Below are positions 1 through 50,628 of a DNA stretch of 50,628 bases, piece by piece (positions within the stretch are counted from its first letter, which is position 1; each line of letters begins with the position of its first letter). Both the position numbers and the translations under genes were made by a program. The stretch lies in IMG/VR virus record IMGVR_UViG_3300028146_000013, positions 1 through 50,628 of that record, one strand, 5' to 3'. The stretch comes from a virus (Duplodnaviria; Caudoviricetes). The notes under the pieces were generated by a model. The model searched no databases. It was not told the DNA's origin and worked only from the letters and a program-made list of their open reading frames with translations.

Positions 1-25
1 TAGCACTGGGTCGGCGGGGTGTCAA
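1..25 (-). promoter_or_regulatory. Candidate sigma70 promoter for the late block, spanning the window junction
   Basis: TTGACA on - strand at 25-20, 17-nt spacer ending TGC, then TAGACC if position 1 joins 50628; followed by AGGTGG and the ATG at 50606. Confidence 0.45.
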
Positions 26-160
26 GAGGTTTCGGCGCAGCCGAAAGCGGTGCGATAGCCGTCTAGAGACGTGTGAATTGATAGCTGAGCGAACTCGCGA
101 AAAGGCATTCCGACCGCGACACCCGCGTGAGCCGTTTTCCCCCCACCCGGCCTAGTTTTT

Positions 161-307
161 TGCATCGCACCATTGCCGCATAGCACCAATTGACGCAGTG
201 CAACTAGCTGCGCTGCAACACAGTGACGTGTGATCGCAATGCACCATGCTTACGCTGCAACGCACTAGCTGCAATGCAACGTGATATATGATGGTGCTAC
301 GCACCAT
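161..307. repeat. Array of eight YGC-N3-GCA motifs (PhaR-box-like)
   Basis: Copies at 161, 177, 194, 209, 235, 256, 270, 295; the last lies in the palindrome ATGGTGC-TAC-GCACCAT (291-307). Assignment to PhaR is inference. Confidence 0.65.
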
Positions 308-326
308 AGACTAGCCTAGTCGTCGG

Positions 327-342
327 TGTTCCACGTGGAACC
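327..342. promoter_or_regulatory. parS: Chromosomal-type parS site
   Basis: TGTTCCACGTGGAACC; 14-bp perfect palindrome GTTCCACGTGGAAC matching the conserved bacterial parS consensus. Confidence 0.8.
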
Positions 343-345
343 GAG

Positions 346-419
346 TTATGCACAGCTTATCCACAGCTAGCTAGCTCAATGGAATCAATGACTTAGCCTG
401 TGGATAACCCTGTGGATAA
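346..419. promoter_or_regulatory. Cluster of four DnaA boxes, two per strand
   Basis: TTATGCACA 346-354 and TTATCCACA 357-365 (+); TGTGGATAA 399-407 and 411-419 (TTATCCACA on -). Confidence 0.85.
383..395 (+). promoter_or_regulatory. IHF binding site
   Basis: AATCAATGACTTA matches WATCAANNNNTTR exactly and lies between the two DnaA-box pairs. Confidence 0.7.
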
Positions 420-681
420 GTCAAAGTCAAAACCGAGATCTCAAGGGGGCCGCTAGGGTAGCCTAGGGTCGAGTCTGCGCCGCTCTAATGGCTTCTAATG
501 CTGTCCTGCTGTCGTCGCTCCTATCTCTCCCTCGGTACGGCGCTCGGGACATAGTTTCGTAAAGGGGGTTTAGTCTCTCTCTTATATATCATCTAACCTA
601 GCTACCTAAAAAACCCCCGTACGCTTTACCGGGTGAGGAGGAGCAGGTAGACTGCCAGGTCCACAACACGAGGAGCTAACC

Positions 682-978
682 ATGCCACGGTTTCGACGCA
701 ACAATATTCGGTCCGCCAAGCTACGGCCCGAGCAAGTCATCACACTCCGACAGGAATACGAAGCAGGCGCTACGCAAGGCGAGCTAGCGCAGCGCTATGG
801 CCTAGGCGTTGGGCAGGTTGGCCGAATCGTAAGGGGAGAAGCCTGGAACGCTCTGCCGACCGCTGCGGCGCCTACAGCCCCTATCTATAAGAGCCCCGAG
901 ACATGGCAGTCAGAGGCGGACGCTAGCATGGCGCGGCTCATGGCTGATCCCGAGCTAGCCAAGCTCATCAAGCCCTGA
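682..978 (+). CDS. HTH DNA-binding protein
   Basis: KLRPEQVITLR...TQGELAQRYGLGVGQVGRIVRGEAW resembles the C-terminal HTH of phage HNH endonucleases; AGGAG RBS. Confidence 0.7.
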   Translation: MPRFRRNNIRSAKLRPEQVITLRQEYEAGATQGELAQRYGLGVGQVGRIVRGEAWNALPTAAAPTAPIYKSPETWQSEADASMARLMADPELAKLIKP

Positions 979-984
979 ATGCTG

Positions 985-999
985 TAGGGGATTCCCCTA
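985..999. promoter_or_regulatory. Palindrome, possible operator
   Basis: TAGGGGA-T-TCCCCTA in the intergenic region before the early genes. Confidence 0.3.
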
Positions 1000-1082
1000 A
1001 CTGATTTTCAGGTCGCATTCTGCTGTCCTCTTGCTACCCTGTTCGGGTCGATTCGATTCCGTTACCAAACAAGGAGCAGACA

Positions 1083-1244
1083 ATGACCAAATCAGTACAG
1101 GTTAGCTACGGGGCCTATAAGGCATACCGGGGCGCGATTGTGGCCGCAGGCAAGATTGTAGCCATGACCGCAAAGGCTTACAGCACGCGGCACCAGGCAT
1201 CTGCTGCGGCCCGTGCGCTTCGTTTCTCAATTGGTGCCGTATGA
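1083..1244 (+). CDS. Small hypothetical protein (53 aa, not in ORF track)
   Basis: AAGGAG RBS; MTKSVQVSYGAY...; ATGA overlap with the next ORF. Confidence 0.65.
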   Translation: MTKSVQVSYGAYKAYRGAIVAAGKIVAMTAKAYSTRHQASAAARALRFSIGAV

Positions 1245-1423
1245 GCATTCCTATCCGCCTCTCAATGTTCGAGTTGCTGCGCATCATGGGCCCTAGCCAT
1301 GTTGACGCGGGACAGTCGGCTGATGCGGCCGACCTGGCAGAGTCCCTTGATGATGACATGGTGGACTATGACAATTGCGAATGGGTAGCGCCTCCCAGGG
1401 GCTACATGGGCGACGAAGGCTAG
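1241..1423 (+). CDS. Small acidic hypothetical protein
   Basis: Translationally coupled to the upstream ORF; Asp-rich. Confidence 0.55.
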   Translation: MSIPIRLSMFELLRIMGPSHVDAGQSADAADLAESLDDDMVDYDNCEWVAPPRGYMGDEG

Positions 1424-1434
1424 CTAGGACGCTA

Positions 1435-1467
1435 GGTTATGGGGGGCCAGGGGGGTCCCCCATAGCC
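1435..1467 (+). other. Intergenic RNA hairpin
   Basis: GGTTATGGGGG pairs with CCCCCATAGCC; no U-tract. Confidence 0.55.
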
Positions 1468-1505
1468 GAGTGACTAGAGGGCTGAGTTACCAACAGGAGG
1501 GACGA

Positions 1506-1586
1506 ATGAGATCTACATTGAATACAGCGACATTCCTACTAGTGCTGGTTGCGCTAGTGGTGCTGTCGAAGGTTGGCGGACTATGA
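1506..1586 (+). CDS. 26-aa single-TM peptide
   Basis: AGGAGG RBS; MRSTLNTATFLLVLVALVVLSKVGGL. Confidence 0.55.
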   Translation: MRSTLNTATFLLVLVALVVLSKVGGL

Positions 1587-1726
1587 GCCAGTCTAAACCC
1601 GGTGCAGGCTTTACGATCATTGAGACAGTAGTAAGCCTGCTATTCGATGTGCTTAGGGCATTGCCGTTTGCGGCAATGGTGTTTGCGCTGGCATTTGCAG
1701 CAATCAAGATAGGAGGACAATGGTAG
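1583..1726 (+). CDS. 47-aa membrane peptide with a prepilin-like G|FTIIE motif
   Basis: MSQSKPGAGFTIIETVVSLLF...; ATGA overlap with the upstream ORF. Confidence 0.55.
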   Translation: MSQSKPGAGFTIIETVVSLLFDVLRALPFAAMVFALAFAAIKIGGQW

Positions 1727-1899
1727 TGGACAGTTACACGGCGGTCGGCATAGCCGAAGGGTTCATCGATGCAGAGTCAGATGAACAGGTTATTGAAGCT
1801 TGGCAGTACCTGCACACCAGCGGGTTGGCTTACAAGCTTCAGGGTTGGTTTGGACGCAATGCGCAGCAAATGCTGCGCGAAGGAGTGATACATGACTAA
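1720..1899 (+). CDS. Conserved phage hypothetical protein (59 aa)
   Basis: AGGAGG RBS; AWQYLHTSGLAYKLQGWFGR resembles a widespread phage early-protein family. Confidence 0.75.
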   Translation: MVVDSYTAVGIAEGFIDAESDEQVIEAWQYLHTSGLAYKLQGWFGRNAQQMLREGVIHD

Positions 1900-2161
1900 C
1901 GAAGACAAAGGCTATTTAGAGGGCATGTTGGGCGGTAGCTTTGGACCGAAACGGGCCCGAGTTCCCAGCGAGGGCGACCAAGTGAGGCTAGAGGGGCTAG
2001 TGGATGCAATCGGGCTGTACGAGACTGTGCAGCTACTCGCGACCATCGCAGGCGATAAGGCTGATCACATCCGAGCTAGCTACCAGGACGAACATCTAGC
2101 CTCGCGTTGGGACAGGGCTGCGCACGAGATCAGCGCGGCGTTTGTGCCTGCTAGTCTATGA
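1892..2161 (+). CDS. Hypothetical protein
   Basis: AAGGAG RBS; overlaps the upstream gene. Confidence 0.65.
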   Translation: MTNEDKGYLEGMLGGSFGPKRARVPSEGDQVRLEGLVDAIGLYETVQLLATIAGDKADHIRASYQDEHLASRWDRAAHEISAAFVPASL

Positions 2162-2182
2162 AGCTAGTCTTTCAAGGCATAG

Positions 2183-2229
2183 GCGTAGCCATCGGGATAG
2201 CAGCGGTCTTGCTGCTATCCTGGTTATGC
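2183..2229 (+). other. Intergenic RNA hairpin
   Basis: CGGGATAGCAGC pairs with GCTGCTATCCTG, with outer arms. Confidence 0.55.
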
Positions 2230-2273
2230 TACGGGTTAGTGCAAGTTCTGAGGGCTATTTGGAGGGCCATTAC

Positions 2274-2435
2274 ATGACAGAGTTTACACCAGCCAAGCTT
2301 GCCAAGCTCCGTAAAGCCTACGGGGCTGCAGTTGCAAGCGGGGCCGAGCAATTCGAGTTTGAGGGCCATCCGTTGCTAGTGGCCTACGCGAAGTATCTAA
2401 TCGAATATCTGGAGGGTCGATTCAATGGAACATAA
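2274..2435 (+). CDS. Small hypothetical protein
   Basis: GGAGG RBS before ATG 2274 (MTEFTPAK); start revised from the ORF track. Confidence 0.7.
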   Translation: MTEFTPAKLAKLRKAYGAAVASGAEQFEFEGHPLLVAYAKYLIEYLEGRFNGT

Positions 2436-2673
2436 AACGCACAAAGGGATTTACTACTTCCCGACGTATCGGGCCGCGCATACCTTCGCGTTTCAGAATG
2501 GCTACCCGACTAACCGCATCATCAACTACTCGCGGGGCTGGGCCATTCAAGGCGGGATATCTGGCGACTACGCGGGGCCGCACGGGCTAAAGATCGGTGA
2601 TTGGTATCCACGCGGGGTAGATAAACCATTGCGGCAACGGAAACTCCCGCATGGGTTGGTACTGATCAAATGA
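2425..2673 (+). CDS. Hypothetical protein
   Basis: GGAGG RBS; packed in the early operon. Confidence 0.6.
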   Translation: MEHKTHKGIYYFPTYRAAHTFAFQNGYPTNRIINYSRGWAIQGGISGDYAGPHGLKIGDWYPRGVDKPLRQRKLPHGLVLIK

Positions 2674-2861
2674 GACGCCCAGCCTCAAAGCTGACCGCCG
2701 CGCAAGTAGCTGAGATGCGCCAGCGCTATCGCGAGGGCTGGAGTCAATCCAAGTTAGCCAACCATTACGGGGTAGGGATTGGTCATGTCGGACGCATCGT
2801 CCGGGGCGAGGTATGGCAGACACTTGAAAGTGGTTGGAGTAGCCCCAATGAAGTTGTTTAG
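2670..2861 (+). CDS. HTH DNA-binding protein, paralog of 682..978
   Basis: KLTAAQVAEMR...SQSKLANHYGVGIGHVGRIVRGEVW. Confidence 0.7.
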   Translation: MRRPASKLTAAQVAEMRQRYREGWSQSKLANHYGVGIGHVGRIVRGEVWQTLESGWSSPNEVV

Positions 2862-3003
2862 GAGGTTAAAGGATCGATGCCAGGTTAGAAAGCCAATTCA
2901 GAAACTGGAGGAGGTTGACTATCAGGAAAAGACTAATGAGGCTATTAAATGGCTAGGGGCTAAGTGGCTCCTAGCCAAACCGATTAAGAGAAAGGTTACC
3001 TAA
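2848..3003 (+). CDS. Small basic hypothetical protein
   Basis: GGAG RBS before ATG 2848. Confidence 0.5.
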   Translation: MKLFRRLKDRCQVRKPIQKLEEVDYQEKTNEAIKWLGAKWLLAKPIKRKVT

Positions 3004-3016
3004 AACGGAGAAGGCA

Positions 3017-3427
3017 ATGAGCAAATTTATCAAGGGCAAAAAACTGGGCACTTGGGATGATACCAAGGATGCATTTGTGGCTATTTTAGGGGGGCTAGAT
3101 CACGAGGAACTGCATGTTCTTTGGCTTGATAGCCACGGGAATATTATAGAGGCTGAGTGCATGGCAACGGGCAATGAGCGTGAAGTTGCAGTGCCTATGC
3201 TCAAAATTCTAGAGCGAGGGCAGGAACTAGGCGCCGCCCGGTTCATTCTGTCCCACAATCATCCAGGGGAAGAGGAAAAGCCAATTCCCAGTATGAACGA
3301 CATTAAAACGACTATTGCAGCGGGCACAATGGGGTTTACCCGTGGCCTTAACTTGCTAGACCACATTGTGGTGGGTAAGCAAAAAGGCACGTCGATTGCG
3401 ATGGAAGTTCTTGGTATGTATCGCTAG
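3017..3427 (+). CDS. RadC-like JAB/MPN domain protein
   Basis: EELHVLWLD, HNHP...PSMND and LLDHIVV motifs. Confidence 0.88.
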   Translation: MSKFIKGKKLGTWDDTKDAFVAILGGLDHEELHVLWLDSHGNIIEAECMATGNEREVAVPMLKILERGQELGAARFILSHNHPGEEEKPIPSMNDIKTTIAAGTMGFTRGLNLLDHIVVGKQKGTSIAMEVLGMYR

Positions 3428-3429
3428 AT

Positions 3430-3473
3430 CGCAGCGGGTTGGGGACTAGGCAACTAGTCCCTTTCCCGGTGCA
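3430..3473 (+). other. Intergenic RNA hairpin with GCAA tetraloop
   Basis: GGGACTAG-GCAA-CTAGTCCC with outer arms. Confidence 0.6.
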
Positions 3474-3509
3474 ATTTCGCACTAGGTTACCCTTTTAAGG
3501 AGCAAAGTT

Positions 3510-4583
3510 ATGAAATCAGGATTATCAATTACCGCCATGGCCGCCGAGCTAGAGCGGCAAGCCAATGCAAAGCGCGATTTCATCGCAGGGACCCAACAGG
3601 TTGCTATTCGCGAGGATAGCTCAATGGCTATTGTCCTACCGGACACGGCAGTTGAGTTTGGGACCAACGCGATATTCCGTCGCCAAATGGCCGAGCACTA
3701 CAAGATCCCTCACGAGTACATCGAACGATTGCGCACGATGGCTGCGTTCAAGCCGCTGTTCGCCCAAACGTTTAATGACCATCTGCAGAAGCAACCTTCA
3801 CGACAGATGATTAGGACCCTAGACAACACAGCGCGGGCCTTTAGGTCTGATCGATTCCGGCCCCTGGATAACATCGACCTTGCAGAGTCAGTTCTCCCGG
3901 TAGCGATGGACTCAGGGGCTGAGTTGGTGAGTTCGCAATTCACTGACTCGCGTTTCTATATGAAGTTCCTGTTCCCCAAGCTTGAGATTGAAGTTAAGAA
4001 GGGCGACGTGGTTCAACTAGGGCTTGCGCTGGCTAACAGTGAAGTAGGCATGGGGGCTCTAGTGGTTGAGCCGCTCATTTACCGTCTGGTGTGTCTCAAC
4101 GGCATGATCATGCCTGACTACGGCCATCGCCGTTATCATGTCGGGAAAAAGGCTGAGGAGTCTGAGTTAGCCTATGAGATGTACAGTAACGAGACTCGCC
4201 AGCTTGACGATGCCGCGCTATTCGCTAAGATCCGCGACACCGTTAAGGGGCTGTTGAACCGCGATGTCTTGGAGACCATCGTGGCAAAGATGCGTGACGC
4301 TGCTGATCAGCCGATTGAAGGCACCAATATCAACGGGGTAGTTGAGGTGCTGGCGAAGAAACTGAACTATGGCGAAGGTACGAAGCACGGGATTCTCAAA
4401 CATTTGATCATGGGCGGCGACTTGAGCCGCTATGGGCTGATGAACGCCATCACCCGGCAGTCGCAGGACGAAGATGACTATGATGTGGCGACCAAGATGG
4501 AGCACGATGGGGCGCGGGTGATAGAACTCCCGCGCAATGATTGGAAGCAGATAGCCAGCGCAGCGCTGGAAAAGGCTGCTTAA
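3510..4583 (+). CDS. DUF932-like phage/plasmid protein
   Basis: RAFRSDRFRPLDN, NSEVGMGAL and YRLVCLNGM motifs; AAGGAG RBS. Confidence 0.8.
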   Translation: MKSGLSITAMAAELERQANAKRDFIAGTQQVAIREDSSMAIVLPDTAVEFGTNAIFRRQMAEHYKIPHEYIERLRTMAAFKPLFAQTFNDHLQKQPSRQMIRTLDNTARAFRSDRFRPLDNIDLAESVLPVAMDSGAELVSSQFTDSRFYMKFLFPKLEIEVKKGDVVQLGLALANSEVGMGALVVEPLIYRLVCLNGMIMPDYGHRRYHVGKKAEESELAYEMYSNETRQLDDAALFAKIRDTVKGLLNRDVLETIVAKMRDAADQPIEGTNINGVVEVLAKKLNYGEGTKHGILKHLIMGGDLSRYGLMNAITRQSQDEDDYDVATKMEHDGARVIELPRNDWKQIASAALEKAA

Positions 4584-4685
4584 TGACAATACGGTAGCAG
4601 GAATCTCCCTTCCTGGGTAACCCGCTGAGTGGCGGCAGTGGCTATCGGAATAGCCGCCACATCTTTAAGGCAAAGGAGCAAGGTA

Positions 4686-5018
4686 ATGTTGACTAATCAG
4701 GAGTATCGAGCGATTCGACGGGCCGCGAGGCATATCGAGCGCAGCAAGAAACGGTTTGATTTTTGGGGGAGCGCACGGCCCGCCGATATTAATGGGGTTG
4801 GTTGCCCGGCAGCCTGGATAGGCTTTTTCTTGGACATGCCAAATGATCTCTACGAGTTCGCTGCATTGGTAGCAAAAAGACTTGGTTTTCGGGACCTTCT
4901 ATCGTTTCTGCAGGAGCTAGATGCCATCGATAATGATTGGCACTACAACAATCGAAAGGCCGCCAAGGTTCTTAGACAATTCGCGGACAATCAAAGGAGC
5001 AAGGTAAATGTCAAGTAA
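4686..5018 (+). CDS. Hypothetical protein
   Basis: AAGGAG RBS before ATG 4686; bounded by a 16-nt direct repeat. Confidence 0.65.
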   Translation: MLTNQEYRAIRRAARHIERSKKRFDFWGSARPADINGVGCPAAWIGFFLDMPNDLYEFAALVAKRLGFRDLLSFLQELDAIDNDWHYNNRKAAKVLRQFADNQRSKVNVK

Positions 5019-5199
5019 TGCATGCATCATAGAAAACTGCGATCAGGTTTGTAAGCCAAACTCTAGGTTTAACATCTGTGTTAGATGCCGTGGGCGGATT
5101 GGCTACGCAATCCTCAAAGGTCCGGGCTGGACGATGAGCCGCAAGCGTAAGCTAGCGCTCTACACCGACCGGATGAACTATCTGGGGTATCGCAAGTGA
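5008..5199 (+). CDS. Small Cys-rich (possible Zn-binding) protein
   Basis: CIIENC...C...CVRC; AAGGAG RBS. Confidence 0.6.
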   Translation: MSSNACIIENCDQVCKPNSRFNICVRCRGRIGYAILKGPGWTMSRKRKLALYTDRMNYLGYRK

Positions 5200-5504
5200 G
5201 AACGCGGCGTAAGTTCACAGATCAACAGAAACGCAAGATTCTAGCGGAAGCTGAGGCAGCAGGGCAAGCAAAGCCAGTGCTGATCAAACACAAGCTAGCC
5301 TCTAGCGTCTTTGCCCGCTGGAAACGAGACCTAGCCCCCGAGCGTGTGTTAGCTAAGCCAAACGGCAAGGTCAAGGCTGCTAAGCCGGTTTCCTTGGAGG
5401 CTATCGTCTATCTACGCCATGCCAGGAAGGCATGGGACGCCGGGAAGTCCACGCGGGGCGAGTTGCTCGCCCGGTTAGCTCTAGACGTTTTGGAGGGCAA
5501 ATGA
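5196..5504 (+). CDS. HTH protein of the transposase-HTH type, no catalytic domain
   Basis: RRKFTDQQKRKILAEA...SVFARWKR. Confidence 0.6.
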   Translation: MRTRRKFTDQQKRKILAEAEAAGQAKPVLIKHKLASSVFARWKRDLAPERVLAKPNGKVKAAKPVSLEAIVYLRHARKAWDAGKSTRGELLARLALDVLEGK

Positions 5505-5680
5505 CACTGGACGAAGCCAAAGTGATTCTAGGCGATGCTATTGACGCAGACGGCAATCTTAAGACTCTGGATCAGTATACATCTTGGGATAAAGACCATC
5601 CCGACACCGTATCGCTAGACGGGTATTTTACCGCCGATCAGCTAGAGGCCATTGTAATTTACATGAGGGAAACCAAATGA
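5501..5680 (+). CDS. Hypothetical protein
   Basis: GGAGG RBS; ATGA overlap; VSLDGYFTADQLEAI. Confidence 0.65.
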   Translation: MTLDEAKVILGDAIDADGNLKTLDQYTSWDKDHPDTVSLDGYFTADQLEAIVIYMRETK

Positions 5681-5856
5681 AGTGGTTCGCAGGCATTGGG
5701 GGGATGCTACTCGCAGCGACAGGCGCGGGGTTCGCAGGCTTCTATCTGTGGGAAGGCACCAACCCAGTCGGGACCTTCTTGGTAGGCGTTATGCTCGGCG
5801 CGGTCGTCGGAATGCTCTGGCTCTATTACTACGGGGACCCGTTCGATGGATGCTAA
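5677..5856 (+). CDS. Two-TM membrane protein (59 aa, not in ORF track)
   Basis: MKWFAGIGGMLLAATGAGFAGFYLW...FLVGVMLGAVVGMLWLYYY; ATGA overlap. Confidence 0.65.
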   Translation: MKWFAGIGGMLLAATGAGFAGFYLWEGTNPVGTFLVGVMLGAVVGMLWLYYYGDPFDGC

Positions 5857-6175
5857 ACCGTACGTCTGTAGAGACTTTCATGCCGACAAAGACGTACCGG
5901 GCTATTGCGAGGGGTGCAAGCAACCCGAGGGCGACCATTACATCAAAAAGTGGCGCTCGAAGTGCCCTGAAGGCTTTGACGAGCGGGTGACGATTGATGG
6001 GGTGGTGAACGGTTATGCTCATTGCCGCTATCATGGGACCGTTCAAGAGGGTGTTACTCCTGAAGATCTTGAACGTCTGTTCGGCCATCCGCAGTTCGGG
6101 TCCCGAGACGTGAAGATTTGGTTCCAAGAGTGCGCTAACGAGTGGCGATTCTCGATTACTAGGCATCTAGATTAG
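5846..6175 (+). CDS. Cys/His-containing hypothetical protein
   Basis: Fills the operon slot; CEGC motif. Confidence 0.55.
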   Translation: MDAKPYVCRDFHADKDVPGYCEGCKQPEGDHYIKKWRSKCPEGFDERVTIDGVVNGYAHCRYHGTVQEGVTPEDLERLFGHPQFGSRDVKIWFQECANEWRFSITRHLD

Positions 6176-6184
6176 GAGGAGGCT

Positions 6185-6454
6185 ATGATGGACCTTCAAC
6201 CAGGGGACTTGTGCGTGGTGGTGCAGAACGAGTGGAATATGGTGGACTTCGCTAGGGCCAGTCACTTGATCGGACGGCATGTGATATTGACGAGGATACT
6301 TGATATTCCTTGGGGCAAATGCCCGCCTTACTGGCATGGAACAGGGCTACCTGATTGGCTGGCGATTAGTTACAAGTCGCTGCGGAAGATCCCGCCGCCC
6401 GCGTTAGATGATGAAGAAACCGATGAACTACCAAAGGAAATTGAACATGTTTAA
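6185..6454 (+). CDS. Hypothetical protein
   Basis: AGGAGG RBS; LQPGDLCVVV N-terminus. Confidence 0.65.
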   Translation: MMDLQPGDLCVVVQNEWNMVDFARASHLIGRHVILTRILDIPWGKCPPYWHGTGLPDWLAISYKSLRKIPPPALDDEETDELPKEIEHV

Positions 6455-6881
6455 GCCGTTTGATGAGTTAACGAAGAAAGAGAAGCTTGAGCGCTGGACG
6501 AACGTGGTCCGGGTGATGCAAAAGCTGACCAAGCATCAAAGGAAGCATCACTTTTTCATGGAGAACTGGGGGGAGGAAACTGACTGCGGAACCAAAGCTT
6601 GCGCCGCAGGGTTCTGCGGGATGGACCCTTGGTTTCAGGCCCAGGGCATCGAGCTACAGCAGGATGAAAGCAAGGAAGTCTATGGGTTCAGGGTTGATAA
6701 TGTACTGCTACTTGGAAGTAGCTACTCTCTTAAAATCATGCTATCGAAGTTCTTCGGCTATGAAGGCACAAGAAAGATTTTCTATGGCGAGATAAATGAA
6801 ATCGGCAGTCAGGACCTTAACAAGACCTACGCCCAAGTCATGCGCCAGATCCGCAACCACGTGAAGGAGTTGAGCAAATGA
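6447..6881 (+). CDS. Phage protein with a CGTxxCxAG motif
   Basis: WGEETDCGTKACAAGFC; AAGGA RBS. Confidence 0.65.
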   Translation: MFKPFDELTKKEKLERWTNVVRVMQKLTKHQRKHHFFMENWGEETDCGTKACAAGFCGMDPWFQAQGIELQQDESKEVYGFRVDNVLLLGSSYSLKIMLSKFFGYEGTRKIFYGEINEIGSQDLNKTYAQVMRQIRNHVKELSK

Positions 6882-7072
6882 GCTTCGACACCCATTGGAA
6901 CGATCTAGTAGCGACCGGGGGAATCTGGACCGAAACTGACCGCAGAATCGCGAAGCTGTTCTATAATTTTGGCCAATTCGACACAGCAACAAAGGTGCGG
7001 GAGGCCTTGTATGATCCCGCGTTAGATGATAAAATTGCGCCTCCACCAATCCAAGGAGTTTCAGATGAATGA
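6878..7072 (+). CDS. Hypothetical protein
   Basis: AAGGAG RBS; ATGA overlap. Confidence 0.6.
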   Translation: MSFDTHWNDLVATGGIWTETDRRIAKLFYNFGQFDTATKVREALYDPALDDKIAPPPIQGVSDE

Positions 7073-7574
7073 CGTAGCACAGGAAAAGAGACAAGTAAAG
7101 CTGAGGAAGGAAGCGGTTTTTAGCGAAGATGGCAAGCTGAGCCATATCGCACTGACCTACAGCGACGGCACGCGGGGCGAGATCCAGGTTCCCGCCAGCG
7201 TAATGCAGGAGGCTGCAGCGACCGGGGCACTCTACAAGCTGGGGCAACTGGCGAATGGCGAAGGCGACCTTGACGTACTCAAAGCTGCAGTAGGCCAGTT
7301 GATCGAGCAGTGGCGCTCGGGCGAGTGGCGGCAGCGGGCCGAGGGCGGACAGGGTACCTCGATCATTATGAAGGCCATCATGGAGTTCAAGGGAGTCACG
7401 GCGAACACGGCGCGAGACTTCCTGGCATCGAAGACGATGCAACAGAAGATCGACATGAAGCGGATTAAGGGCCTGGATGCCATTGTGGCGCGATTGGAGG
7501 CCGAGGAAGAGGCGAAGTTGCGGGCCAAGGGCAAGATTGAGGAGGTAGACGAGAGCTTGCTGGAGGGGCTCTAG
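7065..7574 (+). CDS. Charged helical hypothetical protein, possibly DNA-binding
   Basis: AAGGAG RBS; last gene before a terminator. Confidence 0.7.
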   Translation: MNDVAQEKRQVKLRKEAVFSEDGKLSHIALTYSDGTRGEIQVPASVMQEAAATGALYKLGQLANGEGDLDVLKAAVGQLIEQWRSGEWRQRAEGGQGTSIIMKAIMEFKGVTANTARDFLASKTMQQKIDMKRIKGLDAIVARLEAEEEAKLRAKGKIEEVDESLLEGL

Positions 7575-7642
7575 GCGCGTAGGAGGCCCTACGGCGAGGG
7601 CAGGCTCTGCGACGCCGAGTCCGACTTTAACGGGCGGGAACG

Positions 7643-7671
7643 GGGGGAGCGGCGACTCCCCCTTTTCTTTT
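7643..7671 (+). terminator. Rho-independent terminator
   Basis: GGGGGAG-cggcga-CTCCCCC followed by TTTTCTTTT. Confidence 0.85.
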
Positions 7672-7681
7672 GCGCGACCCC

Positions 7682-7712
7682 TTGACAGCGGCGCAGCGCC
7701 GTGATCTACTCT
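7682..7712 (+). promoter_or_regulatory. Candidate sigma70 promoter with a palindromic spacer
   Basis: TTGACA at 7682; CGGCGC-A-GCGCCG at 7689-7701; -10 candidates TCTACT or TACTCT; directly after the terminator. Confidence 0.55.
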
Positions 7713-7757
7713 CACGTCTCCAGGCGTCGCACGTCTGCATAATGTGAGGAAATTCAA

Positions 7758-7946
7758 TTGGTTACGCATGACGAAAAGGTTGAGCGGCTCCGCTCCGTCA
7801 AGGCCATCCACGTCTCAGGCTGGGGCCGGAAGCTGGCTAAAGACGGCAAGGCCGGTTCTACCCGCAATGTGGGAGCTACCCGACGTAAAGAGATCATCTG
7901 GGCTAACAAGCAAGCCGCGAAGCGGATTAGGAAGGAGGCTAAATGA
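7758..7946 (+). CDS. Small basic hypothetical protein
   Basis: GAGGA RBS; coupled to the next ORF. Confidence 0.5.
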   Translation: MVTHDEKVERLRSVKAIHVSGWGRKLAKDGKAGSTRNVGATRRKEIIWANKQAAKRIRKEAK

Positions 7947-8149
7947 ACATCCCGGCTCTATACGCTTTGCATGAGGAACTAGGCAAGCTACTTCAAAAGG
8001 CCCGCGACTACGATTTGTCAACAGCGATCACAGCATTAAATAACTTAGGTGCAGAAACGATTGAACGCAATGATGAACTAGTGAGTCTCCGAGAAGAAGT
8101 CCGCCAGTGGCGCATCCTGGTTAATCAAGATCCTGAGAAGCCCTTTTGA
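7943..8149 (+). CDS. Coiled-coil hypothetical protein
   Basis: AAGGAGG RBS; ATGA overlap. Confidence 0.6.
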   Translation: MNIPALYALHEELGKLLQKARDYDLSTAITALNNLGAETIERNDELVSLREEVRQWRILVNQDPEKPF

Positions 8150-8252
8150 TCGCAACCCTACGACTGGTCCGCCGAACCGCGATAGCTCTAGGGATTCTAC
8201 TAGCCGCAATTGTGATATGCATCATAGCAATGGTAATTACTTGAGGTAACCC

Positions 8253-8855
8253 ATGAAAACCTTACTTTGCTTGCTTTTAATCAGCGGCTCCGCGTTAGCT
8301 CAAGACCAGACCTTTTTGGTCACTGGGACAATTACCCAAAACATGTGGGGAGTTCCCGAAACGGGAATGCTACAGTTTCAGTACACAATTAACCCGTTGA
8401 TCAATCCTGAGCAAGACCCTAGTCAGCGGGGGCCGGTTACTAGCGTCGCTTTTAGTGTCAACGGAGGAGCTTTCCAGCCTGATAACGGCTGGGGCACTGT
8501 AGACATAGCTAGTGGAGGCTTTACGCTCTATCCTGGCAGCGGAGCGATGATCAGTTACGACGCAAGACAAGGCACCATGCTTGTCTATGATTACAGCCTG
8601 AATGGCGAGTTCGCCAACGTCACGAGCGTGCAGCAAGTAAGCGCTTCGCTGCCTTCGCAGGCTCCTGAGATTGACTCGAAAGGGTGGGCGAGTGGATTGA
8701 CCCTGTTGATTGGGGGATTGTTGGTCCTGAGAGGGCGACGCTCTGCTTCCGATGAACCGGCGCAGGCGTCGCCCCCGCCTCTTGTAAAAGGTTTAGGGGA
8801 GCGGTTCGATTCCGCTGCCGGTTCCACTATCGATGGAGAATCAGAGCATGGTTGA
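8253..8855 (+). CDS. Exported protein with a PEP-CTERM-like (APEID/VPEID-CTERM) sorting signal
   Basis: Sec signal MKTLLCLLLISGSALA; APEID + TM (ASGLTLLIGGLLVL) + RGRR. Confidence 0.72.
   Translation: MKTLLCLLLISGSALAQDQTFLVTGTITQNMWGVPETGMLQFQYTINPLINPEQDPSQRGPVTSVAFSVNGGAFQPDNGWGTVDIASGGFTLYPGSGAMISYDARQGTMLVYDYSLNGEFANVTSVQQVSASLPSQAPEIDSKGWASGLTLLIGGLLVLRGRRSASDEPAQASPPPLVKGLGERFDSAAGSTIDGESEHG
8754..8826 (+). ncRNA. tRNA-like element (degenerate)
   Basis: GAACCGGC/GCCGGTTC acceptor-like stem; T-arm AGCGG-TTCGATT-CCGCT; ends TTCCA; D and anticodon arms non-canonical. Confidence 0.45.
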
Positions 8856-9045
8856 CGACAAAGAGCTTGCCGCCATCATTGCCGCCGAGATATTCGCGAT
8901 TGGCGCGGATCGTTCATCAGGCGAAAAGGTAAGCCGTATTCAGTTCATGCACGGCAGGAATCCCGAGCGTGCGGGTTGCGGATACGGCGAAAAGCCGCTC
9001 GCCGACTTCATCGAACTGGTGCTGAAAAAGCACCGTAGCTACTAA
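8833..9045 (+). CDS. Hypothetical protein
   Basis: ORF in operon; the true start may be the internal ATG after GGAG. Confidence 0.55.
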   Translation: MENQSMVDDKELAAIIAAEIFAIGADRSSGEKVSRIQFMHGRNPERAGCGYGEKPLADFIELVLKKHRSY

Positions 9046-9066
9046 CAGCGGAGAAGGTGTCAAACC

Positions 9067-9234
9067 ATGAGATATGTATATCGACGCGCGAAATGGTGGG
9101 AAGAGTTATGGGCATCGCTTGCAGCTTTGTACATCAAGGAAGAGTGCTACCACGACTGGCTAGTCGCACATCGGTTCCGAACAAGGCACTGGCTTGACGA
9201 TACTGATTCACAGTCTGATAGGGGCGCGGAATGA
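9067..9234 (+). CDS. Small hypothetical protein (55 aa, not in ORF track)
   Basis: Translated by eye; AAGGTG RBS; ATGA overlap with the next ORF. Confidence 0.5.
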   Translation: MRYVYRRAKWWEELWASLAALYIKEECYHDWLVAHRFRTRHWLDDTDSQSDRGAE

Positions 9235-9410
9235 ACGAGCTTACCAGAGAGCAACGGCAAGCTAACTCAGCGACCCACAAGACGCGCTATTCGGACTCGT
9301 CGCTCTATGATGAAGTCTGCACCGTTTGCGGCGCCCGCGACTGGACAATGGGGCCGGACGAGATCGGCGACCGCCCATGCTCTACGAATGATGCCGCAGT
9401 AAAGCCATGA
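9231..9410 (+). CDS. Small CxxC-containing protein (59 aa, not in ORF track)
   Basis: YDEVCTVCGARD; ATGA overlaps at both ends. Confidence 0.55.
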   Translation: MNELTREQRQANSATHKTRYSDSSLYDEVCTVCGARDWTMGPDEIGDRPCSTNDAAVKP

Positions 9411-9715
9411 ATATAGCTATCATCTTCCTTTGCCTAACCATTCTAGTACAGCTTTACAGCCTACGCATATGTCGGCGAACGATTGACAGCCTACGCTCAC
9501 AACTCAAGCCTCATAAATACTTTGCAATAAGTGATTCAGATTTTACGAACGCTAAGCTAGCTGAAGTAGTAGACGGTGCTGATGAGTCTATCTTTAAAAA
9601 ATGCCGCTTTGAAGGCTGCGATTTCTCTGGGCTAAAAGGTTACATCTGGCTAGATAACTGCATAGGCATAAACTGCACTGGACTTGACGAGTTGCTTAAA
9701 GGAGTTTCAAAATGA
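9407..9715 (+). CDS. Membrane-anchored protein with short pentapeptide-repeat-like segments
   Basis: N-terminal TM; SDFTNAKL and IFKKCRFEGCDFSG; AT-richer sequence. Confidence 0.5.
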   Translation: MNIAIIFLCLTILVQLYSLRICRRTIDSLRSQLKPHKYFAISDSDFTNAKLAEVVDGADESIFKKCRFEGCDFSGLKGYIWLDNCIGINCTGLDELLKGVSK

Positions 9716-9972
9716 ACAGTCCCTTTAGCGATCCCCCGCTTCCCACTCCCTGGTGGCTACGGGATGCCTCTGACCAAGAGCTAGTCCGACACCGGAAGCT
9801 GATGGATGAGCTAACCAAGCTAGAAACAGAGTGTAAGCACTCCCCAACACAGGGCGTAGGCGGTGTCTGGGTTTGCTTTAAGTGTGGGAGTGCTATGCCT
9901 ATGGCTCCAAGCTCTAACGGGCCCGACGACGGCCCCGACGACGAAGACGAAGATGACGCTGACGACATCTAA
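9712..9972 (+). CDS. Zn-ribbon-like protein with acidic tail
   Basis: CKH...CFKC; DDEDEDDADD; AAGGAG RBS. Confidence 0.55.
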   Translation: MNSPFSDPPLPTPWWLRDASDQELVRHRKLMDELTKLETECKHSPTQGVGGVWVCFKCGSAMPMAPSSNGPDDGPDDEDEDDADDI

Positions 9973-10183
9973 CTGCACTTGCCTGAAGTGCGTCCTTACC
10001 AGAGCCTATGATGCGTGGCTAACTCGTCAAGAGGAAGAGTCAGTGTCCCAAGAGGAAGTAGTTCTTGCGTGTGTGAAGTTCTTGGGAGAGGTAGTCGGCG
10101 ACATGCCCAAGTATGAAGCCTTTAAACCTATCCGTATCATCATAGCTGGCGAACGTGAAGACATTCCATTGAGGCTTAACTGA
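9863..10183 (+). CDS. Hypothetical protein (start probably internal, MTLTTSN)
   Basis: CTCLKC motif; TGATG overlap with the next ORF. Confidence 0.45.
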   Translation: MSGFALSVGVLCLWLQALTGPTTAPTTKTKMTLTTSNCTCLKCVLTRAYDAWLTRQEEESVSQEEVVLACVKFLGEVVGDMPKYEAFKPIRIIIAGEREDIPLRLN

Positions 10184-10404
10184 TGTTAATAGCTGAATGC
10201 GAGTGCGAAGAGTTTACGAAGATTTACAAAGTGATAATCAGACGTGCTGGGCATCGAATCCCACTCTACGTAACACGTTTCGCTGCTAACTGGTTAACGC
10301 CTATGATGGCAATAGCACAGGCTGCTAGAGAGGCAGACCAACTTTATCCTGACTGTCAAATCATGGACGTTCCAGATTATAGCCTTGAATTGGAAGGTGG
10401 TTGA
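10183..10404 (+). CDS. Hypothetical protein
   Basis: Coupled ORF. Confidence 0.5.
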   Translation: MLIAECECEEFTKIYKVIIRRAGHRIPLYVTRFAANWLTPMMAIAQAAREADQLYPDCQIMDVPDYSLELEGG

Positions 10405-10405
10405 A

Positions 10406-10588
10406 ATGCCTCGACATGCTGACATTAATAGACCGACGAAGCTCACGCTGATGCTGCCCGCTACCGTGCGGGCCCGGTTAGACAAACATCTCTATAGCCC
10501 TTCAATGGGAAAGGTGCCCCTGGGAGCCTATCAGGCTTTCTTTATCGAGCGCATCAATGAATACCTCGACCGCCAGCCGAGACTATGA
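10406..10588 (+). CDS. Ribbon-helix-helix-like small protein
   Basis: MPRHADINRPTKLTLMLPATVRARLD: alternating strand followed by helices. Confidence 0.5.
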   Translation: MPRHADINRPTKLTLMLPATVRARLDKHLYSPSMGKVPLGAYQAFFIERINEYLDRQPRL

Positions 10589-10886
10589 GCGGCTGGGGAA
10601 GCTTTGCGAGGCGCGGCAAGAACTCAACCGGGCGGAGTATCTGCGCTACAGCCGACTCCTCAGCGGGATCAACATGAGTGACGAAAAAGTAGCTCTCTGG
10701 CGGCAGAAGTGCGCCGACTTCACGATTACCCGAGAGGAATACGCCGAGGCGATTGCTTACCTGCGGGCCGGGCGACTCAACGCCGCCCCTCAGCCGAAGG
10801 TGAAAAAGCCTAAAAAAGCAGGCAAAAAGAGCGACCCCCGACAGGTTGACCTAACCGACTTGATTAACGAACTAGAGAAGCTATAA
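10557..10886 (+). CDS. Hypothetical protein (start uncertain)
   Basis: ORF with Lys-rich linker and helical C-terminus. Confidence 0.55.
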   Translation: MNTSTASRDYERLGKLCEARQELNRAEYLRYSRLLSGINMSDEKVALWRQKCADFTITREEYAEAIAYLRAGRLNAAPQPKVKKPKKAGKKSDPRQVDLTDLINELEKL

Positions 10887-11016
10887 TATGCGACATTATG
10901 ACTACCTTGATGCCCGACTTCACCCGCACGTGCCGGATCTGCGGCACTACGCCGACTGTTTTGGTACCGGGGCACGTTCAGCCGCGCACCGAACTCTGCT
11001 GGGCGCACTTTAGCCC

Positions 11017-11919
11017 ATGCGCTACCCCTTCCCAGAAGTCATCGACTCCTCAATCATGGGAGTCTACAAGTCCTGCCCCCAGAAGGTTTATAAGGAATAC
11101 ATCGCCAACTGGAAGTCTAAGGGCCCCTCCATACATCTTCACGCTGGAGGGGCCTTTGCGCGGGGCATGGAAGTCGCGAGGCTCAGCTTCTATGTCGATG
11201 GGCTAAGCGCTGACGCTGCAGTTGCCGCAGGCAGGGATGCCCTAGCTGAGTTCTACGGCGACTTCGACGCCGGGAGTCACGCCAAATCCCTTTCAGGGAT
11301 GATCAAGGCGTTTGACTTCTATTTCGCCAATTACCCTCTAGCTCAAGACCACCCCCCGATCATCCTTCCGGGCGGGCGCAAAGGTATTGAGTTCTCATTC
11401 GCTGAACCCCTTCCTATCCTTCATCCCGAAACCGGGAACCCGCTGATCTATTGCGGCCGGATGGACGCTATTCTGTCCGCATTTGGAGGCCAATTCATAT
11501 GCGACGAAAAGACGACAACTTCCTTGGGGCCTACCTGGGGAAAACAATGGGACCTACGGGCTCAATTCACTGGCTACGTGTGGGGCTGTGGGAAGGCTGG
11601 GATACATATCGATGGCGCTCTGATCAGAGGCGTTTCGATCTTGAAGACGAAGAACGAGACGCAGCAGGCCATCAGCTACCGCCCCGAGTTCCACGTCGAA
11701 AGGTGGTACGAGGAGTTGCTAGAGTGGGTGGAGGAGATGATCGGGTGTTGGAAGAAAGACAAGTGGAGGCATAATCTGGACCATGCGTGTGCTGACTATG
11801 GGGGCTGCGCCTTCCGCCAAGTCTGCACCTATAAAGAGGAGGCTGCAGTTAGCCATCTAGAGACATTCTTTGAGCGCCGGTTCTGGAACCCGCTGACCAG
11901 GACAGAGACACTCTTGTGA
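11017..11919 (+). CDS. Cas4-like PD-(D/E)XK exonuclease
   Basis: N-terminal SCP; GRMD...ICDEKT...QFTGY; C-terminal C-x5-C-x5-C. Confidence 0.85.
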   Translation: MRYPFPEVIDSSIMGVYKSCPQKVYKEYIANWKSKGPSIHLHAGGAFARGMEVARLSFYVDGLSADAAVAAGRDALAEFYGDFDAGSHAKSLSGMIKAFDFYFANYPLAQDHPPIILPGGRKGIEFSFAEPLPILHPETGNPLIYCGRMDAILSAFGGQFICDEKTTTSLGPTWGKQWDLRAQFTGYVWGCGKAGIHIDGALIRGVSILKTKNETQQAISYRPEFHVERWYEELLEWVEEMIGCWKKDKWRHNLDHACADYGGCAFRQVCTYKEEAAVSHLETFFERRFWNPLTRTETLL

Positions 11920-12001
11920 AGCTATTTATTATGATAGTTCTATGCGCCGCTAGTATAATAGATCAACTTATAGGGCGGAAGCTTGAAGGTACCATCGAGT
12001 C

Positions 12002-12253
12002 GTGTACACTGTTTATCATTTATTTCATAGACAACAAATGCCCCTAGCAGAGTTTGAAATCAACGAAATTTGTGTATGGCAACTCCTGTCTGGGCTTGGC
12101 GCGGCAAAGTTATGTCATCCATGGCCCCTAGAGAACACAGACAAAATGTTTGGAGATCTTGAAGTTGAGTTTGAGGCGACGGTTAAGCTATCCTCCAAGC
12201 ACTCAACCATAGCCCTCATGTCGATTAATTCCGAGGTAAAAAGGTATGAATGA
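12002..12253 (+). CDS. Hypothetical protein (start uncertain)
   Basis: ORF in an AT-richer insert. Confidence 0.35.
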   Translation: MYTVYHLFHRQQMPLAEFEINEICVWQLLSGLGAAKLCHPWPLENTDKMFGDLEVEFEATVKLSSKHSTIALMSINSEVKRYE

Positions 12254-12443
12254 AGCTCACTTCACTTCAATGACTGACCAGCAGCGATTCAACTATACAG
12301 TAGAACTTTGGATGCTATGGCAGATGCGATATCGTATAGGAGGGCCATTAGTAGAGAACTATACTAGAATAGGAAACCCTGTTGTTGCTCGCGAGATTTG
12401 GCTAGCTGAACAGTTAGGATTTAGGCATAGCCAACAAAACTAA
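12246..12443 (+). CDS. Hypothetical protein
   Basis: GAGGT RBS. Confidence 0.5.
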   Translation: MNEAHFTSMTDQQRFNYTVELWMLWQMRYRIGGPLVENYTRIGNPVVAREIWLAEQLGFRHSQQN

Positions 12444-12458
12444 AGGAAATTAAGGCAA

Positions 12459-13244
12459 ATGAAACTTACATTAATGATTGCGGCTATGTTAGCCAGTGGC
12501 TCTGCCATGGCCGATGGCCTAGCGCCAGTAGCTAGGGGGTGTCCTAACTCAGGCCACATTATGGCCTATAGAGGCACTCTAGTTGACAAGGCTCTAATTC
12601 AGAAGAACTTCAACGCTGTGATCCTTTGCAACCTGCAGCAGAACCCCAACATCAACAACTGGATTGCATCGATGAAACCGTTCGATCTAGCGAGGCTATC
12701 GACCCAGCTAGACTTAACGACCAAGCAATTCGCCGGGGTACCGACAGTGACCCAGGTTCTGGCGACGTTAGCGACCCGGCTCAACGCCTCGAATCTAGTC
12801 AAGATCCGCTCAGCATTCGGGCCCCAGACCGACGCCCAGGTGGTAGCGAGGTCCTACGCGGCGGTTCAATCGGCCTACTTCACGGCCCAGCATCCGCTCC
12901 CCATGCGACTCTCCAGGGCTCAAATTCTAGCCAACGGGCTCCAGGTTAAGGCCGGAACCGTGACGGTTCAAGGCACCATCTCAGCCTCCCCCATCCTAGA
13001 CATGACTATCTATGAGGTCTATCTTGAATACTACACCGCCGGGTGGACCATGAGTGCAGCTTTAGCAGCAGCAGGGACCTATATAGGCTCAGAACTTATC
13101 ATCGCGGCGGGGGCCGGCACAGCCGTTGGCTCTGGCATCTACTGGCTCGATGACCAGCTTAGCGAGAATATCAACATATGGATTGGTGACCAAATTGGCT
13201 CTGGTAACCTTTGCATTGGGCTAGGAGGCTCAGATTGTCTATGA
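12459..13244 (+). CDS. Exported protein with a Gly/Ala-rich hydrophobic C-terminus
   Basis: Signal MKLTLMIAAMLASGSAMA; MSAALAAAGTYIGSELIIAAGAGTAVGSGIYWL. Confidence 0.75.
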   Translation: MKLTLMIAAMLASGSAMADGLAPVARGCPNSGHIMAYRGTLVDKALIQKNFNAVILCNLQQNPNINNWIASMKPFDLARLSTQLDLTTKQFAGVPTVTQVLATLATRLNASNLVKIRSAFGPQTDAQVVARSYAAVQSAYFTAQHPLPMRLSRAQILANGLQVKAGTVTVQGTISASPILDMTIYEVYLEYYTAGWTMSAALAAAGTYIGSELIIAAGAGTAVGSGIYWLDDQLSENINIWIGDQIGSGNLCIGLGGSDCL

Positions 13245-13432
13245 AACTCATTATGATTGGGTGTCTTCTGGCGTTCGCTGGGGACTTGCTGGGCAGGCGA
13301 CTCTGGCTGTTGAACGTTCCCTTTAAGCGGCTTCGCGAGGAGGCGGCGAAGGGGAATCTGAGGCTCAGCGGCTTCCCTGCGGCTCTTTGGTTTACGGGGC
13401 TGGGGCTAGTGATTGTGGGGCTGTTCCTGTGA
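13241..13432 (+). CDS. 63-aa two-TM membrane protein
   Basis: ATGA overlap with the upstream gene; two hydrophobic segments around a basic loop. Confidence 0.65.
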   Translation: MKLIMIGCLLAFAGDLLGRRLWLLNVPFKRLREEAAKGNLRLSGFPAALWFTGLGLVIVGLFL

Positions 13433-14259
13433 GCCTTGCTGGCGTGAATGTCCTCCTTGAAGGCCCCACCGGGACCGGGAAGACCCACTCGATAGGGACC
13501 CTGGTTGACGCCGGGGTGGAGGTATTCTTTCTAGGACTGGAGTCAGGGATCGAATCGCTGATAGGCTACTATACCGACCGAGGGAAGCCCGTCCCCGATA
13601 ACCTCCACTGGCATGTTTTGAACCTTCAAGGTGACGGGTTTGGCCCCTTGCTGCAAGCAGCCGACGATATAGGATCTAAAACTCAAGACTCTCTTTACAA
13701 GATCCAAGACTTCACTAGGGCTCAGCACAATCCCTACGCCAAGGTCATCAAGACGTTGATTAATTTTGAGGATCAACGAACTGGAAAAGCGTTCGGGGCA
13801 GTAACTAATTGGGGGACTGATCGAGCGCTGGTTATCGATGGGCTAACAGGATTGGGCAACTTCGCGATGACGATGGTGGTGGGAAAGAAGCCGCTGAGAT
13901 CCCAGACCGACTGGGGGCTAGCACAGGGGCAAATTGAGAACGCTCTGCGGCTCCTGTGCGACGGCTGTGCTTGTCACTTCATCCTAATCGCGCACGTCGA
14001 GCGTGAGGTAGATGTAGTGTTTGGTGGGGCCAAGATCACCGTTAGCTCACTAGGAAAGGCTCTCCCTCCAAAGATCCCTCCGATGTTCTCGGACGTGATT
14101 CTAGCGTCCCGCGAAGGAACCAAGTGGAGTTGGTCTACCGCCAACGCAATGTGTGATCTAAAGACCAGGAATCTAGCAGTGGCTGATGGACTACCCCCAT
14201 CCTTTGGCCCGATTATTGAGCGATGGAAATCCAGGGGCGGACAATTAACACCAACCTAA
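13429..14259 (+). CDS. Sak4-like (AAA_24-type) ATPase
   Basis: Walker A GPTGTGKT, Walker B LVIDG, ILIAH; lies between a Cas4-like nuclease and an SSB-like gene; GTG start overlaps the upstream stop. Confidence 0.8.
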   Translation: MSLAGVNVLLEGPTGTGKTHSIGTLVDAGVEVFFLGLESGIESLIGYYTDRGKPVPDNLHWHVLNLQGDGFGPLLQAADDIGSKTQDSLYKIQDFTRAQHNPYAKVIKTLINFEDQRTGKAFGAVTNWGTDRALVIDGLTGLGNFAMTMVVGKKPLRSQTDWGLAQGQIENALRLLCDGCACHFILIAHVEREVDVVFGGAKITVSSLGKALPPKIPPMFSDVILASREGTKWSWSTANAMCDLKTRNLAVADGLPPSFGPIIERWKSRGGQLTPT

Positions 14260-14271
14260 AAGGTAACTCTA

Positions 14272-14724
14272 ATGTCAATCTTTGATCTTGATTCTCTTTT
14301 GAATGCCACCACCACCGAGGCCCTAGAGCGCCGTCCTCCACTTCCCGCAGGTTCCACGTTCGTCGGGATCTTAGGCGAGCCGAAAGGCCGCAACGGAGAG
14401 AAGAACGGCAAGACCTGGACTGCGGTGGACTTCCCTGTGGAGGTTGACCTGACCACCGACCCTGCAGCGGTGAAAGCAGTGGGGACCGACAAGTTAGTGA
14501 TGAAGCTAGGAATCATGCTAGACCTGAACGAGGGCGGTATGATCGACTGGGGGAAGGGCAAGAATAATGGGCTACGCCGGGTCCGCGAGGCCCTTGACAT
14601 GAACCAGGCCGGGAAGCCCTTTAGCATTGGTGCTATGCAGGGCAGGCCCATCCGGGTGGTGATCTCCCATCGTGAGCACGAAGGCGAGATCTTCGATGAG
14701 ATCGGTAGCGTTTCCAAGCCTTAA
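14272..14724 (+). CDS. Putative ssDNA-binding protein
   Basis: Position after Sak4-like gene; beta-rich; C-terminal GRPIRVVISHREHEGEIFDEI pattern. Confidence 0.55.
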   Translation: MSIFDLDSLLNATTTEALERRPPLPAGSTFVGILGEPKGRNGEKNGKTWTAVDFPVEVDLTTDPAAVKAVGTDKLVMKLGIMLDLNEGGMIDWGKGKNNGLRRVREALDMNQAGKPFSIGAMQGRPIRVVISHREHEGEIFDEIGSVSKP

Positions 14725-14733
14725 GGAACCCCC

Positions 14734-15087
14734 ATGCCTAGCATCAACGTCACTCCAATGGACTCCAATGACCTCTATCGAAGGAGGTATTACACTGACG
14801 GGAAGGCTGGGATAATCATGGAGCAAACGCCCGTTCACATAGCCGAGGATGACGGGGAAGTCATCACTGATCCGACGAGACCGGTCAAGTACGTCGGGCA
14901 GTGCTTTTTGAACGGGCAGTTGCTGGAGTGTCCTATTCCGGCTAAATCGCTGGCTGAGGCGATAGCGATCTTTGGGAAAACGTTTACTGCGTTTATCAAC
15001 GATATCCAGTCTAAGATGTTGCAGCAGCAGCTTATGAAGCCTGCGAGTGGGTTGCTGATAGACGAGGGCTTTAAGAAGAGGAATTAG
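14734..15087 (+). CDS. Hypothetical protein
   Basis: AAGGA RBS. Confidence 0.65.
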   Translation: MPSINVTPMDSNDLYRRRYYTDGKAGIIMEQTPVHIAEDDGEVITDPTRPVKYVGQCFLNGQLLECPIPAKSLAEAIAIFGKTFTAFINDIQSKMLQQQLMKPASGLLIDEGFKKRN

Positions 15088-15089
15088 CT

Positions 15090-15425
15090 ATGAGGGAAGG
15101 TGATCTGATAGACCTTGCAGCGTTCAAGATAGACTTCAATATTCGTGATGCTGATGGCCCACCAACAGCCTATATAGGCCAGGGCGAGTACTATAAGACT
15201 TTAGTTGCTGGAGGCCTAAAAAGAGAATATGAGGATTATCCTTTTATATGTACCTCTGAACATGAAGCCATTAGCAAGTACTTTAAGTCTTTAGAAGAGT
15301 TCCTTGGCGGCAAACAGATTATTATCTGGCGAACAAGGCCGGAACTAGTTGTGTTTACTTTCAAGGCTGAATCGCCAGCCTGGAAAAGACATTATCAAGT
15401 CTACTCACGATTGATAGCTTACTAA
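15090..15425 (+). CDS. Hypothetical protein
   Basis: GAGGA RBS; TAATG overlap with the polymerase gene. Confidence 0.6.
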   Translation: MREGDLIDLAAFKIDFNIRDADGPPTAYIGQGEYYKTLVAGGLKREYEDYPFICTSEHEAISKYFKSLEEFLGGKQIIIWRTRPELVVFTFKAESPAWKRHYQVYSRLIAY

Positions 15426-17902
15426 TGAGAGGCGATGGACCGATCCCCGCCCGCATCATGTTGGTGGGGGAGGCGCCAGGGGAGGAAGAGATCCGCCAGG
15501 GAAGGCCCTTCGTGGGGGCGTCCGGTCAGGAGTTAGACCGGATGTTGGGAGAGGCCGGGATCGCAAGGAGCGAATGCTTTGTCACTAACGTCTGTCGCGT
15601 TCGCCCGCCCGGTAACGATATCAATGCTTTCATAGCGAAGTCTAAAAAGGAGATCACGGATGCACATATCGAGCATAGAGGAAAATGGGTCCTCACCCCT
15701 GTTCTGGATGGCTGTCGGTTACTCGACCAAGAAATCCAGATGGTCAAACCTAACATTATCATTGCGCTGGGCAATACGCCTTTATGGGCTCTTACAGGCG
15801 CAACAGGTATTACGAAATGGCGAGGTAGCATGCTTTATACGAGTGGAACAAGCAGTCCGCCCGCTAAACTCATCCCCACCTTCCACCCCGCCTCCGTCCT
15901 CAGGCAGTGGAGTGAAAGAGGGATCGCTGTCACCGACCTTAGAAGAGCAGCTAGCTACAGAACACTTCACGACTATCCGAAACCCGCATGGAACTTTATC
16001 GTTAGACCTACCTTCGAGCAAGTCAGAGAAGTCTGTGGACGCCTCTTGGAGCGACTGGCAACGGAGACTCTTCGACTCTCATTCGACCTCGAAACTCGAT
16101 GGGGTCACATTGCCTGCGCCGGGCTCTCTTGGAGCCTCACCGACGCCATCTGCATCCCCTTCATGTGTATCGAACGACGGGAAGGATACTGGAGTGACCG
16201 GGAAGAAGTGGAGATAGTATGGCTTTTACGTGCGATACTGACCCATCCAAATGCCCAGGTTGTGGGGCAGAACATCCTCTACGATTCTCAGTATACATGG
16301 CGCCATTGGCACTTTGTCCCCCATGTTACACAAGATTGTATGATCTCGCAACATTCTATTTTTTCAGACCTACCAAAGAGCTTAGCGTTCCAAGCATCGA
16401 TGTACTGCAACTACTACGTATACTGGAAAGACGAAGGCAAGGACTGGGGTAAGAACCAAAAAGAGGATGAACTCTGGTACTATAACTGCGAGGATTGCGT
16501 CTACACCGACGAGGCCGGGCGGGTTGAGTTAGAACTAGTCGAGAAGATGGGGCTCCAAAATGTTCATAAGTTTCAACAGTCAATGTTCTGGCCTGTTCTG
16601 CAAGCAATGCAGCGAGGCTGTCGAATCGATGTTGAGCGCCGAAAAGAGTTGGCTAGCGAGGTTAAAGTGGAGGTGGAACGTCGCAAGCTGTTCCTTCTGG
16701 ACGTACTGGGACATGCGATTAACCCAAAATCCCCGAAGCAGATGCATACTCTGTTTTACACCGATTTGAAGCAAAAGGTGGTGATGAAACGTGGCAAGAA
16801 AGGTAAAGAATCAAGGCCGACCCTTGAAGACGAAGCGCTCCAGCTTATCGCCCGCCGCGAGCCAATTCTTAGGCCGCTCGTTAACGCGATATGCGACATT
16901 CGTACCATGGGCATCTTCCTCTCGAACTTTCTCACTTCCAAGCTCGACGAAGACGAAAGGATGCGTTGTGCCTATAATATCGGGGGTTCCGAGGCCGGGA
17001 AGTCCGCTCCTAAGACATACCGTTTATCTAGTTCCGAAAATGCTTTCGGATGTGGAACTAATCTACAAAATGTCCCAAGCAAGAAATCAAAAAGCTTGGG
17101 CAAAGCTGTTGCACGAGGGGCTACTGCGGGGTTGGGAGATCCTTATTCGTATCCCAATATCCGCGCGATGTTCATTCCTGATCCAGGGTTCACTTTCTTC
17201 AATGGTGACTTGGATCGAGCGGACCTCCAAGTCGTAGTTGCGGAAGCCGACGATGCGATGCTCAAAGCAGCGTTGAAGTTAGGCGTTGATGTTCATCTGA
17301 TGAACGCCTATGTCCTACAGAACACCAAGGTCCCAGACCTGTTAGAGCTAGTCAAGACTCACCCCAAGTATGAACAGTGGGCTGAGCCTATGTTTCACCT
17401 TCGCGAATTCTCAAAGGTATTTTGCCATGGAACCAACTACGGCGGCCAGCCTAAAACTATGTCAGCAGGTACTGGATGGACTATTAGAGAAGTTGAACGC
17501 GCTCAAGGAATCTGGTTTGGCGCCCATCCTGGTATCAAGCGATGGCACGAGCGTGTTAGAGATCAGATTACTCGACGGCGGTATATCGAAAATCGTTTCG
17601 GGTTCCGCTGGTACATATTCGACCGTGTTGACGCTATCCTACCTGAGGCAATCGCTTGGGTCCCCCAGTCAACGGTCTCCGTTGTTATCAACAAGATCTG
17701 GATCAAGCTCTACAAGGAAGTCCCCGAGGCTCAAGTCCTCCTCCAAGTCCACGACTCCCTCGCAGGACAGTTCGATTCTGGACTACCAGAAACAGCTAAG
17801 AGAATTGAACAGGCAGCGAAGGTTGTTGTTCCCTACGAAGACCCGCTCGTGATACCTTTTAGCGTGGAGACTTCCACGGTATCATGGGGGGATTGCAAGT
17901 GA
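15425..17902 (+). CDS. polA: Family A DNA polymerase with N-terminal family-4 uracil-DNA glycosylase-like domain and 3'-5' exonuclease
   Basis: UDG: GEAPG, PFVGASG, TNV, HPA; exo: FDLET, NILYD, YNCED; pol motifs DLDRAD, RxxxKxxxHGxxYG, QVHDS. Confidence 0.93.
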   Translation: MRGDGPIPARIMLVGEAPGEEEIRQGRPFVGASGQELDRMLGEAGIARSECFVTNVCRVRPPGNDINAFIAKSKKEITDAHIEHRGKWVLTPVLDGCRLLDQEIQMVKPNIIIALGNTPLWALTGATGITKWRGSMLYTSGTSSPPAKLIPTFHPASVLRQWSERGIAVTDLRRAASYRTLHDYPKPAWNFIVRPTFEQVREVCGRLLERLATETLRLSFDLETRWGHIACAGLSWSLTDAICIPFMCIERREGYWSDREEVEIVWLLRAILTHPNAQVVGQNILYDSQYTWRHWHFVPHVTQDCMISQHSIFSDLPKSLAFQASMYCNYYVYWKDEGKDWGKNQKEDELWYYNCEDCVYTDEAGRVELELVEKMGLQNVHKFQQSMFWPVLQAMQRGCRIDVERRKELASEVKVEVERRKLFLLDVLGHAINPKSPKQMHTLFYTDLKQKVVMKRGKKGKESRPTLEDEALQLIARREPILRPLVNAICDIRTMGIFLSNFLTSKLDEDERMRCAYNIGGSEAGKSAPKTYRLSSSENAFGCGTNLQNVPSKKSKSLGKAVARGATAGLGDPYSYPNIRAMFIPDPGFTFFNGDLDRADLQVVVAEADDAMLKAALKLGVDVHLMNAYVLQNTKVPDLLELVKTHPKYEQWAEPMFHLREFSKVFCHGTNYGGQPKTMSAGTGWTIREVERAQGIWFGAHPGIKRWHERVRDQITRRRYIENRFGFRWYIFDRVDAILPEAIAWVPQSTVSVVINKIWIKLYKEVPEAQVLLQVHDSLAGQFDSGLPETAKRIEQAAKVVVPYEDPLVIPFSVETSTVSWGDCK

Positions 17903-17926
17903 AGAGGTCTATCAACCCCCCGATCT

Positions 17927-18041
17927 AATCGGCGTCGTCTCACTAAGAAGGTCTTCGGGTGGGAAAATGTACGCCAGCACCAGTTCCAACGCCAGCATTC
18001 TTTTCAAGAGAAGAGAAGAATAAGAGGAAGAGAAGAGAAGA
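17927..18041. repeat. Bipartite intergenic element, copy 1
   Basis: AATCGGCG-N10-AAGAAGGTCTTCGGGTG...TTCTTTT-(AAGAG)n; second copy at 49375-49474. Confidence 0.75.
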
Positions 18042-19244
18042 ATGCCGCGAATCTTTAAAGACTGGCTAACCGAATATGTAGCCTATGCCTCCTACACCGA
18101 GGCTCCGAAGAGGATGCACTTCTTCAGCGGCGTCGCGGCGATAGCGGGGGCCCTTCGACGCCATGTGTGGTTCGATCAGAAGCGCTATAAGTGGTTCCCC
18201 AACATGTACATCGTGTTCATTGCGCCGCCGGGGGTGGTGAACAAGTCAACGACCATCGAGATCGCGATGGACCTCTTGCGGCAAGTTCCAGGGATAGGTT
18301 GGGGGCCGTCGATAATGACTTGGCAAGCGCTGATGACCAAGTTCGCCGAGGCCAAGGAAAGTTTCCCGGTCGGGGACGACCTCTATACCCAGTGTGCGCT
18401 CACGCTAGAAGCAAATGAGTTCGGGCTGTTGCTCGATCCCCAAGATCGCGCCTTGGTAGACTTCATGGTCGCGCTCTGGGATTCCAAGACCGGCGTGATC
18501 GAGAAGATCACCAAGCACGTTGGGAGTGACGAGGTAGAGAACCCCTTTATCAACCTCATCGCTGGCACTACGCCCGCCTGGATCGCGGGGAACTTTCCTG
18601 ACTTCCTGATCGGCGGCGGATTCACATCCCGCTGCCTCTTCGTCTACGCCGACAAGAAAGAGAAGCTGATCGCCTATCCAGGGCTCAACGTGCGGTCCGA
18701 CGACCAGCAAGTCCGCCAAGCCCTCATTAAGGACCTCGATCACATCGCCAATACCATTCTAGGTGAATACACTTTGTCCCCTGAAGCAGTGGCTTGGGGA
18801 ATCGATTGGTATAAGCGCCATCACGAGGACCCCCCGGAGGGGCTACGCGACGACCAGTTCGGAGGCTACCTGAGCCGTAAGCAGACCCATACTCATAAGC
18901 TAGCCATGGTCTTAGAGGCTTCCCGAGGCGATTCGATGGTCATCGGGATAGATAGCTTAGTCGATGCGACCGCGATGGTGAGTGACCTGGAGGGCGAGCT
19001 ACCCAAAGTGTTCGCCAAGATCGGGATGTCGGAGGATGCTGTCGCGGCGGACCGGCTACTCACCTACATCCGCCAACGACAGGTTCTACCTTACTCCGAT
19101 GCCTATCAGTACATCCATGCCAGCTTCCCCAACGCCCGGGACTTTGAGGGGATCGTTAAAGGGCTAGTGGCTGCCGGGTTGATTCTTCTTAAGCAGATAC
19201 CAGGGGGGTTCCTGTTAGAGGTTGCTCAGCCTCCCGCCGCTTGA
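18042..19244 (+). CDS. DUF3987-like P-loop protein (putative replicative helicase/ATPase) with C-terminal HTH-like region
   Basis: PNMYIVFIAPPGVVNKST degenerate Walker A; ANEFG; GGGFTSR; follows the polymerase. Confidence 0.65.
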   Translation: MPRIFKDWLTEYVAYASYTEAPKRMHFFSGVAAIAGALRRHVWFDQKRYKWFPNMYIVFIAPPGVVNKSTTIEIAMDLLRQVPGIGWGPSIMTWQALMTKFAEAKESFPVGDDLYTQCALTLEANEFGLLLDPQDRALVDFMVALWDSKTGVIEKITKHVGSDEVENPFINLIAGTTPAWIAGNFPDFLIGGGFTSRCLFVYADKKEKLIAYPGLNVRSDDQQVRQALIKDLDHIANTILGEYTLSPEAVAWGIDWYKRHHEDPPEGLRDDQFGGYLSRKQTHTHKLAMVLEASRGDSMVIGIDSLVDATAMVSDLEGELPKVFAKIGMSEDAVAADRLLTYIRQRQVLPYSDAYQYIHASFPNARDFEGIVKGLVAAGLILLKQIPGGFLLEVAQPPAA

Positions 19245-19483
19245 ATTTTCTTGATGAGGTCCTCAACCTTGCTGGTGACGAAAGCTTGAAGGGCCCCAGC
19301 TTCGGAACCGATCACCGTGGGGATCTGCATCTCTACAGTCCCTAAAAGCTTCGCGAGAGCCCCCGGAACCGTGAGCGCCCACTGAACAGGGTTAGTGCCG
19401 ATATCGACGGTGAATTGCTCGACTGCCTTGAGCGCTGCGATGAGCGAGGGGCCGGTAGCGACTAGAACGGGATTGTCTGACAT
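19226..19483 (-). CDS. Hypothetical protein, last gene of the late block
   Basis: AAGGAG RBS. Confidence 0.7.
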   Translation of the reverse strand: MSDNPVLVATGPSLIAALKAVEQFTVDIGTNPVQWALTVPGALAKLLGTVEMQIPTVIGSEAGALQAFVTSKVEDLIKKIQAAGG

Positions 19484-19509
19484 TGTAACTCCTTGATTAG
19501 CTGTCTTAG

Positions 19510-19878
19510 TTATTTCCCCTGCTGCAGCGGGGCAGGGGGGTTTTTTGCAGGGTCGTCCGGGGCGCCTTTCATATCATAAGCTCTTCGGGTTTTGGGCAGT
19601 AGGTCCATTATGGAATTCATCCCATAGCCTACCCCGATGGCCGAGGCAAAGTTCAACTGATCGGTGAACACTAGCACAGCGAAGGCTAGCATGTTCGTAA
19701 TTAGCATTCCTATGCTCTCTGGTGCGTACCGAGTAAAATACTGCCAACAAGTCATAGAGGTTGAAGTTTGCCTGATCACTGCTATCTGTTTGAGCCCGTT
19801 TGCTATTGAAGATAGAACCATTAGCCCAAACAGTGAGAGTGGAGAGTTCAATAGTGTTTTTAGTGCCAATTCAGTCAC
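19510..19878 (-). CDS. Multi-TM membrane protein (holin candidate)
   Basis: About 3 hydrophobic segments, charged tail; GTG start after AAGGGG. Confidence 0.5.
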   Translation of the reverse strand: MTELALKTLLNSPLSLFGLMVLSSIANGLKQIAVIRQTSTSMTCWQYFTRYAPESIGMLITNMLAFAVLVFTDQLNFASAIGVGYGMNSIMDLLPKTRRAYDMKGAPDDPAKNPPAPLQQGK

Positions 19879-19900
19879 TATACGTTCCCCTTGAGTCCTT

Positions 19901-20083
19901 TCAACGAATGGTAATGCCGTGTCCACTGACATAGCTAAGGCACCATAATAACAAGATGACGCCGACAATCACATAGACCACTGTCTTGACGACCGGCGGT
20001 ATTCCAGGGATCTGACCGACCCCCCACAAGATGAGCCCGACGATACATAGAACGATGAATAGACCTAGTAGTGTGTTAATCAT
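19901..20083 (-). CDS. Two-TM small membrane protein
   Basis: MINTLLGLFIVLCIVGLILW...VVYVIVGVILLLWCL; AAGGAG RBS. Confidence 0.7.
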   Translation of the reverse strand: MINTLLGLFIVLCIVGLILWGVGQIPGIPPVVKTVVYVIVGVILLLWCLSYVSGHGITIR

Positions 20084-20094
20084 CAAGTACTCCT

Positions 20095-22257
20095 TTAGAG
20101 GTTGCCCTCTGAGATCCAATCGGTTCCAAGGATGTTTGAAGAACTGCTAGTGACCCGAGCCCAGCCTTTAGCTGTCGCCGGGGTAACGCCGAGATGGATA
20201 GCCCGGTCACCAATCGTCCAAGTCCCAGCAGTTGGGACACTAGAGAAGTTCTGTTCGATGTTGCAGCCTGTCCCGGCGTTATTGATCAAGCTCGCAGATG
20301 CCCCGGTGGTCAGGTTCATCTCTACGGTCTTGTCGATGAACGATCCAGTGCAAGTGCCTGAGCTTTGGAAGCAAGTCGTCGGGCCAAGGATCTCGCCGCC
20401 TGTGATGTTAACCCCGGTGCAGCCGTTGAGCAACAATCCTACATTGAGGTTAGAGGTAAATATCACTCCGGAGAAGCAGGCCGTGATGATGGCGTTTAGG
20501 TTGGCGCAAGCGGCAGTGCCTGAAGCAACGACTTGCTTGAACCGGGTCCCGCTCGCATTCACGTTCGTGATGTTGAACCCACCGACCTGGGCGGCTTGCC
20601 AAGCTATCCCGGTTCCCGTGATGTCGATGGTGTAGTTGCCGCCCGTGAGAGTCAGGTTCTGCAGGTTGCCACTGGTCGCCGAGGTAAAGAGTGCCGCGCC
20701 AGTCCCGTAGTGGACCACGTTGTTATCCGCTAGAAGCACGTTGTTGAGCCCGCCCGCGCCTGAGATAACGCTAATGCCCGATCCGGCCATCAAAGCTCCG
20801 CCAACCTGGGTGCCGTTGTTGCTCGAAGGCATGGTGACCGAGTTACCTATGACCGTGTAACCGCCTAGCCCTGACGTGGGCCCGCCGCTAACTTGAATGC
20901 CGTCGCCCTGACTCATGCGGCTAACAGTGTTGCCAATGATCGACACGGGCACCAAGCCCGTAGCTACTCCACCCGCGCCAATACCTGCAGGTACCAAGGT
21001 GCGGGTCCGGGTGTTGATGCAGCAGTTCTGCACAGTATTGCCGTGGACTTGCGTTCCGCCGATCCCTGCACCGACCAAGTAGATCCCCGCTCCGGTAGTC
21101 TGGGCCGGGTCGCTGATAACCCCGTCGAGTCCTCTAGCTCCTATGATGTTCTCAACTTGATTATCATAGAATCGATTGAAGGTATCTACGCTTCCAGACC
21201 CTGCGCCGGGCAGGTAGAGTAATAGCCCGTAGGTTGTGTGAGCGCCAATTCGGTTGCCCTGAACTAGATTGCGAAACGGCAGGCCGCTGCCGACCGTGGC
21301 GAATTCGTCAAGGATCTGAACTCCGTAGCCGCCACCCCCGTAGAAGTCGTTGTTGACGATGACGTTGTAGGAAGGCGCGGCGGTTCCACCACCGTTGCCG
21401 CTATAGATACTAACATCTCCCCCAGTGCCCGCCTGGAGGCCATTGAGGATCTTCTCTTGGGCCCCTGAGAACCAGTTGTTGTAGATCGTGTTGTGGTTGG
21501 CGGCTCCATTGAGCCAAACCCCCGACCAGACGAACCCATTGAACAAGCAGCGATCCACAGTGCAGTTCGAGGAGTTTAGTAGCTGAACGCAGCCGTAGGT
21601 GGAGGTACCAGTGGTGGGCGGGAGGATATTGACCTGGAAGTTCGTGAACCTCGCGCCTGTGATACCGCTGCAGAGGAAGTTGGTCATACCGCCGTTAGCC
21701 CACTGGAAGATCGTATTCCAGCCATCGCCTATGATCATCTGGTTGGTGCCGACGCTAAAGGTAACGGAGAACTTGTAGGTGCCTTGAGGACCGTAGACAA
21801 CGGAACTAGACGCCAGGGCTCCGACCATGGCGGGCGATGAGTCAAGGATGCCGGTAGGATCGGCTCCGTAACGGAGGAGATTGCCTACTCCGTACTGGAC
21901 GTGCAGAGTGCCGGTGGTGAACCCGGCCGCGATCTCGGCGGGAGTGGCGACGGGGCTCGGATTAATGGCGACCTGGGCCGCTGCAACCGCGACAGGGACG
22001 GCGGCGGCGACCGCTGCGGCTTGAGTAGTGCCGCCGAGATTCGTCAGCGCAGTGGCCGCGTCTGTGGCCGACGTGCCGCCCTGTGTGATCAGAATAGGCA
22101 GCGCCCCCGCGTTACCGAGGCCGAGCGCCGCGAGCGCTTGGGGGACCGTCTGCGCCCCATTCAGCACAAAGTTACACGTGACATCGATCCCATTCAGCCA
22201 TACCGACTTGATCGGCGGGGTCTGAAACGGCTTGAAGTTTTGTGGAGTGAAAGCCAT
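20095..22257 (-). CDS. Tailspike / parallel beta-helix protein
   Basis: YGADPTG...DSSPAM entry motif of pectate-lyase-like folds; N/G-rich beta-helix repeats. Confidence 0.8.
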   Translation of the reverse strand: MAFTPQNFKPFQTPPIKSVWLNGIDVTCNFVLNGAQTVPQALAALGLGNAGALPILITQGGTSATDAATALTNLGGTTQAAAVAAAVPVAVAAAQVAINPSPVATPAEIAAGFTTGTLHVQYGVGNLLRYGADPTGILDSSPAMVGALASSSVVYGPQGTYKFSVTFSVGTNQMIIGDGWNTIFQWANGGMTNFLCSGITGARFTNFQVNILPPTTGTSTYGCVQLLNSSNCTVDRCLFNGFVWSGVWLNGAANHNTIYNNWFSGAQEKILNGLQAGTGGDVSIYSGNGGGTAAPSYNVIVNNDFYGGGGYGVQILDEFATVGSGLPFRNLVQGNRIGAHTTYGLLLYLPGAGSGSVDTFNRFYDNQVENIIGARGLDGVISDPAQTTGAGIYLVGAGIGGTQVHGNTVQNCCINTRTRTLVPAGIGAGGVATGLVPVSIIGNTVSRMSQGDGIQVSGGPTSGLGGYTVIGNSVTMPSSNNGTQVGGALMAGSGISVISGAGGLNNVLLADNNVVHYGTGAALFTSATSGNLQNLTLTGGNYTIDITGTGIAWQAAQVGGFNITNVNASGTRFKQVVASGTAACANLNAIITACFSGVIFTSNLNVGLLLNGCTGVNITGGEILGPTTCFQSSGTCTGSFIDKTVEMNLTTGASASLINNAGTGCNIEQNFSSVPTAGTWTIGDRAIHLGVTPATAKGWARVTSSSSNILGTDWISEGNL

Positions 22258-22260
22258 GAG

Positions 22261-22578
22261 CTATCCTAGTGCAGGCGGAGGTAGGATCGTAAAGCGATCA
22301 GGGATAGAACAGTCAGGAATAGCGTAGTCAGGGATAGCCGATGAGCCATTGAAGTCACAGAACAAGGTGTACTGATCGGTCTCCTTCTGAGCCCACGGCA
22401 CACTCATAATGTCCGGTACCGCCCGTACAAAGTCCTGGGGCTGTCTAGCCTCGTTGTGTTCGGGGCAACGGTAGAGACCTTGCCAGTTGCGGACCATGGT
22501 CGAAGCCTTGCGCTTCCGCCCGCACATAGAGCAAGCTGCGTTCCAATCACCTAGCTCAAAGTAGTCAGCCCTTCCCAT
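22261..22578 (-). CDS. Conserved phage protein with Cys motifs
   Basis: GDWNAACSMCG...C..H.E.RQPQDFVR. Confidence 0.7.
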   Translation of the reverse strand: MGRADYFELGDWNAACSMCGRKRKASTMVRNWQGLYRCPEHNEARQPQDFVRAVPDIMSVPWAQKETDQYTLFCDFNGSSAIPDYAIPDCSIPDRFTILPPPALG

Positions 22579-23863
22579 AGCGCATCCCCTTAGCGAAGCC
22601 ATAGGCTTGAAGTAGTGGAAGCTGGTCTTTAAGTCGCTTGCCTATGTCAGTGCGGCACATCACGTTGGAGGGCCACGATATACCATTGATGACTTCGTAG
22701 GCCGCTAGTCTAGCAGCCTCTACCGTGGGTCCCGCGCCCGTAGCCACCAAGTTGTAGGTCCCAGCGGTAAGAATGCGCTTACCCTCAAGCCCAAGAGCCT
22801 TGCCCATCTTCACTTGCTGGAAGTGGACATGAGTCATGTCCTCGACTCCGCTGATCGGGTAGCCCGTCCAATCCTCTGCGGGATCGCCGGGAGTTCGGGG
22901 GAAGTCCCCGTGGGCCATAACCACCCCAACCACGATATCAGTAGAGACCTCTAGGGAGTCAGTGCCCATCAGTAGGTCAACCATCCACTCTAAAGGATCG
23001 CCTTGCAGGACCTCTTGGCGGATGCAGAAGTCGGGCCAGCCGAGGCGCATGGTGAATTCTAGGGGCCAGGGCTTACCCTTATCATCAACGATACAATTGA
23101 CATTGCAGTCACCAACAAAATTGACGAGATGAAGATAGTCCGTTAAGGGGGCTAGCAACAGGTCAAAGAGTTTGGATTCCTTGACGTGCCGGATAACCGT
23201 CCCCATCTCGCCGGTGTTCCCACCGTAGTCGTCGTTCATGAATTTCTTGTGCTCAAAGGCTTCTTCTTTCCATGACGACCAACCGCCGGGACCGAAGAAC
23301 CCGGCGATGCCAATCTCGGTGCCCTCTACGCATTCCTGCATCATCAACTGGCCCTTGAAGAGACCTTCTTTTTCCCACCGAGAGAGTGTGAAGATACCTT
23401 CCTCTGGTGTCTTAGCTACGAAAGTCATTGCCTTGTCGGCGGCTCCGCCCCAAGGTTTAAGGGCAAAGGGCTTACCGGACTTGGATAGTACGTCGATGGC
23501 TTCCTCTGCTGAGTCTACTATTTGGTAGGGAAGTGTATCGATTCCGTAATACTCAAGTACGGCTTGCCCCTCGCCGCGATCTAGTTCGAGTTCGGCTGCT
23601 TTGGGGTTAGTCCCCATGATCGGGTAGCCTTTATCAAAGCATTCTTCGAGACCCTTGGGGTAGTCGCAGTTGCCGGTTAGGATAACCAAGTCGGCCCACT
23701 CCATGGAGGGCTTCCAGTCCTTCGGCTTCTCCACTAACCCATCACCCACGGGATGCTCTTTGGCGAGCCAATAGCGAACTTGGTGGCCCGCCTCCATAGC
23801 GCGCAGCGCTATATCGAGCGCACAGCCTTCGTCCCCGCGCATGTCCATCACCAGGAGGTTCAT
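22565..23863 (-). CDS. PurD (GAR synthetase)-like ATP-grasp ligase
   Basis: EHKK...GNTGEMG, PLEFTMRLGWP, VATGAG...RTDIG match PurD domain architecture. Confidence 0.85.
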   Translation of the reverse strand: MNLLVMDMRGDEGCALDIALRAMEAGHQVRYWLAKEHPVGDGLVEKPKDWKPSMEWADLVILTGNCDYPKGLEECFDKGYPIMGTNPKAAELELDRGEGQAVLEYYGIDTLPYQIVDSAEEAIDVLSKSGKPFALKPWGGAADKAMTFVAKTPEEGIFTLSRWEKEGLFKGQLMMQECVEGTEIGIAGFFGPGGWSSWKEEAFEHKKFMNDDYGGNTGEMGTVIRHVKESKLFDLLLAPLTDYLHLVNFVGDCNVNCIVDDKGKPWPLEFTMRLGWPDFCIRQEVLQGDPLEWMVDLLMGTDSLEVSTDIVVGVVMAHGDFPRTPGDPAEDWTGYPISGVEDMTHVHFQQVKMGKALGLEGKRILTAGTYNLVATGAGPTVEAARLAAYEVINGISWPSNVMCRTDIGKRLKDQLPLLQAYGFAKGMRYGKG

Positions 23864-26460
23864 TGCGGTCTTTTAATGTCTTGAATCTGTTCAGGTTCCA
23901 TGCCCTCTAAGATATCAGTCCGCGCTGTTCCGCTGACAATCCCGTTGATGATCTTCCGTGTCGTAGTCATGGGTAGTCCGTGTAGTACGTATTGCATGAA
24001 TGTAGGGTTGAGGGCGACATAGCGAGCGACGGCTTTGGTGGCCTGAATGTACCATCGACCTTGAGTGATATGCCCGCCCTTCCCAAGAATCGGCTTCTCA
24101 AGGATCGAACCGGCGTGCATCGAGGCCATGGTGCCTTCCTTGACGCCGGGGTAGATAAACCGGATGATCTTGTCTAGTTCGTTGATGTCTTTAGCGAGGC
24201 CCCTGGGGAACAGCAACTCCTGCTGCTTGGCGGTGAACTGCTTGAGCCCTTCGCCCATGGCGTTCTTGCCGAAGTCAGTGATGGCGCTCATCTCCGATAG
24301 CCGAGCTAGTTGCTCTAGGGCGGTTTGACGAAGCGCCTGTAACCTAACCGGGTCATTCTTTAGCAGGTTAACCGCCGCTATAGTCATCGACTCCCCAGAG
24401 AGAATCGCGTTATAGGCTTTCTCTGGTGGCATCGTGGGGTGGTTTAGCTCTGAAAGTAGGTTCTTGTGTAGGTACTCATCTAGCTTCTTCTCAGACTCCT
24501 TGACCGCCGTGAGAGCCTCCCGTACGTTACCCTTGGCAAGAGCCTCAGGAGGCAGCTTCCCGCCTCGAACCGCGAGGGTCTTCCCGAGTTCCCTCAAGTC
24601 AGCCGCCACGGCGCTTCCGTGAACCGCCTCGACCATGGGGCCTGACTTATCCTTGTCGAGCCAATTCAGAAGCTTCATCCCGTCTATGGTCATCGCGCCG
24701 CTTTCATCTCGCGACGAAACCCGCCCGAGGAGAGTCCTCAAGTCTTGAGATTGAACCTGCTTCCACGTTCCCTCGCCCACGATCTTCCTTACCTGGTTAA
24801 CCGTGGAGGCCTTGCCCGACGAAGTAATGAGCCCAACCACCTGTGCCGGGCTAGGCGGAGCGTCGGTCCGGGTTAGCTTCTGAAGCTTCTGTATCGTCGC
24901 GTCGTCGAACTTAGCCCGAGTGGCCTTGTACCAACTGTTGATGTCTCGGAAGCTCTTGACGAATGGGGCTACTGAAGGGTCGTTAGCGGCTAAGTCGATG
25001 GCGTCGTCGGTGGCCTGCGACAGATACATGTGATCGCCTTGGGTAGTGTTGCGCTGGAGGGCAGTGGCTCTACCCCGCTCCCTAAGGACCGTTCGGATAC
25101 GCTGGGCATCTTTGAGGGAGATGTTGCCCTCTACCGGCAACGAGATCCCAAACTCTTTCTCTAGCTGCGCAGCGAACTCTTGCTCCTCCGCCTCCCCCAG
25201 CTTACCCAGTTCCTTGGTGACTGGAGTGTTGGTAGACTTGGGCAGTTGACTGAGGATCTGCTGCGCGGCTTCCCTGATAGGACCCACCGGGACGATCTTG
25301 GCGCCGCCGAGTGCCCCGTGGAGCTTATCGTAGCTATCGTTCGCCGCTGACTTAAACGATGACCAAGCACCACTAGCCTTCGCCTCCACCACCGCAGCAT
25401 CAGGGCCTGACCACTGAGTTAGTTTCTTGACCTCAGCTAGGGCCGGGTCGATCAGCTTGTCTGCGACCGCTCGATTCTCAGCGACGTGGGTCTCTAGAGC
25501 TTCGCTCTGAGCCTGAATGGCTTTCTGGATCATCTCCCCGACTTCACGCCCTGAGAACGCGGAGGTAGGGTTATGGATCTCCTTCAACGTGGCGTCGATG
25601 TAAGGCTTGGGCATTCCGCCCTTCTCAAGGACCTGGGCGACCTCACTCAACACATACTTGCGGTTCGCCTCGAACTGCTTGGCGTAGCGCCCAGTGACCT
25701 TCGTGGCGTCTACCTCGATACGCGCTAGCTTCTTCAAGTCCTCGCCCGAGGTAGCCCAGTGGGGGATAGCTCCCCCTGCCTTCGCCCGGTCGAATAGCCG
25801 CTTTGACTCGTCGGTGACGCCGGTAAAGAACCGGGGGATCTCGCCTCTTAGCGCCCTACCAACCACCCGCCCACCAACCTCGCCTACGGCTCCTCCAATC
25901 GCCTGCTCTTTCATCTGGCCTTTCTCTTGCTCCCACGTCTTGGATCGAGTTCCAGCGACTTCCTTGACGCCCTCTCTAGCTTCATAGCCTGCTACTGCGC
26001 CAGCCGCCGACCCGATGATGCCGCCGATCAAGGACCCCGGCCATCCGCCCGCTCGGCCAGCCGCTGCCCCTGCTTCGCTACCCAAGATCGACCCAGCGAT
26101 CACTGGGCTATCCGCAACCGCGCCTGACAAGAACCCCATGTTCTCCTTCTGAACCTCGATTTTCTTGCCCTCTTTCATCACGAACATGCGAGGGGTGTTA
26201 CCGTCTCCCCATTCGAGCGACACACTACCCTTGCCGTAGCGCTTCTCTAGAAAGAGCTTGGTCTCGTTGGTCGTGTCGTGGGCCTGGATACCGGCTCTAT
26301 CAGCGAAGCTCAAGCCCTCGTTGACCTCACCCTCTCCGTAGGCTGCGCTTGCGCCATGGCCTGAGGAAGGGGAGACCTTGTAGCCTTGCGGAGGATCAGG
26401 GTCAGGCCCCGCTCCAACTACCTTGAAGCCAGGCGGTGGCGGAGGGCTAGCGTCCGTCAT
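23860..26460 (-). CDS. Large internal virion / DNA ejection protein
   Basis: Helical, Gly-zipper segment; third of three genes after the tail hub. Confidence 0.6.
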   Translation of the reverse strand: MTDASPPPPPGFKVVGAGPDPDPPQGYKVSPSSGHGASAAYGEGEVNEGLSFADRAGIQAHDTTNETKLFLEKRYGKGSVSLEWGDGNTPRMFVMKEGKKIEVQKENMGFLSGAVADSPVIAGSILGSEAGAAAGRAGGWPGSLIGGIIGSAAGAVAGYEAREGVKEVAGTRSKTWEQEKGQMKEQAIGGAVGEVGGRVVGRALRGEIPRFFTGVTDESKRLFDRAKAGGAIPHWATSGEDLKKLARIEVDATKVTGRYAKQFEANRKYVLSEVAQVLEKGGMPKPYIDATLKEIHNPTSAFSGREVGEMIQKAIQAQSEALETHVAENRAVADKLIDPALAEVKKLTQWSGPDAAVVEAKASGAWSSFKSAANDSYDKLHGALGGAKIVPVGPIREAAQQILSQLPKSTNTPVTKELGKLGEAEEQEFAAQLEKEFGISLPVEGNISLKDAQRIRTVLRERGRATALQRNTTQGDHMYLSQATDDAIDLAANDPSVAPFVKSFRDINSWYKATRAKFDDATIQKLQKLTRTDAPPSPAQVVGLITSSGKASTVNQVRKIVGEGTWKQVQSQDLRTLLGRVSSRDESGAMTIDGMKLLNWLDKDKSGPMVEAVHGSAVAADLRELGKTLAVRGGKLPPEALAKGNVREALTAVKESEKKLDEYLHKNLLSELNHPTMPPEKAYNAILSGESMTIAAVNLLKNDPVRLQALRQTALEQLARLSEMSAITDFGKNAMGEGLKQFTAKQQELLFPRGLAKDINELDKIIRFIYPGVKEGTMASMHAGSILEKPILGKGGHITQGRWYIQATKAVARYVALNPTFMQYVLHGLPMTTTRKIINGIVSGTARTDILEGMEPEQIQDIKRPQ

Positions 26461-27829
26461 AAGGAACCCACTTACCATCGATCAGAGCCATCTTATCGCC
26501 AGCATCATTAACCGCTATCTTCTCGGGCGTCTTCGCCCCAGTCAAAGTCTCCCGTAGCTTCCTCAACGATTCCCGGCTACTATCCTTGGTATCGAACGTC
26601 TTGCGACCTCTCGCAATCGTCTCAATCTCCTCCTGCTTGAGCTTGGAGAAGTACCCACCTTTATAGATGGGCTTCTGCACTAACCCTTGAAGCGTAGCCA
26701 AGTCAGACTCGAACTGGTGGGATATCTGTGCAGTATGTCTACCCAGCTTCGGGCCGACAAACTCTTCGACCTGCCGCACCTTGCCTAGACCGCCGGTTAC
26801 TTCAATGCCCGCAGCGTCTGCTTGGTCAAGGGTAGTGAGTAGCCGGTCGATCAAGTTAACCGCAGTCTCTACTTCAGCAGGAGCCTTCTTTGGGGCTGCA
26901 AGGTTTCTAAGATCCCCTCGCTCTTTCGCCTCCTTGTAAGCCTTATCAGAGGCAGCAGAGCGGCTCAAGCCTTGCTTACGATATTGAGCCGTCGATTCGG
27001 CAATCTTCTCAGCCACTGTAGCAGCGGCGGCTTTAGGAATCTTACCGCCTAGATCTGGGTCAGACTGAATACGATTGGTAGCGTCTGCTATGTCATCCTT
27101 TGAAGGGTTGAGATCATTTGCCCCGGCCTTGTCTCGATGATTCATTCGGTCCTTAATGTCTTTAGCTTCTAAAGGCATAAGGACACCGACTCTGTAATTG
27201 CGCTCTCTAGTCAAAGCCTCTTCAGCGGCTTTAGCCGCTTGAGATTGTTCGGTCAACGCCTTATCCTTCGCAGTCTGAATCCCCGACTGGAGCGCCTTCT
27301 TAAGCTCTGGCGTCCAGTGCTTCATTAGCTCGAAGATCTTCTGGATGTTGGGGTTCTTAGCTTCCTCTGGATAGAAGCTCTGGAACATCATCACCGCTTG
27401 GTCAGCCCCCTTTTGATCCTCCGCGCCGCCGAGGAGTTCCGAGGCGTGTTGGAGTTGCTGTAGCTGCACATCATTCGTGCGCTTCATAATGTTTTCATGC
27501 TGTTGAAGCATGAGGGTGGATCGCTCTAGAGTCTTGCCCCCTTCCTCGTACATTCCAGCCGCAACCTGCGCGTGACCGACTTGCTGCAAGTAGCCCGACT
27601 CCTGCACCAACCGCTCCGTGGGGTCCTGGCTACCCTTGGCGTTAATCCCGTTCATTACCTCCATCATCTTCTTCTGCTGATCTAGTAGCAGTTTGGACCT
27701 TTGAACAACGAGGTCCTTGTCCTTGATATCAAGCTGCGTCTCCTGCATCTTGAGGGGGAACATCTGCTGGCGCTGGGAATACTCCTGCCCAGCGATAGCC
27801 CCTTCGACAAAGCCGCCGAGATCAGCCAT
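26447..27829 (-). CDS. Internal virion / ejection protein
   Basis: Q/A/K-rich helical protein; synteny. Confidence 0.55.
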   Translation of the reverse strand: MADLGGFVEGAIAGQEYSQRQQMFPLKMQETQLDIKDKDLVVQRSKLLLDQQKKMMEVMNGINAKGSQDPTERLVQESGYLQQVGHAQVAAGMYEEGGKTLERSTLMLQQHENIMKRTNDVQLQQLQHASELLGGAEDQKGADQAVMMFQSFYPEEAKNPNIQKIFELMKHWTPELKKALQSGIQTAKDKALTEQSQAAKAAEEALTRERNYRVGVLMPLEAKDIKDRMNHRDKAGANDLNPSKDDIADATNRIQSDPDLGGKIPKAAAATVAEKIAESTAQYRKQGLSRSAASDKAYKEAKERGDLRNLAAPKKAPAEVETAVNLIDRLLTTLDQADAAGIEVTGGLGKVRQVEEFVGPKLGRHTAQISHQFESDLATLQGLVQKPIYKGGYFSKLKQEEIETIARGRKTFDTKDSSRESLRKLRETLTGAKTPEKIAVNDAGDKMALIDGKWVPYDGR

Positions 27830-28424
27830 GGGCTGGCGCTCCCCAGCTAGTGAAGTCGTTAGACGGTGGAGGCGCCATATACTGTCCTGATGGCGTTATC
27901 GGGTCTAGACCATAATTGGGATCGCCGCCCGAAGGCTGATTGAACATCCCGCTACGTCCTGCAAAGGTCATACCCGCAAGCAATTGCTGTAGCGACTGGT
28001 TAGACGCCGACTGCGCCCCCGAGGCTACATTAAGGCTCTGCGTGGGGTTGACGGGGGATGTTAGCCCTGCGAACTGGCCCAGTAGCTGGGCTTGGGTCTG
28101 GTAAACGTTCGTGGCATAGTCCTGACCGTACTTGGTCAGGGCAATCGCCTCGTTGCCAGAGCCCAAGAACCCGCTTCCCGCCATCTGCCTAGCCACAGCT
28201 TGTTCGCCCTGCTGCTGGTTGAACTTGTAGCCAGGGAGGCTAGTGACCGAGCTTGGATCAGAGATCAGCTTCTGTAGCATCTGGGCGTACTGTTGCTGTT
28301 CGCCAAACACCGTTGCGGATTGACTCTGAGCCTGATGCGAGATTCCGTGTTGCTGGGACATCTGATAGGCGCTCATGCCTAGCCCAACAACCCCTACTAC
28401 TCCGGCTGTTACGGCTCCACTCAT
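27822..28424 (-). CDS. DNA transfer (pilot) protein, P22 gp7-like
   Basis: Hydrophobic N-terminus; PGYKF.QQQG..A...GSG...AL..YGQ.YA. Confidence 0.7.
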   Translation of the reverse strand: MSGAVTAGVVGVVGLGMSAYQMSQQHGISHQAQSQSATVFGEQQQYAQMLQKLISDPSSVTSLPGYKFNQQQGEQAVARQMAGSGFLGSGNEAIALTKYGQDYATNVYQTQAQLLGQFAGLTSPVNPTQSLNVASGAQSASNQSLQQLLAGMTFAGRSGMFNQPSGGDPNYGLDPITPSGQYMAPPPSNDFTSWGAPAHG

Positions 28425-29215
28425 GCGGCTAACCTCCTATCGTATAGAACACGATAGTCAATGGTGATCTCGTCGCCAGCGAGAATGCGAGAAGTAGCTA
28501 CCAAGTCCATGTGATCCCGCTCGCCCACGAACTTAGCGTTGGGTACGAAGGAATGATTGGTGTAGCGACCGGCGGGAGTGCGTTTGAAGGCGCGCATCGC
28601 AGGAGCGATGAACTCTCCGGGGTAGAAGCCTTTAGAAGCTATAACCCCTTTACCGCTAATCGGAGACTCTTTAATCTCCACTCCGTAGTCTTTATCGAAC
28701 TCGATTACATCGCTATCGTTCTCAAAGAAAGGTCGAACCTTTTCCTCGTCAACCCCCCGCTCGATGAACATCTGGCGGTAATGAAGTTGCTGGCCTAGTT
28801 TCAAGACCTCCTCCGCACTCTCGAAGATGTCGGCGGTCATCCCTGCTACGTCACGGCACTCCGCCACGTTCGGGTGGATCGTCCGGGCCAGGACATCCGT
28901 GATGGTGTAGACGACCATATGGTAGCCAGGGGTGGTGTTGACCTGGAGCGGTGCGTCAAGCCTGACCTTGCCATTGGGGCTAATCAGGATCAGCGACCCG
29001 CTGACTAACTGACAAGTGTGGCCGTAGAAGTGCCCTCGACCTACGAACAGTGTCCCTGCTGGTATCCGCATCTCCCTGATATAGACCCCCGGAGCAAAAA
29101 TATGCTCGACGGGCGTCTCGTTCTGAGGCATTAGGGATACCTGATAGGCCACATAGGCAACCTTCTCCTTCCACGTTAGAACTTCCGGTACCTTATCCCA
29201 CTGTTCAACATCCAT
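28421..29215 (-). CDS. Cupin-like domain fused to a SET domain (putative lysine methyltransferase)
   Basis: HIFAPGVYIREMRIPAG...H..H; SPISGKGVIA, RYTNHSFVPNA, GDEITIDY. Confidence 0.85.
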   Translation of the reverse strand: MDVEQWDKVPEVLTWKEKVAYVAYQVSLMPQNETPVEHIFAPGVYIREMRIPAGTLFVGRGHFYGHTCQLVSGSLILISPNGKVRLDAPLQVNTTPGYHMVVYTITDVLARTIHPNVAECRDVAGMTADIFESAEEVLKLGQQLHYRQMFIERGVDEEKVRPFFENDSDVIEFDKDYGVEIKESPISGKGVIASKGFYPGEFIAPAMRAFKRTPAGRYTNHSFVPNAKFVGERDHMDLVATSRILAGDEITIDYRVLYDRRLAA

Positions 29216-29436
29216 TATGATGCCGCCGTTTGGGCCACTACGACCCCGTTTTGAAAGGTGATAGAACCGTTAGAGCCGCCCGAGGTTAGCTTAGCGGTGG
29301 CGATTGTGCCGGTAAAGCCTTTACCTAGAAGGATGTTAATCCGGTTGAACCAACCAAACCAACCTAAGGTAAACACCCCAGCGTGGCCTTCGACCGGCGG
29401 CTGCGCTCTTGGCGGGATTGTGCTGGTCTGACTCAT
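29215..29436 (-). CDS. Small tail-associated protein
   Basis: Synteny; GSITFQNGVVV terminus. Confidence 0.6.
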   Translation of the reverse strand: MSQTSTIPPRAQPPVEGHAGVFTLGWFGWFNRINILLGKGFTGTIATAKLTSGGSNGSITFQNGVVVAQTAAS

Positions 29437-30947
29437 AGCGAACCGATGTCCAGTTGCATCCCCGCTGTCTTGATCCTAAACCGGGTGTTGCATCGATGCC
29501 GCAGATGGTACGCCCGCTTCGTGAAGGTGCCCTCTTGGTCAATGAATGGCTTGTTGTCGTTGAGATCCACTGTACGGAAGTTCGACCAATCCTTATAGTC
29601 GTTATCCGAATACCTCGCCTGCATTTGACTACCCGGCGTTTGATCGCTGGTGAAGTATAGCGCGTTAAGCACCTTGCGGCGGTCTGTTCCTGCAGTAAAG
29701 TTCGGGGTATAGATATCGACCGGGAACAAGACCCCCATGTCGTTCGGGAACACCGTGTCGGCGTCGATCAGATAGATGCTTCCGGGGAGCGAAGTCCCAG
29801 GGAGAGCCTGAGCTATATGGAGACCCTTGCTCGTCGGCGTCGGCGCGATGTAGGAGCAATTCGACATCGGCCAGTAGTTGCCGTTGGCGTCGGTCCATTG
29901 ATACCACAGCTTCTGATCGATGTCATAGACCAGGGTGAAGTTCAGCGACGTATGGGTGATCCCATAGAAGCGATGGCCCTGGTGCTTGAACGAGAAGCTA
30001 TAGAGAGTGTTATCGTTGACCGTGGGGAACCCAATTCGATGGGGACCGCCAGGTAGAATGTTGATCTGCAGGTTGTCTAGCATCCTGTCAATCGATGGAG
30101 TCGATATGATCTTAGGCGCCAAGTTCTCCATCATAATGACCTGAGGGGAGATCGTCTGATTAGATGAGATCCAAAACAGAATCTCATCGATCTTCTGGAT
30201 CGAGTTGGCATGGAGACAGCCGTAGGGGATCTGAGCCTCTGGAACCTGACCGAGCGGTGACCCCGTTGGGTTAAAGGCGTCGTAGAAGATCTGGGTCGTC
30301 CATTGCTTGAAGGCCACCACGAAGGTTAGCTGGGTGAACAGGGCTACGCCAAGGTCGCCCTTGGACGAAGCGAAGATCAAGCTTAGTGGGTCCCAGACCG
30401 AGGCGTCGTTGAACCCTAAAGTACCATGAATACCTCCACTGAAATCCATCACATAAAGCGTGCCGTCTAGATAAGCCCAACCAGGGCAAGTGAAGTCAGG
30501 GAAGTTCGGATCGGTGATCTGGGTTAGCGTCTGCGCTGTGGGATCTAGAATCGCCGCCCCGCTGGTGTTCTTAATCACCACCGTTTGGGTCGGGCTGCTA
30601 TTGATCGTTTCAAAGAAGAACTGCGGGGTAAGCACGGTCGGAGGGACGAAGTTAACAACGGTCCCCACAAAGGAACTGTTAATATAGACATCCTGGCCTA
30701 CCACCGAGATCACTTGGTTGTTGGACGAATAGTAGTAGACTCCGCCAGCCTGCCCGTTGGGCAAGGTGAACTGAGGCGTCGGGCTAATCCCCACCCGCTT
30801 GTTGACCCAGTACTCATTCTCTGAATCTTTCTCTGCGAAGGCGTTGACTAACCGGGCATCCTTGGTTATAGGGATATCAGAGCTTCGAGTGTAGAATTGC
30901 TGCACCAACGGCCAGCGTTGGGGCATTGCGACGGTTTGAGCTGGCAT
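29433..30947 (-). CDS. Packaged-DNA stabilization / tail hub protein (P22 gp10-like)
   Basis: About 500 aa, beta-rich; YLDG, TLVYD...W, YSDND motifs; synteny. Confidence 0.75.
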   Translation of the reverse strand: MPAQTVAMPQRWPLVQQFYTRSSDIPITKDARLVNAFAEKDSENEYWVNKRVGISPTPQFTLPNGQAGGVYYYSSNNQVISVVGQDVYINSSFVGTVVNFVPPTVLTPQFFFETINSSPTQTVVIKNTSGAAILDPTAQTLTQITDPNFPDFTCPGWAYLDGTLYVMDFSGGIHGTLGFNDASVWDPLSLIFASSKGDLGVALFTQLTFVVAFKQWTTQIFYDAFNPTGSPLGQVPEAQIPYGCLHANSIQKIDEILFWISSNQTISPQVIMMENLAPKIISTPSIDRMLDNLQINILPGGPHRIGFPTVNDNTLYSFSFKHQGHRFYGITHTSLNFTLVYDIDQKLWYQWTDANGNYWPMSNCSYIAPTPTSKGLHIAQALPGTSLPGSIYLIDADTVFPNDMGVLFPVDIYTPNFTAGTDRRKVLNALYFTSDQTPGSQMQARYSDNDYKDWSNFRTVDLNDNKPFIDQEGTFTKRAYHLRHRCNTRFRIKTAGMQLDIGSL

Positions 30948-31663
30948 TATCTAAACCGTCCCTGGTACATCTGGCTACGGGAGTCGGGGGTGAAGGTGGT
31001 TGAGGCGTCCTCAACGTCCCAGTCCTCCAAGACCTCTAGGTGATACTCTGCCATCTGCGTACAGCGGGTCACAATCGCTTCAGGCTGTCCGGTACAGATT
31101 TGCTTGGCTAGTTCCCACATCAGCGCCAGGAACCACTCCACCGGGAAGTTCATGGTGTCAATCAGCGTAACCGTTCCAGTCACCTGCTGAGTGATGATAA
31201 GGTGGACAATCCCTGTCGCCGCTTGTGTGTCCGGGGTGAGCCATAAGTTCACGTTTAGCGTCAACTGTTGCTTATCCACAAAGAAGGATGTAATGGTTCC
31301 CTTCTGTGTCGTAGTACTTAACGAGTCCCATTCGCTGCGCCCAATCTGAATCAACGGGCGCCGGTTGGCGTTGATATCGGTATAATACCCCTCGAATCCA
31401 CGTATAGGTTTGGTCATTGGCACATTGCCAGTTGGTCCAAGCGTATACAGGCTTTGCCCAGCAATTGGAGTAATTGATAGATCCTGATTTAGCCATAGCT
31501 TCAATCCTGGTTTGACTTGAAGGAAGTTAAAGATGTAGGTGAGGGTGTTCATGTCCTCCGCGAGGGTGTCGGAGTCGGGGGTCTTGCCCCGGCCAAGGAA
31601 CCCCGCTTCCTTCCGCGCCCGAGAGATAATCTGGAACGGGGTGCCAAAGGTTGCTGGTGTCAT
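30947..31663 (-). CDS. Head-tail adaptor (P22 gp4 / tail tubular A-like)
   Basis: IISRA...G; FPVEWFLALMWELA; synteny. Confidence 0.65.
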   Translation of the reverse strand: MTPATFGTPFQIISRARKEAGFLGRGKTPDSDTLAEDMNTLTYIFNFLQVKPGLKLWLNQDLSITPIAGQSLYTLGPTGNVPMTKPIRGFEGYYTDINANRRPLIQIGRSEWDSLSTTTQKGTITSFFVDKQQLTLNVNLWLTPDTQAATGIVHLIITQQVTGTVTLIDTMNFPVEWFLALMWELAKQICTGQPEAIVTRCTQMAEYHLEVLEDWDVEDASTTFTPDSRSQMYQGRFR

Positions 31664-32001
31664 CGGTCAAAGTCCATTAGGAGTAGAAACGCCTTGGCTG
31701 ATTCTGTGTTGAACCCTGTCGCCCATATCTTCCCGTCCCAGCCCTCCGGGCTCTTAAGCCCCATCTCCAGCTTAAACGCCCCCCGGCTCTCCAATGGTAG
31801 GATAAGTTGCTTTCCTTCCTTATCCCACCAAAGGTAGAGCCCCGCTTTTTCTTGAATCAAGAAAAGGAAACTAGTTATCTTTAAAGGCTTGTGCATCAGA
31901 GTTACTAACTCGAACGGATCGTGTTGCCTTGGAATGAATCCACTAATCTCGACCGATACGTTGCGCGCGCCCGCAGCGGTCTCTTTTACCTTAAAGTCCA
32001 T
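31660..32001 (-). CDS. Hypothetical virion-module protein
   Basis: Coupled ORF. Confidence 0.6.
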   Translation of the reverse strand: MDFKVKETAAGARNVSVEISGFIPRQHDPFELVTLMHKPLKITSFLFLIQEKAGLYLWWDKEGKQLILPLESRGAFKLEMGLKSPEGWDGKIWATGFNTESAKAFLLLMDFDR

Positions 32002-32858
32002 TATCTTTCCTTCTGAACACAGTGGAAGTCCACCGTCATTGTCTTGATCGCCGCTGTGGCAGCGTTGCTGACCCCGAGGATCGGGCTCATGTTGGCGGTG
32101 CTGAGGGGCGTGGGGGTGACTGACTGTTGGAGAGCCGCCACTGCTCCATTCGCCGGTAGAATCGAAACACCTGCAGTGTTCGCCGGTCCGGTTCCTGACT
32201 GAGGCAGATAGCCTACCAACTGACTCCCTACATAGACATAGATGTTCTGTTGCCTGTCAATGGAGAACCCTAGATCGATGAAGGTTGCGTTGACTAGAGT
32301 GTAAGCCGTCGAAGGGATCGTTACCGTAGCCGCCACCGCTGAACCTGTCGGAGAGTTACCCGAAGATGCCGCGATATTGAAGGTCAACACCGTGCTTGAA
32401 GCTGCCTTAGCAAACCAGATACCATCAAGGATCGCCGTGAACGGAGTCACGTCAGCAGCACTGAGACCCGCTACAAACGTCGAAAGCGTCACATCCGACA
32501 ACTGCAATCGAGTCAGATAGAACATCTTCTTAACGCTGGTGGAGGACCCAGGCGGGGTTGCCCCTGTGGTTGGCAGAGTGAAGCTAGGCTGAGGAAGCTG
32601 AATGGACGCGAAGGTTCCCGCGCCCGCCAGAGTACTCAACAGAGCGAACCCACCATCACCCGCTGTATGCGCCGCCGAGCCAGTACCTGAGAGGGTATAG
32701 AGACCCGTAGCACTCAAAAGGTTATCGAAGTCATCTTGGAATTGGTGATAGAAAAACGGGTTTCCAAACCCGCTAGTCGCGAGAGGTTGATAAGGGGCAT
32801 CCGTCGAAGACCCGGCTGATAGTCGAGTTGGCGGAGGGCTTGGGGATTGCGCTGGCAT
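32001..32858 (-). CDS. Putative structural / decoration protein
   Basis: AAGGAG RBS; T/S/A-rich beta protein after the capsid gene. Confidence 0.55.
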   Translation of the reverse strand: MPAQSPSPPPTRLSAGSSTDAPYQPLATSGFGNPFFYHQFQDDFDNLLSATGLYTLSGTGSAAHTAGDGGFALLSTLAGAGTFASIQLPQPSFTLPTTGATPPGSSTSVKKMFYLTRLQLSDVTLSTFVAGLSAADVTPFTAILDGIWFAKAASSTVLTFNIAASSGNSPTGSAVAATVTIPSTAYTLVNATFIDLGFSIDRQQNIYVYVGSQLVGYLPQSGTGPANTAGVSILPANGAVAALQQSVTPTPLSTANMSPILGVSNAATAAIKTMTVDFHCVQKER

Positions 32859-32870
32859 TGAATACTCCTT

Positions 32871-32900
32871 GGATTAAGGGGGCACTAAGGCCCCCCATCC
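32871..32900 (-). terminator. Hairpin after the capsid gene (weak terminator or stabiliser)
   Basis: GGGGGC-cttagt-GCCCCC on - strand; short U-run. Confidence 0.4.
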
Positions 32901-32902
32901 GA

Positions 32903-33826
32903 TTACGGACCGTTAGAACCGAGGATCGCCCGTGGGTCAGTGTTACCCAGCGACAATCTCATATACCAAGCTGCCTTGGCGTTCTTCGTATCGAAGTCAT
33001 TATCCTGATCGAACTCTGGCTTCTCTCTCCAGAAAAGCTGCATCCCATGCAGGCAGTTGGTTCGGACGAACCATGCATGCGGGTTGGTCAAGTAATGATT
33101 CAGCTTCACGCCTTGCGGGAAGGCGTTGGTTGCCTTGATGACGTTGATGTCATTGTTGGCTGTACCGGGCTGCAAAACCGACTTGAGCAGTCGGTTGGCG
33201 TTAAACCACTCCTGACGAGGCGTGATAAGCGACTCAGGGAGAATGCTAATGAACAACGCTCGGTCAGTCTGTAGGCCCATTGCCTGAATGCAAATGTCTT
33301 CAAGACTCGCCTCCATCATGTCTGACGCCGGGGTCAGGGCATTCGAGTACGTGCCGCCGGTAGTGTTGACGTGAGTGGCCGAGCATAGAGTCTGCCCGTC
33401 CGCATTCAAGAACACCGCGCCGGTAAACGCATCGTTATAAACCGCCGCCGCAAGGTTCTCAATCGTCTGAACAGACGAGAAAGAGTTGGCGTGTGCCCGG
33501 TTCATCGATATCTTTTCGTACTGATTGTCTTTGATCTCTTCGTGGGTCACGATATAGCCTAGTGAGTAGGCGATATGCGTATACGTGGAGATTGGACCCT
33601 GGATCTCTGAGTCATAGGTAACTGAGCCGCCCTCAGGCTTCACGTTACCCAGCCCAAACCCAGTGACCTGAACGTCCTGTTCATAGGCCATCGAAGAGGG
33701 CATCTCATCGAATAGGTCTGGGTACTCCATTGCATGTTCGTTATAGACCTGGCCCCAGAAGGCATGGACCCCAGGCCATAGAGCCTTAGGGTGGGCACCA
33801 GTTGAAATTACGCCGCCGATTGCCAT
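32903..33826 (-). CDS. Major capsid protein
   Basis: KALWPGV, GFG...KPEG...YD, LxNPHAWF, DFDTKN pattern of gpT-like capsids; AAGGAG RBS; synteny. Confidence 0.85.
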   Translation of the reverse strand: MAIGGVISTGAHPKALWPGVHAFWGQVYNEHAMEYPDLFDEMPSSMAYEQDVQVTGFGLGNVKPEGGSVTYDSEIQGPISTYTHIAYSLGYIVTHEEIKDNQYEKISMNRAHANSFSSVQTIENLAAAVYNDAFTGAVFLNADGQTLCSATHVNTTGGTYSNALTPASDMMEASLEDICIQAMGLQTDRALFISILPESLITPRQEWFNANRLLKSVLQPGTANNDINVIKATNAFPQGVKLNHYLTNPHAWFVRTNCLHGMQLFWREKPEFDQDNDFDTKNAKAAWYMRLSLGNTDPRAILGSNGP

Positions 33827-33836
33827 TTGATGCTCC

Positions 33837-34496
33837 TTACAGCGACACTATGCCAGTGCGGTAGCTGTGGTTATTGATTAACACCCACCACTTCTGACCG
33901 CCGCCGCCTGTAGCAGGCACGGTGACAAAATGGTTATCAGGCCGCTGCGCCAACGAGATTATCTTGAGATTCAACGTTGCCGTAGTGGTCGGGGCCGCTG
34001 TATCGGTCATCACGGTCTGGGACACATACACCCCAGGGTTAGCAGCGGTTGAGGCTGCGCCCAGAAGGATGTTAGCGTTTCGACCGATGACCACTGCCGT
34101 CAAGTTCGTGCCTGCGCCGCCCTCTTGAATCTCGAATATGATATTCGGGTCATCAAGCACGTAAGCGTAGTAAGGAACTGTCTTCGTCAAAGGCGCGTAG
34201 GTCTTGGACAGATCATTCGGGTTGATGTAGGGACCGCCCGTTGGGTTAGTACCTACCGCCTGAATAACTCCAACCGCCGCCGCGCCTGCTGCGGTTAGGC
34301 TGATCAGCGGCAACCCAGTGTTGGTATCGCCGCCCGCGCCACCCGCAACCAACGACACCAAATCCCCAGGGAAATAGTTGTTCGTCGTGTCCGAGGTAGG
34401 AATCGCGTACATTCTGCCCTTACCAGTCCAGTCCGAGCCGCTCAAGGTAGCAACCGGAGATAGACCAGAGGGCTTGTTTGGATTAGTAAAAGCCAT
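33837..34496 (-). CDS. Capsid-associated (cement/decoration) protein
   Basis: N.P.GL.PV, GD.V, DDPNIIFEIQ, INNH; directly before the capsid gene. Confidence 0.65.
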   Translation of the reverse strand: MAFTNPNKPSGLSPVATLSGSDWTGKGRMYAIPTSDTTNNYFPGDLVSLVAGGAGGDTNTGLPLISLTAAGAAAVGVIQAVGTNPTGGPYINPNDLSKTYAPLTKTVPYYAYVLDDPNIIFEIQEGGAGTNLTAVVIGRNANILLGAASTAANPGVYVSQTVMTDTAAPTTTATLNLKIISLAQRPDNHFVTVPATGGGGQKWWVLINNHSYRTGIVSL

Positions 34497-34515
34497 TAGG
34501 TTCTCCTAAGTAAGG

Positions 34516-35070
34516 TTATCGAGCCAATTTTGCCTTGCGAGTCGGACGATTAAACAGTGCCGTCCTTACGTATTCTAGCGTGCCTTTTTCTCTAGCTGTC
34601 CCATCAGGGGCAAAGATCGTCTCACCTTTAAAGATAGAACCGAGAATGCCTGCGTTCTTAGCATCAATTTCCGCTCTGTCTTCGTCCCGCCATTCCTGGC
34701 GGAGCTTCATCAAGTAAGCTCGCTCTGGACCGTTTCCGGCAGTGCCAGAGAGCGACCCAACCATCGAGACCCGAGTTCCGAGGTCGGTGTTACCCGAGAT
34801 TGACTTATCGTTAGCCAGCCCGGTTTGTACCAGACGTGCCTCCGATTGGTCAACAAACTCATAGCCACCCTGCATCATCGCCGGGATATTTGACTCCAGT
34901 GCCCAATAAAGGTACCAACCATCAATAGCGGGCACTTCCATCTTCCGGGTCGCTGTGGACATCGGGATACGCTTGCGGCGACCCGCAAGGATATCGGCAA
35001 TGTGGTCAGGGACCTTGGGATTAGCGACAGCCGCCGCATCAGGTTTCTGTTCTGGGGGTGAATTAACCAT
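34516..35070 (-). CDS. Conserved head-module protein
   Basis: GWYLYW...GYEFV...AYLMK; synteny. Confidence 0.6.
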   Translation of the reverse strand: MVNSPPEQKPDAAAVANPKVPDHIADILAGRRKRIPMSTATRKMEVPAIDGWYLYWALESNIPAMMQGGYEFVDQSEARLVQTGLANDKSISGNTDLGTRVSMVGSLSGTAGNGPERAYLMKLRQEWRDEDRAEIDAKNAGILGSIFKGETIFAPDGTAREKGTLEYVRTALFNRPTRKAKLAR

Positions 35071-35917
35071 TGGGGTTCTTCCTAAAGTATTCTTCCGCAT
35101 AGTGTTTACGATACGCCGTTAGGTCGGGGAACTGGCCCTTTTTCTTACCTACCAGTCGATCCTCGAACCGCTTAGATGCTTCCCTTACGTCGACGGGAAG
35201 GTCGTTAAAGTTCTTCTCGCCCTCGTGCTCCCTCTCCATCCGATCTCCTCCGCCTTTTCCGCCTTCCACTCTTGATTGCTGCCTTTTCTCTTCCATTCCA
35301 AATCTTACCTTGGTTGCCTCTGCAATCTTCGCAAACCGCGCCGCATGAGAAAGATTATCAAGCTCACCGGCTGCGGCAAGCTTCTTACTGATCTCAATCG
35401 AAGCCGCCCGCATCACATCATCGTCGTTCCACCAAGGGTTGTCCTTGATGAACTCCTTCCACTCAGGAAGCTGAGTGATGTCGGGTTGCGGAGTCGGAGC
35501 CTTAACCTCTGGCTTCTTCTCTGGCTCCTTCAACGACTCCTTTGCCTCCGTTAGCTTAGACCTCAGGCTCTCTTCCTTCTCGATATCACCGTCCTCGCGG
35601 GCTTGCTTGATACCCTGAACGAGGTCCTCTTGAAGGTCCGCCACCCTTTCTTTGTTGATGGCAGTACGGAACTCTTTGAGAGCGTCGATAGTCTCGGAGG
35701 CTTCCTTGAGTGTGTTCTCCAAGGTGGAGACCTTCCCCCGGACCTCCGTTAGCTCACCTTCGAGGCGCCGCCGGTCAGCCTGTAGGAAAGGAATGAATTC
35801 CTCCCCCCGCTGCACATACTTCTCGGCGTCGATCCAGTGCTCCTTCTTGCCCCGAAACTCAGCTTCAGGGAGCCACCCCATCTTCCTCGCCTTAACTTCA
35901 ACCTCTTCAGTACTCAT
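35063..35917 (-). CDS. Scaffolding protein (putative)
   Basis: ARKMGW, coiled coil, NPWW; between portal and capsid. Confidence 0.65.
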   Translation of the reverse strand: MSTEEVEVKARKMGWLPEAEFRGKKEHWIDAEKYVQRGEEFIPFLQADRRRLEGELTEVRGKVSTLENTLKEASETIDALKEFRTAINKERVADLQEDLVQGIKQAREDGDIEKEESLRSKLTEAKESLKEPEKKPEVKAPTPQPDITQLPEWKEFIKDNPWWNDDDVMRAASIEISKKLAAAGELDNLSHAARFAKIAEATKVRFGMEEKRQQSRVEGGKGGGDRMEREHEGEKNFNDLPVDVREASKRFEDRLVGKKKGQFPDLTAYRKHYAEEYFRKNPNG

Positions 35918-36222
35918 TTGTCTACTCCGCAGAACACGTCTTCTGCATTAACTAACCTATAGAATTCACCGTCTTTGCCTGTGGTGATGTGACCGCACCA
36001 TTTAGAGACCAGAACATGGTCGCCGGGGTAGGCTCGCGGCTGTCTCTCTTCCTTCCAAGCCTCCGGGCCTACCTCAATAACCACCGCGTTGACCTCTACC
36101 ATCATAGCCCGCTCGCGGGCTGTGTCAGGGATCTTGATAATAGTGCTAGTCAATTCAGTCTCAATCGGCTTTACCAGAACCGCCCTTCCCAGAGGATGGC
36201 GGCCTGATGTATTCTTCATCAT
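35914..36222 (-). CDS. groES: GroES-like co-chaperonin
   Basis: PLGRAVLVK...IP...VIEVGP...PGDHVL..K..G...YRLVNAEDV. Confidence 0.8.
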   Translation of the reverse strand: MMKNTSGRHPLGRAVLVKPIETELTSTIIKIPDTARERAMMVEVNAVVIEVGPEAWKEERQPRAYPGDHVLVSKWCGHITTGKDGEFYRLVNAEDVFCGVDK

Positions 36223-36466
36223 CGAAACTTTGGGTAAACTGCTCATAATCTTGCTCGATTAACCTCGTTAGTTGTCTAGATTCGCCTAATGCCTGTGCGT
36301 TCGCTACTGCGCATTCTTGAGGATCTTCACGCTGGAACTGCCCCGCCGCCCATTGCTCCATTAAGTCCTTGCGCCATTCCACCAGCATCTGGTGATACAT
36401 CTGACTCACCGGATGGGCCTTCCAGTCTAGGTACATCTCCTCCGTTGGAATTACCTTTATCTCCAT
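36161..36466 (-). CDS. Hypothetical protein overlapping the portal 3' end
   Basis: WKAHPVS motif typical of portal-adjacent small proteins; GGAG RBS. Confidence 0.6.
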   Translation of the reverse strand: MEIKVIPTEEMYLDWKAHPVSQMYHQMLVEWRKDLMEQWAAGQFQREDPQECAVANAQALGESRQLTRLIEQDYEQFTQSFDDEEYIRPPSSGKGGSGKAD

Positions 36467-38456
36467 CTTTAGCTCCGCTTGTGATTGCCTTGATTCGATC
36501 ACTTATCTGCCCGTGGTAGGTCTCGAAGGCTTTGATAGCGACCTCAAAAGCTTTCAACTGCGTTGAAGCCCGGTCAGAGCCGATCTCGGCGATGAGCTTA
36601 GCCGCCTGGGCTTTGAGTAGCTCAATCTCTGCCTGGACCTTCGGGACTTCCATCAGTAGCTCGTTAGCCCACTTGACCTTCTCAGCCTCGATCTGCGCTT
36701 GCTTGCCTTGCAGCTTGACCTGTTCGACCATCATCTTCGGGTTCGGAAGCGGCTTGGCCTTCTCCTCGCCTAGATAGAGCCGATCCACGTTCTCTACCTT
36801 CATAGCCTTGAGCCATCGCCGGTTGGCTTCTTCTCGATCATAACCCGGAGAAGTGTGCGCCCTTTGCCAAACCGCTTCGGCTTGGAATATTTGCATCGTG
36901 GTTGACGTGATGTTCGGGTCGGCGACTGGGGCGATTTGATCAACATTACCGGTATAGTCCTCCCGTCGAATGAAGTCGTTCTCAGCGCCGAAGGTCTTGT
37001 GGCTCAACAGGAACTGTTTGTTGAGCTTATAGAGCTTCTTAAACTCCTCCCGCATCGACCTCCAGACCCGCTTGAAGATCATAGAGTAGACCTTCATACC
37101 TTGCTCGGTCATGGACCGGGAGGTTTCGGCGGGTGTGTTCTGCCCAGGGCTTTCGCCGACCATGGTTTCGGTGGTACCGGCGAGACGGTCGGCGTAGGTA
37201 ATCAATAGCTCGATCAACTGCAGGGTGACCGCTAAGGGTTGTCTTTCGGGAAACGGAACGAGGTTCTTCCGTAGGTCATCACCTGTTGAATCGACACGCT
37301 TCCATTCCCAGGGGGCCATGGAATAGACTCCACCTCGTATTTTGGACCCTCTACCAAGGAAACCGCCGATGGAATTTTGGAACGTTCCAGAATCCAGAAG
37401 CTGATTGATTGCCGTAGATACCGCTTCGTTGATAGGCCCGAGAAAGGCTCCGAATCCCAAGTCATAAATACCTCCATCCGGGGATGGAATAAACGAATAC
37501 TTGGTGAAGTACTCTTCAGGGGTTATCCGCCGAATCGCGTTTCGGGATCGCTCCACCCCACCCTCATCAAACCGGGCGACAAGACGTACCACACTCTGGG
37601 ATGATTCTTCGATGGTGACCGTATATGGCTCCGCGTAGCCGTCGCCGTCGAGGTCAAAGAACCTGTGCTGTTCCAGCATAGTGAAAGCACTATCATCGTC
37701 GCGAAGCGGAGGCGGCGTGGAACCCTTGCGGACATCGGCCTGTGATCGTTCAACTCCTGCGTTAGTCTGAGTTGCAGGAGTCTGAAACCATCCATCATCC
37801 CTAATGTTGGCATAAACGCCTTCCTCTATCCTTTCCCAGATATCGTTCCGGTACATGGGGATAATGTGGGTCTTTCTAGCTGCACCGGCAGTGGATTTAG
37901 CCCAATAGTCCAGTACCAAGTCCCTAGACATGACCAATTCACTAACGTTGTGGCCGAGGCTTCCGCTGAAATAGGTTTTGACGAAGGCGGAACCCACGAC
38001 AGCGAGGTTGATAAGAAGACGATCATGCTGTTCCTCCCAACTCTCGTCCTCTTCGAGGACCTGCCAACTCATATGGCGCTGAATACGCTCCGCCCGCTTC
38101 ATCACTTCGCCTTTCGGGTCGGCGCCAATCACCCGGTAGCGAACCACGTCGGTCCCCTGGATAATCGCGGGATAGGACCGGGCGCTAAATTGGAGCGCGG
38201 CGATGGTGATGAGGGGAAAGATCACATTCGCCGCCCCTTGCCAGGGGAAATTCTTGTCCTTGGCGATCTGCATAGCGAGATCCATCGCCGCCGACATCCG
38301 ACGTTCCCAGGGAGTCCGCGATTGCTTGTCGGCCAGATAGCCATTGTAGGTCTGCTTGCCGAGAATTCCAAGATCTTCCTTGCTAAACCGGTCGCAAAGG
38401 TTTGGCGCCATGATCAAATCACGGTTGATGACTAGCTTTTTAGACAGAGTGAGCAT
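36327..38456 (-). CDS. Portal protein
   Basis: 709 aa directly after TerL; FPWQGAANV, G.AFVKTY, NQLLDSG, coiled-coil C-terminus. Confidence 0.85.
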   Translation of the reverse strand: MLTLSKKLVINRDLIMAPNLCDRFSKEDLGILGKQTYNGYLADKQSRTPWERRMSAAMDLAMQIAKDKNFPWQGAANVIFPLITIAALQFSARSYPAIIQGTDVVRYRVIGADPKGEVMKRAERIQRHMSWQVLEEDESWEEQHDRLLINLAVVGSAFVKTYFSGSLGHNVSELVMSRDLVLDYWAKSTAGAARKTHIIPMYRNDIWERIEEGVYANIRDDGWFQTPATQTNAGVERSQADVRKGSTPPPLRDDDSAFTMLEQHRFFDLDGDGYAEPYTVTIEESSQSVVRLVARFDEGGVERSRNAIRRITPEEYFTKYSFIPSPDGGIYDLGFGAFLGPINEAVSTAINQLLDSGTFQNSIGGFLGRGSKIRGGVYSMAPWEWKRVDSTGDDLRKNLVPFPERQPLAVTLQLIELLITYADRLAGTTETMVGESPGQNTPAETSRSMTEQGMKVYSMIFKRVWRSMREEFKKLYKLNKQFLLSHKTFGAENDFIRREDYTGNVDQIAPVADPNITSTTMQIFQAEAVWQRAHTSPGYDREEANRRWLKAMKVENVDRLYLGEEKAKPLPNPKMMVEQVKLQGKQAQIEAEKVKWANELLMEVPKVQAEIELLKAQAAKLIAEIGSDRASTQLKAFEVAIKAFETYHGQISDRIKAITSGAKDGDKGNSNGGDVPRLEGPSGESDVSPDAGGMAQGLNGAMGGGAVPA

Positions 38457-39917
38457 TTAATAGCCTGTAGTCGAGTTACGCCCAGAGTTCTGTCGATAAA
38501 TAGCCCCTTGGCGGGCCATTTCTAGGTCACCTTCATCGATTGCGTCCTCGTCATCGACCTCAGGAGCCTTGTCAATGCCCAAAAAGAGCGTCGCGGTGGA
38601 GTCGAATTGGTCATCGAGGGTCGCTTCGGAGTCCCCAGTGAACTTCATTACCTCCTCATGGTAGCCAGCATACCACTCCGCGCCCTTGTTGAACCTGATT
38701 GCTCCTGCCCGATGGCGCTTTTGGAAGGTCCGGCCCCGAGTTTTCTTGTCTGTGATCGGCGTGAGGACCTGAAAAGAGATGAACTTGTCCCTAGCGAACA
38801 TCTCTTTCACGAGCATAGGCTCAATCGCCTTCCATATTTGACCACCCTCCACATAAAACACATCGATATTCCAGCGTTGTTGTACGCTGAATAGCTCCTC
38901 AACAATCTCCAGAGAATCCCAACGCCCGACTCGTTGGTCAATGATATTAGTGAAATTACCGAGATCCTTGCCACCGATGGTGATGGATGACCGATTCGCA
39001 GAATCCTTTTTGGAGATTGCAAAGTCCACCCCCGCGTAGAAGGTCATGAACTGCTCAAAGTGCTCCGGCTTCATCGGAAGGAAGTCTTGCTCGCGCAGGT
39101 AAGACTCAGCGTTGTCCCGAGGATCGTTGAGATACTCTTGGGAGTAGCCCGCAGCGTCGCCTTCATCGACCATCTCTTTCTGCTTAGCCCGAAGACGAGC
39201 TTCTGGGAACTTCTCAGGCCAGAGAAGGTCCTCGAACTCCGTGAAGGACTTGTGGGCCTTGTAGAGGCGCGAGTGCCAGGCGTTGTTCTTCATCAATCGA
39301 CTGAGGAGAGAGTCCTCATGGAGAATGGTTCCATGAATACGAATAAGACCTCCGTCCCTGAGGGCCTGCTTACAGGCTCTAAAGAACCACTGGCGGAACT
39401 TCTTCCTTCTATCGACATTGACCACCTGTTCATCATCTTCAAGATCGTCGCCGATAATGAGACCAGGGCGGCATCCGTTCCACTTCCTGCCTCTAATCTT
39501 CTGTTCCGCGCCTCTAGCAATGATTCTAAACTGATGACCATCGACGCACTCCACGATGATATCGGTTTTCTGGTCAACCAAAAAGCCCTTAATCTTGAAG
39601 TCTCTGATGAGATCGTCGTTCTCTCTAAGCTCATTAGCGATGTCGTTGAGATGCTCGATAGCCATCTCTTCGCTCGCCCCGACGATAATCACGTAGGTTT
39701 GGGCCCTAAAGAGCACATTGGCGAGGGTGTAGTCGTGGGTCAAGGCTGTGGACTTGGCATGGTTACGAGGAGCGGCAATCGCACAGGCTTCCCAGGGGGA
39801 GCAATAAAGCGCCCAGCATTCCCGATGGAACTCTGGGGTGGGACGGGGAGTATCGTAGCGAGGGCTCAGGTAGACCCCTGAGAGTGACTCAACCAAGTCT
39901 GAGGTAAGCTGAATCAT
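38457..39917 (-). CDS. terL: Terminase large subunit
   Basis: APRNHAKST Walker A, IIGDDLE Walker B, GT, QEY, GVDFA, DDQFDS. Confidence 0.93.
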   Translation of the reverse strand: MIQLTSDLVESLSGVYLSPRYDTPRPTPEFHRECWALYCSPWEACAIAAPRNHAKSTALTHDYTLANVLFRAQTYVIIVGASEEMAIEHLNDIANELRENDDLIRDFKIKGFLVDQKTDIIVECVDGHQFRIIARGAEQKIRGRKWNGCRPGLIIGDDLEDDEQVVNVDRRKKFRQWFFRACKQALRDGGLIRIHGTILHEDSLLSRLMKNNAWHSRLYKAHKSFTEFEDLLWPEKFPEARLRAKQKEMVDEGDAAGYSQEYLNDPRDNAESYLREQDFLPMKPEHFEQFMTFYAGVDFAISKKDSANRSSITIGGKDLGNFTNIIDQRVGRWDSLEIVEELFSVQQRWNIDVFYVEGGQIWKAIEPMLVKEMFARDKFISFQVLTPITDKKTRGRTFQKRHRAGAIRFNKGAEWYAGYHEEVMKFTGDSEATLDDQFDSTATLFLGIDKAPEVDDEDAIDEGDLEMARQGAIYRQNSGRNSTTGY

Positions 39918-41230
39918 GCGAGGTCAGGGACAACCGCTAGGAAGCCAGGAAGTTCGATGGTCTGACCAAGGCTGGTGGTCGCCTTGGCGAGGATCTCGTA
40001 GATGGTGCCAAGGACACCCCCCGTGACCAACTGGCTCACGATGGTACCGGATATCAAAGAGGCCCCGCTGATGACCGCCGAGGGGCTCGGGTCGTTGCCA
40101 GTGTAGACCGTGCAAGTGCAGACCGCCGACACGATGGTTTCCCCAGCGCCTAGCTTCGAGATGAAGTCTATGGCTAGGAAGACTGTCTCGCCAAGTTTCT
40201 TTGCTGGTAGTATCACACGATCACCATATAGGCCAGGGGGCGAGGTAAGAGTCGGCGGCGGAGGCGGAGTTGTGAAGGTGCTAGGCGTCCAGACCTTCGT
40301 TCCGTTAACCGTTAGATCGACCTGCCCAGCAACGAAGGGGTTGGGGACGATGGTCCGACCGACAACAATAGGCCGGGGGACTGCAGGGTAGAACCGACTC
40401 TGTTGAGTCAAGTCAGCTAGCTGAGGAGCACTGATAATGGGGCGGATGAACGCCCCTGGAATCGGCGGTGCCTTGAGCGGCTTAGTAAGTACCGACTGCT
40501 GCGTCGGGTCGAACGCCTGTGGAGGCACAGGAACGTTCATAGTGATTGTGGGGCCTTGGATACCTGGAGACGACCGTCGAATCTGACTCTGAATCGTTAG
40601 ATCGACTTGCGGCTCGCCCACGAAGTAAGACTTCAACAGCAATGGCTGAGGGACCGTCCCCACCACACTCTTAAACGTGTTTGGCCGTAGCTGGAAGTAC
40701 TCTGTCGGATCGGGGCCTGCGCCAATCCAAGTGATCAACAAGCCAGGGAACGTTACCGATGGCTCATAGAACTGACTTTGAACCGTTGGGTCGAAAGCCT
40801 GTTGAGGCACAAAGATAAACGGACTGACCGGCGATATGACGATAGTCTGCTGTGGTGTCGCCGACCTCGTTATAACCGCCGGCAAGGTTGGATCGAACGT
40901 CTGTTGAGGCACGAACATGTGCTGAACAACAGGCGATAGCCCACCTTGAACCTGCGATTCCCAAACCTGACTTTGAAGCGTTAAATCATACTGTGGTCCA
41001 ACATTGATGAACTTGCCAAGACTATTGACGAGAGGCGGCGGGGTGATTATAGACTTGTAGATGTTAGTCTTAACCGACTCTGCGTTATAGATCGCCTCTG
41101 AATGAATACCAAACTGATAGGACGAACTAACCGCCTGCCCCGTGGGCTGAATCCCTGTAGGGGGCATCGCAAGCGCAAGCAGTGCTGCTACATGCGATGC
41201 CCCAGGACCATGGCCCACAACGGCTGGCAT
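39914..41230 (-). CDS. Repeat-containing virion protein with fibre-adaptor-like C-terminal domain
   Basis: Several PQxxD(P/L)TxQS repeats; C-terminal K..GE....IDF..L..GETI...GG..G..Y pattern. Confidence 0.5.
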   Translation of the reverse strand: MPAVVGHGPGASHVAALLALAMPPTGIQPTGQAVSSSYQFGIHSEAIYNAESVKTNIYKSIITPPPLVNSLGKFINVGPQYDLTLQSQVWESQVQGGLSPVVQHMFVPQQTFDPTLPAVITRSATPQQTIVISPVSPFIFVPQQAFDPTVQSQFYEPSVTFPGLLITWIGAGPDPTEYFQLRPNTFKSVVGTVPQPLLLKSYFVGEPQVDLTIQSQIRRSSPGIQGPTITMNVPVPPQAFDPTQQSVLTKPLKAPPIPGAFIRPIISAPQLADLTQQSRFYPAVPRPIVVGRTIVPNPFVAGQVDLTVNGTKVWTPSTFTTPPPPPTLTSPPGLYGDRVILPAKKLGETVFLAIDFISKLGAGETIVSAVCTCTVYTGNDPSPSAVISGASLISGTIVSQLVTGGVLGTIYEILAKATTSLGQTIELPGFLAVVPDLA

Positions 41231-41231
41231 T

Positions 41232-41774
41232 TCAGTTTACCGACCCAAAGGCACAAGACTGCGGGGTTACTGAACCAGCAACGGATAGCGTCCATCCAAG
41301 GAAGAACCCCTGGGTAGTACTAGTGTCGATGGTTGCGGAGGTCCCGCCAAAGGGAACAGCGAAGGAGCTACCAGCAGTAGCCGCCACACCGCCCCCATAG
41401 AAGCACCCATGAGCCATGGCGGTCGATGAGGTAGCGACACCGTTGTTGACGGTTCGCATGACGATAAACCCATCGATATACCAAGGCTCGTTGGTGAGGC
41501 TGACTGGAACGGTTTGAGCCACCGACGCCCCGAAGGTAACACCGCCCGTGGTGGTTCCCCATCGAGGCGTCAGAGTCAAGGTTCCAGAAGCGCCAGTAGA
41601 GTAGATCCCTCCCATCTTGAACCAGTACATCTTTCCGACCCTTGCGTCACTTGCTGGGACCTGAGTGAACGTAGCAACCGGAAAGAGTACTGTTTCAGTC
41701 GTCGCAACAATAGCACTCTGGTTCGCAAGGCAAGGGTCGCAATACGGTGCGTCAAGAAAGTATTGTCGCGACAT
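41232..41774 (-). CDS. Putative beta-sandwich virion protein
   Basis: T/G/S-rich; packed in the late operon. Confidence 0.55.
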   Translation of the reverse strand: MSRQYFLDAPYCDPCLANQSAIVATTETVLFPVATFTQVPASDARVGKMYWFKMGGIYSTGASGTLTLTPRWGTTTGGVTFGASVAQTVPVSLTNEPWYIDGFIVMRTVNNGVATSSTAMAHGCFYGGGVAATAGSSFAVPFGGTSATIDTSTTQGFFLGWTLSVAGSVTPQSCAFGSVN

Positions 41775-41777
41775 GGG

Positions 41778-42248
41778 TTATTCTTCCCACTGTAGACCAT
41801 AGGAGGTCAGGTTAGCGTCAGCGCCTGTTACGTTGCCACAACCCAACTGGTTGAAGGCTGTTCCCAGAGCGCCGCCGACAATAAACCATTCACCGCCGAG
41901 CGGCAACGTGATGGTCCCGCCGCCACCTTGAACGTTCCAGTTCTGCTTATACAGGTTAACGTCTGCAGTGGCCGTTCCCACGGTCGTGTAGGTGTTGACC
42001 GAAGCCAATGCAACAGCATTGGGGCTAGTCGGCACCACGCTCAACGCCGCTGGAGTCGCCGGGGTGTTACCGATTCTTGCCCATCGAGTGATATAGCCAA
42101 CGAGCGAAGTACCGTCGCCGCCCCAGTCAAACATCTTGACCTTGGCTAGCTGACCGACCGTCAGAGTGGTGAGCACCCAACTGTTGATAGTCGTGGTGTT
42201 CGCCGTTGGAGTAAAAGTTGCAGGGGTGTGTGCAGCAAACTGAGCCAT
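41778..42248 (-). CDS. Putative beta-sandwich virion protein
   Basis: GAGGA RBS; ends LQWEE. Confidence 0.55.
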   Translation of the reverse strand: MAQFAAHTPATFTPTANTTTINSWVLTTLTVGQLAKVKMFDWGGDGTSLVGYITRWARIGNTPATPAALSVVPTSPNAVALASVNTYTTVGTATADVNLYKQNWNVQGGGGTITLPLGGEWFIVGGALGTAFNQLGCGNVTGADANLTSYGLQWEE

Positions 42249-42260
42249 GGAGGAATCCTC

Positions 42261-42566
42261 TTAAGTATGTGGAACCATTTTGAGATACTTATCTAGCTTA
42301 ATAACAGCATCAATTGCCTGGTCAATCTGCTGAGTGAAAGGCACACAGCCTAAACGAGCAGTTTGAGCGACACAAGCGGGCTGGGAACAGAGGGGCTGGG
42401 AGCATTTAGAGCACCAACCCCCTTGGACCTTCGCCCATTCCTGCATCTTAATAACCGCGCGGCAATGGCCGCAGGTTTTAACGTCAGCTTCCTGACGAGT
42501 CTTTAAGTTCTTGTCGTTGACGAAATAACCCGCCCCCCGAATGTGAGGGGTACCTATGATAATCAT
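42261..42566 (-). CDS. Zn-finger-like protein
   Basis: CGHC...CSKC...LC...C. Confidence 0.6.
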   Translation of the reverse strand: MIIIGTPHIRGAGYFVNDKNLKTRQEADVKTCGHCRAVIKMQEWAKVQGGWCSKCSQPLCSQPACVAQTARLGCVPFTQQIDQAIDAVIKLDKYLKMVPHT

Positions 42567-42760
42567 CGTACGCGCTCCTCGTTCTGGTTATAGGGCTTAA
42601 GCCGAGGCTCCTGGGCCATGATCAAGGCGTCGTGGCGGATGACTAAGCTACGCTTAGCAGCAGCGATATCGCCTTTAGACAGCATCTCTAGCACGATAGC
42701 GATTAGCTCTAACTCTTCCTTATGCTGGCCGTATTCAAGGGTTTGAGTAGTGATAAACAT
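42563..42760 (-). CDS. Hypothetical protein
   Basis: Coupled ORF. Confidence 0.5.
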   Translation of the reverse strand: MFITTQTLEYGQHKEELELIAIVLEMLSKGDIAAAKRSLVIRHDALIMAQEPRLKPYNQNEERVR

Positions 42761-42763
42761 AGG

Positions 42764-43459
42764 TTAGCCCATGATGAAGATGGTTCTGGGAATTGCTGCT
42801 GGAGGCACAACTATAGTAGGCTTGTACGTTGAAGCTGCCCAAGCGTTATGATAGGTAGCTCCGCCAGTAGCGTTGCAAGAATTGGACCCAGAAGCCGGTA
42901 AAGTATTCGAGAAGAAGAAAGTGCCAATAGCACTCTCAGTGAAGTCCTGAGTCCAGCCGTTGTTCTGAGTGAAGGTTCCTGTGGAGGTCGAACAGAAGTT
43001 AGTTAGACAGCCAAACTCGTTAGCGGCTGTCGTGTTAAAGGTAGCGTTTAAAGGGTTGGCACTAACTGCCCCAGTAGTGTTGACATCGAGAGCCCCAGTT
43101 GTTAGAGCGCCGATTAACTCATAGACACATCCTGAGATGCCAATACCAGCAGCTACACTATTGCCCACCGTGATCGTTATTACTTTAGCCCCATTAGTGA
43201 CATTCAGAACGTGCGCTGTCCCACCCGTGCCGCCAGAGAAGACATCAAAGTTGTTCTGATCTGTAATATAGATATTGCTTTTGTCGTCTGTAATCGAAGT
43301 AAGAGAAGGAGTCCCCGTTGTAGAGCTAAAGCCAAACCCGACATGGATAATGCTTCCAACGCCTACGATGCTGCCTAACGTAATAACCAAGGAAGCCGAG
43401 GTGGAGGAACCACCGCTTCTAACATTACCAACTGGGGTCTGACCCTTAGTAACAGCCAT
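42764..43459 (-). CDS. T/S/G-rich putative virion protein
   Basis: TAATG overlap; SITDDKSNIY motif. Confidence 0.6.
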   Translation of the reverse strand: MAVTKGQTPVGNVRSGGSSTSASLVITLGSIVGVGSIIHVGFGFSSTTGTPSLTSITDDKSNIYITDQNNFDVFSGGTGGTAHVLNVTNGAKVITITVGNSVAAGIGISGCVYELIGALTTGALDVNTTGAVSANPLNATFNTTAANEFGCLTNFCSTSTGTFTQNNGWTQDFTESAIGTFFFSNTLPASGSNSCNATGGATYHNAWAASTYKPTIVVPPAAIPRTIFIMG

Positions 43460-45417
43460 TAGTGATGTACCGCCCCCAGATCCCAAGTCGGGGGCCAGAG
43501 AACATTAAGCGCATCAAACCGCACCGGGACGGTGGTACCGCCGATGTAGCCACCGCTTATAGTGGGCTTGAAGTCACTAATAAGGCTAAAGTTACCTGAG
43601 CCATTAGTGAAGCCTGGATTGGTAGCTGCATTAGCTGTGTTATGGTCTACAGTGTTACCAGAGCCAGTGTTGGTAACCGCCGTGCCAGTGCTAGTACCAG
43701 CATAGAGCATGATGTTCTGAATATGGCTGTTCTGGGCAGGGGCGCCCCACGAACCGCTGGTATCGTTCTGAACAGCAACAGTGCTACCCGCACCATGGCC
43801 AGTCGGGGAGTAGACAGAAATGTTGAAGTACTCTTGGCCGTTCGGTGGGAAGAGGGGTGCGCCCGTTTCACCCGTGGTGCAGGTTCCACTTGGAGCGCTA
43901 CAGTTACCCGACAGCTGACACGCGCCCCGACTACCGACTTGCATAGCGTTTTGAACGTAGTTAGCACCAACGGTCTGTAGCTGAAAGGCAGAGTCTCGAA
44001 CCGTGATGTTCTGACCGCTCACTTGAGCGCCTTTGCCACCGCTCGTAACGGGCGGGGAGTTTCCGATCACCCGCTCCACCACAACATTCTTAATATGCTC
44101 GTCCACCGAGCCATTTTGGGGAGCTACCTCAAAGGGACCACCAGAAGTGCCAAAGCTGTTATCGGAGATCCATACAAACTGCGTGGTCTGTCCAATCCAC
44201 GGAGCGCAGGACTGATAGGTGTTACCTGAGTGGAACTTGAAGTTCGCTGCTTGGCTAATTGCGTTGTTAAAGGTGCTATTACTATAGACACTCTTACTGC
44301 CCGCGCTCACCCGGAAGGTTTCTACGTTACCCCCAGACCCGCCCGTTCCCTCGAAGTCAGAGCCTAAAACCGCTATATAGTCTGCTACGATATAATTAGG
44401 CGTTCCTCCACAGTTCAGAGCCCCAGAAGCGTTGACACAGTTATTCTCGCTAACGTTGAAATAGACTGCAATCTGGCCGCTGCCCACCTTACCATGCCAG
44501 TCAGAATCCACCACTCCAATCTGAGTGGCTTGCTGGAAGCTACCCGCGCCTGCTGTAGTGCCGTTGATCGTAGTGTTATAGAAGGTAATCTGGGTCTGCG
44601 GCACGGTGGTCGAGAGCACATTCATGTCCATTTGAATGCCGTTGCTAGCGATTCCAGCACCTGCAATGACGATATCCGAGAAGCGCCCATCAACCGCTGT
44701 ATTCGCGACCTTGACGACTGGATTACCTCCAGAGGTACTCGTAAAAGTTGGTCGGCCTGTTTGCGTGTTTACACACGTACCATAGGCACCTACGCTCCAC
44801 TTAGTACCTGAAATGGTGAAGTTACCGCCCGTGAAGTTATCCCCACACTTATAGAGAAGCCGCTTGTTGGACAGGCTAGCGTTGATAGCAGCGAAGGTTG
44901 AGGCCACGGTTTGAGTCGCGCCTGCAGGGCATCCGCTTCCAACCGTCGTGTTGAATAGACAGGTTGTTTGGGCTCCCGGCCACCCACTCGCCCCAGAAGG
45001 GTCAAACACGTGGACACTCATAGCGCATTTAACATCATTAACCCCGTCGTTGGAGTCAACGTTCACTGTGTAAAAAGTATCCCGGCCTTCCGTCACGAAG
45101 AGATGGGCAGCGTTGTTGCCAGTAGCAAAGGTGCGCTGATTGACGTTAGGGTTAGAGCCATAGCGCCACGTTGCGGTCCCAGAGCCTAGCCGGTCGCCAA
45201 AGTCCCACGAAGAGTTAACATCTTGGTAGGCGGTTGAGTTTACTAACACATTAGTTGATGCAACCCCTGAGTTGTCGAAGAAGACTAGCAAGGGGGATAC
45301 GCCAGATAGTCTAGGGCTAGTCGGCGTAGTCGTGAGTGACCCCACTGTCTGTGGACACGGGTTATTAACCGCGTGGGCGGCACTAGCAAATAGCAATAGC
45401 CAGAGTAAGTGTTTCAT
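43459..45417 (-). CDS. Signal-peptide protein with a PKD-like domain and beta-helix region
   Basis: MKHLLWLLLFASAAHA; PLLVFFD...WDFGD...AAHLF; many Cys; DF.P...DLGA C-terminus. Confidence 0.65.
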   Translation of the reverse strand: MKHLLWLLLFASAAHAVNNPCPQTVGSLTTTPTSPRLSGVSPLLVFFDNSGVASTNVLVNSTAYQDVNSSWDFGDRLGSGTATWRYGSNPNVNQRTFATGNNAAHLFVTEGRDTFYTVNVDSNDGVNDVKCAMSVHVFDPSGASGWPGAQTTCLFNTTVGSGCPAGATQTVASTFAAINASLSNKRLLYKCGDNFTGGNFTISGTKWSVGAYGTCVNTQTGRPTFTSTSGGNPVVKVANTAVDGRFSDIVIAGAGIASNGIQMDMNVLSTTVPQTQITFYNTTINGTTAGAGSFQQATQIGVVDSDWHGKVGSGQIAVYFNVSENNCVNASGALNCGGTPNYIVADYIAVLGSDFEGTGGSGGNVETFRVSAGSKSVYSNSTFNNAISQAANFKFHSGNTYQSCAPWIGQTTQFVWISDNSFGTSGGPFEVAPQNGSVDEHIKNVVVERVIGNSPPVTSGGKGAQVSGQNITVRDSAFQLQTVGANYVQNAMQVGSRGACQLSGNCSAPSGTCTTGETGAPLFPPNGQEYFNISVYSPTGHGAGSTVAVQNDTSGSWGAPAQNSHIQNIMLYAGTSTGTAVTNTGSGNTVDHNTANAATNPGFTNGSGNFSLISDFKPTISGGYIGGTTVPVRFDALNVLWPPTWDLGAVHH

Positions 45418-46037
45418 ATGTTTAAGGTGATCGTACCGGTGTTAGAAGTCACTGTGTCAGTCGCTTGGATCACAATAGAAATGGCCCCAGAAGTTGGGCT
45501 CGGCCAACTAAAGATCGTACGGGCGTTAGACTGATTGATGAACGAAGCTGTGATCGCTGGCGAGACAACCGACCAAGAAATAAGGTTCGTGCTATTGGTG
45601 ACTGTAATACCCAGTTCATAGGGAAGGCCGACCCCAGCCGAAGGCGCAGGAAGCGGGAAGCCATCCTGATGAAGGACAAGGGTGCCTCCACTAGAAACCA
45701 CTTGGAGGCTAAAGTTCTTCGATGCTGATTGACTTGCACTGTCAAGTACCTGTACTAAAACTGTATCGGTCTCTGCTACTCCGGGGGTACCGGTTAAGGC
45801 TCCAGTAGATGAATTGATTACCCAACCATTCGACCCTGTTTGTGAAAGGATTGACCAAACGTAAGGTAGAGTACCGCCAGAAGCCGCAATGGTCGTTGAG
45901 TACGCGCTTCCCTGAGTAGCGTTCGGCAACGGCGATGCCGTGGTGATCACGGGGGTGTTCGTGAATGGAATAATAAACTGCGCCTGAGACGTTATTCCCT
46001 GGGCGTCCATCACTTGAATAGTGAGTATGTCGCTCAT
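45414..46037 (-). CDS. Putative Ig-domain (He_PIG-like) protein
   Basis: LPNATQGSAYSTTIAASGGTLPYVWS...TGALTGTP. Confidence 0.75.
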   Translation of the reverse strand: MSDILTIQVMDAQGITSQAQFIIPFTNTPVITTASPLPNATQGSAYSTTIAASGGTLPYVWSILSQTGSNGWVINSSTGALTGTPGVAETDTVLVQVLDSASQSASKNFSLQVVSSGGTLVLHQDGFPLPAPSAGVGLPYELGITVTNSTNLISWSVVSPAITASFINQSNARTIFSWPSPTSGAISIVIQATDTVTSNTGTITLNI

Positions 46038-47710
46038 CCATCGTACGTCACGGTGGCGAGATAGTTAGCGAATGTGGCAGTACGGCCAGCAGTTTCGACC
46101 AGCGCAATGGTTCTCTGGGCGTCGTTGGTCATCCAGAAGTTACACGGAGTCGCAGCGGGGTTAGCTGGAGTGGCTGCGTTAGATCCCGAGAAATTAGAGA
46201 GTACCGTGGGAGTTAGCTCACTAGACTGCATAGCAAGCCCATAAGCGCCTGCAACCGTACCGCCAAGGTTCCACCGTACCTCACGTAACACAGCGTTAAC
46301 AGGTAGCTTCCGGCTCCAAGTACCCAAGTTTACTGGCGCTTGAGTATTAGAGCCAGTGAACTGCACTGTCTTTGGGTAGGTGATACCCGAGGTCGAGAAC
46401 TGCCAGTTGAGAGTGGTCGGGAAGATCTCAGTGGGGTCGTTACCCCGGCAACTAATATCGAACTCAACAACTGGCGCACCACCTTTATTAGTGGCAAGTT
46501 CAATGAACGAACAGAAGCTCGCCGCGTTCGGGTACTGAAGGATATTACAGTTCTTGTAGGCGAAGTTCGACTGAAAATTAAAGGCGTTGGCTGCATAAGA
46601 GTACGCATGTTGACCAACAAAGCTACAATTCTGGAAGGTAGTGCAGGCACCTTGACCATTCCCAATCTCAATCAAAACGGTGTCGTTGGTCGATGGATAG
46701 GTAGTGGAATTAGTATCCTGAGTAACCATATCAAAGGCGACGTTGCCCGTGGGCCACTGAGAGTGAAGAAACAGGCAATTAGAGTTACCCATCTCCATAC
46801 GGAGCTTGTCACAGGAGAAACTAGTTACGCCGCGAGAGTGAGTAAAGCCCAAAAGATTGAATATATAAGTTGGGGTCGTCGGTAGCCACCCGGACGCATC
46901 ACCCGCCGTGATTCGCACACTACCGCCCCAATTTAAAGTGACCCAAGAGCCTGTACCTGGATTGAACTTGCAGTCATCAAACCAGAAATTTAGGAACTGA
47001 TCACCGCCACTCCCTACACCCGGCGCGACAAAGAGCCAAGAACCTGCGATAGCCCCTGACAGGGTACACTGGGAGACCATCCACTCACTATTGTTATTGG
47101 TACCAGTGAGATTGAAGATGTTGTTCCAGTTACCACCCCATTGACAGCGATAGAAGTGGTAATCTTGGATATTGCCACCACCCCCCGTGCCCTCAACGGA
47201 GGCTAGAAAGTCTGCAGTGAGGTCATGGCCAACGAAAGAGATGTCTTGGAAGACGGTACCGATGAGCCATTGGTTAGTAAGGAATGGCGTCCCCGCTACA
47301 GAAGGCGTGTAGTCAATACGGGTCGCCTGGCTACCCATCCCTTGGCATTTGATGCCAGTGGTATTATGGTTGATCTGGGTCGGGAGGAGAAGCGGGCAGG
47401 CGTTGACCAGATAGAATGTACCGGGGCCAAGCCGATAGCCGGTGTTGACCCTAAAGGTGCCGTTATAGAGAACGGCAGAGTTAGCAGCCTTTGTGGCTGC
47501 TGCATTCATATTCGCAAGGTCGGTGATACCTGAGGTATCCCCAGAGGCCGGGATAAAGAGACCTAAAGCAAAGCCAATAGCAGCAGCGATAAGTGCATTT
47601 AACGGCGTCTGCTGGGTCGAACCTGGACCGCCTGCAGCTAATTGAAGAGGAACGGCTTCAGTGCCGCCTAAAGTGCCCGCCGAAGGAAGATGGATGAAGT
47701 CGGTTGTCAT
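46034..47710 (-). CDS. Second tailspike-like beta-helix protein
   Basis: N-terminal HLP.A..L.GTEAVP head-binding-like segment; SGDTSGITD...LGPGTFY entry motif. Confidence 0.6.
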   Translation of the reverse strand: MTTDFIHLPSAGTLGGTEAVPLQLAAGGPGSTQQTPLNALIAAAIGFALGLFIPASGDTSGITDLANMNAAATKAANSAVLYNGTFRVNTGYRLGPGTFYLVNACPLLLPTQINHNTTGIKCQGMGSQATRIDYTPSVAGTPFLTNQWLIGTVFQDISFVGHDLTADFLASVEGTGGGGNIQDYHFYRCQWGGNWNNIFNLTGTNNNSEWMVSQCTLSGAIAGSWLFVAPGVGSGGDQFLNFWFDDCKFNPGTGSWVTLNWGGSVRITAGDASGWLPTTPTYIFNLLGFTHSRGVTSFSCDKLRMEMGNSNCLFLHSQWPTGNVAFDMVTQDTNSTTYPSTNDTVLIEIGNGQGACTTFQNCSFVGQHAYSYAANAFNFQSNFAYKNCNILQYPNAASFCSFIELATNKGGAPVVEFDISCRGNDPTEIFPTTLNWQFSTSGITYPKTVQFTGSNTQAPVNLGTWSRKLPVNAVLREVRWNLGGTVAGAYGLAMQSSELTPTVLSNFSGSNAATPANPAATPCNFWMTNDAQRTIALVETAGRTATFANYLATVTYDG

Positions 47711-48258
47711 GTTGTTAGTTGAACCCCCGCATCCGTCACAATCGGCACTCCATCACCGGTCACAAGGAAGTCTGTGCCAGGGATGTTAGGCGTTCCCGTG
47801 ATGACTCCCGTCGTTGAAACGAACCAAGTATCGGGGCCCGTGGCTGAAAGGAGCGAGAATACGTAAGGAAGTACGCCGCCCGAGGCTTGACCCGAGATAT
47901 TCTGGCTATACGGAACCCCAAAGGTCGCCGGGGGTAAGGTTTCGCCCACCAACAGCAAGGAAGAGACGATAGTTAGGCTGAATATCTGTACCGGCCCTCT
48001 TCCACCGTGGACATCGGTCACCTGGATGCCTAAAGTATCGACTTCCGTGAAGACTGGGGTGCCTGAGATGACTCCCGAAAGCGATAAGGTTAGCCCAACG
48101 TCTAAAGAGCCTGAAATCAACGCAAAAGTGTACGGTGGAGTGCCGCCCCGAGGCACCAAGGTCACTGAATAAGGCTGTCCCTGAATCGCCGAAGGCAGCG
48201 GTGAGCCCGTCAGGATCGACGGGCCGTAGGGGACGGGGCGGCAGTAGAACTGTTGCAT
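47707..48258 (-). CDS. Protein with two He_PIG-like Ig domains
   Basis: Two LP.A..G.PYS...GG..PY.F...GVI.GTP units; TAATG overlap. Confidence 0.75.
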   Translation of the reverse strand: MQQFYCRPVPYGPSILTGSPLPSAIQGQPYSVTLVPRGGTPPYTFALISGSLDVGLTLSLSGVISGTPVFTEVDTLGIQVTDVHGGRGPVQIFSLTIVSSLLLVGETLPPATFGVPYSQNISGQASGGVLPYVFSLLSATGPDTWFVSTTGVITGTPNIPGTDFLVTGDGVPIVTDAGVQLTT

Positions 48259-48866
48259 TAGGAGCGAGTTCCCATCCCCTGGATAACCGCCAAGCAACCC
48301 ACACCACTCGTAAAGGTCGGAATGACCAACCTAATCGCCATACAAGGGTCCTTTTGGCTACCGGCTGTCCTGGCAGCTAAGGCTGCCAAAGTAGCGTGAT
48401 TGACTACCCGAGCAGTTTTAGCGGTGGTAAAGGGGCCAGCGGTGGCTGACTGAGAGGTCGCTGAGGTCAAGGTATAGGTAGTCGCGCTAGGCACTGTAGC
48501 AACCGCGTACTCACCGTCCATCGTAGCGGTGGTGAGGTTGGGTTGAAGGTTGGAGCTTTCCAGCTTCACCCAATCACCCACCGAGAGCCCATGGCCGGGG
48601 GACACAAAGCCTGCAGGCCCGTAGCCTTGAACAAACGTTGGGCCGGTATCAGTCACCGTGATAACGGTGGTGGTTTGAGAGGCCGTTACGTAATGGCCGT
48701 CTTGAGTGATGTCGTCGTCGGTAAACTGAACCGTGCCGGTTAATGTGGCGCCCGAGCTAATCGAGAACACCAGTCCGACAGCGAAGGCGGTTTGAAGATA
48801 GTCAAGAGGAATCCAAGGGCCGAAAGAGTTAGCCGGGCCGGTCACATACTGATAAACGGGTCTCAT
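48258..48866 (-). CDS. Putative virion protein
   Basis: HGLSVGDWV...DGEYAV..V..ATTYT motif common in phage structural proteins. Confidence 0.6.
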   Translation of the reverse strand: MRPVYQYVTGPANSFGPWIPLDYLQTAFAVGLVFSISSGATLTGTVQFTDDDITQDGHYVTASQTTTVITVTDTGPTFVQGYGPAGFVSPGHGLSVGDWVKLESSNLQPNLTTATMDGEYAVATVPSATTYTLTSATSQSATAGPFTTAKTARVVNHATLAALAARTAGSQKDPCMAIRLVIPTFTSGVGCLAVIQGMGTRS

Positions 48867-49114
48867 AATGGGGTACCTGTAATAGTGCCAGAAGAGGAGA
48901 CCTGCCAAGAATCTGGGCCGGTCGCTGAGAGTAACGAGAAGCTATAAGGAGGCCGACCGCCCGAAGCCTCACTCGCAATGGATTGCGAATAAGGAACTCC
49001 GTGGGTCGCTGGAGGAAGAGTCCCTCCCACAAGAACAAGCTTTTGCTTCCTCCCCCTGAACAAGTCAACAGGGGCGAGGAAGATAGGCAGAACCAGAAAG
49101 GTTCGACGGTTCAT
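48863..49114 (-). CDS. Single Ig-like domain with twin-arginine-like N-terminus
   Basis: MNRRTFL...; domain paralogous to that in 47707..48258. Confidence 0.6.
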   Translation of the reverse strand: MNRRTFLVLPIFLAPVDLFRGRKQKLVLVGGTLPPATHGVPYSQSIASEASGGRPPYSFSLLSATGPDSWQVSSSGTITGTPL

Positions 49115-49335
49115 TAGTGCCAATGTGGGATCTTGCCAGGGTTACGATTGCCCGCCATCTGCTTATGAGCATTGACTGGATGACCGTCCGTAGGTTCATC
49201 CTGATGGGGGACATCCCGAGAGGTCTCCAAGCTAGCCCCATAGCGTCCACCGCCTGCGGGTGGAGGAGAGGGAAGGATCTTCCCTTGATGACGAGATAAC
49301 TCATGGCCGTTGGACTTCTTAAACCGCAATGTCAT
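49114..49335 (-). CDS. Hypothetical protein
   Basis: GGAGG RBS; TAATG overlap. Confidence 0.55.
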   Translation of the reverse strand: MTLRFKKSNGHELSRHQGKILPSPPPAGGGRYGASLETSRDVPHQDEPTDGHPVNAHKQMAGNRNPGKIPHWH

Positions 49336-49374
49336 AGAGCCTCCAGGGTAGCAACTTCACAACGTAGTACTTTG

Positions 49375-49474
49375 AATCGGCGGAAGCGCAGGAAGAAGGT
49401 CTTCGGGTGAAAATAACCACCCGCCGAGGTATTTCATGCGTTTTGGTTCTTTTTTAAGAGAAGAGAAGAGAAGA
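49375..49474. repeat. Bipartite intergenic element, copy 2
   Basis: AATCGGCG-N10-AAGAAGGTCTTCGGGTG...TTCTTTTTT-(AAGAG)n. Confidence 0.75.
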
Positions 49475-49489
49475 TCGGCGCTTCGCGCC

Positions 49490-49711
49490 TCAGGAAGCAT
49501 TGAAGGTCACCGCAATCGGGGCGGAATAGGTCATCGGAGGGCCTATCTCATCCGCTAGATCGCGGATCTGCCTGCTGATAAGCTCCAACCGGCCCTCAAG
49601 CTCCTCAACCTCATGGCGAAGGTGGAAGAGACCCCCGTGGATCTCCCCCAACACCCGCGACTGATGCGCCAGAACCCTCTCGATGACTTCTAGCTGCCGC
49701 TCAACGCTCAT
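49490..49711 (-). CDS. Coiled-coil protein
   Basis: Heptad pattern; ATGA overlap. Confidence 0.55.
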   Translation of the reverse strand: MSVERQLEVIERVLAHQSRVLGEIHGGLFHLRHEVEELEGRLELISRQIRDLADEIGPPMTYSAPIAVTFNAS

Positions 49712-50040
49712 GTAGCGGCGAAGCTGGCGGAAACCGGGGCATTGAAGGTGCCTTCGGCCTTGGCGGCGACCGGGAAGGTCCCGGAGACCGGCGCACCAAT
49801 GGCGGCGCCATTCACGTCCATCGCCGTAGCGACGAAGGTGGCATCGCCCGCAGCAAGAGTGGCTGGGAAGGCCCAGGGAGTCGGCGCTTCAAGACCAGTG
49901 AGAGCTACTGTTGGGCTCACTGTGCCTGCAGCGTCAGTGACTACCACGGCAATCGAGGCTTGGGCGGCGCTGCCTGCGGGCAGGGGCTGGCCGGGGTTCA
50001 CTGTGAGGGTGACAACCCCAGCAACAAGTACGGTGGACAT
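49708..50040 (-). CDS. Small Ig-like beta protein
   Basis: GAGGAG RBS; A/T/V/P-rich. Confidence 0.55.
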   Translation of the reverse strand: MSTVLVAGVVTLTVNPGQPLPAGSAAQASIAVVVTDAAGTVSPTVALTGLEAPTPWAFPATLAAGDATFVATAMDVNGAAIGAPVSGTFPVAAKAEGTFNAPVSASFAAT

Positions 50041-50045
50041 CGAGA

Positions 50046-50606
50046 TTACTCCTCAGAATCGGGTTGAAGATCGAGAACTTTTGCCTTTTCTTTGTGTAGC
50101 AAGCGGGTCAGGTTCCCGGCGTGCTGTTCTAGATACAGATTGATGTTCACGGGGGCGGCGGGGGGTGCTTCGACCCTGGCCCCGTAGCCCGCTGCGCGTG
50201 AAGTGAGCCCGAGAGTCTGCAGGACCAGTTGGTCGGAGACCGCGTCGGCGGGCTTGTTGAGTTTCTCTTCGAGGATCGAGATCGACCGGGCGATGAGCGC
50301 CTCGAAACGCTGCTTGATGGTGGCCCGAATCGTGGGATCGGTCAGTTGGTCTTTGCGTTCATGGAGCCGAGCTTGGAAGGCATCCGAAGTGACTATCTGT
50401 GAGACCCACGAGGCTGTGTAACCGTAGCGGGCCGCCAGTTCGTTCTGACTAATCACCGGGTTAGCGATGATCGTATCGATCATGTCGTCGTGGGTGTAGC
50501 GGACCTGACAGATGCCTCGACCTACCCCGGAAGGCCAGAACTCCATAGGAAAGATAGGGTTAGCGGTCTGTTGGAGAGGGGGGTCGGTGGGGGTCGAATC
50601 GTCCAT
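50046..50606 (-). CDS. Putative terminase small subunit (HTH)
   Basis: SQNELAARYGYTASWVSQIV HTH plus helical oligomerisation region; first gene of the late block. Confidence 0.55.
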   Translation of the reverse strand: MDDSTPTDPPLQQTANPIFPMEFWPSGVGRGICQVRYTHDDMIDTIIANPVISQNELAARYGYTASWVSQIVTSDAFQARLHERKDQLTDPTIRATIKQRFEALIARSISILEEKLNKPADAVSDQLVLQTLGLTSRAAGYGARVEAPPAAPVNINLYLEQHAGNLTRLLHKEKAKVLDLQPDSEE

Positions 50607-50628
50607 GGAGCTACCACCTATGGGGGTC

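Follow-up and report, generated by a model that had tools for sequence, protein, structure and literature searches.

Organization of the divergent intergenic region

The window analyzed here is an entire virus record (IMGVR_UViG_3300028146_000013, 50,628 bp) whose genes fall into a rightward and a leftward block (Table 1). The region at 161-620 lies in the sole divergent intergenic hub of the genome and carries, between the two operons and ~260 bp ahead of the first gene of the early block, a module of predicted protein-binding sites. An earlier note on this DNA had listed eight YGC-N3-GCA motifs, a parS, two DnaA boxes on each strand and an exact IHF consensus, and all of these elements are present at the positions given there.

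The 50.6-kb genome encodes its own PolA and primase-helicase. A six-frame domain search of the genome found no ParB_N, DnaA AAA, DnaA C-terminal or HU/IHF domain, so that the ligands of the sites, if any, would be host proteins, as the earlier note had also held. No integrase or resolvase domain was found in the genome, and any non-lytic persistence would therefore need to be episomal. Searches of the whole window returned no Rfam family and no tRNA, and no terminal repeat is recorded for the virus record.

Contigs from four other soil-metagenome runs span positions 1-1019, 22-594, 109-479 and 243-723 without a single base substitution. The X2 contig lacks one base at 601, beyond the module, which is their sole difference from the window, and one contig extends 64 nt past window position 1. 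These contigs show no assembly joint or loose end across the module. As the module and its flanks are contiguous in four independent runs, the locus is not an assembly chimera, which disposes of a chimeric host oriC fragment, the artifact considered in the earlier note. The same invariance within the module means that the contigs carry no population signal of selection.

Table 1. Predicted features of the intergenic region and its flanking genes (window positions).
Feature	Position	Strand	Remarks
Array of 8 same-strand direct repeats	161..306	+	~11 nt each; consensus YGCAnnGCAMC
Chromosomal-type parS 16-mer TGTTCCACGTGGAACC (predicted)	327-342		Perfect 14-bp palindromic core at 328-341
DnaA-box pair 1 (predicted)	346-354, 357-365	+	11 bp start to start, 2-bp gap; points into spacer
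IHF core consensus WATCAANNNNTTR (predicted site)	383-395	+	1 of 3 genome matches
DnaA-box pair 2 (predicted)	399-407, 411-419	-	12 bp start to start, 3-bp gap; converges on pair 1
8-bp perfect inverted repeat (I22)	564-571 / 611-618		Encloses 39-nt A+T-rich stretch
Rightward gene block	682..19244	+	Early/replication
98-aa protein	682..978	+	First gene of rightward block; weak helix-turn-helix match; candidate repeat binder
Leftward gene block	19510..50606	-	
186-aa helix-turn-helix protein	50046..50606	-	First gene of leftward block; second candidate repeat binder

DnaA boxes, IHF core and parS

Four of the five perfect matches to the DnaA box TTATNCACA in the genome fall within 346-419. Shuffled genomes contained a mean of 0.79 matches per genome, compared to the 5 observed, and the expected number of 4-box clusters within 74 bp is ~2e-10. 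The two box pairs converge and are helically phased, and both were also recovered by the repeat search (D11, 346-365; D9, I5 and I8, 399-419). The 33-bp spacer that separates them (366-398) contains the IHF core, a placement with a chance probability of ~4e-4 when the site is scored on the core consensus only. The spacer has a 4-nt periodicity (CTAG) and not a 3-nt one, an observation that bears on a DnaA-trio reading.

The 16-mer TGTTCCACGTGGAACC is the only site in the genome with ≤3 mismatches to the parS consensus (2 mismatches to the general consensus) and abuts the first DnaA-box pair, whose boxes begin at 346. The probability of finding a site with ≤2 mismatches to parS within 20 bp of the box cluster by chance is ~2e-4. 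Being a 16-bp palindrome that matches the ParB consensus, it is predicted to belong to the chromosomal parS class. It is letter-identical to parS1 and parS4 of Pseudomonas aeruginosa PAO1 as given in Table 1 of PMC4368675, a source according to which any single functional parS site is enough for segregation in that species. Only the last letter differs from the Myxococcus xanthus consensus, which bound ParB in a gel shift (PMC3899335).

A chance origin of this stack of sites is not plausible. The sites as predicted are non-random and of high quality, and the consensus-perfect boxes are predicted to be of high affinity. Judging from the parS type and the IHF site, the host of the phage is probably proteobacterial or myxobacterial.

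Direct repeats and candidate binding proteins

Upstream of parS, YGC-N3-GCA motifs start at positions 161, 177, 194, 209, 235, 256, 270 and 295 of the + strand, irregularly spaced at 14-26 bp start to start. The + strand thus holds 8 such motifs in 143 bp versus 34 in the other 50.5 kb (Poisson P ~2e-13), and 5 of the 8 genome-wide exact matches to GCANNGCAMC lie in 162-280. The repeat search recovered the array as families D1, D3, D5, D8, D10 and D12. The earlier note had called these motifs PhaR-like boxes. This label finds no support, as the motifs are direct repeats that all lie on one strand and have an asymmetric extension, and as each of the related phages has different repeats at the equivalent place. 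That the relatives carry their own, differing repeats there favors a phage-encoded binder, and the repeats are probably sites for a phage-encoded protein, be they iterons, operators or a pac-type site.

Each gene block begins with a candidate for such a protein. The 98-aa protein has a Sigma70_r4 match (E 9e-4) that is below the cut-off. The 186-aa protein is kept in all six relatives examined in full (38-48% identity) and has no match in Pfam, PHROGs, NCBIfam or PDB sequence searches. Atlas places it in a T5 small-terminase cluster (score 0.94), a lead only; its AlphaFold model is weak (pLDDT 64) and the best fold match, 2ao9, is non-significant (E 0.1). Among the genes flanking the repeats no Rep family was detected. 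Set beside iteron-type origins, the locus offers eight direct repeats at the above spacing, with helix-turn-helix proteins lacking a family match as neighbors.

A+T-rich stretch and other motifs

The least stable duplex of the region lies at 569-613, and only 0.01% of the 40-bp windows of the genome are less stable. This A+T-rich stretch is ~150 bp from the last DnaA box, and nothing A+T-rich abuts the boxes. It may be an unwinding element or the melting region of an early promoter. A scan of 1-1100 found no sigma-70-like promoter (n = 0) and two terminator-like hairpins (563-580 and 985-999). Positions 1-700 contain 2 GATC sites, without enrichment, and no CtrA or Fis-like pattern; HIP1 was likewise not found.

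Absence from relatives and search for a source

We compared the locus with 10 related phage records (DNA polymerase 27-68% identical), six of which were examined in full. The DnaA-box cluster is present in 0/10 of these records, and in 0/6 of the fully examined relatives does the equivalent region contain a parS or show nucleotide similarity. The sites are thus not co-conserved, contrary to what the interpretation in the earlier note called for. Because the relatives share the polymerase yet have no module, DnaA cannot be essential to replication in this group, and the module would be accessory, an adaptation specific to this lineage and not the group's core origin mechanism. Searches of viral contigs with the flanking proteins gave no relatives for the 186-aa protein or for the DUF932 protein (0 each) and two for the 98-aa protein, which are 33-37% identical and non-syntenic. 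As these proteins led to no closer relatives, co-conservation is judged here on distant relatives alone.

The locus also has no evident source among the records searched. BLAST found nothing similar to window positions 1-8000 among 50,697 phage records. With 150-450 as the query, BLAST of 72,556 plasmids returned a single 39-bp match (232-270), which lies in the repeat array, outside the DnaA/parS part, and which we judged uninformative. A pattern scan of 185,579 species genomes yielded one match, a non-homologous one, in a Hydrogenedentota metagenome-assembled genome (MAG), where a parS adjoins two DnaA boxes 3′ of an rsmG-like gene. Similarity of the module to other loci is limited to motifs, within 321-442. 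By these comparisons, the region was not copied from any of the bacterial loci sampled.

Recurrence in unrelated viral contigs

A survey of viral contigs identified at least 119 stretches with a 3-box DnaA pattern (0 for the reversed control) and 51 stretches that combine parS with a DnaA box (0 for the reversed control); the latter control does not condition on parS, and a few single-box adjacencies may be due to chance. The multi-box cases (L158, the L173 family, L202, L203, L237, L238 and L248) are unaffected by this caveat. The array families (n = 80) contain 3 to 29 perfect DnaA boxes. In one contig (L158), parS and 2+2 converging boxes lie 1.4 kb upstream of genes for a primase, a DnaB-like helicase, a polymerase and an exonuclease. 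In a metagenomic family (L169/L173/L198), the identical parS 16-mer is found within an array of 14 perfect boxes that lies upstream of small genes of early type, and the family has no protein similarity to the present phage.

Genes flanking the DnaA arrays (126 ORFs) include Pfam matches to Terminase_3 (3), Terminase_6N (2), TerL_nuclease (1) and TerL_ATPase (1), and PHROGs matches to the small terminase (3) and to several large-terminase families. Those flanking the parS-box composites (86 ORFs) include Phi29_MCP, DNA_pol_B_2 and Podovirus_Gp16 (2 each). DnaA arrays or composites thus also flank phi29-type genes, as well as Microviridae-type genes. The independent recurrence of the design in unrelated viral contigs argues for a function.

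Comparison with known systems

In iteron-type origins, such as P1 oriR, pSC101 and RK2 oriV, direct repeats and DnaA boxes are accompanied by an IHF site and an A+T-rich element, and a partition site lies alongside. The present locus differs from these plasmid and prophage origins in that searches detected neither a Rep nor a Par gene, its repeats are short and irregularly spaced, and its partition site belongs to the host-chromosome type rather than being plasmid-specific.

Among chromosomal loci, oriC, datA and DARS resemble the module in having consensus DnaA boxes clustered with an IHF site (PMC5742627). The module has two oppositely oriented box groups, as does oriC, and its predicted IHF site lies within the predicted DnaA-binding region, both of which are features of oriC-type loci. 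It differs in having only four boxes, and no A+T-rich element abuts them. In datA the IHF site separates boxes 2 and 3, and in the module, too, it falls between boxes; the essential boxes of datA, however, have one directionality, whereas the pairs here converge, so the module does not group with datA (PMC5742627). The DARS core, compared here from its published description, has three boxes at a fixed spacing, with box I opposite to II and III (PMC5742627); the module has four boxes in a 2+2 arrangement. None of the three loci has an internal parS, and the module is on a phage. The parS sites of P. aeruginosa and M. xanthus are clustered near the chromosomal origin, in contrast to the single copy on this phage.

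Each of the two site types has a phage precedent: T5 carries DnaA-box pairs and phi29 carries parS, as their respective sources describe. The T5 iss (10.1101/866236; AY543070) and the present locus both have box pairs 2-3 bp apart and 11-12 bp start to start (12 bp in T5), with four boxes in ~80 bp of a large non-coding region by early genes. Both phages have their own replication genes and no DnaA, and the ligand would in either case be host DnaA. The T5 boxes, however, are on one strand with 1 of 4 perfect, whereas here the pairs converge and all boxes are perfect; T5 has no parS or IHF core, whereas here parS flanks the boxes; and the T5 boxes are described as lying in the terminal repeat and as kept in 25 T5-like phages, whereas the present ones are missing from all 10 relatives. 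The locus thus shares with the T5 type the pair spacing by early genes and not the location in the first-entering terminal repeat or the conservation within the group. The preprint also reports that the T5 DnaA boxes do not coincide with the T5 origins (10.1101/866236).

For the phi29 family, PMC2731898 portrays a virulent phage without ParB that carries host-type parS and host-regulator sites in control regions, a DNA-only use of the host segregation machinery that parallels the present case. In that account phi29 has 5 parS together with Spo0A boxes, tied to Bacillus sporulation, unlike the 1 parS with DnaA and IHF sites found here.

A candidate origin region with an attached centromere

We propose that 161-620 is a plasmid-like control cassette acting in cis, in which a centromere is attached to an origin region and host factors would serve in trans, and put the probability of this reading at roughly 40%. 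Host DnaA would fill the box pairs and IHF would bend the spacer, so that two DnaA dimers or oligomers could meet. The DnaA-IHF complex, joined by a phage protein bound to the repeats, would open the DNA for the primase-helicase and PolA or, in a non-lytic state, for the host replisome instead. Host ParB would load at parS and spread, and the phage DNA would follow the host origin region in its positioning and segregation, so that carriage without integration would be possible. The cassette reading is supported by the converging box groups with IHF between them, which fit known DnaA complexes, and by the combination of repeats, DnaA boxes, IHF site and A+T-rich element, which is the iteron-type layout. 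Further support comes from the quality and clustering of the sites, the identity of parS with functional P. aeruginosa sites, the placement in the sole divergent hub, the lack of detected ligand and integrase genes, the contiguity with the flanks in four runs and the recurrence in unrelated viral contigs. Several observations count against it: the candidate A+T-rich element is 150 bp away and could be just an early promoter, the repeat spacing is irregular and no Rep-family gene was detected, there is a single parS, and the phage has its own replisome. The same motifs also occur in phages where an origin role is unlikely (T5 and those with phi29-type or Microviridae-type flanks), and the module is missing from the relatives. 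The earlier interpretation, which saw in the locus a DNA-only module for hijacking host proteins, is therefore retained in part: the sites are real and non-random, the ligands would be those of the host and the locus is no chimera, while neither the PhaR label nor conservation in relatives held up.

The same sites could instead form a phi29-style dormancy or decision switch, which we regard as rather unlikely. DnaA, with IHF, would tune or block early transcription according to growth state from its position upstream of the early operon, and parS would segregate a silent unintegrated genome, either alongside the host origin or into a resting cell, with no DNA-opening role for the module. The precedent is virulent phi29, which lacks ParB and, in the published account, uses its host-type parS sites, together with master-regulator sites at its early promoters, for spore entrapment (PMC2731898), and parS-box composites flank phi29-type genes in other contigs. 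The module is flanked by divergent operons and precedes the first early gene by 260 bp, a location that would suit such a switch, as would the lack of a detected integrase and the soil-metagenome source, soil being an environment in which slow-growing hosts are presumably common. However, the scan of 1-1100 placed no sigma-70-like promoter that the boxes might overlap, the single parS contrasts with the five of phi29, no repressor was found beyond the weak helix-turn-helix matches, and absence from the relatives weighs here as well. Entry rather than dormancy is the stage envisaged if the boxes act as in T5: membrane-associated DnaA would catch the box pairs as the DNA enters, causing a pause, an anchor or end protection, and the repeats and IHF site would be a pac- or cosB-like packaging site used by a small terminase that a neighboring gene encodes. 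According to the preprint, the non-coding injection-stop region by the early genes of T5 and 25 relatives contains DnaA-box pairs with a 3-bp gap (10.1101/866236), and we confirmed the T5 boxes at 9437, 9449, 9498 and 9510. Viral DnaA-box arrays often adjoin terminase genes, and weak leads connect the neighboring 186-aa helix-turn-helix protein to small terminases. These leads are non-significant, though, the large terminase gene is 10 kb away (38457-39917), and no terminal repeat is recorded, with one contig running 64 nt past position 1. The T5 mechanism is itself only proposed, and the four T5 boxes are one-stranded and mostly imperfect, whereas those here converge and are perfect; we consider this explanation improbable.

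We give similarly little credence to a decoy, in which multiplying phage DNA would soak up host DnaA and ParB, stopping host replication rounds, disturbing segregation and freeing resources for the phage. The sites are consensus-perfect and predicted to be of high affinity, E. coli uses DnaA-box clusters to control DnaA availability (datA, titration; PMC5742627), and the 3 to 29 perfect boxes in the 80 other viral array families far exceed the needs of an origin. Four boxes and one parS per genome would nevertheless titrate little until late in infection, and the exact converging geometry with its IHF core suggests a defined complex and not a sponge; the same-orientation essential boxes of datA are also unlike those here (PMC5742627). 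That the module has no selected function, being a recently captured scrap of origin-proximal host DNA or a chance stack tolerated in non-coding DNA, is very improbable. It would account for the absence from all sampled relatives, and the parS and two DnaA boxes in the Hydrogenedentota MAG show that such host DNA is available for capture. Chance, however, is excluded statistically, no extended similarity was found to the bacterial (185,579 species genomes) or plasmid records, and the resemblance to other loci is one of motifs alone (321-442). Moreover, the consensus is intact in all four boxes and in parS, and phages unrelated to this one have come to the same design.

Implications for phage biology

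Extending the proposed cassette to the survey as a whole, we tentatively suggest, as a possibility, a widespread class of phage cis-elements, of which a largely title-level search of the open-access literature found no description. Its members would be arrays of perfect host DnaA boxes, a subset of them fused to a host-chromosome parS, that disguise phage DNA as a host origin. Such disguise would allow DNA-only capture of the initiator and partition machinery and thereby plasmid-like carriage, positioning or cell-cycle control without phage Rep, Par or integrase, in users that own a full replisome and even in phi29-like or microvirus-like phages.

If host DnaA, IHF and ParB do assemble on the module, a phage that has no genes for integrase, Rep or Par could pass for a piece of the host origin during replication, positioning or inheritance. 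This would provide a mechanism for pseudolysogeny and carrier states, which are common in soil yet poorly explained. The survey, in which hallmark phage genes flank recurring arrays, suggests a general design. If so, the DnaA boxes of T5, long a puzzle, would be a single instance of a wider phenomenon. Box and parS variants should in that event track the DnaA and ParB specificity of the host, and may thus serve to predict hosts for uncultured phages.

Control hub and predicted host-protein sites

The genome is an IMG/VR virus record from a phage present in soil-metagenome runs; at 50,628 bp it is complete (CheckV completeness 100%), and no end repeats are recorded. Its two gene blocks leave a sole divergent intergenic hub, which comprises positions 1-681 and the window's final 22 bases. 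Besides the proteins in the table, the + strand block encodes a RadC-like protein, a DUF932 protein, an exonuclease and a Sak4-like AAA_24 protein, and the - strand block encodes a head-closure protein, a podophage GP4-type adaptor domain and Ig-domain proteins. The polymerase joins a uracil-DNA-glycosylase-superfamily domain (residues 3-166) to 3'-5' exonuclease and family A polymerase domains, a fusion also present in related phages. The polymerase is 47% identical to that of an uncultured 'Bacteriophage sp.' and 45% identical to that of Microcystis phage Mel-JY34, the closest isolates by this measure. HIP1 sites number zero in the genome, and CTAG is about fourfold denser in positions 1-1000 (15 sites vs an average of ~4 per kb).

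Features of the phage genome and its control hub
Feature	Position	Strand	Remark
Eight YGC-N3-GCA sites	161-303	all +	Poisson P ~2e-13
7-3-7 palindrome, ATGGTGC TAC GCACCAT	291-307
parS-like site TGTTCCACGTGGAACC	327-342
DnaA boxes, perfect TTATNCACA	346, 357	+	pattern match
IHF core WATCAANNNNTTR	383-395
DnaA boxes, perfect TTATNCACA	399, 411	-	pattern match
Unstable A+T-rich element	569-613		top 0.01% of 40-mers
Rightward gene block	682-19244	+
UDG-PolA fusion	15425-17902	+	in + strand block
Primase/helicase	18042-19244	+	phrog_14296, E 8e-76
Leftward gene block	19510-50606	-
Isolated perfect DnaA box	31272-31280	+	in - strand structural-block ORF 30947-31663
Portal	36327-38456	-	in - strand block
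Large terminase	38457-39917	-	in - strand block

Pattern scans bear out the DnaA boxes, IHF site, parS and eight YGC-N3-GCA motifs reported in the earlier note. Four of the five perfect DnaA boxes genome-wide lie in the hub (shuffled genomes average 0.79 boxes), and ~2e-10 such clusters would be expected; the fifth is probably a chance match. Start-to-start distances of 11 and 12 bp place both boxes of each pair on one helix face, and the pairs point towards each other across a 33-bp spacer. This spacer holds the IHF core, which has 3 matches in the whole genome and would land there by chance with a probability of ~4e-4. A CTAG-containing run, CTAGCTAGCT, directly follows the second box. The parS-like site, three bases left of the first box and the only one in the genome, is letter-identical to P. 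aeruginosa PAO1 parS1 and parS4 as listed in Table 1 of PMC4368675, and is one terminal letter off the M. xanthus consensus that is described as ParB-bound in gel shift (PMC3899335). Six-frame profile searches of the window returned no ParB_N, DnaA AAA, DnaA C-terminal or HU/IHF domain, in agreement with the absence of DnaA, ParB and IHF genes already remarked upon, and no tyrosine or serine recombinase. The sequence thus shows high-quality sites for three host origin-region proteins packed closely together in the control hub; that these proteins bind there, and with what consequences, is inferred.

In fuller form the upstream motifs are direct repeats of ~11 nt (YGCAnnGCAMC), and five of the eight genome matches to the exact form GCANNGCAMC fall within the hub array. 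The name "PhaR" given to them in the earlier note is unsupported. The last repeat belongs to the palindrome, which adjoins a short TATATA stretch and looks like an operator. The same profile searches gave two HTH_3-like matches only, both weak. Only one stretch is strongly unstable; it sits between the arms of an 8-bp inverted repeat, 150 bp from the boxes and a short way ahead of the first early gene.

Assembly integrity and related phages

A chimera with a host oriC fragment, raised earlier as a concern, is excluded by contigs of four other runs (four different study codes), which span 1-1019, 22-594, 109-479 and 243-723 and show no base substitution, joint or loose end. A single base is absent at 601 in the contig of one of these runs (X2), outside the module and inside the hairpin-flanked A+T-rich element; this deletion and SNPs at 1352 and 2613 are the sole differences across 3 kb. 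As one other-run contig extends 64 nt past position 1, a physical end at that position is unsupported.

A related polymerase is encoded at 26 IMG/VR loci, and ten of the larger records among these were scanned for box clusters. None of the ten has two perfect DnaA boxes within 300 bp; the module is absent from them, an outcome that the earlier note itself named as refuting its interpretation. In six relatives whose genomes were fetched in full (polymerase 60-68% identical), the densest 300-bp window has one to three imperfect boxes; none of the six carries a parS at up to 2 mismatches, and none resembles the intergenic region of the window at the nucleotide level. The 186-aa helix-turn-helix protein at the start of the leftward block is present in all six (38-48% identity), and the equivalent hubs of five (G001, G003-G006) also bear repeats whose sequence differs per lineage, which suggests a co-evolving phage DNA-binding protein. 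Such repeats lie at L028:3095-3202, L034:4406-4489 and L041:19511-19561; examples include a 13-nt unit in three copies, a 32-nt tandem pair and paired GTGAC/GTCAC palindromes. What is conserved is thus the hub with its repeat-binding logic; the DnaA, IHF and parS sites, missing in the relatives, are a lineage-specific addition.

Similar site arrays in unrelated viruses

We scanned viral contigs for two direct DnaA boxes followed 20-50 bp further by a reverse box and found at least 119 stretches; the same pattern read backwards gave 0 matches. A four-box converging pattern occurs in 33 metagenome stretches. Among the matches listed, 152 array loci (L046-L164 from IMG/VR, L168-L200 from metagenomes) group into 80 sequence families, in which the number of perfect boxes ranges from 3 to 29; in 70 of the 80 family representatives no ORF of at least 100 aa contains the array. 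One locus, L114, has exactly the window's box geometry, with boxes at 0, 12, 54 and 65. Among 126 flanking ORFs, phage hallmark genes are numerous (terminases, portal, capsid and scaffold proteins, phi29-type Gp16, microvirus-type Rep); a few ORFs indicate bacterial oriC (DnaA 4, RNase P protein 3, DnaN 1). Arrays are typically phased at 11-12 bp, and many adjoin terminase genes.

A parS lies no more than 30 bp from a box in 51 viral stretches of 25 families; the reversed control gave 0 viral stretches. Phi29-like, microvirus-like and tailed-phage genes flank these sites; the flanks of the 25 listed families contain no DnaA, DnaN or ParB gene. L158 carries parS and four boxes in a 2+2 converging arrangement; 1.4 kb downstream lie genes for primase, DnaB-like helicase, split polymerase, exonuclease and ribonucleotide reductase. 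The L169/L173/L198 family of metagenomic phage-like contigs, with no protein in common with the window's phage, has the identical 16-mer parS embedded among 14 perfect boxes, ahead of small early-type genes; its boxes (L173:10614-10921) are mostly paired 3 bp apart around a central parS, with three ~16-nt tandem repeats upstream. In L238, an 18.5-kb viral contig, two identical parS sites bracket three boxes, two direct and one reverse, within ~70 bp (292-360). A perfect parS is followed at zero spacing by a DnaA-box match in L207, L211, L222 and L244 (unrelated families 2, 7, 13 and 20), some of which have phi29-like or microvirus-like genes nearby; chance may account for a few of these adjacencies.

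Sequence similarity between the window and all these loci is limited to the motifs themselves (positions 321-442), so the resemblance is convergent, not inherited. In bacterial genome contigs, parS plus two boxes matched in one of 185,579 species genomes, a Hydrogenedentota MAG whose locus is not homologous to the phage region. This bacterial example of parS abutting DnaA boxes (L165:7430-7570) has two identical parS cores, one at the end of an rsmG-like gene and one directly behind it, and then two boxes.

Possible roles of the module

DnaA-assisted origins of plasmid-prophages are known. In oriC as described in PMC5742627, an unwinding element abuts two groups of boxes that face opposite ways, and there is an IHF site; in datA, an IHF site lies between boxes that all point the same way; the DARS core has three boxes. 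Clustered boxes, their opposed orientation and the IHF site recur in the phage module, but no A+T-rich element abuts its boxes. The module adjoins an array of phage-specific repeats and an element that melts easily, and the phage has a replisome of its own and lacks an integrase. We favor, at a probability of about 0.4, a plasmid-like origin-plus-centromere cassette that would rely on host DnaA/IHF and ParB, both for initiation and to position or pass on phage DNA that is not integrated. Against this cassette stand its absence in relatives, the distance of the candidate unwinding element from the boxes, the lack of a detected Rep protein and the occurrence of the same motifs in phages in which they are unlikely to serve as an origin.

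The five parS sites described in phi29, used with host Spo0J for spore entrapment (PMC2731898), offer a precedent for a dormancy switch, which we regard as unlikely here. The DnaA boxes reported in T5, whose origins lie elsewhere, have been proposed to arrest injection through membrane DnaA (preprint 10.1101/866236). In the T5 sequence the iss boxes (9437, 9449, 9498 and 9510, in pairs 12 bp apart) occupy one strand only and just one is perfect, whereas the hub's box pairs converge and all four boxes are perfect; an entry anchor of this kind, with a neighbouring pac-type site, seems quite doubtful, as does a decoy for DnaA and ParB. Captured DNA with no function is more improbable still, and some probability is allotted to none of these readings.

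Our searches of the open-access literature turned up no account of a chromosomal parS fused to a phage DnaA/IHF cluster, or of how widely DnaA-box arrays occur in viral contigs; two papers on phage genomes give Ori-Finder predictions only. The module may belong to a general, undescribed class.
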